A stretch of 64,000 nt of DNA from Phoronis australis (lineage: Eukaryota; Animalia; Phoronida): NCBI GenBank assembly GCA_002633005.1, contig NMRA01000279.1, forward strand, positions 321,233-385,232. Direction: 5' to 3'. Below, piece by piece: positions 1-64,000 of this stretch. The notes below the pieces were generated by a model. That model saw only the letters and a program-made list of their open reading frames with translations, was not told the DNA's origin and did not search any database. Both the position numbers and the translations under genes were made by a program. Position 1 is the first letter of the stretch. Each line of letters begins with the position of its first letter.

Positions 1-2
1 TT

Positions 3-503
3 ACAAAATCGTTGTTTGTGAATTGCTCCGAAATCACAAAGCTTGTGGATTCCAGTCAGAAAGGAAGGAAAAAGTACAAATACGAAGAGATGGGGGAGGA
101 TGAAATAGCGTTTAAAATGGTAAGGACAAACATGTCGTCCGTTGTCGGACAGTTGGATGATATTCGAAAGAGTCCGCGTAAATTTATCTGTCTTAACGAC
201 AACATTGATCACAGGAGTGATCAAGCTCAGGTAGTGAAGAACGTTTTGCACGATTTCTACGAGTCGTTCTTCCCGACACCATCGCAGTTTGAACTTCTCC
301 CAGAGTACAGAAATAGGTATTTATACGTGGATGAGTTGCGCCAATGGCAGGCGTATAGGGGCATGTTGAAACTTTGCTTGAATGTGATGTTGTGTTTGCT
401 GGTGCTGTTCAGCTTGGCGTCGTACTTTGAGCGACACCTAGAGGGACTAAGACGGAAGGTGTTTGGGAGAAGGCGGCCCAGGCAGACAGCCATGACTGTG
501 TGA
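3..503 (+). CDS. GNPTAB: N-acetylglucosamine-1-phosphotransferase subunits alpha/beta, C-terminal part (gene begins upstream of window)
   Basis: Frame open from base 3 to TGA at 501-503. The peptide KYKYEEMGEDEIAFKMVRTNMSSVVGQLDDIRKSPRKFICLNDNIDH...DFYESFFPTPSQFEL..EYRNRYL closely matches the vertebrate GNPTAB C-terminus (Stealth CR4 motif KFxCLNDNID), followed by a transmembrane segment and basic cytosolic tail. Confidence 0.95.
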   Translation, partial: TKSLFVNCSEITKLVDSSQKGRKKYKYEEMGEDEIAFKMVRTNMSSVVGQLDDIRKSPRKFICLNDNIDHRSDQAQVVKNVLHDFYESFFPTPSQFELLPEYRNRYLYVDELRQWQAYRGMLKLCLNVMLCLLVLFSLASYFERHLEGLRRKVFGRRRPRQTAMTV

Positions 504-3500
504 CGGTGGGCAGCATTATGGAGAAATTACTTCAGGAGAACCCAGTAATTCATTGCTTCTACTGACGAGCTGCTGAACTTGCTTTTAAAATTAGACTAAG
601 GTTTTCGGTGAATGTTTTGATGGGCTGTTCAAGCTCCATGCTGTCAGCTTTTTAAATCATGCTTTGGGGTAGAACTTTTTGTGTAGGGGCAGAACTCTCA
701 GTTTTAGTTTTTGAATACAGCGAGGAAGTGTTCCTAATTACTGAATGATAAAACCATGAATGGTATGGAATGGGCTTGCACGATTTTTGCTTGTTTGAAG
801 TTTGCGATTTCGGGGACTTAATAAGGACCGCGTTTGACTTTAACTGTAAAACCACATATGAGTCATAACACCTACCAAAGCAGGGTATAGGCTGGATATT
901 TTCAACAAGCAAGCAACTAATTCAAATTTGGTACGAAATAGATCTCCTCACGGGGTATCTAATATGTTAGTGTATTAAGTGTTGCGGCCATGATTGTAAT
1001 ATGTTCTTGGTTTTGTCGTCGATCTCATCTTTAATTTTTTTTATTTATTTCACCAACTGTCGCTCTTCAGAGCGCTGTCATTTGATTTTTTTCCGTTTTT
1101 AAGTTTGTGTTTGCAGCTTTAATCACTTAATTGCCCAATTAAGACAGCCTGGATTTTTTAAAACTTACAATCCTCTGTACTACACAGTTTTTAGAGTGAG
1201 GAAATGAAAATAAGAGAAGTCCTTCACTAGTGACTGCATAGTAGTGTCGTTATGATTGACTACATTTAAAAATTATTTATTTTTTGTAAAGGTCTGTGGA
1301 ATTTTCTTATTACGATATCATTATAGATTGAAGCTTTTTGTCAGTCAGTGTTGTTAGTCTGCATAATGTTTGAATCTGGGTTTACCAGAAGAGATTTCTT
1401 TGTAATGCTATCAAGTTGTGTAGCCTTCTTTTTGTATATGGCTCTGAAAAAAGTGTAAATCAAGCAAACGTAATAATTAGTGCAATAATATGTACTGCCC
1501 TGAAACAGTCGGTACAGGTTTGATTATGGTGTACAACAAATTTGTAAGTATTGTGCGATCAAACCGCATTTTTAACGTTGATTACGAAAAATGTAATGTA
1601 GAAAATTTGAAGTTGTGCCAGAAAGCATTGTGTCTGGGTGCGTTTCAATAATGTGAGTTCATCAGTTGCTTCAACGTAGAGATTCATTTCAGTTTGAAGT
1701 GAGGGATTTTGGCTTGACCCAAATAGCACTGGGTAGGTTAGATGTGTTTTAGTTAGTGCAAACTGTAATGTAAAAGTTTCCAAAGGAATGTAGAGTCGAC
1801 CCCACCTGGTGACCAAGGCATCATGGGAAACTGGGAATTGACGGTTTTCAGGCATGGAAATGAAAACTCATGGAAAACTTCATTACGAAATAAATAGAAA
1901 ACTTCTCATGTAACAAATCATCTTCCCAGCGAACGCATTCAAGCTTGACATCTATCATTTGCCAAATTTCTCTACATCTTTTTGTGGGAAAAATCACCAA
2001 TCTAAAATGAAAATCAGAGAGTCGGGATCTCGCGGAAATAAAATTACAATGCACATAGGACCAATGCAGAATGCGAGTTGCAAAGTTGAAAATGTTGTCG
2101 ACGAGTGGAGAGTTATGAAAACCGTTCACAATTTTCCAATCTTGACCTTGTTGAAGAGTCGCCATCAATTCCTAACTTTGAATTACCTCGCAGACTTGAT
2201 AAACATTGTTATGTAAGCTCAAGTAGTATTTGTCAAGCTTGAACACTATTTGCCATGGATGTTAGGTTATGTGTACTATCACGGTAGTCATCACTGTATA
2301 GCAAACTTGCTTTTACATACTTCTTTTCGTTTGTTACTAATAGTTGTATAGTGAGTCAACTTCAAAAAGTTGGGTGGGGATACGGTGTCTTTCTACCCCC
2401 ATGAAATAGGAACGTTGATATAGGGATGTGCCTGTAGTCACAACCAGCACATATGTACAGACTAGTCTGAATGTGGTTTAGTAAACAATCTTTGTAAATT
2501 AATGGTTAAGTTTTGGGAGAACTTCTCTGAAACTCTGAGCAAATCATGTTGTGATTTATAATCGTATATTTTGTACAACATTCCATTGAAATAACAAGTT
2601 ATTAAAAAAAAGACATATTGTGTGTTTATGTCTAACATTAACACACGTGCACTCTACTTAACATATCGACAAAAGACTAATTGTCCAACAATACATGTTG
2701 ATCCATGCCCAGTGCAATATTACTTTCTATAGGTGGGTACACCATTCCCAGATTTAACACAGAATTCATGGTCGTATCTCGTTTTGGACCATTAGTGATG
2801 AAACGTAATGAGCAGGTTATTAGTGTGTCCTGTTATAGAACAAAAGGCATACACTTGGTACACATACTTTAACATGTTGCATAACACGAAATTTAACGAC
2901 GACAACCTGCAACATTTCCTTTAAAAATCAAACTGCAGGCAATGTTTGCAAACGTTTCCAACTAAATTGTGACCTCACAGGCCATAGCTATAGAAATACC
3001 TTTGCCACAGCATTCAACTTCCATAAGTCATCGCTTTTGGTAGTCTATTAAAGCCTTCCTTCAATGGAATTCATTTAATTTTGAATACAAGCATAAGGCA
3101 ACCCAGTCATATAGTCCCAGCAATACATTAGCCAGACAACAAAACATCTAATCACTCAAACGCATGTTCATCAAATGATAGTGAAGTAACCTTTCCTTGC
3201 ACATGTTATCACCTCAAGACTACAAAACTAAGTGTCTAAATGCGAGATCGCAATTCCACAAACGATGAAGCATTGAAGAGATACAAAAGGTGAGAGTCGC
3301 TACAACTCGCACTGCTTTCACTGAGACACTCTCACCTAGACGGATTTAGAAGGTGATGCCCTTCTGGATCCAAAAGAAAAAGCACCGCTGGCTTGCCATT
3401 TTTAGCAGTGACACAAAATGTTTTTCCCCTCGAAAATTGCATATCAGCCCCGTTGTATCACTGACTAGTCTTGAATGGTCCACACATTACTGCACATCAA

Positions 3501-3534
3501 CAGTCATAGACCCTTCCATAAAGTTGTAAAAACA

Positions 3535-3540
3535 TTTATT
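3535..3540 (-). terminator. Candidate polyadenylation signal (AATAAA) of the HIGD1A-like gene
   Basis: TTTATT on + strand (AATAAA on -) about 60 nt downstream of the HIGD1 stop codon at 3601. Confidence 0.4.
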
Positions 3541-3600
3541 TTCAATAACTTAATGTTACTAATCTATCGGCACTGACAACTGTCCACATGTACTTGTGTT

Positions 3601-6600
3601 TTATGTAGATCCGTCCGTGGAGTTCTTCAATTCTAAGTTCCTTTGTCTCTTTTTCAGCATCTCCGAGACTAGCTTGTACCCAATGCCCAGCGTGATTGCA
3701 CCAACTACCATGCCTTGTGCAGTGACACGCAACTGCATTAAATAGACGGACGTCGACATCCCGCCCCTATTCTTGTACTGGTATGCCCCGACCCCCAGGG
3801 CACCAAGTAGGCCAGCAATGCCTGTAACAATACAACAGAAATGACAACAATATGGAAACAACACATGACTGGTGTAAGCAAATTTATTTTTCAATTCCTG
3901 TCAGTGACACTGAACAAACTGTAAATGTACAGTGTCATTTTTTTCAAATCACCCAAGACCTCTGGGCCACAATTAATAATGTAATAGCCATTCAACTGCC
4001 GTGATCACAACAAAGCAACAACCCTCTTTATCAAAACCACACTTATTGCTGAAAACCTGCATCATAAACATTAAGTGTGAACATGGTGGACACTGTTCTT
4101 CATCCAAGTGAATTAACATAAATTATGTCAAAAATGATTACTTAAGGAACCTATAGTAAAATAGTTTACCCAACAATGAAAAGCAACTATTATAACTCTG
4201 AACACTGAAAAATACCAAATGCTTGACATCAGTTTAATGGGAATATGGGGATTAACTATACGTACCAATTCACAAACAACACAAAAAAGGGACAGAAATG
4301 GTAACAAGTGTGGCCAAATGGTGTCACTACATGTTTGGGCATCATAAGTTAGCTACTTTAACTATGACAGCAACAACAGCATAACTGCCAGGGTAACCAT
4401 TACAACTCAATAATTCATTAACAGAGAGCTTGTTTGGATACCACAACAATGCAGGGTACTTGAACTGTAGATAGACTTCCACCTAGTTTCAGAAGTGCTG
4501 TCTATTGGTGATAACTGACTCAAATAAGACCTGATACATGAAGGCCGCAATTGTTAATTTCATAAAACTTCCCATTTACTAACTACTTTTGTCATTTCAA
4601 AAGGTACGGCTAGAAATCTGATTTATATTTGATGTTGAACTCGATCAATACTTGCAATTCACCTTTTGAGTGCAAAACGAACTTTGACCCTTAACACGAA
4701 TGACTCACATTTTAATCACCATATTGAAAAATGTCCTGAAGTCCATCGGAATACGGTAAAATGTAACCAATTTCAGACAAAAATAATTGCTGAAGTTGTC
4801 TTTTTCTCATTTTTTCAAGGGCTTCTATTATTGTTGCAAGTGCCCACAGTTTCCCAAAACATTGTTTGGTAGTAGCTATGGAGCAGAAGTTGAACACAGA
4901 ATAAAATGCTTTGGTGCTGCCTATCTTTCATTGAAAAATAAGAAAATAAAAGTTCACTCGTCGGTATTTTTCACGATAAAAAGAATAAATTTCCCTTGTT
5001 GGCCATATTGTGACTTAAATTGGTGTGGTTTTACGGTATTTGATTAGGCCTATTAATTTTACCATTTGTCCTAGAACTCCTACATGCTAGACATGCCCAG
5101 CCAATCTGTTACATCATTGATGTGTCAATCATTAACCATCATTGGTCTTATCAAAACCAAGCCAGTCTGCTGAGTGATAAAATGATATGCATCAGTCGCG
5201 TGATGGAGTTTTTGTCCAAGTGTTCAAATTCAGAGGAGTAAGCCAAAGAAAGCACTTGTCATCAATTTGGGACAAACACAATTGCTAGCCTTGTAATTTT
5301 TCAAATTTTCAAAAGTTTAGGGTAAAAATTTTCAGCTTGGGGCAGTGAAAAAAATTACTTTGCTCAAGGTCAGACATGTACCAAAATTTAGAGATGCAGG
5401 TAGACAGCACTGGCTGTTCCAAATTTAAGAATTATAACAAACAACAAACAATCAACAAACAAGAGATGGCTGGAGATGTCCAAATCACATGGTGTTGCAA
5501 AATATGAACAATATCTAAAGTTTTGTTGGGACATAACTCCAACATTTTCCATGTCAAACCTCAATTTCTCGCTGAGACCTTAAAAAAATATATCAAAGTC
5601 ACTGAAATCATGGAGATGTCCCACCTGCTGTCGTGCACAAAATATGAGCAAAAGTGTAGAGCATAGTACTTGCGAAATCCTGCTAACAACATTGCATGAT
5701 GTTCGGATGGACGCTCGTAAATATGCCCGTCTCCCCTTGATAATGCTCACTGGGGAACAAAGGTTTAACATATGGGCAAATCACACTTATCTAACTTAAT
5801 CTTGACACAGCTTGGTGTCTTGCTATTTCACAATTATCAGTGTTCTCCACAACAGAAAATTCAAACTCGAGTGAAATTACAAAATCTATGTAATTTGCTC
5901 AAAAATCCAGCTGTTCATACTGTGGAGAATTTGTATGTGTTGAGTCTTGGAATAAACGCATTGACCTGCTTCCAAAAATCCAATAATGTTCTAGTTTGGT
6001 TAAGAAATGACTAACCGTCCACTACTTCAAACTCGTTGCATAAAAACAACTCAAATTCTAAAAAAGTAAGCTAAACTCATCACGATAAAATTCAAACTCG
6101 ATGCAATGACAAGTCAAAACCGATTGTGGATGACACTGATTATACATTATGCATTTACTCAAACAAGGAAACTGAAACCAAAAGACAGAAACACCATTGG
6201 CAGAAAGGAGTGTCAATTTTTCCTGGAAAAACTACACAAGGTGTCAGATGACAAGCAAAAATAAAGATAATGAAAGGATTTGTCTCTGATGCAAAAACAA
6301 CAATTTCCTGGCTCAATTTTCAACCAGACAGTTTTTCTTGGCGTACACATAACATTATGGATAGATACAGCATCCCAGCAGGTTGCTATTGTTCGAGAAT
6401 ATAAGGGAACAGGACACATTCAATGTTCATGACCCAGTTTTTCAGATATTCTCAAACTCATCCACAAGAGCTTTGCTTGTTTGTCTGTTGTTCATTTCCA
6501 TCAGGTGTCTGGCAACACTGAATGTTCATGTCCCATAGGAGTTCAAAAATGGTTTTAAGGTCAATTCAAAAACCATAGACACTCTACAAATACGGACCAA

Positions 6601-6882
6601 TCTCAAGGGTAATATCAAGTATATGGATCGAGCTTGGAAAACAATTGCTCACCCGACATCCCTACGATCCCAGATATAGGATTTCTAAGATATGACAGCA
6701 GACGAAACCATGTGATAAATATAGAACATATTGCTTAAAGCTAGTTATGAGTACGTACCTATTGGTACAAATGGTGCCTCTTTGAACTTCCTAGTAAATT
6801 TCTCTGACGTAGTTTCCCCACTGTAGTTTGCGACTGAGCCACTGGTAGCAGACATTGTGTTTTTGCTAGTATCACTGTTCAT
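3601..6882 (-). CDS. HIGD1A: HIG1 domain family member 1A-like mitochondrial inner-membrane protein (114 aa, 2 coding exons)
   Basis: Coding exons 6882-6759 (MNSDTSKNTMSATSGSVANYSGETTSEKFTRKFKEAPFVPI, donor G|gtacgt) and 3821-3601 (acceptor ttacag|; GIAGLLGALGVGAYQYKNRGGMSTSVYLMQLRVTAQGMVVGAITLG...). Phase-1 junction is consistent; K.KEAPFVP.G and MQLRV.AQG.VVGA are HIG1 signature motifs. Confidence 0.9.
5458..5761 (-). mobile_element. Non-autonomous Helentron/HINE-like element
   Basis: On - strand ends in CTCTTGTT like elements at 20659-21478 and 35060-35474; carries a degenerate (GACG/GATG) microsatellite near 5704-5716 and a CCCC..GGGG hairpin near 5733-5755. Confidence 0.4.
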
Positions 6883-6960
6883 TCTGAAAAATTACAAAAT
6901 AATTAAGAAGTTCTCTTCAAAGTTCACTCCAGGAACAATTGTATCAATAGATGCATGCAT

Positions 6961-7010
6961 ACCATAAGAACAACAGACCATAAGAACAACAGACCAGAAC
7001 AACAACAAGC
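6961..7010. repeat. 16-bp minisatellite (ACCATAAGAACAACAG)n
   Basis: 2-3 units here; longer array at 11319-11450. Confidence 0.8.
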
Positions 7011-8944
7011 ACAACCACATCTACAAGAAAACAACGAAATGTGTAATACAAAACAACAGAAACATTCATTGCAATCATTCTCCATGACTATAGACACATT
7101 ATCATTTCAAGCAGGTTTAGCACTGAGAAGATAAAATATCTGCTGATGATAATTGAAGCAGGAAGACCAATTAAACCAAAACTTTGGCTAACATCAAAGC
7201 TACAGCTGCAAACACACGTTTTCATGAGCAAAGAAACAAACTCGATATATAGCTCTAGTCTGGGTTTCTGCTCAGGGCGATCAAATTCTGGATCTCAAAA
7301 ACCAGAGGGTGGCGATAAAGTTGAATAAAAACCATTTTTGAGGATGAGTGTAGAAGCTTCATCGAGTGGTCGATTGCCAATGTCGAACTTCAAATGCAAG
7401 AGTCGAATAAAAGCTGGGAAGACCATGCATAATGAATAGTAATACGAGTACCATAGTAGACTCCTCTGAAACTGTCCGATCATAACTCAAAGGTATGAGA
7501 GTTCAACTGATTTGCATATTATATGTTGCCAAGAGCCATAAACAAAATGTTGAAACACCATATCATAGTCATAACAAAGGTGAAGGAAAACTGTTATCAC
7601 ATGTATGGTTCCAGGTGTGACATAAAGTTGAATTTAAGCCTAAATCACGTGACAATCATAGGCGGACTTAGGGGGGGCGGGGGCNAGCGTTAGGAAATAT
7701 TGAGTTTACTAACTCTGGTAATGACATGACGAAGCAGCTGAAACAAGGTGTAGGAAGCGCCCCCCCCCTTTTTTTTAGTTGTGCGGTTGCATTTCAGCAA
7801 GGAGGTTCACAGTCTGAGAACTCCAAGCCCTCCTTCATTTCTGGGTGCGCGCATGCAATCGTGCTTTACGCGATTGCCCGAGACAGAGTACTGGGCCCCA
7901 CTTTATTGTATATCCTAGATCTATCACTGGCAATGGCCAGTTGCCTATTGGCTCATTGCTTTGGATTTTAACTGCCTTGCACGCAGCCCAAGTTCAATTT
8001 CCAGTGTCGTGGGAAATGCTATCTATAACTGAATGACATTTTGCACGTGCAGATTGAAGACGATAATAACGAGGGGACTAGTGCACCAGGCCATTCTCTC
8101 ACTACAGTCTGACTTTATATTCCATGGCTACAACATGAATTCAAGCCAGTGGCTTGTATGAAATGTTTTTTCAATCCCTGAATCAGTTAAAGCAGACAAT
8201 ATCAAAACACTTCCAAGATACAACCCTTTCTTGAAAGACATTTTTAGGGATTAATAAAAGCAATACTGAATTTGGTTTAGAGGAATCCTGGAACACGCAA
8301 TTTCCAGTTCTTGCAAAGGTTCCCCGGCAAGTGAAATAAGGTTTACAGTCCTCACTACATTTGTTTCATGAAAAAAGTGGACGGGGCCCTTATTTCACGG
8401 CAAGTCTATGTCGGGCCAATGAATAGGCCGCTTGGCTCTCACCTCTGCAGCCCAGATTCAATACACATCATCAGCAGAGGAATTTTCTACAAGGGTACTT
8501 GACGCATACTATTTCCAGGGTACAGAATGTCTTTGACACCACCAGGTGGCAGTGAACATGTGGATTTCTCTTCAGAACATCAAAAATTGCAATCTTTTTG
8601 CAAACATTTGGTTGGCAAATTTGTCAAGCGGCAGCCAAGCGGTGTTGTGACTTCCGGGTGTGAAATTCAGCCAGATAAAGTCTCTCTAAAGAGCTTGCTA
8701 AGTGGCAATTGCCTCTTGGCTGAATAGTTTGGATGCTGAGCTCTCATGCGGTAAACTCTGGTTCAAATCTCAGTTGTTAGCAGAATTTTCTACAATGACA
8801 CCAAACAATAGTAGAACCCATGACCAGACAGAATGTCAGCACTCTTCTTGGGGCAGTTTGGAGTCACGCTTCACTGGGCTTCAGTATCTGCAGTAGAAAC
8901 CCAGACCAGAAACGTGGTGGACCTGAGGGAGCAGGCAGCATGCT

Positions 8945-9208
8945 CATGCGCGCAACCAGGCAGGGCTCGGGGGCTCGAATGAGACCCCATTTGGCGAGAT
9001 GGACAAAAAGGTCCGCCTCAGAGATACAAAAAGTCAGAGAAAAGGAGACAAAAAGTCCACTGAAATTGTGCAAACGCACAATTCACAGCTCTGGATGTGG
9101 TACAGTGGCACCCTGCTTTTTTTAGTCCTTCGGCTTTTTTGTCGGTAAAAGGTCCACACCGTCAGAACTTCGAGCCCCCCTGCTTATTGAAGGCTGGGTG
9201 CGCGGATG
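8945..9208. mobile_element. hAT-like MITE (copy 1)
   Basis: Imperfect TIR CATGCGCGCAACCAG / CTGGGTGCGCGGATG; flanks ATGCT / ACGCT; duplicate at 13307-13570 has a perfect 5-bp ACGCT TSD. Confidence 0.55.
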
Positions 9209-9974
9209 ACGCTTGATCAGTAGCCGCAGAAGAGAGAAGACTGCTGTGACATGTGACTTCCAGATATGACATTCAGCCAGATAAAACCTCTATAAATGCC
9301 AAGTGGCAATTGCCTCTTGGTTGTGAATCGTTTAGACGTTCGGCTCTCACACATGTATAACCCGTAGGCATAGGCTCAAGTCCCAGAGTTACTGAAATTT
9401 TCTACACAACAGTGACAGTCAGAGGGAACCAGTAATAGTCTTCTGATTCAATCTGATTGACTTTTGTCAGCTGAATACCTGGAGACATGGAATCAGCGGA
9501 TTTTGACCCAATTTGACCATGAACATATTAAGTCTAAATCATGAGTGTGGTTATGATGACAGACAGAAAACTAGGTCGTGGACACTTCATGAATATCTTC
9601 ATATTATTACATAACTTGATTTCAAAGACAAACACACCAACCTGAGTTATATTCAAGGGACGTATTGCTGCAAATAATAGAAAAAATGTTAGATCGCCGA
9701 CCAAAGAATATTGTTCTTACCAGAGATTGATTGATAGACTACCTACTCACTCTATTGAGTCTATTCAGTGACCAATGACCGGGCAGGCGTCGGGTCACTC
9801 GGCTGTCACTGTCCAGTTTCTAAATTATGTCATCATCTTGGCGGAAAACCACTATTTGTCTCAGAATAACACGTTAGCTGGTTAGTGAAAACAGGCAGAA
9901 AAAGAGCAGATGTCGAGGAAAAACTCATGATGAAACCTTGTAAATCAGATTAATAGAAAGAATCGCGTCCTTAC

Positions 9975-10101
9975 CATTCAAGAACCAAATTCAGACTGCG
10001 GACCGATCAGCTGGAGTCTAGAACACAAGAATCACGTTGACCGTGCCTGCTTTGACCTTTATGAAACCTTTTCGTGACGTCAAAGACAACTTATGACGCA
10101 A
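9975..10101 (-). promoter_or_regulatory. Candidate promoter and non-coding first exon of the HIGD1A-like gene (duplicated at about 14322-14441)
   Basis: Minus-strand donor ATG|gtaagg at 9975/9974; CpG-rich; perfect CRE TGACGTCA at 10075-10082, TGACGCAA near 10094-10101, TGACCT half-sites. The first coding exon has a splice acceptor one base before its ATG, so an upstream non-coding exon must exist. Confidence 0.4.
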
Positions 10102-10627
10102 CATTGACCTGTTTAACGAAATTGCCATGCCAGTATTGCAATAGTAAATTAATAATATTAAATTAATATTATGCAGGCATTGAGAGACACGTTGAATATT
10201 GGTGTTTTCTCAAACAAGTTTTCAGAAAGTTCGAAACTTTCATTGTAAATTTTGTACCATACATCAACTTCCGTTAAGGTCATGTGATATTATGCTTTCG
10301 TACGAAACTGATCAGCTACAAAAACGACCACATAGGTGTAATTTTCTTGGTATCGCCAATGTATATCGATAATTAAATCCAATGAGCTTGTCAGAAGTAT
10401 TTATATCAGTCAGGTAAGTAAACGTGGACTCTAATATCAGTAAAAATTCACCGTGTTCAAAGTCAGTCTCGAACCTGATAGAGATGCCGGTGTGATACAC
10501 AGATAGACTCATAGTGTACCTAATTATCGGACGGACCCTAAATATCGGACATTTCATAAAATCTTACTTGAAGAATAATCTGTGGTAATTGTTTACAATA
10601 TGATGGCATTGACCTACACACATGATT

Positions 10628-11057
10628 ACTCGGCGGAATTCTTCGAATTCCGACAAGTATGTTGCTCTGTCGTCAAGTTTTTTTTTTTTTGTTCGCACTC
10701 TACAGGTTGCAATTTTCGTCCGATTTTCACGAAATTTGCACACAACGTGTAGATCGGAAAGTCCTGGAAGCCTATTGTTTTTGGTCATAATCGGATACAA
10801 AATGGCGGACGTGGCGGCCATTTTGCATCCGATTTCACAGTCAAATGCTTGTAGAGGCCGCACTTTTCGACCTACATGGCTGAAAATCGGTACGAATATA
10901 CTAGAACGCATGTGCTACAATTGTGCAGAAAATTGTTGACTTCCGGTTAAAGATGGCGGAAATATTGGACGTGGCGCATGCGCACCCCGAAATATGGCTA
11001 AAAACGTTTTCTCCTGTAGAGGGCGCAATTGCAAACCAATCACTTTCAAACTGGTCA
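10628..11057 (+). mobile_element. Helentron/HINE-like insertion present only in duplicate copy 1 (truncated by gap)
   Basis: Sequence diverges from copy 2 right after CATGATT; starts with perfect hairpin CGGAATTC-TTC-GAATTCCG (10634-10652) followed by internal repeats containing AAAATGGCGG..GACGTGGCG. Confidence 0.55.
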
Positions 11058-11318
11058 NNNNNNNNNNNNNNNNNNNNNNNNNNNNNNNNNNNNNNNNNNN
11101 NNNNNNNNNNNNNNNNNNNNNNNNNNNNNNNNNNNNNNNNNNNNNNNNNNNNNNNNNNNNNNNNNNNNNNNNNNNNNNNNNNNNNNNNNNNNNNNNNNNN
11201 NNNNNNNNNNNNNNNNNNNNNNNNNNNNNNNNNNNNNNNNNNNNNNNNNNNNNNNNNNNNNNNNNNNNNNNNNNNNNNNNNNNNNNNNNNNNNNNNNNNN
11301 NNNNNNNNNNNNNNNNNN
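11058..11318. other. Assembly gap (run of N)
   Basis: N bases; single N also at 7685, 25463 and 27056. Confidence 0.99.
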
Positions 11319-11450
11319 AACAACAGACCATAAGAACAACAGACCATAATAACAACAGAGCATAATAACAACAGAGCATAATAACAACAGACCATAAGAA
11401 CAACAGACCATAAGAACAACAGACCATAAGAACAACAGACCAGAACAACA
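11319..11450. repeat. 16-bp minisatellite (ACCATAAGAACAACAG)n
   Basis: About 8 units abutting the gap. Confidence 0.85.
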
Positions 11451-13306
11451 ACAAGCACAACCACATCTACAAGAAAACAACGAAATGTGTCATACAAAAC
11501 AACCAAAACATTCATTGCAATCATTCTCCATGACTATTATATAGACACATTATCATCTCAAGCAGGTTTAGCACTGAGAAGATAAAATATCTGCTGATGA
11601 TAATTGAAGCAGGAAGACCAGTTAAACCAAAACTTTGGCTAACATCAAAGCTACAGCTGCAAACACACGTTTTCATGAACAAAGAAACAAACTCGATACA
11701 TTGCTCTAGATTGGGTTTCTGGTCAAGGCGATCAAATTCTGGATCTCAAAAACCAGGGGGAGGGGATAAAGTTGAATAAAAACCATTTTTGAGGATGAGT
11801 GTATAAGCTTCCTCGAGTGGTCGATCGCCAATGTCGAACTTCAAATGCAAGAGTCGAATAAAAGCTGGGAAGATCATGCATAATGAATAGTAATACGAGT
11901 ACCATAGTAGACTCCTATGAAACTGTCCAATCATAACTCAGAGGTATGAGAGTTCAACTGATTTGCATATTATATGTGGTCAAGAGCCATAAACAAAATG
12001 TTGAAACACCATATCATAGTCATAACAAAGGTGAAGGAAAACTGTTATCACAGGTACGGTTCCAGGTGTGACATAAAGTTGAATTTAAAGCCTAAATCAC
12101 GTGGCAATCACAGGCGGATTTAGGGGGGGGGGGTTAGTCCTGCGGTTGCATTTCAGCAAGGAGGTCCACAATCTGTGAAGTCCAAGCCTTCCTTCATTTC
12201 TGGGTGTGCGCATGCAATCGTGCTTTACGCGATTGCCCGAGACAGAGTGATGGGCCCCCCTTATGGTATCCTAGATCTACCACTGGAAATGGCCAGTTGC
12301 CTATTGGCTCATTGCTTTGGATTTTAATTGCCTTGCACGCAGCCCAAGTTCAATTTCCAGTGTCGCGGGAAATGCTATCTATAACTGAATGACCTTTTGC
12401 ACGTGCAGATTGAAGACGATAATGACGTGGGGACTACAGCACCAGGCCATTCTCTCACTACAGTCGGACTTTATATTCCATAGCTACAACATGAATTCTA
12501 GCCAGTGGCTTGTATGAAATGTTTTTTCAATCCCTAAGTCAGTCAAAGCAGACAACATCAAAACACTTCCAAGATACAACCCTTTCTTGAAAGACATTTT
12601 TAGTAGGGATTAATAAAAGCAATGCTGAATTTGGTTTAGAGGAATCCTGGAACACGCAATTTCCAGTTCTTGCAAAGGTTTCCCGGCAAGTGAAATAAGG
12701 TTTACAGTCCCCACTTCATTTGTTTCATGAAAAAAATTGGATGGGGCTCTTATTTCACGGCAAGTCTTATGTCGTGCCAATGAATAGGCCGCTTAGCTCT
12801 CACCTCTGCACCCCAGATTCAATACAAACCATCAGCAAAGGACTTTTCTACAAGGGTACTTGACGCATACTATTTCCAGGGTACAGAATTTCCTGTGACA
12901 CCGCCAGGTGGCAGTGAACATGTATATTTTTCTTCAGAACATCAACAAATTGCAATATTTTTGCAAACATTTGGTTGAATTTGTCAAGCGGGAGCCAAGA
13001 GGTGTTGTGACTTCCGGGTGTAAAATTCAGCCAGATAAAGTCACTCTCTAAATCGCTTGCTAATTGGCAATTGCTTCTTGGCTGAATAGTTTGGATGCTG
13101 AGCTCTCATGCGGGAAACCCTGGTTCAAATCTCAGTTGTTAGCAGAATTTTCTACGTTGAAACCCAACAATTGTAGAACCCATGACCAGACAGAATGTCA
13201 GCACTCTTCCCGGGGCAGTTCGAAGTCACGCTTCACCAGGCTTCAGCATCTGCAGTGGAAACCCAGACCAGAAACGTGATGGACCTGAGGGAGCAGGCAG
13301 CACGCT

Positions 13307-13570
13307 CATGTGCGCAACCAGGCAGGGCTCGGGGGCTCGAATGAGACCCCATTTGGCGTGGTGGACAAAAAGGTCCGCCTCAGAGAAACAAAAAGTCAGA
13401 GAAAAGGAGTCAAGAATTCCACAGAAATTGTACAAACGCACAATTCACAGCTCTGGACGTGGTACGGTGGCACCCCGTTTTTTTTAGTCCTTCGGCTTTT
13501 TTGTCGGTAAAAGGTCCACACCGTCGGAACTTCGAGCCCCCCTGCATACTGAAGGCTGGGTGCGCAGATG
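13307..13570. mobile_element. hAT-like MITE with 5-bp TSD (copy 2)
   Basis: TIR CATGTGCGCAACCAG / CTGGGTGCGCAGATG; ACGCT at 13302-13306 and 13571-13575. Confidence 0.6.
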
Positions 13571-14857
13571 ACGCTTGATCAGTAGTCGCAGAAGAGAGAG
13601 GAGTGCTGTGACATGTGACTTCCAGATATGACATTCAGCCAGATAAAACCTCTCTAAATGCCAAGTGGTAATTGCCTCTTGGTTGTGAATCGTTTAGACG
13701 TTCGGCTCTCACACATGTATAACCCGTAGGCATAGGCTCAAGTCCCAGAGTTACTGAAATTTTCTACACAACAGTGACAGAGGGAACCAGTACTACTACT
13801 ACTTCTGATTGACTTTTGTCAGCTGAATACCTGCAGACATGGAATCAGCGGATTTTGACCCAATTTGACCATGAACATATTAAGTCTAAATCATGTGTGA
13901 CTGTTATTATGACAGACAGTATACTAAATAACTAGGTCGTGGACACTTCATCTTCATATTATATAACTTGATTTCAAAGAAGAGAAACACACCAACCTGA
14001 GTTATATTCTAGGGACGTATTGCTGCAAATAATAGACAAAATGTTAGATCGCCGATCAAAGAACATTGTTCTTTACCAGAGATTGATTGATAGACTACCT
14101 ACTCACTCTACTCAGTGACCAATGACCGGGCAGGCGTCGGGTCACTCGGCTGTCACTGTCCAGTTTCTAAATTATGTCATCATCTTGGCGGAAAACTACT
14201 ATTAGTCTCAGAATAACATGTTAGCTGGTTAGTGAAAACAGGCAGAAAAAGAGCAGATGTCGAGGAAAAACTCCTGATGAAACCTTGTAAATCAGATTAA
14301 CAGAAAGAATCGTGTCCTTACCATTCAAGAACCAAATTCAGACTGCGGACCGCTCAGCTGTTCTAGAACACAAGAATCACGTTGACCGTGCCTGCTTTGA
14401 CCTTTATGAAACCTTTTCGTGACGTCAAACTTATGACGCAACATTGACCTGTTTAACGAAATTGCCTTGCCAGTATTGCAATAGAAAATAAATAATAATA
14501 AATTAATATTATGCAGGCATTGAGAGACACGTTGAATGTTGGTGTTTTCTCAAACAAGTTTTCAGAAAGTTCGAAACTTTCATTGTAAATTTTGTACCAT
14601 ACATCAACTTCCGGTAAGGTCATGTGATATTATATTATGCTTTCGTACGAAACTGATCAGCTACAAAAACGACCACATAGGTGTAATTTTCTTGGTATCG
14701 CCAATGTGTATCGATAATTAAATCCAATGAGCTTGTCAGAAGTATTTATATCAGTCAGGTAAGTAAACGTGGACTCTAATATCAGTTAAAATTCACCGTG
14801 TTCAAAGTCAGTCTCGAACCTGATACTATAGTCATAGATGCCGGTGTGTGATACACA

Positions 14858-16240
14858 TAGTGTACCTAAATTATCGGATGGACCCTAAATATCGGACATT
14901 TCATAACATCTTACTTAAAGAATAATCTGTGGTAATTGTTTACAATATGACGGCATTGACCTACACACATGATTTTGGTATCGTTCGATTCCTCACAACA
15001 TTATCTTTCCAAAAATATATGAATTTATCCCCTATTGCTTTTCCTCTGTATTTTATCGTCGAATTGCGGTTCGCACTATTTCCCGGTTGACACGGCCATG
15101 TTAGCTCAACTAAAGATTACAGTGACACCTGTTGTTAATGAATGAAACGGCATCATCGATTCTGAATGGTGCTTGCCTGCGCGAGATTTCTCCTAAAGTT
15201 TTCCTGACATAATATGGAGGAACAAGTAGCAGCATTTCACCTGTTCCAATTTTTTTTATAATTGTGATCATTTGACCATTTTTCCACGAAATTGTCTGAA
15301 GTGATGCCAGTTCAACAACTTCCGCTGTTTTCGTGCTAACAGATGCGTACCAGGGTTACTATAGGATCGAATTAGAACCCTTGGCACCGTAACTCGGGCG
15401 GGGGATAGACGAGTCTCGGTCAATTTGACCTTATGAAAAGCGACGATATATGGAAGTCAGTAGATTAGTTAAGTTTTTGACTGCCAGGTGACTCCTTCCA
15501 TTCAACATGGCGGTATTACTACCGCGTACCGGGAAATAGTGCGAGCAGAAATTTCATGATAAAAGACGGGGTAGGAAGAATTTCTGTGTATTTTTGGAAA
15601 TATAACTTTGCAAGAAATCAAACGATACTAAAATCATATGTGTAAGTCAATGTCGTCATATTGTAAACAATTACCTAATCTGTGAATTAAATGACACCAA
15701 TTTTTGTTCCACTGTAATGCATTCAATGTCCGGCACCGTCTGGTTTTTTATAGCGTACTTGCCTCGTTTTGATTTCACTGAGAGAGGGTGCAATTTAGAC
15801 ACCCAAGTCGGCCTAAAATGGACAATTGCATAAATCGGTTATAAAAGTTGAAAACAAAATATTTTTCCTCAATGAAACCATCTCACTGAACTGACAATAT
15901 GTCACTGTTCCATTTTTTTATTTGTTTTTAAACTCAAGTCAAACCCTGACCGCGCACGTGCGGGTGTCATATCAAGAAGCCAAAGAGATACTAAAAGCTG
16001 CTATGAGTTTGCACGTGCTTTAGTCGTCTGCACTGATTCATCAAAACGACTTGGCGCCGTCATCAGATTTCATTTTATGGATAATTTTGTTGCTAATGGA
16101 CCTGTGTTCTAGCAGCATATACGTCAAAACACTCGAGCTGAAATTTGGCTACAAGGTGCCTGCGGCCATTACGTGGTTAGTCAGTTTTCCGCAGTCTGGT
16201 GTATGGGAAAACATGTTGTCCGATATTTAGGTTCTCCGAA
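14858..16240. mobile_element. Older TIR element (MITE) hosting the Merlin-like MITE
   Basis: CCTAAATATCGGACA at 14884-14898 and its reverse complement TGTCCGATATTTAGG at 16217-16231; outer ends degenerate. Confidence 0.45.
14931..15675. mobile_element. 745-bp MITE with long TIRs and 8-bp TSD (Merlin-like)
   Basis: TIR GGTAATTGTTTACAATATGAC... / ...GTCATATTGTAAACAATTACC with inverted similarity extending about 170 bp (CGCACTATTTCCCGGT / ACCGGGAAATAGTGCG); TAATCTGT duplicated at 14923-14930 and 15676-15683. GG termini with 8-9 bp TSD are Merlin hallmarks. Confidence 0.8.
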
Positions 16241-16795
16241 AGTTTGCTAGTTATGTTTTTTAAAGATCAGTCAGAACATAAATATGGCTTTCGGTGACAA
16301 GATATAGTAACAGAACAATTCTATAAAGGTAAACCTTTATTTCAGCAAAGAATTCACAACAATCCGGAGTATTTTCAATTATATATAATGCAAAATGTGC
16401 CAAAACGTACAGGGAAATGAAATAAGTTCCGATAACTTGTGACATATACGCAACCTAGGGCTAGGTGCCGGCAGCGAAGAACACTTGATAAAAGAATTGA
16501 GGGGGTGGGGGGGAGAAAGTTTTAAAGGTCACAGGCCTCCTCAGCTTCCAATCGTCTCCAATACACTACATTTAATACTTCAAGGTATGACACTCAGGAC
16601 TAGAAATTCAACGGATGCTTCGATTCAGCCGTCCATATCAAACACATAACTCAATTAATGTACACAAAACAGGGGTTCAACAAACCACGAGCAACTGTTC
16701 TTTCTTATAATACCATTCATGGTGTCCTGCTCCAGCGAGTTCGCAAGACATTTGTAGTCAAAGCACAAAAATGTTCCCAAAAAGTCCAGGCGTAC

Positions 16796-17337
16796 CTCAC
16801 ACTTTGATGGTTCGAGGTCAAGGACGGAACGGAAATTACCAATGAGTTACGGATGGACGGCTAAGTGTAGAGTTATCGACACCGTGACTTAACGTGACAA
16901 ACCGCCAATTTCACAATATGGCACACCAATATAAGTGATAAGCAGTCGAGTCTCCACCAGCCACATCACTGACATATCATCCAATCAGCGATCACTGTCA
17001 GGATCTTTGTCAGGACAATAACTGTGAATGAGCTTTTGTTTAGCGCACAACTCGCTCAAATGTAAGATTAATTTGTATGTTAGAACCGTTTAACTGCAAC
17101 TGCCACTGGATTGGGTTCCCTCAATTTTGTTTACTTCGATCACTGCCGGTTTAATAAACTGCAATTATTCAAGACAAAGGTGGTCGCCATACTACATAAC
17201 AGTAAACTGAGAGTGGTTTCCCATATTTCAACCAATGTTATGACGTCAGTTTCATTACTTTAACCAATGAGAAGCCATGTTAAGCAACTTCCGACAGTGC
17301 TACCTTTCATAGCAGTGTGAAAGATTGTAGATAATAG
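16796..17337. promoter_or_regulatory. Candidate bidirectional promoter between HIGD1A-like (-) and STK11IP (+)
   Basis: Several CCAAT boxes (about 16927, 16981, 17232, 17263), CRE TGACGTCA 17241-17248, ETS-like ACTTCCG about 17287; divergent splice donors GAG|gtacgc (- strand, 16796) and TAG|gtatag (+ strand, 17337). Confidence 0.4.
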
Positions 17338-19149
17338 GTATAGAAATGTTACAGCTCTAATTGAACCATGCGAAATTGCCCGAAAAATGCATCTGTGTGA
17401 TTACGTGTAACAAAATCTTTAAAACGATACCTGTGTTGTGCACTTACAACTAATAGTCATGGAGACATTGACAATCATGTTGTTTAAAAATCGGTTCCTT
17501 TTCTGCCATTACACATTTGCCACGCCAATGCCATTAGACGTGTCACACATTCTTCATTCAATTTTCATAAAACCTGATGCAACTTCGTTATTTGTCAACC
17601 AAATTAGAAAAAATAAGATAATTTGAAACTGAAAGCTGATCTTCACGTGCTGTTGCTGGTCCCATAGTCTCCCATATTCGTGATGTAATTAAAAGTAATT
17701 GAATAGCCTAATTAATGTAATTTTTCAACAAAGTATTACAAAAACATTTAAAACACTATAGCTAATCATCTTTATCAAAACAAGTTAGTACCAAACTGTA
17801 TTACAGGTCAATTATATAGTTTGATTAATATATTCCCATTTCAAGGTTGGTAGTACACGGTACGTTTTTCAAAGGGCTTTTCACTCGACCAGCATTCTCT
17901 TTTACTGCAAGTATTTTCTACATCAGCATTTCTTTTCCCACAAAGCTTTGCAAGACTTTCATGAACTTCATATGTAATGGTTTTATCTTGATTCATCAAT
18001 CTAATAATTTGGGATTACGTAGCCTGAACAGGAAGATAACGATTCACCCCCTCCCGTCAGTCGCCATTTTTGGTGCCCCATGGTAGATCGTGTCCCCCTG
18101 TCATCCATTTTTGTCCCGCTCCCTGCTCGGTGCGTTTGAGGGCATCCCAGAGACAAAATTTTACAAAGTAACTCAAAAATTTACTTCATGGTCATCCAAT
18201 AAATGGTCGGGCTCTAGGAACAACACACATTTCATTATTGAAATGAATGAGTATCACATTACTTGTCTGGAATCCATGACATATTAGGTGGCGCCACTGT
18301 ATTTTGTACCGTACATACGGGGAACGGTATTGTTTCGCTAAGATCGTTCACTCAGTATGCATTCCATGGACAATAAATACGAGAGTCCAGGGTTTCTAGT
18401 CGAGCATGCTTATTAGTAGTGCGTGAGCAGTCCCGTGGTGGAGAACTACGTAGTCGAGTAAATAAAACAATTTGTATGTTGCACTCTATGGGACCTGGCA
18501 GTAAAATGCCGATTTCTCTTCAAATGGCAAGTAAATGGCAAAACTGCTCTTGAAAGTAAATTTGTGCCAACAGTATGTGAATATTACGGTGTTGTTTGGA
18601 CACAGAAACTTACAATCATGCAATGACTTCTGTAGTTGCTATTTGAATGCGTGTTGGATTGTTTTTATAATTGGCGTCATGTATCGGCACGAATGATGCG
18701 TAACAAAGCGTGTAATTGCATATACTGTCAATTCTCACTAATTTCATACAAAAATAATTGCCACATTTTTCACTTTTCATGGGCTTGTAACATTCTTCTG
18801 AGTCAGTTAAGTTCATTTGTGAAATACGTTCTTGATAAATGATGAATTTGGTTGCAGGCACGACACTGTACTTTTTATTAGACAGCATCACTCTCTATGC
18901 TTGTATACAACTCCACCTGTTGTTTATGTTTATTTCACTGCTTGTTTCGCTGGATATATGATCATTTCACTTATTTCCTGATGATGAGACTTGTGGTCTT
19001 GAAATATAGCAACTATTTTAACTTGTTTGTCCGTTATGTCTCTTGGTGTATATTAAAATCTCACCAATTTAGGAAACAATATGGCCGACCAGGGAAGATT
19101 TGTTTTGTCATTTTTCCAAGAAAGATATGTAACACCAAATTAAATGGTT

Positions 19150-19270
19150 TTCCATGTTCAGGTCCTGTACCACAACTGTCATAGAACAAAGTTTTGAAAG
19201 ATTGTGAGCATTCACAACAAGGTTAGAAGCCTTTGACAAATGAAGAAAGAGCGTTTTTGGGAATTATTTT
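19150..19270 (+). repeat. Dispersed repeat fragment (second copy at about 48440-48560)
   Basis: Shared ...TGTACCA...TTTTGAAA..TGTGAGCATTCACAACAA...AAATGAAGAAAG....TTTTGG in both places. Confidence 0.6.
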
Positions 19271-19419
19271 TGTTCGAATTTGGTGAGATTTTACCGTGAG
19301 CTGTTTAACAAAAGGTACAGTCTTCCTTCAACCAAGTTTGTGTCATTGAAGGGCTGCTACCAAATTATACTGATGACTTAATTGCAGATCTGTTGGTAAC
19401 ATGTTACTGAAGTAATAAA

Positions 19420-22400
19420 ATGAATAGTCAGCTTGGAGACAAGGACAGGCGTGTGATTAAGGAGCTGGCTGTCCTCCTCCGCAGCAGTGGTATGTGCTTG
19501 TTACTTCTTTTGTTGTGAGAAATACTTGATTGCCGTAATGTTTGTAGCGTAACCACCTTCTGATTTGCTCTCGTTTTGCCCATGACAGTGAGTTTTTCCG
19601 TCAATGTGATGGCATGTATTAATACTTAAAAGTCCATGGAAACAATGAATAGTATATACATTGAATATACTTATATTGTTACGGTTATGTAGGACCATAG
19701 AAAAATTTTGAATTTTGGTCAAATTCCAGGGATATTCTTGATCAGGTTTGAACCTGTGCCCTTTGGGGAACCTGATGATGGAAAACTGGCTTTTTCCAAA
19801 AATTGTGCCCAACAGACTAAATGTAATTAAAGTAGTAACATATGAAGCAGAAACCCCATGAGCAATCGAAAAAAGAAGAGACTCATAGTCATGTAAAATT
19901 TGCATTTTTATTTAAAAATTCCATACAAAAAGCCAATCTGACATAGACTTCAAACAGACTGTTCAGGTGTGGCGGAGTAAAAATACACTGACTATAAAGT
20001 TGACTAGAATCTTGCATTTTTGTAAGAGTATTGTGTTTTAATAGATGCTCCTGAGGGGTGCACTGCTGCAATGTACTGGTGCCTTATTATTTTAAGCGCT
20101 AATGGCGCAAAGGCGCCGTCCAGGAATATCCCTGAAATTCCTATGAAACTGATAAGGTTCCATATAATCTTAACTTTCATATTCATTTGATGCTTTGGGC
20201 AAAAACCTGGATTGTCTCTTGGTTCTTCTAAACTCAGCTGATAGGATTCTCATCAAGAAATCCTTCCAGTTCCACAGTCACTGAAAAGAGGTCAAACCTG
20301 TATGGAGAAAATACATGTTTATATTGAATTTAAGCGTTAATTTTCACCTCTTTTTTAACTAGTACTTCACATCCGCATTACATTTCCTGTAATTCTGTTT
20401 GTTTTAGTTGACAAAATCCTGAGTGGCGAGAGTAAGTTATGTCTGACAACTGTCTCACTCACTTTGCTCAACGCTGGTTTCCAAGATGTCTACCAGGGTG
20501 ACTCACAGAATTCGTTTGAAGTGGTCACTCATAATCTTCCTGGTCAGTTGACCTTGGATGACCTGTTCTTTCTCTATGATGTCGTACAAAAGACCCTGTC
20601 TCTGAAGGTTTGTAGCCTATTAATATTTTGAGAACACAGTCTAGGCCACACACAAACCTTTTTAAGCGCCCACATATTTATGTTTGGACACATTATGTCA
20701 TGATCCTCCGTCCGTCCGTCTGGCATCCATCCGGCATTGGTCCGGCGTCCGCTGCTCTATCTCTAAAACGCTTTGACGTATGTTCATGAAATTTTGTACA
20801 TGTGTTCCTTGCAAGGATGGGACAGCATGAGCCAACTTTCGGACGGATCTGGCTGCCGGTGTGCCCCCTAGTGGTAATTTTATTTTTTACGTTTACCTCT
20901 GTATCTTCAAAGGTCCTCAACGTATTTTCATAAAACTTGACATGTAGGCATCTATTAGTGAGATGACACTATGCACCCGTTTTTGTATGGATTTGACATA
21001 ATTTGCACCCCTAGTGGTGATTTTTACCGTTTTCGAGTCTGTTTTTTGGCATCCACTCCTGTATCAACAAAACTGCTCTAACAATGACTGTGGAAATTGG
21101 CATGTATGCTTTTGCTATGAAGAGGACGACTGACAATGATTTTCCAACGACATCGACAACTGTGGCAGTTTTATTTTGCGCCCATGGCTGTGGGTTTACC
21201 CACTGTATGATCTTTATTGAATTTAGTAAGTGTAGTTATATGAAGCTAACGACAGACGACGGCTTTCAGGTGGATCCAACGAATGCTCTGCCTTGTAGTG
21301 GCAATTTCATCTTTTTCCATTTGAAGTTCCTTGACAGATTTTTATGAAATTTGTTAAATAGCTTTCTCTTAAAGAAGCAGTGACATGTTCCTTTTTTCTA
21401 ATGGATTCGATGTATCTGCGCCATGTAGTGGCCATTTTTATTCGTTGGCACATTTCAACGCTCCGCGTTGCTCTTGTTGTATGTAAAGAAATGTTAATCT
21501 TCAAAAAATTAGATGTTCTAGGGTAAACAGAATATCAGATACACCTAGGGCCAGGTTTCCCGTTGAGACATCTTGCAGAACTGGACGATGTTCCTCAGTC
21601 TTTGATGATTTAACTTACATTTGCAAGCAAACATTGTGCATTTTGATTCTTAAAAAATTGCAGACTGAGAACCAGAATGCGTTTTAGTTTTTGTGATATA
21701 TTCCATATTGCGATCAGAGAACTTACTCCAGATGTGCCAACAAGGCATAACATAAATCCAAATTACTATGCCATTGTTTCCGTTCAGTGCACAGCTGTTG
21801 ACACTAATTATCTTTTATTCAGACAATGTGATTATGTCACGCAAACATTTTTAAAACATCCTAGGTCTAGCAACATGACACCATTATTTAGAAGACTTGC
21901 CACAAAACTGGTCTTGTCTTTATTCATACTGGGATGAAAAAGATCAGACCATCCACACCGAAAAGCCAACTTTTTGAGCCTGGTTTTTAGCAATAATGAA
22001 CTCAACAGTTCTCCCCAAGGCCAGAAATCACCCCCGTTACAACACTGATCTAAATAAAAGGTTAGTTTTTTATTCTGACACAAGGCGGGTTCATTGAATT
22101 TTTTAATTATTACTGTTTTGTCTGTAGATCATTCACACGTCGACCACTCTGCAAGGCCGGGTGTCCATATCTGACTTCAGGTATCTGAGGACTCTTGAGA
22201 TCAAGAAGGCACCCATCCATTTGCTGCAGGGCTTTCAAAAAATCCGGTCCAAGCTGCACACCATCATATGTTCAAGGTCCCTCAATCATCTTCAAGTAAG
22301 TTTTCAGCTGGTGATGGTGAGAAGGTGCTTCCCAACACGGGAGACAACTACTGCCCAACATGGGAGATAACTGCTGCTGAACATGGGAGACACTAGAGAT

Positions 22401-25400
22401 TTGGGCTCGAATTCAAATGTCCCAACTCAAGCTCCATTTCTTTTTAATTAGATGTTTTCAGCTCTAATTTGGTACAAATTCAATATTAAAATACATTTAT
22501 TTGATTTAGTGTTACAATACATCGTGTCTTACCGACTCAGATGATTACTGAATGTAAGCTCCGAGTTTCTAACCACGAGAATCAAACAACAAACACCGAG
22601 TTCAAACTCAAAGTTTTTACTCAGAATTTTGAACCTATATTTCAAAATTGTTTCTCAATTGTTAGGATCCTCAACACCTGTCTAGTTTCATGTTTCATCT
22701 TGTAATTGACCTATGGCCAGGATTTTGAGTGACGGCTTAACTGACCAATCAGAACGCAGCATTCTTGACACACCTTCGTTTTTAAGCCGCCATTTTACCT
22801 GACAAACAACACATTGCTGGGTAAAACTTATTGTTTGTTTGTTGACATTTTGCAAGGGGGCGGAGCTTGCGATAGGTCAGTTGTTGAAAACATTCATAAA
22901 CTTATTCTATCTTTTGTCCAGGACTTGTTTGAAAGCTGCGGGGGTGACATGAGCGCGGCCATGTCTTGGTCTGAGTTGAGGGTTGCCATTCTATCATTCA
23001 ACTTTCTGCAGCATCTGGACTCCTCACTGGTGAGAATGGCTTGTGATCCCCTCACAGTCTTCATGGTCTATGTAGGCCAAGTTACTTGTGTCTGAAAATT
23101 TTTGAACAAATTAACCGTTATAGTCTATCATTTAAGGCATTTGCCACCTCACTTTTGAGGCAAGAGCTATCAATGAATTCACCTAGAAATTGGATTGTTA
23201 TATAGTTTTGACTGTTTGTCACAAATTTGTCTTTTTTTCTGAATTTTGGTCATGCAGTACCACTGTCTTTATTATTATTTAACATAATGTGTAAATGCTT
23301 GAGTTATAATAGTGCATTCACTGTGGAGCTTAATTCAAGCACGTCTGACAACCAAAACTTGGATTTTCATTAATGTTATCTCAAGGCAACTTACAGTCTT
23401 GTGACACTATGCGATGTGGCCAACAGGTGCCATGCAGAACAGACTTAAAATGGTTCCGTATGTGTCCCGGGACTTTGATGACATAATGTTACTCCATGCT
23501 TAGGTTTGTCCTTTGAGATGTGATGTTAAATTAACTGATACTGTCTCTGTGGTAACAAAATTCATCTGTGAATCAATTCTCATTCTGATAATGGGCTTCT
23601 CCTTTCTTGACCTTACAGCGCCTCTTACCCAAACTGGAAGTTATTGATCTCAGTCACAATTCTCTTCAGTCTACGGAATCGCACCTTGAGGTAAATTTAT
23701 GTTTGACATGCAGTCAAACTGCTGAATTTCAGATAGTTTTCTGAATTTTCTGTTGTGTTTGTCATTTGTAGAAAATTATACTGTTGGCATTTTTCTTTGC
23801 TAGTTTACTTTGTAGCCGGTGTCACTTATTCCATGGATCCCGACATTACAGACTGAAGACAATTTTGTTGATCATAATTTATGGTAAAAGAATTTTATGT
23901 GAATTCATATTAATTATGAATTCATGTTAATGGTGTCATATGGGACGAATGCTTGATAAAAATTCATATTAAACATTGGTAGTATTTATCATGGTTTGTC
24001 AATAATCTGTATAATTCATGATTATTTCTTATCACTAAGCAATGATAAATGATCAAAGGATGTTTTAAATGATGATCAGTCTGATATCAGATACATAATC
24101 ATTTATCGTCTACCCGATATATACTCATACCAACCAAAATTAGCATGTCATTTCTTCGTGATCAATTATCTTAAATTTTTACTTCATTCCATTAACTGAG
24201 TAGTCTGAGACTCTGACACTGAGAAACAGCTTTCTTATTTGTACCATTTGTTCTTATTTTTATCATTTGTTCTTATTTATACCATCTGTTCTTCTCTCAT
24301 CCAGTACCTGACGGATATAATTCACGTCAACCTCAGCTTCAACCTTCTGGAAGCACTACCCACGTTCTCCATCAGCTCCCGCCTTAAGTTGAAAACCTTG
24401 TTGTTGCGGGGTAACAACCTGGATACACTTGCAGGTTTGTCCTGATTGATGGTTTGTTAAAAACAATATAACTTGACAGACTATTTGAAACAGTCTTAAG
24501 GCGATGTGATTTGCTTCTCAAAAACTTACTCAATTTGTTAAACTTGTGCAAATTAAACTGCCTTGCTTATTAGTGATAGCAGTGTGTAGCACTCTTGAGT
24601 TTTTCAATAATTTTCTCCATGGTATTACAAGAAAAGCTAGAGTAATATGCTTCTTCTGGAATGTAACTGACATACTGATGGTATTATTGGAACACTTTCA
24701 AACACTGCTGTAGTAACAACTGCACCTTCTCAGCCGCTACATGGTGTCGTGCAATAAAATCATAATGTCTAGTACTCAGTAACTTGCTGTAAAGTCACAG
24801 TGTCTATTAAGGAGAGTGTTTGTCACTCTGTTCAGGCTGAAGTCCTAATATAGCTATATAACATTTGATTAACGTTATGTAGGACCCCAGAAAAATGTCC
24901 AATTTTGACCAAATTCAGAAAATCATATCTTAGATTTGACCGGTCAGATTCTTATGAAACTTTCAGATTCTATGCTCTATGCGGTGTTCTCCAAAATGTT
25001 CCACTTTTGCGTGAGGGGCTGTCTCAAAGTGGGACTGATTTTTATTAAAAAACTTTTAAGCAGCATAAAACTAAAACAAAGCGATAGTTTAGAAAACTGG
25101 AACAACTTTATTGAGATTTTATGTTGAACATTTATATCATATGAAATTTGCTTTTTATTGATCCTGTTTTGCTATGAATGTGCCTAATTTTTACTAAATT
25201 TTACTAAAAAAGCTTGGTCAGGTGACCTTATTAATGGCAGATTTGTAAAAAGTCAAAAATCAAATTCTGCAGATTTTCTACTTTGAAATTCATAAAATAT
25301 ATACTTTTGCGCAGAGTCAAATTCTTTAGTTTTGTACATATTTGGCTAAATGACTGTACAGTCTTGTCGATAAGGTCACATGTAACATTTTTTTTTTTTT

Positions 25401-28400
25401 TTGTATTTTTATTCTCTCTAGCATGGGTATTTACAATTTACACGACACAATAAACAATACAGNTTTCAGCTCAGTCTTGGCGAGAATCCTCTTTCATTTC
25501 ATGAGAATCACCGACTGCTGACTATTCAGTACATTTCTGACATTGCTGCACCCAAGGTAGTGGAGGGTAACATGCTATACTTGGTCATGCAACACTTACT
25601 TAATAGTTACATAGTCTTGCTCTAATTGAACTGTTACTATAGGCTGCAGAACAATTACCACAGAAAGGGACCTGCATTATTCTCCACAAAGCATTTATCC
25701 TGCAAATCATTCACTTAATCCATTAAGGGTTCCGTAATTGTCGGATTTAACCTTTCCCACATTTTGAGAACCAGTTTTCTCCACAGAATATCGGGCATCA
25801 GACTGGTTCTCATAATCAAGATATGAGCATGTTATATCTGACTATTGTCCATAGTAAGCGGGCCCTGTGCATGTTTGTAGTTCAGACTGCACGATAACTG
25901 TTTTTTGTGTGTGGCTCTATTGTGTTGGCAGAGAATGGGATAATTGAAACTTGCGCTTCAGTTCACAAAAATTTACTGGGGCTTTGGCTTAAATTTTCAC
26001 CTGTACGAGGATCCTCTTGAATTCTCTGCACCTAAGTATGGGAAAATAAGGGACTTTATGGTAAGCATTGTAGTCATGACTGACAAGATTGTCATGTAGA
26101 AAGTAAATAGTTTTCATTATCCACAGTAAGGGCTCTGCTCCATGGAAAGGTTTCGGTGTTCAGTCCTATTGGCATACAATGCATGTTGTGTAATTCCAAT
26201 TTCTGGGTGAATTTCTGTTGAGCATTAAATGCTTAAGTTCATCAAATCGCGACTACGACCAACATTTGCCAGCCTAATTTAAATCCTCTCAAGTTCTCTA
26301 AAACAGAGCAGCATAATTAGCAAAATAAGGTTTTTATACTGAAATTATCACAAACATGGCAGTCATCACTGACAAGATTTTGTGTCATTCTTTCCTTTTT
26401 AGCTTGAACTTGATGGAGAGTTGGTCTCAAGGTCAGAGTTGAAAGTAAGTACTCTAAATGTTCGATGATATGTTCACAAAATTTCTTTGTAGGAAATAAC
26501 ATTGAAATGTATCACCTGAGTCGAGTTCAATAATTCTAGGACCTCGTTAGAAAAGCAAGTTCTCACCAAATTCCACTAGATATCGCCTTATGTTTTCAAT
26601 GATTGCACATGATTTTGACTAGATTTTTCTCACTGTGAGATAGCTATTCAACTCTAACGTGATCTTCTCACTTCAGTATATATCGAGGTCGCGACTGACT
26701 TCGTCAGCTGATCACCGTGAAATGCGCACAAGCAGCATGTCATCTGCTTCGGTCAATGTGTCGTCTGCTTACAAGTTTGAGAATTCTGAGGAGATCGCCA
26801 CGTCACTTCGCACCAGGAAGAAGAAGAAATCACACTTGATTCATCGTAAAATCATCGCCGATCTGACTGATGACACAACTCAGTCGAGTCACGAGAGTTC
26901 ACGAGGTCAGTTTGTAGTGAGCACAGGACACGCATTTTTGTCTGCTTGTTTTTGTGTTCGTTTTCTAGTCATGGTACTGTTTAGTGATTCATTTTGTGCT
27001 GAACGAGAGTCCAGCATGTTACATGTCATGTAATAACTGGCTACCAATGAATGTTNTTCCAAAAAGTTTGTAGATATGTTCACATGTAACATTAACATAA
27101 TTTATGAACCCCTTCTATCCAGGCCTAGAAGCGCTGTCAAGCCTTGAAGAGCTGGACCTTTCCTTCAACTCTCTAGCTGAGCACGGTCAGCTGCAGCCAT
27201 TGTGCTCACTGAATCAACTACGCTGGGTGAGTCTTGTAGAATTATTAGCAGTGGTTCGGGTGTGCGTACGTACTATGTGCTCGGTTGTAATGTTGATTTT
27301 CATGCGTGTCTTGCTTGGGGTCACTTCTATTCAATCAGTATCTTCAGCTACGTGGTTCATGTACTTTAGGGTCAAACTTGGAAGCCCAAAGAATGTACCC
27401 AGTACCCAGGAAGTACCTAGAAATCAAACCTTAGGATTCCTAGCAATCCAATCGTTAGGCGACTTTTTGTCCCCTCTCTCCTGGTCTCATGTAGCAAGAA
27501 ATGAAACCAGTGCTGAGATACCAACAAAATCTCATTTGAATATTGATGCATCAACATTAATGGTTTGAACTGGATTCTGGTAAGATACAAATATTCTTTT
27601 TTATAATACCATAATTCTGTGATGTCAGAGTTATAAAGCGTGTTTCAAACCTTAATATGATGCTTTCCATTTCAGCTCAGTCTTGGCGAGAATCCTCTTT
27701 CATTTCATGAGAATCACCGACTGCTGACTATTCAGTACATTTCTGACATTGCTGCACCCAAGGTAATGGAGGGTAACATGCAATACTTGGTCATGCAACA
27801 CTTACTTAATAGTTACATAGTCTTGCTGTAATTGAACTGTTACTATAGGCTGCAGAACAATTACCACAGAAAGGGACCCGCACTATTCTCCACAAAGCAT
27901 TTACCTCGCAGATCATTCACTTCCATTAAGAAGTGCACATGGTAAGGGTTCCGTAATAGCCGGACTTAACCTTTCCCACATTTTGAGAACCAGTTTTCTC
28001 TACTGAATATCGGGCATCAAACTGGTTCTCAGAATCAAGATTTGAGCATGTTATATCTGACTATTGTCCATAGTATGCGTGCCTGTGCATGTTTGTAGTT
28101 CAGGCTGCATGATAACTGTTTTTTGTGTGTGGCTCTATTGTGTTCGCAGAGAATGGGATAATTGAAACATGCGCTTCAGTTCACAAATTTACTTGGCTTT
28201 GGCTTGAATTTTCACCTGTACCAGGATCCGCTTGAATTCTCAGCACCTAAGTATGGGAAAATAAGGGACTTTATGATAAGCACTGTAGTCATGACTGACA
28301 AGATTGTCATGTAGAAAGTATATAATTTTCATTATCCACAGTAAGGGTTCTGCTCCATGGAAAGGTTTCGGTGCTCAGTCCTATTGGCATACAATGCATG

Positions 28401-30795
28401 TTGTGTAATTCCAATTTCTGGTTAAAGTTCTGTTGAGCATTAAATGCTTATAAGTTCATCAAATCACGACTATGACCAACATTTGCCAGCCTAATTTAAA
28501 TACTCTCAAGTTCTCTAAAACAGAGCAGCTTAATTAGCAAAATAAGGTCTTTACATTGAAATTATCACAAACATGGCAGTCATCACTGACAAGATTTTGT
28601 GCCATTCTTTCCTTTTAAGCTTGAACTTGATGGAGAGTTGGTCTCAAGGTCAGAGTTGAAAGTAAGTACTCTAAATGTTTGATGATATGTTCACAAAATT
28701 TCTTAGTAGGAAATAACATTGAAATGCATCACCTGAGTCGAGTTCAATAATTCTAGGACCTCGTTAGAAAAGCAAGTTCTCACCAAATTCCACTAGATAT
28801 CGCCTTATGTTTTCAATGATTGCACATGATTTTGACTAGATTTTTCTCACTGTGAGATAGCTTTTCAACTCTAACGTGATCTTCTCACTTCAGTATATAT
28901 CGAGGTCGCGACTGACTTCGTCAGCTGATCACCGTGAGATGCGCACAAGCAGCATGTCATCTGCTTCGGTCAATGTGTCGTCTGCTTACAAGTTTGAGAA
29001 TTCTGAGGAGATCGCCACGTCACTTCGCACCAGGAAGAAGAAGAAATCACACTTGATTCATCGTAAAATCATCGCCGATCTGACTGATGACACAACTCAG
29101 TCGAGTCACGAGAGTTCACGAGGTCAGTTTGTAGTGAGCACAGGACACGCATTTTTGTCTGCTTGTTTTTGTGTTCGTTTTCTAGTCATGGTACTGTTTA
29201 GTGATTCATTTTGTGCTGAACGAGAGTCCAGCATGTTACATGTCATGTAATAACTGGCTACCAATGAATTTTGAATGTTCATAGTATCGTTGCCAGGATT
29301 TGTACACCATCAAAGCTACTCTCTGTCTCCATTCAAGTCATTGATTTTGCACAATTGATTTATAATGAACCTAAAAAAATGATCACTGTTTTATAAGACG
29401 CTGGTGTGCAGCAGGGTAGTTATTACAGCTCTTGTCCACTTTTTATGCATCCCTTAGTTTTGAATTCTCAACTGCCAAAAGGCCTATTAAATCTGTGCTG
29501 GGTTACATTAAGATTCCGGAGTTATCTGCATCTAAAGTTTACTCGTCGTACGATTACCAATTGTAATGTTTGTGAGGCTAAGCTATTTTTTTTTCACACG
29601 GTGCACCTTGTATGCAACTCGTTGCTGGTGATTGTCTAAACTGTAATGCAACTGGTCCAGGCTGTTATTCATTCTCAGCGTTTCTTAATTTCGTAGCCTC
29701 CACACCACCCCTTGATCTTCCCAATGTTGAGGAGACTCGCCGCCAGATGGAGCTGGCGCGTGAACATCAGAAGGAGTATTGGCTGCATTCCTTGAACAAA
29801 CAACATAACAGCAATCTGCTGGACATTAGTAATGAGACTGAGGATGACATCTATCTGAATGAAAAGGACACTGCACTGGACACTGGTGAGAAGGAGAGGC
29901 TCACTCAGGTGAGTTGGAGACAATTTAGGAAAGCATGCACATCCCAGGATGTAGATTTGTGGGATGCAAGTCATCCAATAAGGGATCCAGAAAATGTCAT
30001 GTTGGCAATCATCTGCTCAGTAACCTTGTGGATGATTTTGGGTAAATCCTTCCTGTATCCTGCTTTGGATGATTGCTGTGTTCCACAATCCTTTGTGTAT
30101 GTGACATCTATGCTGTTCGTAAACGGAACAGTTGTCTGCTTTTCAGTGAGAACTGCATTAATTAGCTTTTGATTGGCTTCATTAACATTATTTATCCTCT
30201 GTCTGTTCATACTTTATAAAATAATGTAAACTCCAGGAGACTGTGCAAGACTTAAATTGTTTGTGAGTCATGTGACTTAGTCATTTCAGGTCATTATCCT
30301 AGGCTGGTGCTTATTTTCACCCAAGTCTATTGAAGTTTGAGTCATCAGCTGTAGTCAGGCACTGCTGTATTCTTGTTGGCGTACGGTTATTGGTCACAAG
30401 ATGGCGCAAGTTTCTTTTTTATTTCACATTTAGGAGGTAATCGTAAGCTGTGAGTACATGTGCTTCAATCTTTCTTAGACGAAAGCAGATGTTCATGAAA
30501 CAAAGACTTCTGATGAAGATGCAACATTGAAAACCGTGTTGACAGCATCTGAGTCAGACACATTGACAGAGAATGGAGTGAGGTTTGTGGGAGTGGAAGA
30601 AAGTTTGGGTGAAAGTGAACATGGCAGGGAAGAACAATTGGAGAAAATTTTCAAGACGCGGAAAGATAATGACCTCTGGAGGACTATGTCAGAACAACTG
30701 ACATCGGCAGGTAAGCCTGTCTGCTGTCAAACAAAGAACTTCCATTAATAGACACGTGTGTGAATTAACACACACACATACGCGCATGCACACAC

Positions 30796-30835
<40 letters not shown>

Positions 30836-33800
30836 TCACACTTTCTTGGCTTCCATTATTCTAGGAGCTTAGTAGCGAACTTACTTTTTTTTGGCAGTGA
30901 ACTACTTGACTTACGTTTTGCTACAGGCTTAGTAGCAAACTACTTGACTCACAATGGCTGATAAGTTTACTAATTGACTTAATATGTTTTATTAACGGCT
31001 TAGTAGTTTACTACTTGGCTTATGTTTAACTAGAGGTAGTTCATTACTTGACTTACATTTTACTAGTTGCTTAGTAGTGAACTTGCTTTTTTCTATTGGC
31101 TTGGTAGTGAACTACTTGACTTGCGTTTTGCTACAGGCTTAGTTGCGAACTACTTGACTTACATTTTACTTATGGCTGATAAGTTCACTAATTGAGTTAA
31201 TATGTTTATTAATGGCTTAGTAGTTTACTACTCGGCTTACATTTAACTAGATACTTAGTAGTTTATTACTTGACATACAGTTTACTAGTGGCTTAGTTGT
31301 TTACTACTTGACTTATATTTCACTAACTGCTTAGTAGTGAACTATTTGACTTAAATTTTACTAATGGCTTAGTAGTTTACTACTTGACTTATGTTTTACA
31401 AGTGTCTTGGTAGTAAGTGAACTACTTGTCATGTCTGTCTATTTATATCTGATTTTAGGAGGAGTTCGAGAGAATATTCTACTCCTCTTATAACTGTAAC
31501 AGTTCTCTTGCTTTAAATTGTGATTTTTGAAGAAGTTCCCTAAAACACAAGTTTTAAGTTAATACTTTCATTTTTTGTTATCTTGAGGTATCCTAGCATG
31601 AAGCTAGCAGAATTAGCTACTAAGTGTGAAAAGAATGTTTTATCTCATGTTGTCATTTTCGTATACCTTCAGAGGACCATGATGATGACATCAGCGATCC
31701 GTTCATTGCGATGTTACCCAACTCTGATAACAAACAGCTGATCATTACGGTCGGCAAGCGTTTTATACATGAGAAGAACATTGAGTGTATGCCTTTGGAT
31801 ATACTGGACCTCTCCTGTCTATTGTCTGCCACCACTTCTGAGCAGGTTAGAATGCATTTCTCTACCTTCACTAAATCGTTTTGTATTATGTACATAACCT
31901 GGATTCTCTGAAAGAATCTGCATTGAATGTGGAATTTGACTTGTAAACAAGCCACACCTGTCCAAGGATGAATTTTAAATGACTGGCTAAACAGTTGTTT
32001 TTTCAAATAATGGGGTTTCATAATGAACAGAGATAGATTAAGACGCAAGTTATACATTTGTATTTAGGCGCATTCGCCTATTGCTCTGTGTTGTTTTGTA
32101 CTGCCTATTCATATTTTAGAATTTTCTGCACTATTTTCCTTTGTTTTCTAGAAAGTAGTGACAGCAAACACTGTTGTGTCTGTCAAAATGCCTGTGGTCC
32201 ACTTGACTTTTGATTATGTGAAAAGAGACAGAAGGGAGCGCCACTATGTAATGGAGGATCAGGAAAATTTAAATGTAAGCATGACACTGGGTATTGATGC
32301 TGATTGGTGCTGTTTTGGGAACACAGCCCTGGTGTGGCAGTCATGGCCCATGTTCTTTGCAAACTGCTCTTATTCCTGTCTCGGTCACCACCAATGTGAC
32401 CCCCCCTTGTTGAAAACTGCTGCTTGGGTTACGCTAATGTGTGCCATTTGGTTGATACAGAATGCCAGTCACATTTAATTTGTGTTCAGAAATCACTCGA
32501 CACCTTGCGGTATTTATTTCAATAACCACACAAAATGTTAAGTCATACTCTCACAAAAGGTAATGATTTATTTTTGTGGACTCCTGAACATTGTCAGTTG
32601 GTGAAAAATTATCCTATTCAATGGCTTTGCCATCAGATTTCAAGATATTCTGACAAGAACTTGAAAGTTCACTTCCGGGTCAGTTTTGTCATGAATAAAA
32701 ACACGGTAGTGTGTTTGACATATGTGACAACTTTAGATGCAAAGGAATACCGAACAACCGCACTTCATGGATGCATATTTATTGAAATCTCAGATATAAT
32801 ATTGTAGCGCACTGCTTGGCTTGCCTTGTGGCATTTGAATTTTTTGTGCGGCAATGCTGCAAAGTCACAGTCAAGTTACTGTTGGGCTTAGACAACAACT
32901 TTTTATTGCATGTGTTACGAGAAAGCAATCAAAAGTAGATTATTGGGTCACAATGCTTCATATCTGTAGCTTATCTGGTAAAACCACAGTATGCAAAGCT
33001 GTTTTGCAACCATCATTTTGTCGAGTCTGCCTCAAGTCAACAGTCATTTTTTCAAGTTCACCTCAGTCATTAGTTCATTTCTTAAGTCTGAAATCAACTT
33101 TATTGGTGGAAGTCTATCTCGGTGCGTTCTACTTCCAGAGGTTCTTAGAGCTCATACAGCCTGCTCTGGACGCCCGGTCATTGTCTGAGACACTCAAAGA
33201 TAGACAGCAGGTATGGTCATAGTATATTGTCATATGGTCATAGTATATTGTCATAGACAAACTAGTCACTCCTAAGGAAAATAATTATGTTCTAGTGTTC
33301 AGTCTGGTAAATAATTGGTCTTTAATGTGCAAGTCACAACAGGAGTGAGCGCAGTGACTGATCTGAATATTGATTTAAAGAAAGTGAAAATTGTACTTTA
33401 TACAATGAAATTCATCTTAACTGTCATTACTGTGCTGATTCAGTCAGGTGTACTGTGTTGACCTTCATCTGTGGGAATAAGAAGACACACAATAAATTGG
33501 TTAAGTCAGCAATTGTATTTTTGTCATATCAGCATGAATTTGATGTAAAACGCACAGGACAGTGTCATGTTTTTACACCTTTGGCCTTGACTTGTCTTGT
33601 GCGTTTTACATCAAATGCATGTTTATAGGGCTGATTTAACCAATTTTTTGTTGATGTCTTCTTATTGTTTGCCTGTTGTGTTGCACAGTATGATGTGTTT
33701 CCACAAAGCTCCCCATTTGTTGTAGTGTTTCAAGTGTTCTCGAGTGTTTGACAAAAGTGAGGCATCTGTCAGGGTGTTAGAGATGTCATTGTCGACTCAT

Positions 33801-36800
33801 GGAAAGTCGTCATCGTTACCGCGGAAGTACAAGGGTTTGAAAGGTATGGCCATATGTTGTACTCAGCATTTAACTTAATTCTAGTACACAGTGGACAATC
33901 TTCACACTTGAGAGCCTGCTCTTTTCTCATTAATAAACAGTGCTCTTTTCTCATTAATACTGCTCTTTTCTTATTAATACTGCTCTTTTGTCATTAATAT
34001 TGCTCTTTTGTCATTAATATTGCTCTTTTGTCATTAATACTGCTCTTTTCTCATTAATACTGCTCTTTTGTCATTAATATTGCTGTTTTGTCATTAATAC
34101 TGCTCTTTTCTCATTAATACTGCTCTTTTCTCATTAATACTGTTCTTTTCTTACAAGCTGACCTTTTCTTGTAACCTCATACGTTGCTGCAGTTCTTTTC
34201 ATGGCTCACAGGAGGCACTGTGAGTGTTTGATACTTACTACACAGCACATGTGTAATACACCATATTAAGCCTGTCTGTACACTACAACTGATAACTTGT
34301 GTGGTTTATGAGAAAAGTATTATGGTGGAGAGAGAAGAATTGCGGTATATGAGGAAAGAACACTGTAAGTTGGGAGACCAGGACTGCAGCTCGTGAGTAA
34401 GCAAGTTTATTTATAAAAGAATGAAAACGGATCTTAAATTTTGACATTGAAGGGTTACTATGCAAGATTGGCAGCATCATACCATCATTATTATTCTTGT
34501 CATGATATTTATTATTATCATCATTTTGGACGTGGAGGGGGTAACTAGTTTGCATAAGCAGCATTTACACGGGAGACAGTTTGTTGTCACGGAGCAAGTG
34601 ACATGGAAAGGCTGATCAGGCACAAAAAATGTGTAAACATGACTGACACGCAGCAAGTTGACACTGCGGCAGCCATTTTTGACACAGGTTTGAGACTAGG
34701 TAGAGCAAGTTGCACTCGATCAGTTGCTCCTGTTTCAACTACACAAAAAACAGACTGGTGCAAGGCAGAAGGGCTCATCTCTGTTAGTTTAGGGTAATAG
34801 CCTACATGATTTGGACATTTGCTGTTCTTTATGCAAGCATACAGGACAGTCTGCGTGTAAATGACTCGTGCTGATCTACATTTGCTATTTGTTGTCATGT
34901 AAGTGTGACTAAAGTGGAGCAAGTCGCACTGTGACTACTCGCACCATGACAACGGTTCCGCGTGTAAAAACAGCTTTAGTGGCTTATAAGTTTTCAGATA
35001 GTTGGACATCATGTGTGCCATTCACACAAAACAGGCCTTTTGAAGGCCCTGGCTAACGTTGATTTTTGGATGTTTCGTCTTTTCTGACGTGCCTTGGGGG
35101 CAATTTTGCCTTAAGTTTTTGCATCTGTATTGCCTTAATCCTTTGAAATATCTTTGCGAAATTTGGCAGATGGTGCACTATAGAGGTGGCAACAGATGAT
35201 GATGAGTTTCAGACTAATCTGTCTATAGCTGTGCCCCCTAGTGTCAATTGTTTTAACGCTTGCCTCTATGTCTGAGGAATTCCCTGGCTTATTGTCACGA
35301 AATTTGACAAATAGTTGTGTATTACAGAGATGATGCCACCTTCTCAATTCGGATGAACTTGACGCATTCTGCCCCATCTAATGGACATTTTTACGATACT
35401 AAAAACATCCACAGAAGCGCACCGTTTGTGGTGCTGTCGGGGATGCATTTCAAAGCTTTGCATTGCTCTTGTTTAACGTCGAGTCAGTGGTGAGGTATTT
35501 ACTGAGCTGCTTATTTTTTTAAAAAAGAAAATCCACTGAAGACGAGCAAAAATGATGCTGGATTTGTTTTTCTTCTTACTCATCTCTTATCAAGTAATGT
35601 TTCAAGCCTTGCTTACCCTTGCTTACCCTTGCTTACCCTTGCTTACATGTCTTTGTGTGGCTTCTCTAAAATGCTTAGATGAAAGCTCGGCTGAAATTGA
35701 TGGAGGCCTTTTTGTTGTCAGGTCTCAAAATGAATTGGGAAGGTAAAGACTAGAACCAACTTTGCTTTTTTGGCGTAATAATAAAAATACAGGACAACGT
35801 TAAAGATATTATGTAATTTAAAAGTTTTCTTTTTACTTGTAGGAGATCTGCAGGAGCAGTCGATATGCCCCTACTGTAAGTCCAGTATGGTGGTCGCAGT
35901 TGATGATGACCTGGTGTCAAGGGCCAAGAGTTCAAACTCTAACTCACCTCTGGGGTCTTTATCCTCATCTTCCAGTCTCACTCCTCTAGCGACCTCGTCA
36001 ACTGTCAATACACCTGTGAAGAAGGAAGAGAATAGGTGAGTCAGACAACAAGGGGGCATGTGTGTTGTCTGGCACGGGGCTTCCAATAAGTGAGTCAGAC
36101 AACAAGAGAACATGTTTGTTGTTTGGCACGGGGCTCCCAATAAGTGAGTCAGACAACAAGAGAACATGTGTGTTGTCTGGCAGATGGTTCCAGTAAGCGA
36201 GTCAGACAACAAGGGAACATGTCGATTTCTAGGTCGGCTGGACTAATGAAACACCCTCTGTTGGCCATTTTAGTTTTCGACAAGGTTATATTTGCCTGTT
36301 AATTATTGTCAAGTGGCTTGATAGATGAATATTGACACCAGGTTTTATAACTGGGCTGTGCCAACGCTAGTCAAATATCAGCTTTTATATCATATTAACC
36401 AAGGAAGTCCAATTGTGTAACATAAAACTTAGCAAACACCCCGGAATTGTGTACTGTTTGTGCTGCAGTTGTATATCAGTGCACTGTGTTGCTCTTGTTA
36501 TCAGTGTCTGTGACAGTTTTGGGCTGAATTCTGTAGACTCAAGACATTACCTTGCACTTGCACCGAAAACAGTTTGCGTATGGATCATCAACGGCAAATT
36601 CTTTTCCATAATTTACGATTATTCAATATTCCGACCTTACCAACCAATCACTTCAGTGGCCGCTATTTTGGGTTTTGCAAACCAGGAAGGTCTCGGGCGT
36701 ATTTGCAAAATGCTTGCCTTATTGTCGCGTGATTTTGTGAGCTCTTGCTTAGTGTACGGAACACTTTCCCATTTTAATGCTTTGTGCAGTGCACTCATTT

Positions 36801-39800
36801 TGTACGCGTTATTTATTTTGGTTCCAGAGAGGAGCAGCACCTGAGTGTACTGAAGCCTTTTGAGGCAAGAGGTAAATGTACTGAAGAGCGTTCGATTTGA
36901 ATCATTCTGTTATGGTTTAAACTTAGATTTTGAAACATCTTTCAAAGTCAGAGGAGGTCGTAACCTTTATGATGTGGGATTTTTATGGAGATTTTTACTT
37001 TTCCTCTGTGCATGTGTGTGTACATAAGGATTAGATAACTCAAATATTTTGGATGGATTTTCATTTTTTTTTAGTGAAATCAATGTTCTCTTACAAAAGT
37101 GCATTGAACTGGGTGTGACTCACGTGTCCTCTTATTTCACATAAATTGCACTCTTGGTGCTTAGCGGGATACCTTTCTGGGGTCTTACTGGTTGATAGTG
37201 GGCAGTGATCTGTTGGAAAGTATTTCAAGTGCTTGAAGGGATACCAAACCAGTTTCAGTTTGTTCACAGATATTGAGAACGACGTTCCGTATCCAATTCT
37301 TTGAAACAAAGTGATGCTCTGTAACACTCGACAACATTCAAAAGTTTGGAGCAAAATTTTAAAACTCCTTACAAAGTCTGCGAAACTTGCAAGCGGACCT
37401 ACGCTTTAGGCGAGTTACACAACGACTGTAGGGAAAGACCACCCTCTAAGAAGTGTAACATCCAATTTGTGACTCAGTGAGTGTGAAATTTTACTTGAAT
37501 CCTGCTGTTATCACTTAAGTGGGACGCCAGTGATTCATTACCAGGTGTCCGAGTGAGAATTGGTTGAAATAATTAAAACAGAGCTTAGTATGCTGTTAAT
37601 TATAACATTAATATTATGAATTCAGTAAATTAATCTACAAGATTTATCAAATCCTGATATGTATCTTACTTGATCACTTTTCAGTAAAAGCTGCTTATGA
37701 TACATTGTCTCAGGACTCGAGTGATGACCAGGTTCAGAGAGACAGCTATCGAAGGCGCAGCCCAGCATTTGTTGGCGTCAAAGAGTTCAGGCATTCTCGA
37801 AACCTGTCAGACAGTGACATCTCTCTGGTTGACAGTCCGAGTCAAACGAACGTACAAAAGTCAGTCAAAGACCATATAGATGGGTCACATGAGGCACGCG
37901 AAGATATCAGTCAAAGTTCCAGTGTAGAAGTCTCGTTAAAAATAGAGTCAAGTTCTGATGACCCGCAGCGCTCTAATTCCGCAACCCCATCCTTGACTAC
38001 CAGCACTTGTTCAGACATGGTGCGTAGTGTGTACGAGAACAGTATGAGCACGTCTGGGTCCAGTCATAGCTTGATAGGTAGTTCAGGGGAGCAAGTTTCA
38101 ACACATAGGCCATTGTGCCGCACGGACTTTCATAGTGTTTTGGAGAGTGACCAATCAGGTGTGGATGGTCATGATCTTGTCTCAGCTACTGTGCCATTTA
38201 AATCCCAGGTCCTGTTCAGCATAGGTACACCGGTGGACGAAAAGCCTGTTGTGGACGTGGATGAGGTTAGCTTTAAGAGTGTTGAGCAATCTTCATTCAT
38301 TCCGTTGTTGGAATCTTCATCAGAGTTCCATGAGGTCAAGGAAGGGTCTGCGGTCCTCAACTCGTATCTTCAAGAGACGATAAATAAACTTGCGACAGAA
38401 GAGTTGAAGAATTTCAACTCGGCTACCGAAGTTCAGACGCAGATATCAATGGAGGATGAACCTGGCAAACTCAGGTTTAACTACGATAATTTCAATGATG
38501 TAGACCACAGACTAAAGCTCCATCTGGTGATGAATTTGTTTGATGAAGAGGAAGATGTTCAACTTCTCCTAAAGGTTTGACAAAATTGTTCATAAATAAT
38601 TCACTCAACTAGATCAGATTACTACTCGTTTGGCTTAAGAGCAGGGCTTCCTCACTTAAAAGATCATTATGGTGGCCGTCATTGTTGACCTCTTTCAACG
38701 CAGGAATGTCGATGTGTGACTTCTGTAAATAATCCGGCAGATCGCAACACAACTTGCAAACAGCAGTGTTGATAAGACATAGCTTGCCCTAGACCTTTAA
38801 TGGAAAACAATAAAACAACCACTTAATGTAAAGTTTATTGTCAGATTCTAATTATTGGCATAAAAAAGTCAGTTAAGAATGATTTTAAGTGTAAAAATAC
38901 GCCCACAGTTTCAGAATTATTATTTTTTAGAAAAACATTGGAAACATTACAGTGAAAATGTCGACTTCTTTGGAAATTAAGAAGGTATCAAAGTAGTTTT
39001 TAAGGAAAACACTTTCCTTAGAAAATTTGGTATTATCTCAACCCATTTAGAGTACATGGCAAAAGTAATGACACATAATTCTATTTCCTTGTCAATACAG
39101 GTAGTCCTGTTAACTGCATAAATGTTTGATAATTATTATTGTGGAGACAAAAATTTAATCGCATAATTGACCCATTTAACTTTTTATAGTTGCTCTTCAT
39201 TCTTGGTTATGAAGAAAGGTTGCTCTGACATTGAACTCAGCTACTGCCCTGCCATCTTGTGGTGGGGGATTGTGGATCATTTTGTCTGAATACTATTGGC
39301 ATATGCCGTTAACTTTGGCTGGTTTCTGACCAGTGTCAGTGTTTCATCAGATCTATATTCAGTTTAAATGATGGAATTTTTACTTTTGTTACGTCGTTCT
39401 GTTTAATTAATGTGATGACTGTGTTTCAGTGTGGCGTAGTTCAGTACATGCAACCTGATGAGTTTGTGGGTATACTAGTCGTCTCTACAAGCAAGATATA
39501 TGTGCTGAAAATAATCGGTCAGGAGAGGTATGTGGAGGGTGTTATGGCTTTAAAAATTTATGTGCGATAACAGGATATCAGTCAGTTGAATGTGAGTGTG
39601 AACTTTACTCAGCAGACATATTTTACATCACTGTGGAATTCAAAGTATATATACTGATTAGTGTCTGGCTGTGTAAGATATCCTCTGAATTGTGGTTACT
39701 CTACACATTATATTGTTTTGTTACCTCGTGTTTAGCCATTCAGTGTGTTAGTTAAATTACACTTTATTTGTCTATCCACGCTCTCAAATTAGTTCACCGA

Positions 39801-42800
39801 AACTCAGTTTTTCACATAATTATATACATTAGGAGTTGTTTTATTTATGAATGGAGTCGTATAAGTTGAACACATTGCTGCTTTTTCCATGTATTTGAGT
39901 TTGAATTCTCAAGTGTTTTGTTTGCTCAAAATCTATATTTTCTACAGTTCATCTTGTTGTCTCATCTGCAGTGCTTATACTTCTTTTAGCATTCACTCCC
40001 AGGAGAGCTGTGATGCGCTAGTAGCGCCACCTTACATCTGTTTATCAATCAGGTGTAGTTTCCTGGGGCATTATCTAAAGCAGTATTACGTGGGATCAAA
40101 AAACAACCTTTTCTGACCCGAGGTCTTTCGAAAAGCACATTAAATACAAATTGGCACTACACAGCATTTTTGCACTAGAGTGTGGAAGTTTCAGAAGAAA
40201 GACTTGCATGTGCCAACTTGCAGCATAACAAATAGTATGTCACATGTTTGTTCATGCACTGCTGGAAATCGTATGCACTTCACTCTCGATTAGGTGGCTG
40301 ATGCAGTGACCGGAAATGGTTGAAGACAGTTGATAAGACGCACCGTACTACCCAGAATATAAGGCTATGGCCTTACAGGCCAAATAATACGATTTTGAGA
40401 ACGCTTAAAAATAATGCAAATGACCTAGAATATAAGGCCATGACTTTCTGTTTGAGTTTTTAAGTTTTTAAAAGGACATGCCATTATTTTGGCTATAAAG
40501 TCAGTTATTTTTTTTGTTTTTGCCAAAAAGTCATGACCAAAATGTAAAAGTAATATCTACGATCATGACGTATGGTTAAAAGCATTCCATGAAAAGATTG
40601 AATAAATAAAAAAAAACGAACAAACAGGAATTCCAAAATGGCAACACACGGTCAGGTACTCTCTGTCTTGGCAGTGCTGCATAGTGCTCTTCGGGGTATT
40701 CTCGCACACCGTGTTCACCCCAAACTTCATCAGACACTTGTGGTTAGGGTTGATGCATACTGAGAGTTCAAGATTTTTCAAAGTTCTGTTCTGTATCAAC
40801 TTTTGTGCCTCAAATCGTTGCACATGCAGTCTCCTTATACAGTTTCTGTGTGTTTAATATCATGTAATACTCACTTACAGGGGTCTGCATTGTACGAACC
40901 AGTTTGTTTCACTGAATAACGAGCGTCAAATTGGTTCTCGAAAGCGGAGACCCCTGTAGGTGACTATTGCTGAGTAATGTCAAAAATCTATTCAAAATGT
41001 TGTGTAAGAAACCCCAAAACAAGCATTCCCATATATTTTCAGTGACATGAATCTTGACCAATGGATAAAGTGTATCGACATTCTACCAATCACAGACTTA
41101 CAATTCATCGACATTGGCTACCACCAGCAGAGTTTCCGACTAGAGTTCAACCTTGAGTTCTCGTGCTACTCCTTCATTGTTCGTGATAGCAGGAGGTGTA
41201 AGAAGTTTATAAATGACCTCACATGTAAGTGTTCATAGTTTATATTGGTGGTCTCTCATGTAAGTGACCTTAGTTTATAAGTGGCCTCACATGTAAGTGA
41301 TCTTAGTTTATAAGTGGCCTCACATGTGAGTGTTCATAGTTTATAAGTGTCCTCACATGTAAATGACTATACTTTATACGTGGCTTTACATCTAAGTGAC
41401 CTTAGTTCATGAGTGGCCTCGCATGTAAATGTCCAAAGTTTATAAGTGGCCTCACATATAAGTAACCGTAATGTACAGTCAAAATATATATGTCATTATC
41501 TACTCTTCATTTTGGGTATTTTGTTGCTAGTCAAGTTTGTATGGGCAGAATGTTGTAGCGACCAAAGCCCTGACTCCCTTTATGTGCAGGTCTGAAAAAT
41601 TTGCCTGCCCTGAAGTAGGAGTCGAATTTAGACCGTGCTGGGAACATGCAATATATATCTGTTAATACTATCATTCCTGAGTGGCTTTGAAGTGACATTA
41701 TTAATGACAAAAGTGATTTTCTGAAATCATCTCCTGGGCAGACATGAACCTGGAATCTTTGTGGTTGCAGCTAAGTGCTGATGAGCTCAACTGGATATTT
41801 AACTGGTAATGTCACTGGCCTTGAGTTTAGTGAATGTCTGGCAGACAATTGCTAGAATTAGCGATTTGTTATATAATCACAAAAACACAACACATTTATT
41901 GTTTTAAAGCTCAAAGGTAATTACTTCAAAAGATCTATCTCATGCAATTATATTCCCAAAATGTGTTTTTCGACAGCACCGTAAAAACAGTAATGTCCCT
42001 TTAAGTCAACTTTATCGCCAGTTCTCAGCATGGCCCCGATGGCTCATTTTTTAAACATGCCCAGGTAGTATTCAGGAGATCCTGGGTTCGATGTCTTGGT
42101 CAGGACAGGTGTTTTTTTCAAACTGGTAAATGAAGTGTAGTACATACCGGTAATTAGTTAAAAACGCTACACAGTGCTTTACAGAAAGAATTTTCATCAT
42201 AGGATACTTTTGTATTGTAAACAGGTGATCCACCAGGTCATACGGAAGTTTGCCTGAGTGTGATAGAGGTCTGTCAAAATATGCCCAGTTTATCTTGACA
42301 ACTTCTTGATTTAGCTGTATGTGTGTCTTGCAGCCATCGTCAGAAACCTTGCGTTCCAGTCGGACAGTAACCTGCAGGGCATCCACCAAACTAACGACCA
42401 GACCTTGATCAACTTACAGACACAGGTCTTACACACGCCACTAGATGGCTCCACGGTGGGTGATGTGGATACCAAGATCCTGTCCTTCTGTATGGGTTAC
42501 CTGAAGACAAGTGAGGTGAACAAAGAAGGTATGCAACTGTCTAATATTTTTTTCAACCCTTCTTTGCACACTTCAGTGAGCCAAAAACGAAAACCATGGG
42601 ATGTTGTTTTACATTTTTTTATCCTCGACATGAGAGAAACACCAGTGCTGAAAACCACACTGAACGTATTGGAAGCTTTGTGTTTAACTGTGATTGGCTA
42701 GCTATATTAAGCTAGTCGTTAATGGTTGAAAGCTTGGAAATTCAGTCCCTTCTAAAGGATTAGTAATTTTTCATATAACCTAATTGTTAAAATGTCAGAA

Positions 42801-45800
42801 AAAATTAACATATCACTTTCAAAGTGGAACAAAATGTGTGTGAATGTGATGATACCTGTTCAGACTGGCCATAAGTTTGAATGTAAGCTCTCAATATGTG
42901 CTCCTCATAATGGGGCTATTCGGAGAATTCTCCTCGCGGTGTCGCTGCTGTACTAGTGGTGATTAAATTGCGCATGCGTGGCTGTCTGCATGTAAACAAC
43001 TGGTAAAAGATGGAATTTTTATCAAAATACGTCGTCGCACTAAGCCTTATTACTGCTAATTTCCCTGGTGCAAGTCTTCGACAGGTGGCCACAAATTCCC
43101 AAAAGACCTAAGGTTACTATATTCGTGGACAATTGCGGTCAACAGGGTCAACTAACTGACAAAAAGTGTGTGGATGCTGAAGCCCCGTGTGTGCTCTATG
43201 TCTATGACTATGCAGTTCCATTCGGAGACTACACAACATTACTTGGTAAGTTTTTAGCAATCAGTTTCTATCAACATCGTTCGGTGATGTTATCCCCACC
43301 AGTTACCCCACTGAATAACAGTTTTATTGAGTGGAACTAAGTGTTTCTTTTTGGAAACTCACCCGATGCCGGGTAGGCTAGCAGCACATATTCATATTGT
43401 CCTGGGTGGGAGTGCTCCCAAAATAAGAGGTGTATGGTACGTGATGCACAGAAGTCAAGAGTGACTTTTTCACAGCAGTTTCTCTTCAAAACTATGCTGT
43501 TTCCAATAAAATTCTCTAGATGAGTGAGTTTCCTTATTTTATCGTGGACCCCACCCCCAGGACCACCAGCTCAGTTATCGAATTAACATGAATAAGCCTT
43601 AATTCAGTAAATGTCGTAACATTGCATTGGAAAAAAATTGACACCTAGAATGAATTTTACTTGTTGAGATCAGAAGCACATTTTAAGTGTCATGAAAAAT
43701 ACACATTGTTAAATCACTTTTAGCCTGTTTCACATATTTTAATTCAGATATTAAATAAGACTTGGGTACAAAGGTTATTAGTTTCTACACATAAACATGA
43801 AGATGAAATGTCAAGTATGTTCTGCCTTACAAAAGTAGTTTTGTCTTGTCTTTTCTTTTACAATTTGCTAATATTTCTATTCTGTTACAGGCAAGAAAAA
43901 ACAACTGAAACCAACCGCCTGACCATCTATTTCACCGTTGGACAAAGTGAAAAGCAATCCTTCAGCAATAACCTGAGAGAATTGAACGTAATTCAGAAAT
44001 TCAGCACCTGATATGCCTGATTATGGACTCCCTCGCAATGTTGTTTCTTTCTGTGCTTTTTCAGTTTGCCATTTGTTTTTAAATACACTGATAATTGTTT
44101 ATTCTCGAATCTTGTGCATAGCAGATTCTTATCCAGCTAGCTACAATTGAAAACATACAATAAGACAATCGATGCAGTCACTGAATGTCATTTCCCCATA
44201 ATCTGTACCAAATTGAAAAGTTTTTACCAATAGTATAAAGCCTTTCTTCTGAAAGGAAAATTTAATGTCACTCAGCTTTTGGCTTTCATTTCACTGGGTT
44301 CTAGTTTCAATGGCCTATAGAAGCGCTTGTAAAAAAGGTCCAGTTTCAACACGTGGCTTTCTTTCATGTAACCTCATTCAGCCTCAATAACATCCACAAT
44401 TAGACCCTTGAAGGTAAACACAGCAGCATATCACTTGAATCGTTTTGAGCCCAAAATCAGACTCTGAACTAGACCAGAGTGTGACTAGGTCTTCTTTAGC
44501 TTCAGTCCCTCATGTTTCTTCCAGGAAAGGAAATAAGCTATTGTCCACACATGACTCATTGCCTATGAAAGGGCATCCTCACCAACAAGGCTTATTTGTG
44601 TAGCAGTCAGATATAGTTCGTCTGGATACACAGACACTCCACTGGCACATTGTCTTATGGTAACTTAGTACTGCGATTCACATTTCTCCAGGGCCACTGA
44701 CTTGCACATTGTGCCATGCAGCACTGCTGGTGTGTGGAAGTGCTGTGGGAAGAGAACGGAGTAACAAAGCTTGTCTATGATACAGCTTGAAGTGGCCTTA
44801 AAATGTCACTGAACCTGGAACAAATATTGAAATATGAATAATTAAGTACTCCAGATTGGATCAAAAATGTTATCCCTGTTTTTCAAAAATATATGGTGAT
44901 TGGTCTACAGTTTCACATAAAAGTAAATATTTACTATTTTCAGAAACCAAGGGTGTATATAATGAGTATTGCATAAAACTGTGTCTTTATTTTTTATCCC
45001 TAGCCATAACAATTCTTTAAACGCATCACTTGTCTGTAAAATATACAAGTTTTTTGAGACAACTTCAAACCTTTGTTACCCATTTTCAAGCTTTTTTAAT
45101 TTTGATACTTTCAGCAATTTTAAACTCAGATTACAGGTTCATGGGTCTGTCAAGCATACTTCTAGCCTAAGGTTGAGGGAACCGTTTTTCTTCTAATAGA
45201 AGATATGAAGACTTGGGTCATTTAAAAATGATGGATAATCTTTCTGTTGTTTAAGAATAATTACAAATCGTAAGGCACCATCAAAAATGCAATTTTCACA
45301 AAAATGGCAGTCATTTGAATTTATAACGACTTGCAACATTTCAAGGCATGAGTTAAGACTATTCAGTCACTGTGAATTCGGAAAATGTAATATATATCTG
45401 GTTTTACAATTGATACAAGTAACAAAACAGCATATCTCCTCTGCACGGTACAAGCCTTCAAACCTAAAAACCAAAGGTTACGTGAAAACTGACGTGATAG
45501 ATTTCCATTTCAACGTGTAACAGATTGCCAGAAGACATATGATAGGGAGTAAACAAATAGTCTAATGCAATGGATATTTATCACTCACGTACCCTTTACC
45601 ATTGGGATTGGATTGTAATCTTAACTCATTAACCTGTATCGAGTTAACAGCATAAACATTCAGCACTGATTGATGTAACTATCACTGATAAACTTTTAGA
45701 AATCATTCCAAACAACAATAATAATGCTTTGATGTACGAAAAGATCCCGATTGCTACGTCAAGTATCGTATCACATATCACAATATATAAAGATTAACCA

Positions 45801-48800
45801 GACTCTGGCTGGCGACTGACTGCCGCGAAGTCGATATCGGCGAGTGCCTCAGTTGAACAGGCATCGGTAGAATAATCATGGGATAATCGTAAAAATAATC
45901 ACAAACCTTACCTTTGTATGAGGTCGTGCTTACTTCCTCTCATAAAAGCACCCTTTTTACGCAATCTCAGATTCAGTAGGCACGGCTGCAAGCCATTTCA
46001 CCATGTATTTAAAGGGCTCGCGAAATCGAGGCTGGTAATCTATCACCACTAGTACACGCACGCCCTCTAGTTATTGTAGATTTTCCGAATAGCCCCATTA
46101 TCATAATGACTACAGAATTTGTGGTCTAACCGTTTACACTTACTATAAAATCCTTGGTTCTTGATTCTTTAAAGTAATAGCGAGTAACACAAATTTTGTT
46201 AATATTACCGTCCCAAGTTCAAACATATATATTTAGTGTTTTGTGGTCATTTTGTGAACACAGGCAATATTGTCAGTGTAAACGCAGGAGATAGTGTCAA
46301 TGTGAACTTGGGCAATATTGTCAGTGTGAACACAGGTAATATAATGATTGTAAATTGGTCTCTAAAATAAGGGTTATAGACATTGACCTGCCTAAAACTT
46401 ACTGCTTATAAAGATTGGAAGAAGTGAGAAATATTGTCAGTAAAGGTCGCTTTTGGAACCAAAGAACCGTACCTTGATATGGTATGTGTACAGCCGTTTC
46501 GTCCATATCTCATGGACTTAATTCACCACCAGGTGTGCCCACTTAACCCTTATCCTGCGCTAGGCGAGGTCAGCCGACATGCCATCCTATTAAAATGCGT
46601 TGGGTGTACTCAATCGACTATAATAAGTTACAGCTGGGCTGCGCTAGGAGAGTGCACTCACCCCAGGACACTAGTGATTTTCATTCAGAAATTGTAAGAG
46701 CCCCGGAATGTTGTTTAGATACGTGACCACCAGCATTCCATACTTCACAGTTTCCTCTACAGTTCTCCAATTTAAACCATATGGATGTGATTACTAGTTT
46801 GGGAGATATTGGCAGGTTTATGTAAGTGTAGACACATAGTTTCATTACATGGCTTGAGTCATATGGGAGAGGATGACAGTGGATCAGTTTGCTTTCACCA
46901 AGGCTATGATAAAGACTTACACATGGTGAAAATCTCCATTAAATTCGCACAAGTTTTGTATTGACTTCCTTTCTGTTAATTTAATATTTCCCCTTCAAAT
47001 TTCCAATTTAAAATTGCTAGGTCATTAGTCTGGGTGACCTCCATAACAGCTTAGTTCACAGCAGTAGTGGTGACCTACTTAGCTCAGCACACAGGGAAAG
47101 AAGTCTGAATAGAGGCTCAGCAGGATAAGGGTTAAATGTGACCCAGTAATATACATAGTCTCATTGAAAGAAGTCTTGTAAAACTCACATTTCAGGTTTT
47201 GCTGAAGCTCAGCCAATATAGAGGATGATAGAAAATGTGCAATTTTGTTAAACCTCATTGACAAGATAAAAAACTACCCTTCTTACGATACATGTATTTT
47301 GAATGATTGTATGAACTGTGATTGGTCTCTGAACACTGTATGATTGTGTGAACTGTTATTAGGAAGTTTCTGGTTATTCACTGCAGGGAAACCCTTGCTG
47401 ACGCCAATCAGCATCATCGTCACGCCAACAGATGTCTGTCTGGCCAATGAAAATCATCAGTGGCCATTACCTAGGTTACAAGTTGCGCCTTCAGGCGACA
47501 TCTTGAGGACACAGTTTGAACTAAAGGACAGGCAAAAGGTTTCAAATATTGCTCAATTGGTGAGTAATTGGCACTAGATTGTTATTCATGTGTCGAGGTA
47601 TGACATAAAAGTCACTTCCTTTGTGTTTGTTGAGTTCTAGTGGTCTTCAAATCTGACGTGTTGTCAAAATATAAGTGTTAAAATTGTTGTTGTTTAGAGC
47701 ATGTATGCTGTCTGTTCACTTGATGAATGAGGATGCCACAACTCTGAACCATTTAAGGAAACTGAGAAAAAAGGTTTTCGGACATAAGAACACTTATAAA
47801 ATGTACTTGTAATAGTCAATGATGGTTTATGTTGAAGAATGCTTAATTCTAGTTTGCACTTGATGACCCCAGTAAGCTGGGACTGCAAACTCATCTGCAG
47901 TCCCAGAGTGTACTCAAGCAGTCAATGACGAAGCCTAAATCTGAAACTGCCATTTTTCAGAAATTTGGAATTTGTTACTTAACCTAAAATTATGACAAAG
48001 AAACCCAATATTTATTGATTTCAGCGAATCGTTAGTATCCCCAACTTTTATACGAAAACTGGCTTCTATTAGCTCTCGTAAATTGCTTTTTTTGTTCACA
48101 AAAGAACAAATGTGTAGCTAATATGATTATCATGTAGTCATAAATGAGACTACACTACACTTGACTTCCAAACAATGGCAACTTGCACCGATGTTGCACT
48201 TGTTTATTATGTCGTGTATGAGCTTTCTGCAAAATATTTGAATCTTTGTTTTTCTGTTCATTCGGCATTCTTTTAACGATAATCCTGTTGGCCACTTCTG
48301 CAACCAATTGTTTGCACACTGTGACTGCGTCTCGCACAACACTCCTGTTGGTCACTCCTTGTTCTTACCACAGTGTTATCTCCCATGGTACTGCAGCGCC
48401 CTCTATGTTTCGATTTTGGGGCCAAGAATAATGCTTTGCCATGTTCAAATTCTGTACCATGGTTACCGTCAGAAAATATTTTGAAAAACTGTGAGCATTC
48501 ACAACAATGTTATTCGAACTTTTAAAATGAAGAAAGGGTAATTTTGGTGATTAATTTTTTCACTCAGACATACAAGTTGTGAAGTGTCATGTGCACACCT
48601 CCTACAAAACACCGGGTAGGGGAATTTGCTGTTTGTGACTGTCTTGTTGGTCTAATCCATCAGTTTTGCTAGAAAGTATGAAAATAATTTGGAGTAGATA
48701 AGACCCAGGGTCCAAACATAATCATGGCGAGTTGTCAAGAAATTTGACCAATAAAGCCCTATAACTTAACCTGTAATTGATTTTTGCATATTCTGTGAAA

Positions 48801-49177
48801 TGTCTTCATACACTTCTCCTGGTCTTGCTCTTCTCCCTTTACTGCTTCTCCCGTTATAGCGGAGCTAACCATGAACAGACCTGCATGCTGGATGCTAGTG
48901 TGATTACTGAACCTAAGGTTGAAAGTTGCTCCACATGCAGCTCACTATAGGGCTCGAGATGTTTTTCCAAGAAATTTTTGATGACCTCGGCTCATTTTTC
49001 CAGGAAACGTTTCCAGACAATCAGCTTCAGGTGGCTGTGAACTTCTTCAACGAGGACTCGAGCGAGGACTTCACCTGGACACTAACGTTTACCACACTGA
49101 ACTCCAAGCTGTGCTTTATCGACTCTCTGAAAGAGCCATGGGAGGCCTTATTTGGTGTGGACTTGACAGTATTGTGA
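19420..49177 (+). CDS. STK11IP: Serine/threonine-protein kinase 11-interacting protein (LKB1-interacting protein 1), about 1362 aa, 24 coding exons
   Basis: Exons with GT-AG sites and consistent phases: 19420-19489, 20408-20607, 22128-22295, 22922-23029, 23619-23690, 24305-24434, 27123-27226, 27676-27762, 28620-28661, 28894-29122, 29697-29908, 30479-30710, 31673-31845, 32152-32274, 33139-33210, 33726-33843, 35843-36035, 36828-36871, 37685-38574, 39430-39527, 41043-41224, 42334-42528, 47387-47559, 49004-49177 (4089 nt total). N-terminus ELAVLLRSS..DKILSG...FLYDVVQKTLSLK, ICSRSL, SCGGDMSAAMSW, LRRs (LDSSLRLLPKLEVIDLSHN, LLLRGNNL, LGENPLSFHENHR), two CxxC motifs (CFKC, CPYC) and VDHRLKL match STK11IP architecture. 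Confidence 0.92.
19686..20135 (+). mobile_element. Dispersed repeat family fragment; inverted copy at 63585-63910, related start at about 24875
   Basis: CAGGTTTGAACCTGTGCCCTTTGGG...GAGCAATCGAAA...AAAGTTGACTAGAATCTTGCATTTTTGTAAG...CTAATGGCGCAAAG...CAGGAATATCCCTG matches the reverse complement of 63585-63910. Confidence 0.7.
20659..21478 (+). mobile_element. Helentron-associated (HINE/DINE-1-like) non-autonomous element
   Basis: Begins in a T run, (CCGT)n microsatellite at about 20708-20735, internal repeats of about 140 bp containing GCCCCCTAGTGGT and ATGAAATTT, ends GCTCTTGTT. Confidence 0.6.
22332..22392. repeat. 23-bp tandem repeat, about 3 copies
   Basis: CCAACA(C/T)GGGAGA(C/T)AACT(A/G)CTGC units. 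Confidence 0.7.
25464..27055 (+). repeat. Misplaced duplicate of 27670-29269 containing extra copies of three STK11IP exons (25470-25556, 26403-26444, 26677-26905)
   Basis: Near-identical to downstream copy; bounded by single N at 25463 and 27056; exons lie upstream of exon 27123-27226 that precedes them in the protein and are phase-incompatible there. Confidence 0.85.
30769..30841. repeat. (CA)n microsatellite
   Basis: Direct inspection. Confidence 0.9.
30862..31428. repeat. Diverged 38-bp minisatellite
   Basis: Units like GGCTTAGTAGT(G/T)(A/T)ACTACTTGACTTA.ATTTTACTAAT, roughly 14 copies. Confidence 0.85.
33476..33666. mobile_element. Fold-back (palindromic) MITE-like element
   Basis: AATAAGAAGACA..AAATTGGTTAAGTCAGC / GCTGATTTAACCAATTT..TGTCTTCTTATT and inner TTTGATGTAAAACGCACA / TGTGCGTTTTACATCAAA inverted arms. 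Confidence 0.7.
33917..34152. repeat. 20-bp minisatellite (TGCTCTTTTCTCATTAATAC)n
   Basis: About 11 units. Confidence 0.9.
35060..35474 (+). mobile_element. HINE-like element fragment
   Basis: GTGCCCCTAGTG motif, CGAAATTTG, terminal hairpin ATGCA..TTGCAT followed by GCTCTTGTTT as in 20659-21478. Confidence 0.45.
35608..35647. repeat. 10-bp tandem repeat (CTTGCTTACC)4
   Basis: Direct inspection. Confidence 0.8.
36036..36222. repeat. 54-bp tandem repeat starting at a splice donor
   Basis: Units start at 36036, 36090, 36144 and 36197, each G(T/C)GAGTCAGACAACAAG; internal hairpin CAGACAACA/TGTTGTCTG. Confidence 0.85.
40878..40956. mobile_element. 79-bp hairpin MITE with TA TSD (Tc1/mariner-type)
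   Basis: TA|CAGGGGTCT..GAACCAGTTTG ... CAAATTGGTTC..AGACCCCTG|TA; related hairpins at about 25755-25815, 27975-28035 and 57088-57165. Confidence 0.7.
41204..41470. repeat. 33-bp tandem repeat spanning an exon-intron boundary
   Basis: About 8 units of AGTTTATAAGTGGCCTCACATGTAAGTGACCTT; the first unit is the 3' end of exon 41043-41224 plus its donor. Confidence 0.85.
42028..42120 (+). mobile_element. Degenerate tRNA-derived SINE head
   Basis: A-box-like TGGCTCA and B-box-like GGGTTCGA followed by a T run; no cloverleaf. Confidence 0.35.
43087..43244 (+). pseudogene. THAP zinc-finger remnant of the transposase gene
   Basis: Translates GHKFPKDLRLLYSWTIAVNRVN*LTKSVWMLKPRVCSM, matching the THAP pattern FPKD..W..AV.R....W.....RVCS.HF, with an in-frame stop. 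Confidence 0.7.
44285..44742 (-). pseudogene. YqaJ-like (lambda exonuclease family) nuclease remnant
   Basis: Minus-strand translation across frameshifts: HTPAVLHG..SVALEK.ESQY*VT..C..GVSVYPDELYLTAT...LVGED, then CPFIG...FPFLEE..LKLKKT*SH...VQ...AVFTFKGL.V..I.........KLDLFYKRFYRP, following the YqaJ consensus order with stops and loss of the EVK motif. Confidence 0.7.
46255..46345. repeat. 24-bp tandem repeat, about 4 copies
   Basis: GTGAACACAGGCAATATTGTCAGT-like units. Confidence 0.7.
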
Positions 49178-52100
49178 AATAACTCAATATCCACTATACT
49201 TGCCATCATTTCCATAGGGGCCATAATGAAGACTAGACTCCAAAATTGACCAATCGAGTTGAAGAAATTAGTGGAAGGATAGGACTTGAGTGGTCAGTTT
49301 TTGAGTCAAGTTTCAAGTTAGTTTCCTGGTCATGAGTTCAGGCCTGGGTTGTGCAAGTATGTCTTTTGGGTAATGTTGTTGTGGGATATCATAGGCTCAA
49401 CTGGGATAGAGTGTGTGCATCTGTCATGATTTCATCCAATGTGGATTATTATTTATGCAATCAGACATTGTGATCTGTTTTATCAACAGTGATACTGACA
49501 TCTGAAGGTGTCACATTCGTTGTACTCAGTCTGGTTTACGAATTAATGTTGCCCTTACTGTGTTTAACTCAGCGTCAAGGTTGTCATCATAGTCCTGTGG
49601 TGTAAGTCATTTGAACTGAGACCTACAGGCATGATTCAGCTATTACCATGCGAACAACCATTTTAAAAAGGGTCTAGTTCTATTCCTGTTCGTTTCTTAC
49701 AATCTTAATACCATACTCTTCTGGGTAAACACCCATCTTCTGCTCAATGTCCACCCCTAAATTCCAAATTTTTACTTTTAAAAATCCCGCACAATCAAGA
49801 CCGCCATAGAAGTATCGGTGTCAGCACCGTTCTCATGAGAATTTTAACTCCTAAAAGGTACTAGGCAACTTGCATACGTTTGGGCAATGAACTGTCAGAG
49901 GCTCCCTAACGTATTCTGGTGGAACAATGCTTCCTTTTCACTGATGGAGGCGTGAAATGGTTCCATTTTCATTGGCTCATACGCATTCTGTGCAAAAATG
50001 TTTTAAGTATTTGTGTGAGCAAATTGAACTTGCGAGTAACCACCCATGCCAGTCTTCCCAAAATGTTCAATGCACATTCTTGCCAGAGTGCACACCCTAT
50101 TTCTTAATGTATTAATTTAAGCACCCTGGATGTCAACCTGGGATGAGTACAGTATTATTATTAGTCAAAATGCTTTTCAATGTACTGATTTATAAATAAA
50201 TGTTCATTCACAAGCCAATTATGCTGTATACATGATGAACTTATGGTGGTGTTTCAATCTTGGGAGGGTTCATTGTTAACACTGTTCTGCTGTATCTATT
50301 TTAAGTCATTACCAAAGAAAGAATTGGAGAAGGCAGCTTTATTACTTTATGACATGTAAGCTTTTATCTGCAGGAGTTTGAGCACTTCACGACCAGATTG
50401 TATGAAGATCTCTAAATGTTTGTGTAGAGGTCACCAGCAGCCCAGGTTTTGAAGCTAATTACCTTCTATATCGAGTGTTGACCATTGCATACATCGAGGG
50501 TTTGTCAATACCTGGGGTTTGTTTGACTTCTAAGCTTAAGTCAAAAATTTCATCTTATGCTTATGGAAACTGTCAACCTTCATGAAGTTCTTTCACATTT
50601 CATCGAACAATTGAACTGTTCAATTTGAACCCATGAAATATATATTTTCGAAATCCTCAAAATTGTGAAAAATTTAAAGATCTGGAAATAGGTGACGAAG
50701 ATTTGCACATAACCGATGAACATGATGAAAATTTATGGATAGCAAATGAAAGTAAAGATGACTATTTTTGATGCAATCCTTGAATATTATATTTATAAAA
50801 CAACATTTCATGAAGATTGGCAATTACCTAAATCTCACTTAAGCAAAGTTAGAAGCCTTCAAAAATTCCCATAAATTAAATTAAACTTTGATTGGATAAC
50901 AGTTACATGGGAAAAACTTTATTCATTCAAAGTGGGAGCATTCGACAAACTTTCCGACTTCAGCACAGTCATTATTATTCATCATACGTCATTATCATAT
51001 TTTGCATGCTACCATAAATTTCAAAAGTTTTGAATTAGCCTTACGTATTATGGTTTTCATTATGTGTTATGTGCACTACCTGCTTTGTTGCATAATATAT
51101 TTTTTGATAGCTTTCCAATTTCCTGGTAACCTGTAACAAATTTTGGGTGCCAGAGGTAGTCAAGATTACGTACCTTTGGGTCACTTTTGGCCACTCAGCT
51201 GAGTTGTGTCATGTTTTGTGACCTTTTTATGATAAAACTTACGGCGACTTCATCGCTGGCCAGTTAATAGGCATCGTTATGTTTATTTCGGTAATTCTGT
51301 CAGATAATGAGATCTCAAACTGTCAACAAAGTCAAGCCACTGAGCTGTAAACTTATGTCTATGATTTTATTCACTAAATATATGTTTTACAATGTGCAGA
51401 TTTCCATTGCTTTCCAGATTTAAAAACAAAATCAAAAGCTGGTCACCCTCCCACTACCTAATATCTTATACTATCAAAACAAAATTTCTTAGACATTGAT
51501 CAATCTAAGAAACTTTGTGTATAAAAGAATTATGGTACCACAATTGATAAAAAGTCAGTCACACAAAACTCTGGAATAGTTGTCCCAAATGACTTTCAAT
51601 GGCAGAGAACAACCATTGACGGTCACATGATCAAGAGTTGCTCTCCGTTAAATGTGACCTGGCCATACTTAAAGTGGAATTTACACGCTAATCTCTGTGA
51701 TTTCTTGGTCAAATTAGTTTTACATAGCTCATAGTGATGATGTGCATAAGAAGTAGGTTGAAAATTGCCAAATGTTCTTAAGAACAAGTTTTGTGCCGTA
51801 AATCACTCAACCATGTCCAGTGAGTATCCTGACGTAGTGTCGGGGAATAACACTGCATGATGCAGGCTCTGTGAGTCCCCAAGGTACGTCATTAGTGCAA
51901 AGGTCACCTATTTACTTGATTTTTTTGTTTCCACATTTACAAGTTTTCAATATATACAACTGCACTTTGTTTAGCGTACGTGATGTTCAAATAGCATGGT
52001 CGTTTAATTCCTGCTATACATTAGCACAGTTAGGAGCATGCAAATACATTGAAAAATACTGTTCGTTTCCCCCTTGCCCCATCCTCCCTTAATTGCAATT

Positions 52101-52535
52101 CATTTGGAAAAAATTATTTTTCTACACTGCATTGTTGAGGTGCATTAATTTGTGTTGCAGAAATAATGATTTCTGTTTTATATTAATTTTGAAAAAAATG
52201 TAATTTTCTGAGATTGCAAATAAAATGTTTTGAGTTGCTCACAAACTTTACAGTCAGGTCGTGCGAGTTGAAACAAAGATAAGTTAAATTCACGCCCTAT
52301 CACAACACACCATCATAACTGAAAGTCCTACCACGAAAACCTATGCCACAAAAAATAACGAGCGAGAAATGATTCACATTTAATGTTCCAAAAGCAATGT
52401 ATTCGAACAAAATTTTCACAGCAGACAAATGGGTTTGGGCATTAGTAACAAATGATGACACTCCGTTTAAATTTCTTTGCTTTGTTTCAAGACTACCCAC
52501 ACCTCAGCTGTATGCTATGTAGAAAAGCAAAACGA

Positions 52536-55500
52536 TCACCCTTTAAATTGAATATAAGCCAACAAGGGAAGGTGATCTGAGGGAAACTTGGCATTCGGCA
52601 AGAGAACGCTCTCGTTAATGGCATCCATTGGTGGAATGTCCAGCACCGCTGTGGCACGAAGGGTCTTGGAACTGAGCCACAAGTAATCGAGGCATTCTGA
52701 GAAAACATCTGTCGATCCCGGCAATGGAACGTCCAGATTGGTCGTCTTTGGTTCATGACCCTGAAACAAGTTATTTGTGAATAAAATTACAGTTGTAGAG
52801 CAAACATGGTTATTGTAACACAAAACGGCCATGATGTAATCCTAGACATCTTAATGACTAAACTGGAAATGCTAGCGTCACCGCCCATCAAGAGTAAAAA
52901 TGTAAAAGCAAAGTAAATATTCATAGACTGGGCAATCTGGAGACCTGTGGTTCGATTCCCAGTTGGGGGTTTCTGATTTTTCTGTGTTTATTTGATATAA
53001 AAACAATGCATTAGATAATAGTAGTGTCAAAGCCATCACTTCAATCTCACATGGACATCACTTCGCATGTCAACCAAAAAACAAAGATTCTGGATTTCAA
53101 CCATCCCAACTAAGAGTGTTGGCTACTTGTGATGGTCAACTATGCCGAAATTGCATTAAGAGGAATATACTTAGGTTAATTAAATTGAGGAACATAAAAG
53201 TTGTAGCACGCATGGGCCCCAGGGAATTTTGCTAAGTATACGTGCGTATACTGAGTAATCAATTTGCCAAAATTAAATGATTGATCAAAATGTCTGTGAC
53301 TACTGAGTGCAATTCAGTACCAAAAGCTGGTTAAAGCAACAGTGTACCATGTACTTACATCGCTCTATACGTGCCAACGGACACTTAATGCGAGTACAGC
53401 ACACAAAAGAAACCCGTATGTATTACTTGTGCCTTAACCCAGGTTTGCGGCCACACAGGAATTTGAGAGGGGCACAAGTTACCCCACCTCTATAAGGTGG
53501 AGTAAGTTGTCACAAATGAGGTAAGTTGCACTAGTTTAACTAGCGTCCACACAGTCACCACACCTGGCAACAATTCGTTTTAGGAGTACCTTGTTCCACG
53601 GTAAGTCTGTGTGTGAAAGGCACAATAGACTTACCATTACGGATGAATAAGCGCTGACCAGTTGAGTGGTGATTTGGAAGTGCTGCTCCATCAGCTTACA
53701 GAAACTGTCTTCATTCTGTAACACACATGTCAACTTATAACTGACATCACGTAACCAGTTTGGGCTATTCAGAATTCATGGGGAGTAATAAAACATTATC
53801 TTCTCATCCAGGACCATAAACCTTTTGTTCAGCTGAGTTTACTGACACAGGTCAACTGAGATAGTTGTATGACTAAGAACAAGGTTCACAAAGAAGTACT
53901 TTCACTGACCTTGCAAATCCATTTAAACAGGCCTATTGTGTGTGAAGGTCACCCAGAATTTAAAAACATTCCCAAAATTCTTAGCCACCATGGGGACTAG
54001 TTACACCCTCCAAGCCCACAATGCTGGTCATCAAACACATTTTACGATAACTCACATAACATGGCACATGTTCAACTTTCACTCTTGTTATCTTCCTGCC
54101 TTGTAGAAACTCGTACGCAGGGTAGTTTACAGGAGTGTTGAAGTCTCCAACAAGCAGGTGAGGCACATGTAGGTCACCAGCGAACTTCACCAATTCACTG
54201 GCAGCACAGCTCACCTGGAGTTAAAAATACACTTGTGGGGGAAAATTAGCAATCACAATCTCTTCCACTACCATCATCGCCATTATGATCATCATCATAA
54301 ACAGAAACGTGGAGTTCAGATGAAGACCTATTCGTACATGTACATGCCGTTTTACATTACGCACATGTGCAGTGGAATGAGAATCTTGATTGACTCAGTG
54401 ATCAGCCAGTCGGGATACAGTCGTGTTGTCATCAGTTTTGACAGTGGCAAACCAATGTTTACATAGTCCAGCTCTCTTATTGTCTGCTTTCATCTGATAA
54501 GATCACTGACCTAATGTGGCAATTATGTTGTAAACCGATACTTAAAAATACTATTTGGAAACGACTTTCAACAAATGTTGTGAAACAGATGTGTGTGATG
54601 AAATACTTTCACCAAAAATCTTCGAATGGAGAAAAACGGTTGACTTTCAGAGAAATTAGATTTAACTTTCACTTGTTGATTCCTTTGTCTGAATAAGATC
54701 TGACTAGCTCAACCACAGTGCTGTGTACCAACACAAAAGGCAACTTTAATCGAGCATGATTCTAGATTAGATCGTGATAGTGGAAATTTCTTTGATTTTT
54801 ACACTTCAGGAGAACGGTACGTAATGTCTTCAATTCTAACCATCATTCGGTCACTGAGGAATGAAAAGCAGCCTGACAGAACAAACAAAAGCATCCAATG
54901 AGAATCGAATACACATGGGTTCATGAGTTCAGAGCAATGGGACTGTGGAAAACAATTTGCCAACTACACAATTGAATTTCCTAAAAAATGTGGCTACCTG
55001 TAACAGTTGTATGTCTGGTCTGCAAAGTAGTCCCCACATCACATGTAGATTCCCCACACAAATAGTTCTATTTGTTGTCAAGCAACGGAGTCTAAATAAT
55101 AGCACTATCTGATCATACATGTGCAGTTCACTTTGGAGTCTTTCTTTGTCCTCTGATTTCAAGTCCACGTCCTGGAATGTAGAGAAGTACTCAAATCATG
55201 GACTAAACAAATCTTTAAGGTAAATTGTGAGCAAAAGTGAAACAGATACTATGAACAAGAGCAATGCAGAGCATTGATATCCACACATCATGTGCACTGT
55301 AGATAGCGCATATACAAAACACGATCACTATTTTAAACATTACCAGTAAACTGAGCAATGATAGTAAACTTAATAATAGCCTATAGCGGGTGCAAAGCAA
55401 GACGGAAGTATTCTCCTCAATAGGAACATGCTTAGCACCTTCCATCTTAATTGTTCAAGAAGTTTGGAGGACAGGGAAAGAGACGACAAAGGAAACAAAA

Positions 55501-57763
55501 ACAACAGACATGCCCCTAGAAGGTACACCGCAGGTCAAATTCATCTGAAACTTGGTTGGGTGTTGTTGTAAGCACGATAGTAATTAATGAATTTGCCAAA
55601 TGTACAGAACATCCATCAAGGAACTTGATAGATGTCATGGCAAAAACAAAGGAAAACATTAAAATTGCCACTAGGAGACACAGAAATAGTCAAATTTGTC
55701 CCAAAATCCACGCCAGTTGTACTCTCCTCAATAGAAACATGTGCTAAATTTCATAAAGACCCATTAAGGAACTTCTATTGAGCCATACTTAAAAAAAACA
55801 AGATTCCCACAAAAGGACATTACCGCAGTCACACTCATTCAAAAGTCATTGTCAGCATAGAAATTTTGCCCTGGAATGTCAACTCATCACACTGGACAGT
55901 TTAAATGTAGTGACTGTAAAGTGGAAACTATGTGGATCAAATAACAAGATGGCGACTCCTGTAGTCAGATAGCCACGGACAGTTTTAATTTCTCACCTGT
56001 ATTAAAGTATCAGCTATGTTGGCCAGCAGACATGACCTCACGTCCAGCAGTTCAAACTTGTTTCTCTTGAAAGCAATCACAAGTCCTCTACTATCATTCT
56101 TGCTGGTGTATCCTTACAATGAACAACCACACGTTATTACCACGTCACACGTTACATTACAAGTAAAAACATCAATCAACAAGAGCGTTAAGTGACCAAG
56201 ATATTTCAAGTGAGAAAATAAAACAGAGAGCACTGAGAAATATGGATTTAGATACAAGAATAAATCAAGCTCGGACTTGAATACATGAATAAATGACGCA
56301 TGATGTTGAGTAAATCAAGCATGGAGTTTAATTCATCAGTAAATTATGTACGGCCATGTTGAATCCATAGTAAATCTTGGGGTCCATGGGTAAATCCAAG
56401 GTAACATTAAATTACACTATAAGCTGTAAGCAATCTAACAAAAAGGTGACTCGAAATCAATGATTTCAAAAAAAGACTGGATTGAAAGTCAGTTTTGACC
56501 AATGTTTAAGAAATCATCTCAATATTACTTTGATTTTGGCTTCACTGCTTATTCAGTTGTTAAATAATCAGTAAAAAACAAGAGACCCAATAAAGTACTC
56601 GCAATGCAGTCATCTTGTAATCATTAAGACATGGAATACCTTGAGAATTGCTGCTTTTATCAAGGGCTAGACACAGACACTTAATGATTCAACCACTCTA
56701 ACTCTCTCACATTTATTTGGATGTCCAGTTGAAACTGTTTGCACTTACTTTAGCATACCTGATGGTAGACACCAAGTTCTACGATCATAATGACAGTCAG
56801 AGAATCTACATAACCATTGGTTTCAATGGCTACCAGCAGACGAACAGGGGCAAAATTCTAGTCACACATTTACCAATCTTGTTTAAGTCAGCCTCAAGTT
56901 TGTCTTGAAAGTGATGATCTTCTACTTCTTGAAGGCAAATTATGTCCGCATCATATTCTTGTAGTTCTTTCATTATCCTGGGGTGGCGCCACTTGAGGTA
57001 CCTCTCCGATGTACTTAGATGCGTGTAACCATCCTTGATAAACTTGTCCGCTGAAAGTACCACGAAAATTGTTATTTTGGCAACAGTCAGGGGTTCCCAG
57101 ATTTTGAGAACCAGTTTGATGTCTGTTATGTAGTGGAGAAAACTGGTTCTAGAAGTCAGCCCAGTAATTAGATACAATGCATCATTCATCAAAATCACAC
57201 TTAGTCATTTTAATGCATTACAGTTGAGATGTCTGCAAAGTAGTAAACTGAAGGCTTTGCTGAGTCCACTATGCTTCAACTTGCCTATTTCAGTCAGACC
57301 ACAGGTATTTGAGAAACAATATTTCATCCAGCAACACGATTTTTATGATTTTAATCAGTGTGAGCGATAATTGGGCGTATGGAGGGAGTATGGAATGGGC
57401 ACCGTCCGTTTATTATACCAGGTCTGTACGCTAGTAGCGTACAGACCTGGTATAATGTCTACTCCTTACGATGTACCGTCGCCTGGTCTTTGCAACATCT
57501 TTCACACAATGACTGCACTGCAGTTTCACCACAGACAACAGCACGAACAACTATAAGTATTAATACCCTAATTCACTAAAAACGTGTCTTTTACCCAAGA
57601 TATTGTAGGTTACGATACTGAAGGAATGTTTTAGCCAATGTAGGTCATTTTCCATTTCACTTTCTCCTTTATCCACCGATCTCAACTTCCTGGGATGGAC
57701 TGAAAACCCTTCCAGAAGACCTAAGTCAAGTTCGGAGGGCTCTGACACTCTATACAGAGACAT
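52536..57763 (-). CDS. EEP-superfamily (CCR4/Angel/PDE12/nocturnin-like) deadenylase or phosphatase, 366 aa, 7 coding exons
   Basis: Exons 57763-57595, 57050-56874, 56112-55997, 55171-54998, 54214-54056, 53715-53635, 52760-52536 (1101 nt, phases consistent, GT-AG). Motifs FSIVTYNILA, ADIICLQEV, VGNLH, LVGDFN, CLDYLW, PNAKFPSDHLPL all intact; in-frame stop just upstream of the ATG. Confidence 0.88.
52925..52985 (+). mobile_element. tRNA-derived SINE fragment (B box)
   Basis: GGTTCGATTCC at 52949-52959 preceded by AGACTGGGCAATCTGGAG; complements the A-box half at 58839. Confidence 0.45.
55494..55830 (-). mobile_element. HINE-like element fragment
   Basis: GCCCCTAG / GCCACTAGG motifs, AAATTTCAT and AAACTTGG as in the other HINE-like elements, opposite orientation. 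Confidence 0.35.
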
Positions 57764-58838
57764 TATTTAAGGCTGTCATAAATCTAAAAGTTACAAGTAC
57801 AGGTCATATTTTACTGTTGACATGTTTTAACAATCGCATCTCCAAACAGTCAAGGACCCGTGATCCCGACTTGCCCCCTAGCGGTTGTGTTTTGTCGTGG
57901 CTGTACATGAACTTGGAATCCTGTGCCCAGTTCCATGAAACAATCCCCCCAATCTCTGTCTATGACATCATTGAATTTTTCTCTAATCTGTTCAGTGAGG
58001 AAACCTTTTCCAGGAGCAAAAGTGTTCTGACCTTTTTACTCATGTGATTGATGAGAGAGCCACTTGGAAAATACGTCTGCACTGATTCTACCCACATCTG
58101 TGTGCTGTCATTGAAACCCACGTGTTCACAGTTCCAGTGAAGCACTTGAATAGTTTGTTTGTTGGGGTTAACCCAGCTCAACACAGTGGGGTGCTTTGGA
58201 TACTTTAAACTAGGTTTGGATGAACCCGCTCATTGTAAACAAAAGATACATGGAGTGTTGAAATACACCCACGACAACTCCAGTAGTGTTCTTACTATCG
58301 TAAAGATGGCCATTAAACGGCACTGAGAATACATTGAACCCATCGAAAGCAAGACGTAGACTTCTCAGTAAGAACTGAATGAAAATCCTCAAAGGATCTC
58401 TAAGGACAGAGACAGTCGTAACTCAGTTTTTTGAGGAAAAAACAAATTTCCATTCGGAAGCACAGCAGTAATCAATTCATTATTATCTTTAATGTAATGT
58501 AAATAAAAGCAGTGGTTCAGTTGTTTAAAATAGGACTACACGCGCCAAATTATCATTTTACAAGTTGTTAAGTAGAAAAAAACACAGATGTCAAAAAGAG
58601 CAACGAGGAGCGTTCAAATGCGCCCACGATAAGTTTAATGAGTATTTTAGATGCCGCATATTGCGTCACACCCATTCGAATTGAAAAGGTGGCGTCATCT
58701 CTGCAAAACACGGATAACTATTTCCAAATTCAATGAAAATAACTTGGCTGACGAAGACCTATGACATACAAACATAAAAAACAACATTAGGGGATGTAAA
58801 TAAAACAGTTGGTTTTAAACAGTTATTGCACAGATATC

Positions 58839-58878
58839 GGGTCCTCGGTAGCTCAGTTGGAAGAGCACAAGACCGGCA
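58839..58878 (+). mobile_element. tRNA-derived SINE head (A box), truncated
   Basis: GGGTCCTCGGTAGCTCAGTTGGAAGAGCAC resembles a tRNA 5' half but runs into a (CGGCAGAG)n repeat with no T arm. Confidence 0.5.
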
Positions 58879-59042
58879 GAGCGGCAGAGCGGCACACAGG
58901 AATACGTGCACTACATTTCAATGACATGTCAGGTTTGTAACTAAATACTAAGAATCCACTAAGAGTTAGATGTTTAACTAAATCAATTCAAAGGGCATTC
59001 ATGCGCATATTTGCCATACTTTGAAAGTACGCACAAATTAAT

Positions 59043-59348
59043 ATGGGGGTACGTACACTACACAAATGTTTTTATTTCACTCAAAACAACCTAACCTTTT
59101 TAAGGAAGGAAACTGTCTATGACCAATGTTGCTCACTTACCAAGTGATATTTTAATTTCATGGCATTTGTAAACATGGGGGTACGTACACTACATCACTG
59201 TTTCTGCATCACATGGTAACATAATGTTGTATGGCCATTTATTTTTCTTTGGTGATAATAAGCACCATGTTGTTATTTAAAAGGCAATAATTTCATTTGC
59301 AATGACCATTTGTGTTACTGAATTTCACATGGGGGTACGTACACTACA
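59043..59348. repeat. Three identical 20-bp spaced direct repeats ATGGGGGTACGTACACTACA
   Basis: At 59043-59062, 59175-59194 and 59329-59348; degenerate fourth copy at 58903-58915. Confidence 0.85.
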
Positions 59349-62216
59349 TTTTTTCGCCTTTTTGGCCCATTTTCACCATAGCAGAACCCAGTCAATATCC
59401 AAACTTTTGGTTTGTTTAGATATTGAATAATTTGCTGCGTTGCCTAGGCTCACATATTCTACAGTTCTTTTTATTACAGAGTGTAAACTTTAGTTTTTAA
59501 CCCTCTTTACAGTAGGTGAGGGTTAGAAACGCAGAATTTCACAAATTTCGGAACGAGTGCCTGTTCTATGACGAACCCTACCATTTCTCAATGATTAAGC
59601 ACAACTTCGCCTAGGTGATTCTGAAAGTGACTCAAGTTATTCCAAGTCATATCAAAGCAAATGCTTACTTGATAAAATAAATTTCTTTTCTACTGTTGAC
59701 AGTTGAAAATTGTAATTTTTAAAATGGCCACTCGTAACGCGAAAAATGCATGAAATTCTTAGACAAAAACACGCGTAAATTTCTCAGACGTCCGATTTTT
59801 TGCACAACTAAATAAATCTTTGCATTTGAGATTCAGTTTGCATTTGGTCAGTGACCAAAAAGATTATTTTAGACCGTAACACAGTCAACTCTCGAATATG
59901 GACCATGGTTGTGATTTAGCCGTTAGCTAAATATGTGTGTTTTGTGCGTTAGTGTGAGTGCGTGTGTGTGTGTGCGTGTCTGTTACTGTTTTCAATTGTT
60001 GTGCAATGTTTAACTGCAATGTTCCATTCAACTAAAAAAAAACAACAACGGCAACAACAAACGCTGTCGGGTGTTTTTGAGTGCTGCAACTCCCTGTTGT
60101 CAATATTATGTGTGACGAAATCTTTCAAACTGATATTCACTGTCGCTAAGGCAAACTAAATGCCAATTGTCGGAAATTCTGTTCGAAATCAAAATTGCCA
60201 GGCGCAATATATTGACGTTAAATGCCAAGGTAGCATCGTGTCTGCGCACATCGCAAGAGCAGCGTGAGACAACCGACGTCACGTTCTCGCTCAAGTCGTA
60301 TAAAGAGCAAATAATTTCAAAGGCAACGAGGAAAAGAAATTGGACGCCTTCCAACTATTCCGTCTATTTTTTAGTGGTTGTGAATGACTGCCTCCGAACA
60401 AAGGACGTTATATCACGGAAACGACACATTACTATTTTAAATGAGTTTGGAGTCGCTTTCGATGGAGTAGATCTAATTTAAAATGTTGTATTATTATTTG
60501 ATACATCTCCAACTTGATTCAGCTCATTAACGTTTGAAACTTAACAAAAATGTTGATTTCATCAGTTCCCTGTTAACGCGATCAGAAAAGCACCGTCACC
60601 ACGCCATTTCAGGGTTTACAGTGAAGTTTTTACTTCAGAAGTGGCAGCACCCAACTACCGTAAACGTACTACATTGCAGATACACCAATGTTTTTGTAGA
60701 CACGCCAGTGCTCCAGCCTCCCATCTCAGAAAATGGTGACGATTGATATGTGTCATCATACATTATGTTAATGAAATTTCATCCATTGAAAACATCAGGT
60801 TGGTGAAAGGTAGAGAATTTGACCGGGGCTGCCTAAAAACGTAACTTTCTGTTTTAATAGTTTCGCCAAAATATTAATTAATGAATCTAAGTATTTAAGT
60901 AACTTCCTGGTCACGACACCTAGTCCAGTCATGTTCGGCAGAACGGACGAATCAAAAGATTTTTTGAGTATTAAAAAACTTTTGTTAAGCCTTTCATGAT
61001 GATCAAGACAGACACGATTTTATTGTTATTATGTTGTTATTCGATAGGATTCTTTTTAGATAACCCTCAACTCCAATCCAGTTACTTAGACGGCATACAT
61101 GCAATCGACAAAAAACACCTAGAGGATCCAAACATCAAGGAAGCAATGCTTTTGTTTAAAATATCCTTATTATAAGGTGTTTCTTAAGAAACGTGAAGTA
61201 TACCTAATGGAGGCATAATTTGATTGTTAGCAGATCAAGGAAGTCTAAAAGAAGCCCACTCGCATTACAACAAACAAGCACGATACAAAACAATGAAATT
61301 AATACTAAGTATTCTCGCTCATTTGTTGAAACTTGAAAAATTGAATGAAAGCGATATTTTGCAATTGCAAATGTGTACATAATTGAAAAAGTTAACATAT
61401 TAATTATTGTGGAATAGAATACATCACTAATTGCAATTCTGTTCAGGCCCCCTGGTGCTGCCAACTAAACTTGAGTAAGGTGACGAGGGGTGTGAGGGTG
61501 GTACGAATGTATTACAGGATCTCTTCAGAAAGCAACACTCAGCACTGATGAAGATAAACTTATCGAAATATAAACAAATCCTCGACGCACGGCGTCGTAA
61601 GGGCCAGGACACCATGCACATAAATGTACACTATAAAGACAACTGTTGGGTGATGCAATCTCGTGCAGCGTGTTGGTATTTGATGCCTCAGAATCGTCAC
61701 TCCATGAAACGTCAACACGAACAATAAGGGGGATGTCTATTCAATGGAAATTGTGATTTATGTAGGGAAAAACACGTGACTCCAAGTAGTAACGTACGTG
61801 TACTGAGGTCATCGTCATACTACTGCAAAAATTTCGCTTGTATGTGTAGTTATGATGCCCAATAACCGAAATTATGTGTTCCACAAACATAGTTTAGGTT
61901 ACCTCACGGCAGATATTCTTGGTAGAAAGTGACATTATTTCTATTGGTTCTCGTCTTAAAATCCACTACCTTGGTAAAAAATTCAGTAGTATTTCGTGAT
62001 TGCTGTAGGCGACCTTCTTCATTCATTCATTTTTATTGCAAAGATGTTTTGAATGAAATGAATCAGTTTGTCTTTTTTACTTGCTATGTCACGAGCATAA
62101 AAAAATTGTAAAATGTTTTATCTTCTTTGCAATCACCCTGGATGTCAGCACGACTTCAATACAAGAAGTCGTGAGCTCCCGGACCTTCTTCCCACACGAA
62201 CGATCGTCATGAACTC

Positions 62217-62298
62217 TATAAAAACTGCACGTGCGTTACAGTCGGGTCGTCATCTAACGAAGATCTTTGGTTGTTCATGGGATCTTCTGGAGGACACG
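62217..62298 (+). promoter_or_regulatory. Candidate TATA promoter and first exon of the putative antimicrobial peptide gene
   Basis: TATAAAAA at 62217-62224, CACGTG at 62228-62233, Inr-like CAGT about 62239, consensus donor ACG|gtaagt at 62298/62299; an acceptor tttgcag| at 63422 lies 10 nt before the peptide ATG. Confidence 0.5.
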
Positions 62299-62580
62299 GT
62301 AAGTATTTGTGTGAGATTTATTCATTTAATTCAACTTAGGCTCTTTAGGTCAAAAACATTTAGTTGGTTTACTAGTTTACGCGCTATACAGTTTGGAGCT
62401 CTGCGCAAACGTGTGTTTGATGGAGGACTAACAATATGGCTGGCACTGCTGAATAACATTGAACCCCCTTTTTGCAGAAAAAACATATTTTACAAAACAC
62501 ATATACATAGCAAGTGTGCACACTTAGTCACAAATAACAACACTAGATACTAAGTATGATAGGTAGAGATTCTAAATAAA

Positions 62581-62915
62581 ATATGCAAGATCTTCCCACT
62601 TAGTTATGTGTCGCTCCAACTCAAAATTTTGCTTATAAATCAAGTAATCAACTTAAAAATAATCTATGATATAAACCCGTCAGTTATCAAAAATAGGTAC
62701 GGCTTCCTTAAGTTTCTCCCTATATATAAACATTTTTGTTACGCGAAATATGATATCATGTACAAACAAACTTTTATTGCAAAAACCTAACAACACCTCT
62801 TGCGGAAATATTTATATTGTTGTGAAAAATCTGCTTGAGCCAAACTAGTAATTCGTTCCACAAAATTTTAACATATCTACACTCCCAGAACAAATGTACA
62901 ATTGATTCTCCCCTT
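62581..62915 (-). mobile_element. Tx1/L1-type LINE ORF2 3' fragment
   Basis: ESIVHLFWECRYVKILWNELLVWL (zf-RVT HLFxxC motif) then, after a frameshift, EVLLG...IIFRVTKMFIYREK...P...*...ERHITKW typical of the ORF2 C-terminus; in-frame stops. Confidence 0.75.
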
Positions 62916-63432
62916 TTATGAACGTACAAAATTCGGTAGAAAAAACGCAAAACAACAAACAACTGCGCGTTATGTGATTTAGCCACATCCTTAGTTTCCA
63001 TTTCTGTTTGATGTTTTAAATTGGTGAAAGTAAAACAACGGACATCTTCAAATTGTCTAAATTCTCTTGTTTGTCCAGGGTTTTAGAATAATATACCTGT
63101 TGGGATGAAATGACGTGCTGTTTTATTGCCGTTATTAGCAAGCAACATGTCCCACACGAAACCATAATACAAGGACAAACTTGTGAGCAACAAGAAATCG
63201 CACAGTGCACTCAGACACATTGATGGTAGCTTTACCACCCCATAGAAGACGAATGAAACCAATCACAATCACGCTCATAAACCATTCACCATTGTTATTC
63301 TTTCATAACTATTATAACGTATCCTGTTACCACACTACTCATTGTTCATTATAATCGTCTGATCACCATGTTCATCGCCGTCGTCTTCGTTGCCGCCATC
63401 ATTATGTGCTGGCTATTTGCAGTTGAATCAAG

Positions 63433-63558
63433 ATGAACAAGACTATAATCTCCTTTCTCGTCCTCACCGTGCTGTTGAGCGTGGTGGTGGAGAACGACGC
63501 TTGGTTTGTTCGTGTGAGAAGGGTCTGGAGATGGGTCAAACGAAAGGCAGTCAACTAG
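63433..63558 (+). CDS. Putative secreted Trp/Arg-rich cationic (antimicrobial) peptide precursor; may continue in an exon beyond the window
   Basis: MNKTIISFLVLTVLLSVVVENDA-WFVRVRRVWRWVKRKAVN; purine at -3 (AAGATG); acceptor at 63421-63422; ends either at TAG 63556-63558 or at donor TA|gtaagt. Confidence 0.7.
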   Translation: MNKTIISFLVLTVLLSVVVENDAWFVRVRRVWRWVKRKAVN

Positions 63559-63584
63559 TAAGTTCTACATGCACACGTTGGTGT

Positions 63585-63910
63585 CGCTGCCAGGGATATT
63601 CCTGCACAGCGTCTTTGCGCCATTAGTGCATGAAAAAAAAAAAAAAAAATAAAAAGGCACAAGTACACCGCAGCAGTACGTCCCCAGGGTGCATCTTTTA
63701 AAACTCAACACTTACAAAAATGCAAGATTCTAGTCAACTTAGTCGGGTAAAACACGACTGTTCTTATTTCGATTGCTCTTGGTTTTTCTGTTTCATATGA
63801 TACCACTTAAATTACACTAAGTCTACGGGGCACAACTTTTTGAAAAAAGGCACACTTTTCATTATTAGGTGCGCCCAAAGGGCACAGGTTCAAACCTGGT
63901 GAGGAATATC
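63585..63910 (-). mobile_element. Dispersed repeat fragment, inverted copy of 19727-20135
   Basis: Direct sequence match described for 19686-20135. Confidence 0.7.
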
Positions 63911-64000
63911 TTTGCGGTGCAAAACAATGATTGTTGTTTTCAAGTATAATCACGCTCATGCGATACAATGTTCGTCATTTTTCGTTCGACGTTATAACTT

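Follow-up and report, generated by a model that had tools for sequence, protein, structure and literature searches.

A spliced, expressed gene of the phoronid Phoronis australis encoding a predicted secreted precursor of a cationic Trp/Arg/Val-rich peptide

The locus and its neighbours

The window, meaning the whole 64,000-nucleotide stretch of Phoronis australis DNA that was analysed (contig NMRA01000279.1, positions 321,233 to 385,232 of the forward strand), has a G+C content of about 38% and a CpG observed/expected ratio of 0.60, together suggestive of an invertebrate, and carries the small peptide gene described here within its last 2 kb. The C-terminus of GNPTAB lies at the opposite end (3-500; Stealth_CR4 by Pfam, with E 1.5e-48 to a solved GlcNAc-1-phosphotransferase), and its last 165 codons form one unbroken frame. 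Human GNPTAB has several introns in the corresponding part, and those of this 3' part may have been lost. A HIG1 protein is encoded at 3604-3900 (Pfam); of 10 relatives the only two with names are molluscan, at 55-58% identity. Weak Pfam matches below the cut-off point to two further genes, one of the LRR type spanning about 27-43 kb and one for an exonuclease/endonuclease/phosphatase at about 52.5-57 kb.

Several repeats were observed. Near-duplicate blocks within 6958-14974 (7775-10627 against 12134-14974 at 92.4%, and 6958-7681 against 11404-12133 at 94.9%) flank a run of N and arose either by tandem duplication or through the assembly of two haplotypes one after the other. Inside the LRR gene a 1.6-kb tandem duplicate (25464-29272; 95.5%), with an identical open frame at 26644-27030 and 28861-29247, is an exon duplication or an assembly artefact. 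The stretch 58840-58870 looks by eye like the 5' terminus of a tRNA-derived element; neither the Rfam nor the tRNA scan, both of which covered the whole window, matched anything. A dispersed element at 63591-63910, in intron 2 of the peptide gene, matched 19731-20134 in reverse orientation at 77-82% and drew reads on both strands in all three raw RNA runs described below. Around the peptide gene the CpG observed/expected ratio was 1.0 (60001-64000) compared to 0.60 window-wide, as in an unmethylated promoter region, and 60250-62300 held two CACGTG boxes and nine TGACG half-sites, with 2.5 of the latter expected.

Gene structure and expression

RNA was mapped to 61900-64000 from three raw runs (X1, X2 and X3) and one contig run (X4) carrying the same species label, at a likeness threshold of 90% and with 18-19% of each raw run sampled (11.0-12.8 million records). 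X3 placed 144 reads on this region, 73 of them at 99% identity or higher, with first mates on the minus strand. In most stranded libraries this orientation denotes plus-strand RNA. A TATA box (TATAAAA; 62217-62223, plus strand), putatively the promoter element, stands approximately 40-60 nt ahead of the first read 5' ends. X3 molecule ends gathered at 62265 (five) and 62279 (eight), with a depth of 0 in 62184-62254. Exon 1 (62255-62298, plus strand, start approximate) is 5' UTR for the main frame; it was covered at an X3 sense depth of 9.2 in the bin 62255-62325 and is followed by a GTAAGT donor at 62299.

The original prediction had drawn a gene model with an upstream exon, a splice acceptor, a consensus donor and a downstream exon, and the RNA reads agreed with it at each point. 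The predicted junction 62298>63423 was found exactly in 25 X3 reads with 12 different start places, skipping an intron 1 of 1124 nt (62299-63422, plus strand; GT..AG, with the AG at 63421-63422) that lies within the 5' UTR. Exon 2 (63423-63557, plus strand; 135 nt), over which a transcript had been expected, comprises 10 nt of UTR followed by codons 1-41, ends two bases into codon 42 and was covered in X3 at sense depths of 24.9, 65.3 and 20.5 in three successive bins, the peak lying in the bin 63462-63532. The predicted donor at 63557 (TA/GTAAGT at 63556-63563, with GTAAGT starting at 63558) was used by 35 X3 reads, which left exon 2 there with an agreement of 0.99 and a median loose length of 60. 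The sequence to which these reads continue is absent from the window, with no joint found within 63558-64000; this last interval (plus strand) is thus the 5' part of a phase 2 intron 2, and exon 3 lies past the window. The gene is spliced and expressed, and has at least three exons.

Exon 2 depth was at most 1 in both X1 and X2, whose reads over exon 1 differed from the window at several places; the contig run X4 gave no signal on the exons, which proves nothing. Expression looks sample-restricted (one of three raw runs), and diverged alleles missed at 90% likeness may explain the low depth in X1 and X2. An upstream ORF of 11 codons starts in exon 1 (62277-62298, plus strand), crosses intron 1 and continues at 63423-63436, its TGA (63434-63436) overlapping the main ATG. 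The ATG of this upstream ORF read ATA in X1 (6 of 6 reads) and X2 (4 of 4) and was unchanged in X3 (0 of 13), possibly reflecting an allele-specific translation brake, or reads from a diverged copy. Sense reads of X1 and X2 were also observed at a depth of 1-7 over 61900-62325 and 62468-62751, beginning upstream of the TATA box, crossing exon 1 and reaching intron 1; no splice was listed for them, and they depart from the window sequence in several positions. They stem either from an upstream transcript that overlaps the gene or from a diverged copy at another locus.

The open reading frame and the predicted precursor

On the plus strand the frame runs from the ATG at 63433 to an apparent TAG at 63556-63558, giving 41 residues. 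The original prediction took this for a complete ORF of 41 codons; its translation is as given and its gene boundaries were right, but the peptide length was wrong. The GT of the intron 2 donor completes the TAG, which is split by splicing. A consensus of the loose read ends gave 30 letters of exon 3 and begins with T, so that codon 42 is TAT (Tyr). Translated by hand, these 30 letters read Tyr-Ala-Val-Val-Lys-Gly-Ala-Thr-Ala-Leu-Leu with no stop, which extends the open frame by 11 residues or more and brings the precursor to a minimum of 52. Exon 3 must be longer than the 30 letters shown, since the median length of the loose ends was 60. Peptide coding therefore continues into exon 3, and the mature 18-mer that had been proposed to end at the stop is wrong unless the chain is cut at Lys-Arg. 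Intron retention yielding a true 18-mer as the main product was ruled out, since X3 had a sense depth of 0 in the intron 2 bin 63604-63674, and the 41-residue form is hence not the main product.

Residues 1-23 (63433-63501, plus strand) constitute a predicted signal peptide from their hydropathy, with Lys3, a hydrophobic core at residues 5-19 (Kyte-Doolittle nine-residue means of 2.8-3.0) and E-N-D-A before the predicted cut, for which Ala23/Trp24 appears the likeliest site. Residues 24-41 (63502-63555, plus strand), the first part of the predicted mature peptide, form a cationic Trp/Arg/Val segment. Both the layout originally described, an n/h/c hydropathy pattern followed by a cationic region, and its composition held up: residues 24-41 contain five Arg, two Lys, three Trp and five Val, no Asp or Glu and no Cys, with a charge of +7. 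The segment has a mean hydrophobicity of 0.41, a helical moment of 0.44 and eight polar residues, one of them Asn. The local helical moment peaked at 0.75 at residues 28-36, while that of the whole 18 residues was not above shuffles (p 0.15). A structure model from the single sequence, without an alignment, gave a helix at residues 2-40 with a mean pLDDT of 88.5 and a pTM of 0.38, weak evidence that the cationic region forms a helix. Dibasic sites occur at residues 29-30 and 36-38, the Lys-Arg being at 36-37. Residues 24-52 have no acidic residue and no Pro, and none of the at least 52 residues is Cys. The first 11 residues of exon 3 are Gly/Ala/Val-rich and prolong a small-residue hydrophobic stretch; they are neither the acidic propiece nor the amidation signal that had been suggested for a downstream exon, and any such element would sit in the rest of exon 3, beyond the 30 letters seen.

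Another reading is a small membrane protein that residues 5-19 would anchor without being cleaved, its basic stretch serving in the cytosol as a stop-transfer or lipid-binding tail. Positive charge is greater after the hydrophobic core than before it, the single-sequence model is one unbroken helix, and the residue at -3 of the predicted cut is Asn, which is less common there in signal peptidase sites. A core of 15 residues is, however, short for a membrane span, and the E-N-D-A that follows it resembles the c-regions of myticalin signals (PMC5577615) and Ciona signals (PMC7387483) in the available text of both papers. We give a membrane protein very little weight.

The rarity of the ORF was assessed across the window, which contains 307 stretches with an ATG and 41 open codons. 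Six were signal-like and two of those also had a charge of at least +4, namely the peptide ORF and the GNPTAB tail, of which only the peptide ORF has at least two Trp as well. Among 60 simulated sequences of 64 kb, the first two filters let through 0.3 stretches per window, and no sequence (0 of 60) yielded one that passed all three. These filters were chosen after the ORF had been seen and so indicate rarity rather than function.

Relatives, natural defence peptides and designed peptides

Protein, family and structure searches used the 41 residues of exon 2 alone as query; half of this is signal, making it a weak probe, and the absence of relatives is consequently not established. The exact 41-residue sequence was absent from about 15 billion sequences. 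Pfam returned no family at E up to 1, the PDB returned no match and the Atlas no usable one. HMMER over 1.84 billion representative proteins returned a single match (P0012; E 1.8e-5), which was rejected as a relative, being a singleton with four copies of a Val/Arg-rich repeat and no signal peptide. In metagenome DNA an exact 22-mer found no matches, and all 17 matches to a degenerate motif were chance (G+C of 54-64%, no signal ahead of the motif and unrelated sequence after it). No described peptide family matching the precursor was found in the searched literature, which is thin in subscription journals. Among proteins of 22-72 residues there was no candidate relative, and among those of 73-2000 residues none of eight candidates reached E 10 or lower, a weak test.

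The search among longer proteins bears on a reading in which the cationic stretch would do no more than tag the N-terminus of a longer protein that is secreted, for example a matrix, lectin-like or Cys-rich one, either binding anionic surfaces or forming a propiece removed at Lys-Arg. Such a protein would agree with a frame that is open as far as seen, an exon 3 that exceeds the letters shown and the two dibasic sites. Against it stand the lack of any match among the eight longer candidates, weak as that test is, and the 11 residues after the junction, which contain no Cys and resemble the tails of helical AMPs, among them the small-residue tail of KH.S908.1 in the available text of PMC7387483. 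We consider a longer secreted protein unlikely.

The precursor was then set beside natural AMP systems. Like indolicidin and tritrpticin the peptide is Trp- and Arg-rich and cationic. Those two are cathelicidins, in whose precursors a cathelin domain follows the signal. Here the cationic region instead follows the signal directly, with no Pfam match at E up to 1, and the peptide, unlike both, has no Pro. Cecropins have a two-part layout. Styelins are called cecropin-like and bromo-Trp is named among the modifications of marine AMPs (PMC10608444, available portion), and halocyntin and papillosin of Halocynthia papillosa, as presented in the accessible part of PMC4306955, share with the P. australis peptide an aromatic N-terminus, a cationic half and a Gly/Ala/Val-rich tail. 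Seven of 22 ungapped positions of halocyntin match the peptide by eye, for which helical periodicity alone may account (PMC4306955). The Arg and Trp content of the peptide is much higher than that given for halocyntin and papillosin, styelins and cecropins in the sources available.

The gene layout resembled that of the myticalins and modiocalins of mussels, as far as the available text of PMC5577615 describes them. These have a UTR-only exon 1 and an intron just ahead of the ATG, as here, and in myticalins the signal and a cationic region with Lys-Arg likewise share exon 2. The myticalin signal also has 23 residues, with Glu20 and an acidic residue at 22, as here, although only 4 of the 18 fixed positions of its consensus are identical (hand count). 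Myticalins are cleaved at Lys-Arg, and their intron 2 follows in phase 1 once this site and the first part of an anionic extension have been encoded; in P. australis intron 2 is in phase 2 and, set against the myticalins, residues 24-52 have neither the acidic residues of such an extension nor any Pro (PMC5577615).

A screen in Ciona (PMC7387483, in its available text) retained 18-residue windows with a hydrophobicity of 0-0.6, a moment of 0.1-1.0, a charge of 3-10, at least six polar residues and at least one uncharged polar residue, in precursors of 50-100 residues with an N-terminal signal and no Cys. It gave 22 candidates, and all five peptides tested that had passed the whole screen were active; four cationic amphipathic segments that an earlier step had eliminated showed weak activity or none. 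Residues 24-41 fall within every window limit (0.41, 0.44, +7, eight polar residues, one Asn), a comparison that leaves the aggregation and localisation steps aside, and against the length limit the precursor shows at least 52 residues, none of them Cys, with its end beyond the window. Most linear cationic alpha-helical AMP precursors in that study have an anionic C-terminal proregion. The 'novel' family, which includes KH.S921.1, shares several features with the present precursor: its 23-residue signal has the M-N-K start and the Ala end in common, it is Cys-free with a Trp- and Lys/Arg-rich helical region after the signal, and its acidic propiece is short or absent (PMC7387483). The signal consensus of that family is nevertheless distinct: by hand count only 6 of its 15 fixed positions agree, and its Glu is at position 19 rather than 20. 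The cationic region showed no match by eye to the 22 segments listed (PMC7387483). On its sequence features the precursor would work like that of a linear cationic helical AMP, and we have not placed it in any named family.

The original prediction had also noted a likeness to designed Arg/Trp/Val peptides, and this holds down to an exact match of seven residues. The heptad RRVWRWV at residues 29-35 (63517-63537, plus strand) is identical to the start of H-RWV12, -14 and -16 (PMC11504230 Table 1) and is the repeat unit of H-RWV16, while MAP-04-03, another designed peptide, has six of its residues in common (PMC8655503). In the available text H-RWV16 is membrane-perturbing, with mean MICs of 2.2-7.3 uM on seven species and 21-30% red-cell lysis (PMC11504230). 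The H-RWV series is synthetic and idealised, with a moment of 0.87 in H-RWV12 compared to 0.44 here, and has Arg-Arg after the heptad where the P. australis peptide has Lys-Arg (PMC11504230); unlike the series, the natural peptide contains the heptad once and adds a hydrophobic tail. As there can be no descent from a synthetic series, the likeness is convergence. Shuffling the 18 residues 400000 times produced the heptad in 244 cases. The match was, however, found after a search of a literature rich in Arg/Trp/Val designs and should be read as a sign of convergent chemistry rather than as a significance test. In the full-text literature searched, as far as its text was available, RRVWRW occurred only under laboratory peptide names (PMC11504230, PMC8655503).

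The red-cell lysis by H-RWV16 is in keeping with a secreted membrane-active or signalling peptide aimed at eukaryotes or the animal's own cells, such as a secretion with cytolytic or deterrent effect, a peptide of gametes or mucus, or a neuropeptide-like dibasic product. Precursors of this kind have the same grammar as those of AMPs, a screen of the Ciona type also recovered neuropeptide Y and peptide YY in frog (PMC7387483, available text), and the expression in one of three runs comes from tissues that are not given. The precursor has, however, no Gly ahead of Lys-Arg, no repeated peptide copies and no family match, and in the case of a neuropeptide seven basic residues in 18, if used as sites, would leave fragments. 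We judge this reading improbable.

A candidate lineage-restricted host-defence peptide

We interpret the gene as encoding a predicted secreted precursor from which a linear cationic host-defence peptide, restricted to its lineage, would be released to bind bacterial membranes, disrupt them and so kill the cells. The gene would then be of a familiar kind while its sequence is new, and we put the probability of this reading at about 70%. Residues 1-23 would route the precursor into the secretory pathway and signal peptidase would leave Trp24 at the N-terminus. The mature peptide most likely spans the exon junction and would have at least 29 residues, a cationic amphipathic helix followed by a small-residue hydrophobic tail. 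A cut at Lys36-Arg37 would alternatively give a product of 12 residues; the long product is preferred because the sequence after the Lys-Arg is not acidic and the Lys-Arg is not preceded by Gly. At the bacterial surface, Arg and Lys would bind anionic lipids and Trp would anchor the helix at the interface, making the membrane leak in the carpet-like manner reported for peptides of this kind.

Counted in favour of a defence peptide were the RNA-backed gene structure, the myticalin-like layout, the values within the window limits of PMC7387483, the signal length shared with myticalins and the Ciona 'novel' family, the local moment at residues 28-36 and the heptad match, the published comparisons being taken from the available text. 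Counted against it were the moment of the whole 18 residues (p 0.15), the four Ciona segments of little or no activity, the absence of a kappa-B-like site from the 2 kb upstream, where 1.3 loose matches were expected, and the absence of a paralogue in the window, where neither blastn nor tblastn found one (best other tblastn match E 0.024, to the hydrophobic part only). AMP families are usually multigene. The TATA box, the lack of homologues in the searches and the exon 2 depth of 65 in one run compared to at most 1 in two others fit a fast-evolving effector restricted to certain cells or conditions.

A more tentative proposal, which we would rate somewhat below an even chance, is that the gene founded a family of invertebrate defence peptides, lineage-restricted and so far undescribed, that independently reached RRVWRWV, the heptad selected by rational design for its most potent Arg/Trp/Val antibiotics, and placed it on a cecropin-like hydrophobic tail. 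If true, nature itself would offer a means of testing whether its optimum coincides with the designed one. Linear cationic defence peptides outpace homology searches and elude gene callers, so each confirmed gene enlarges a thinly sampled class. In P. australis the finding amounts to an RNA-supported gene model whose product has a core identical to the repeat unit of designed antibiotics of low-micromolar activity (PMC11504230, available text). If active, the peptide would be a cheap-to-make natural counterpart to the designed series, against which potency, salt tolerance and red-cell lysis could be compared.
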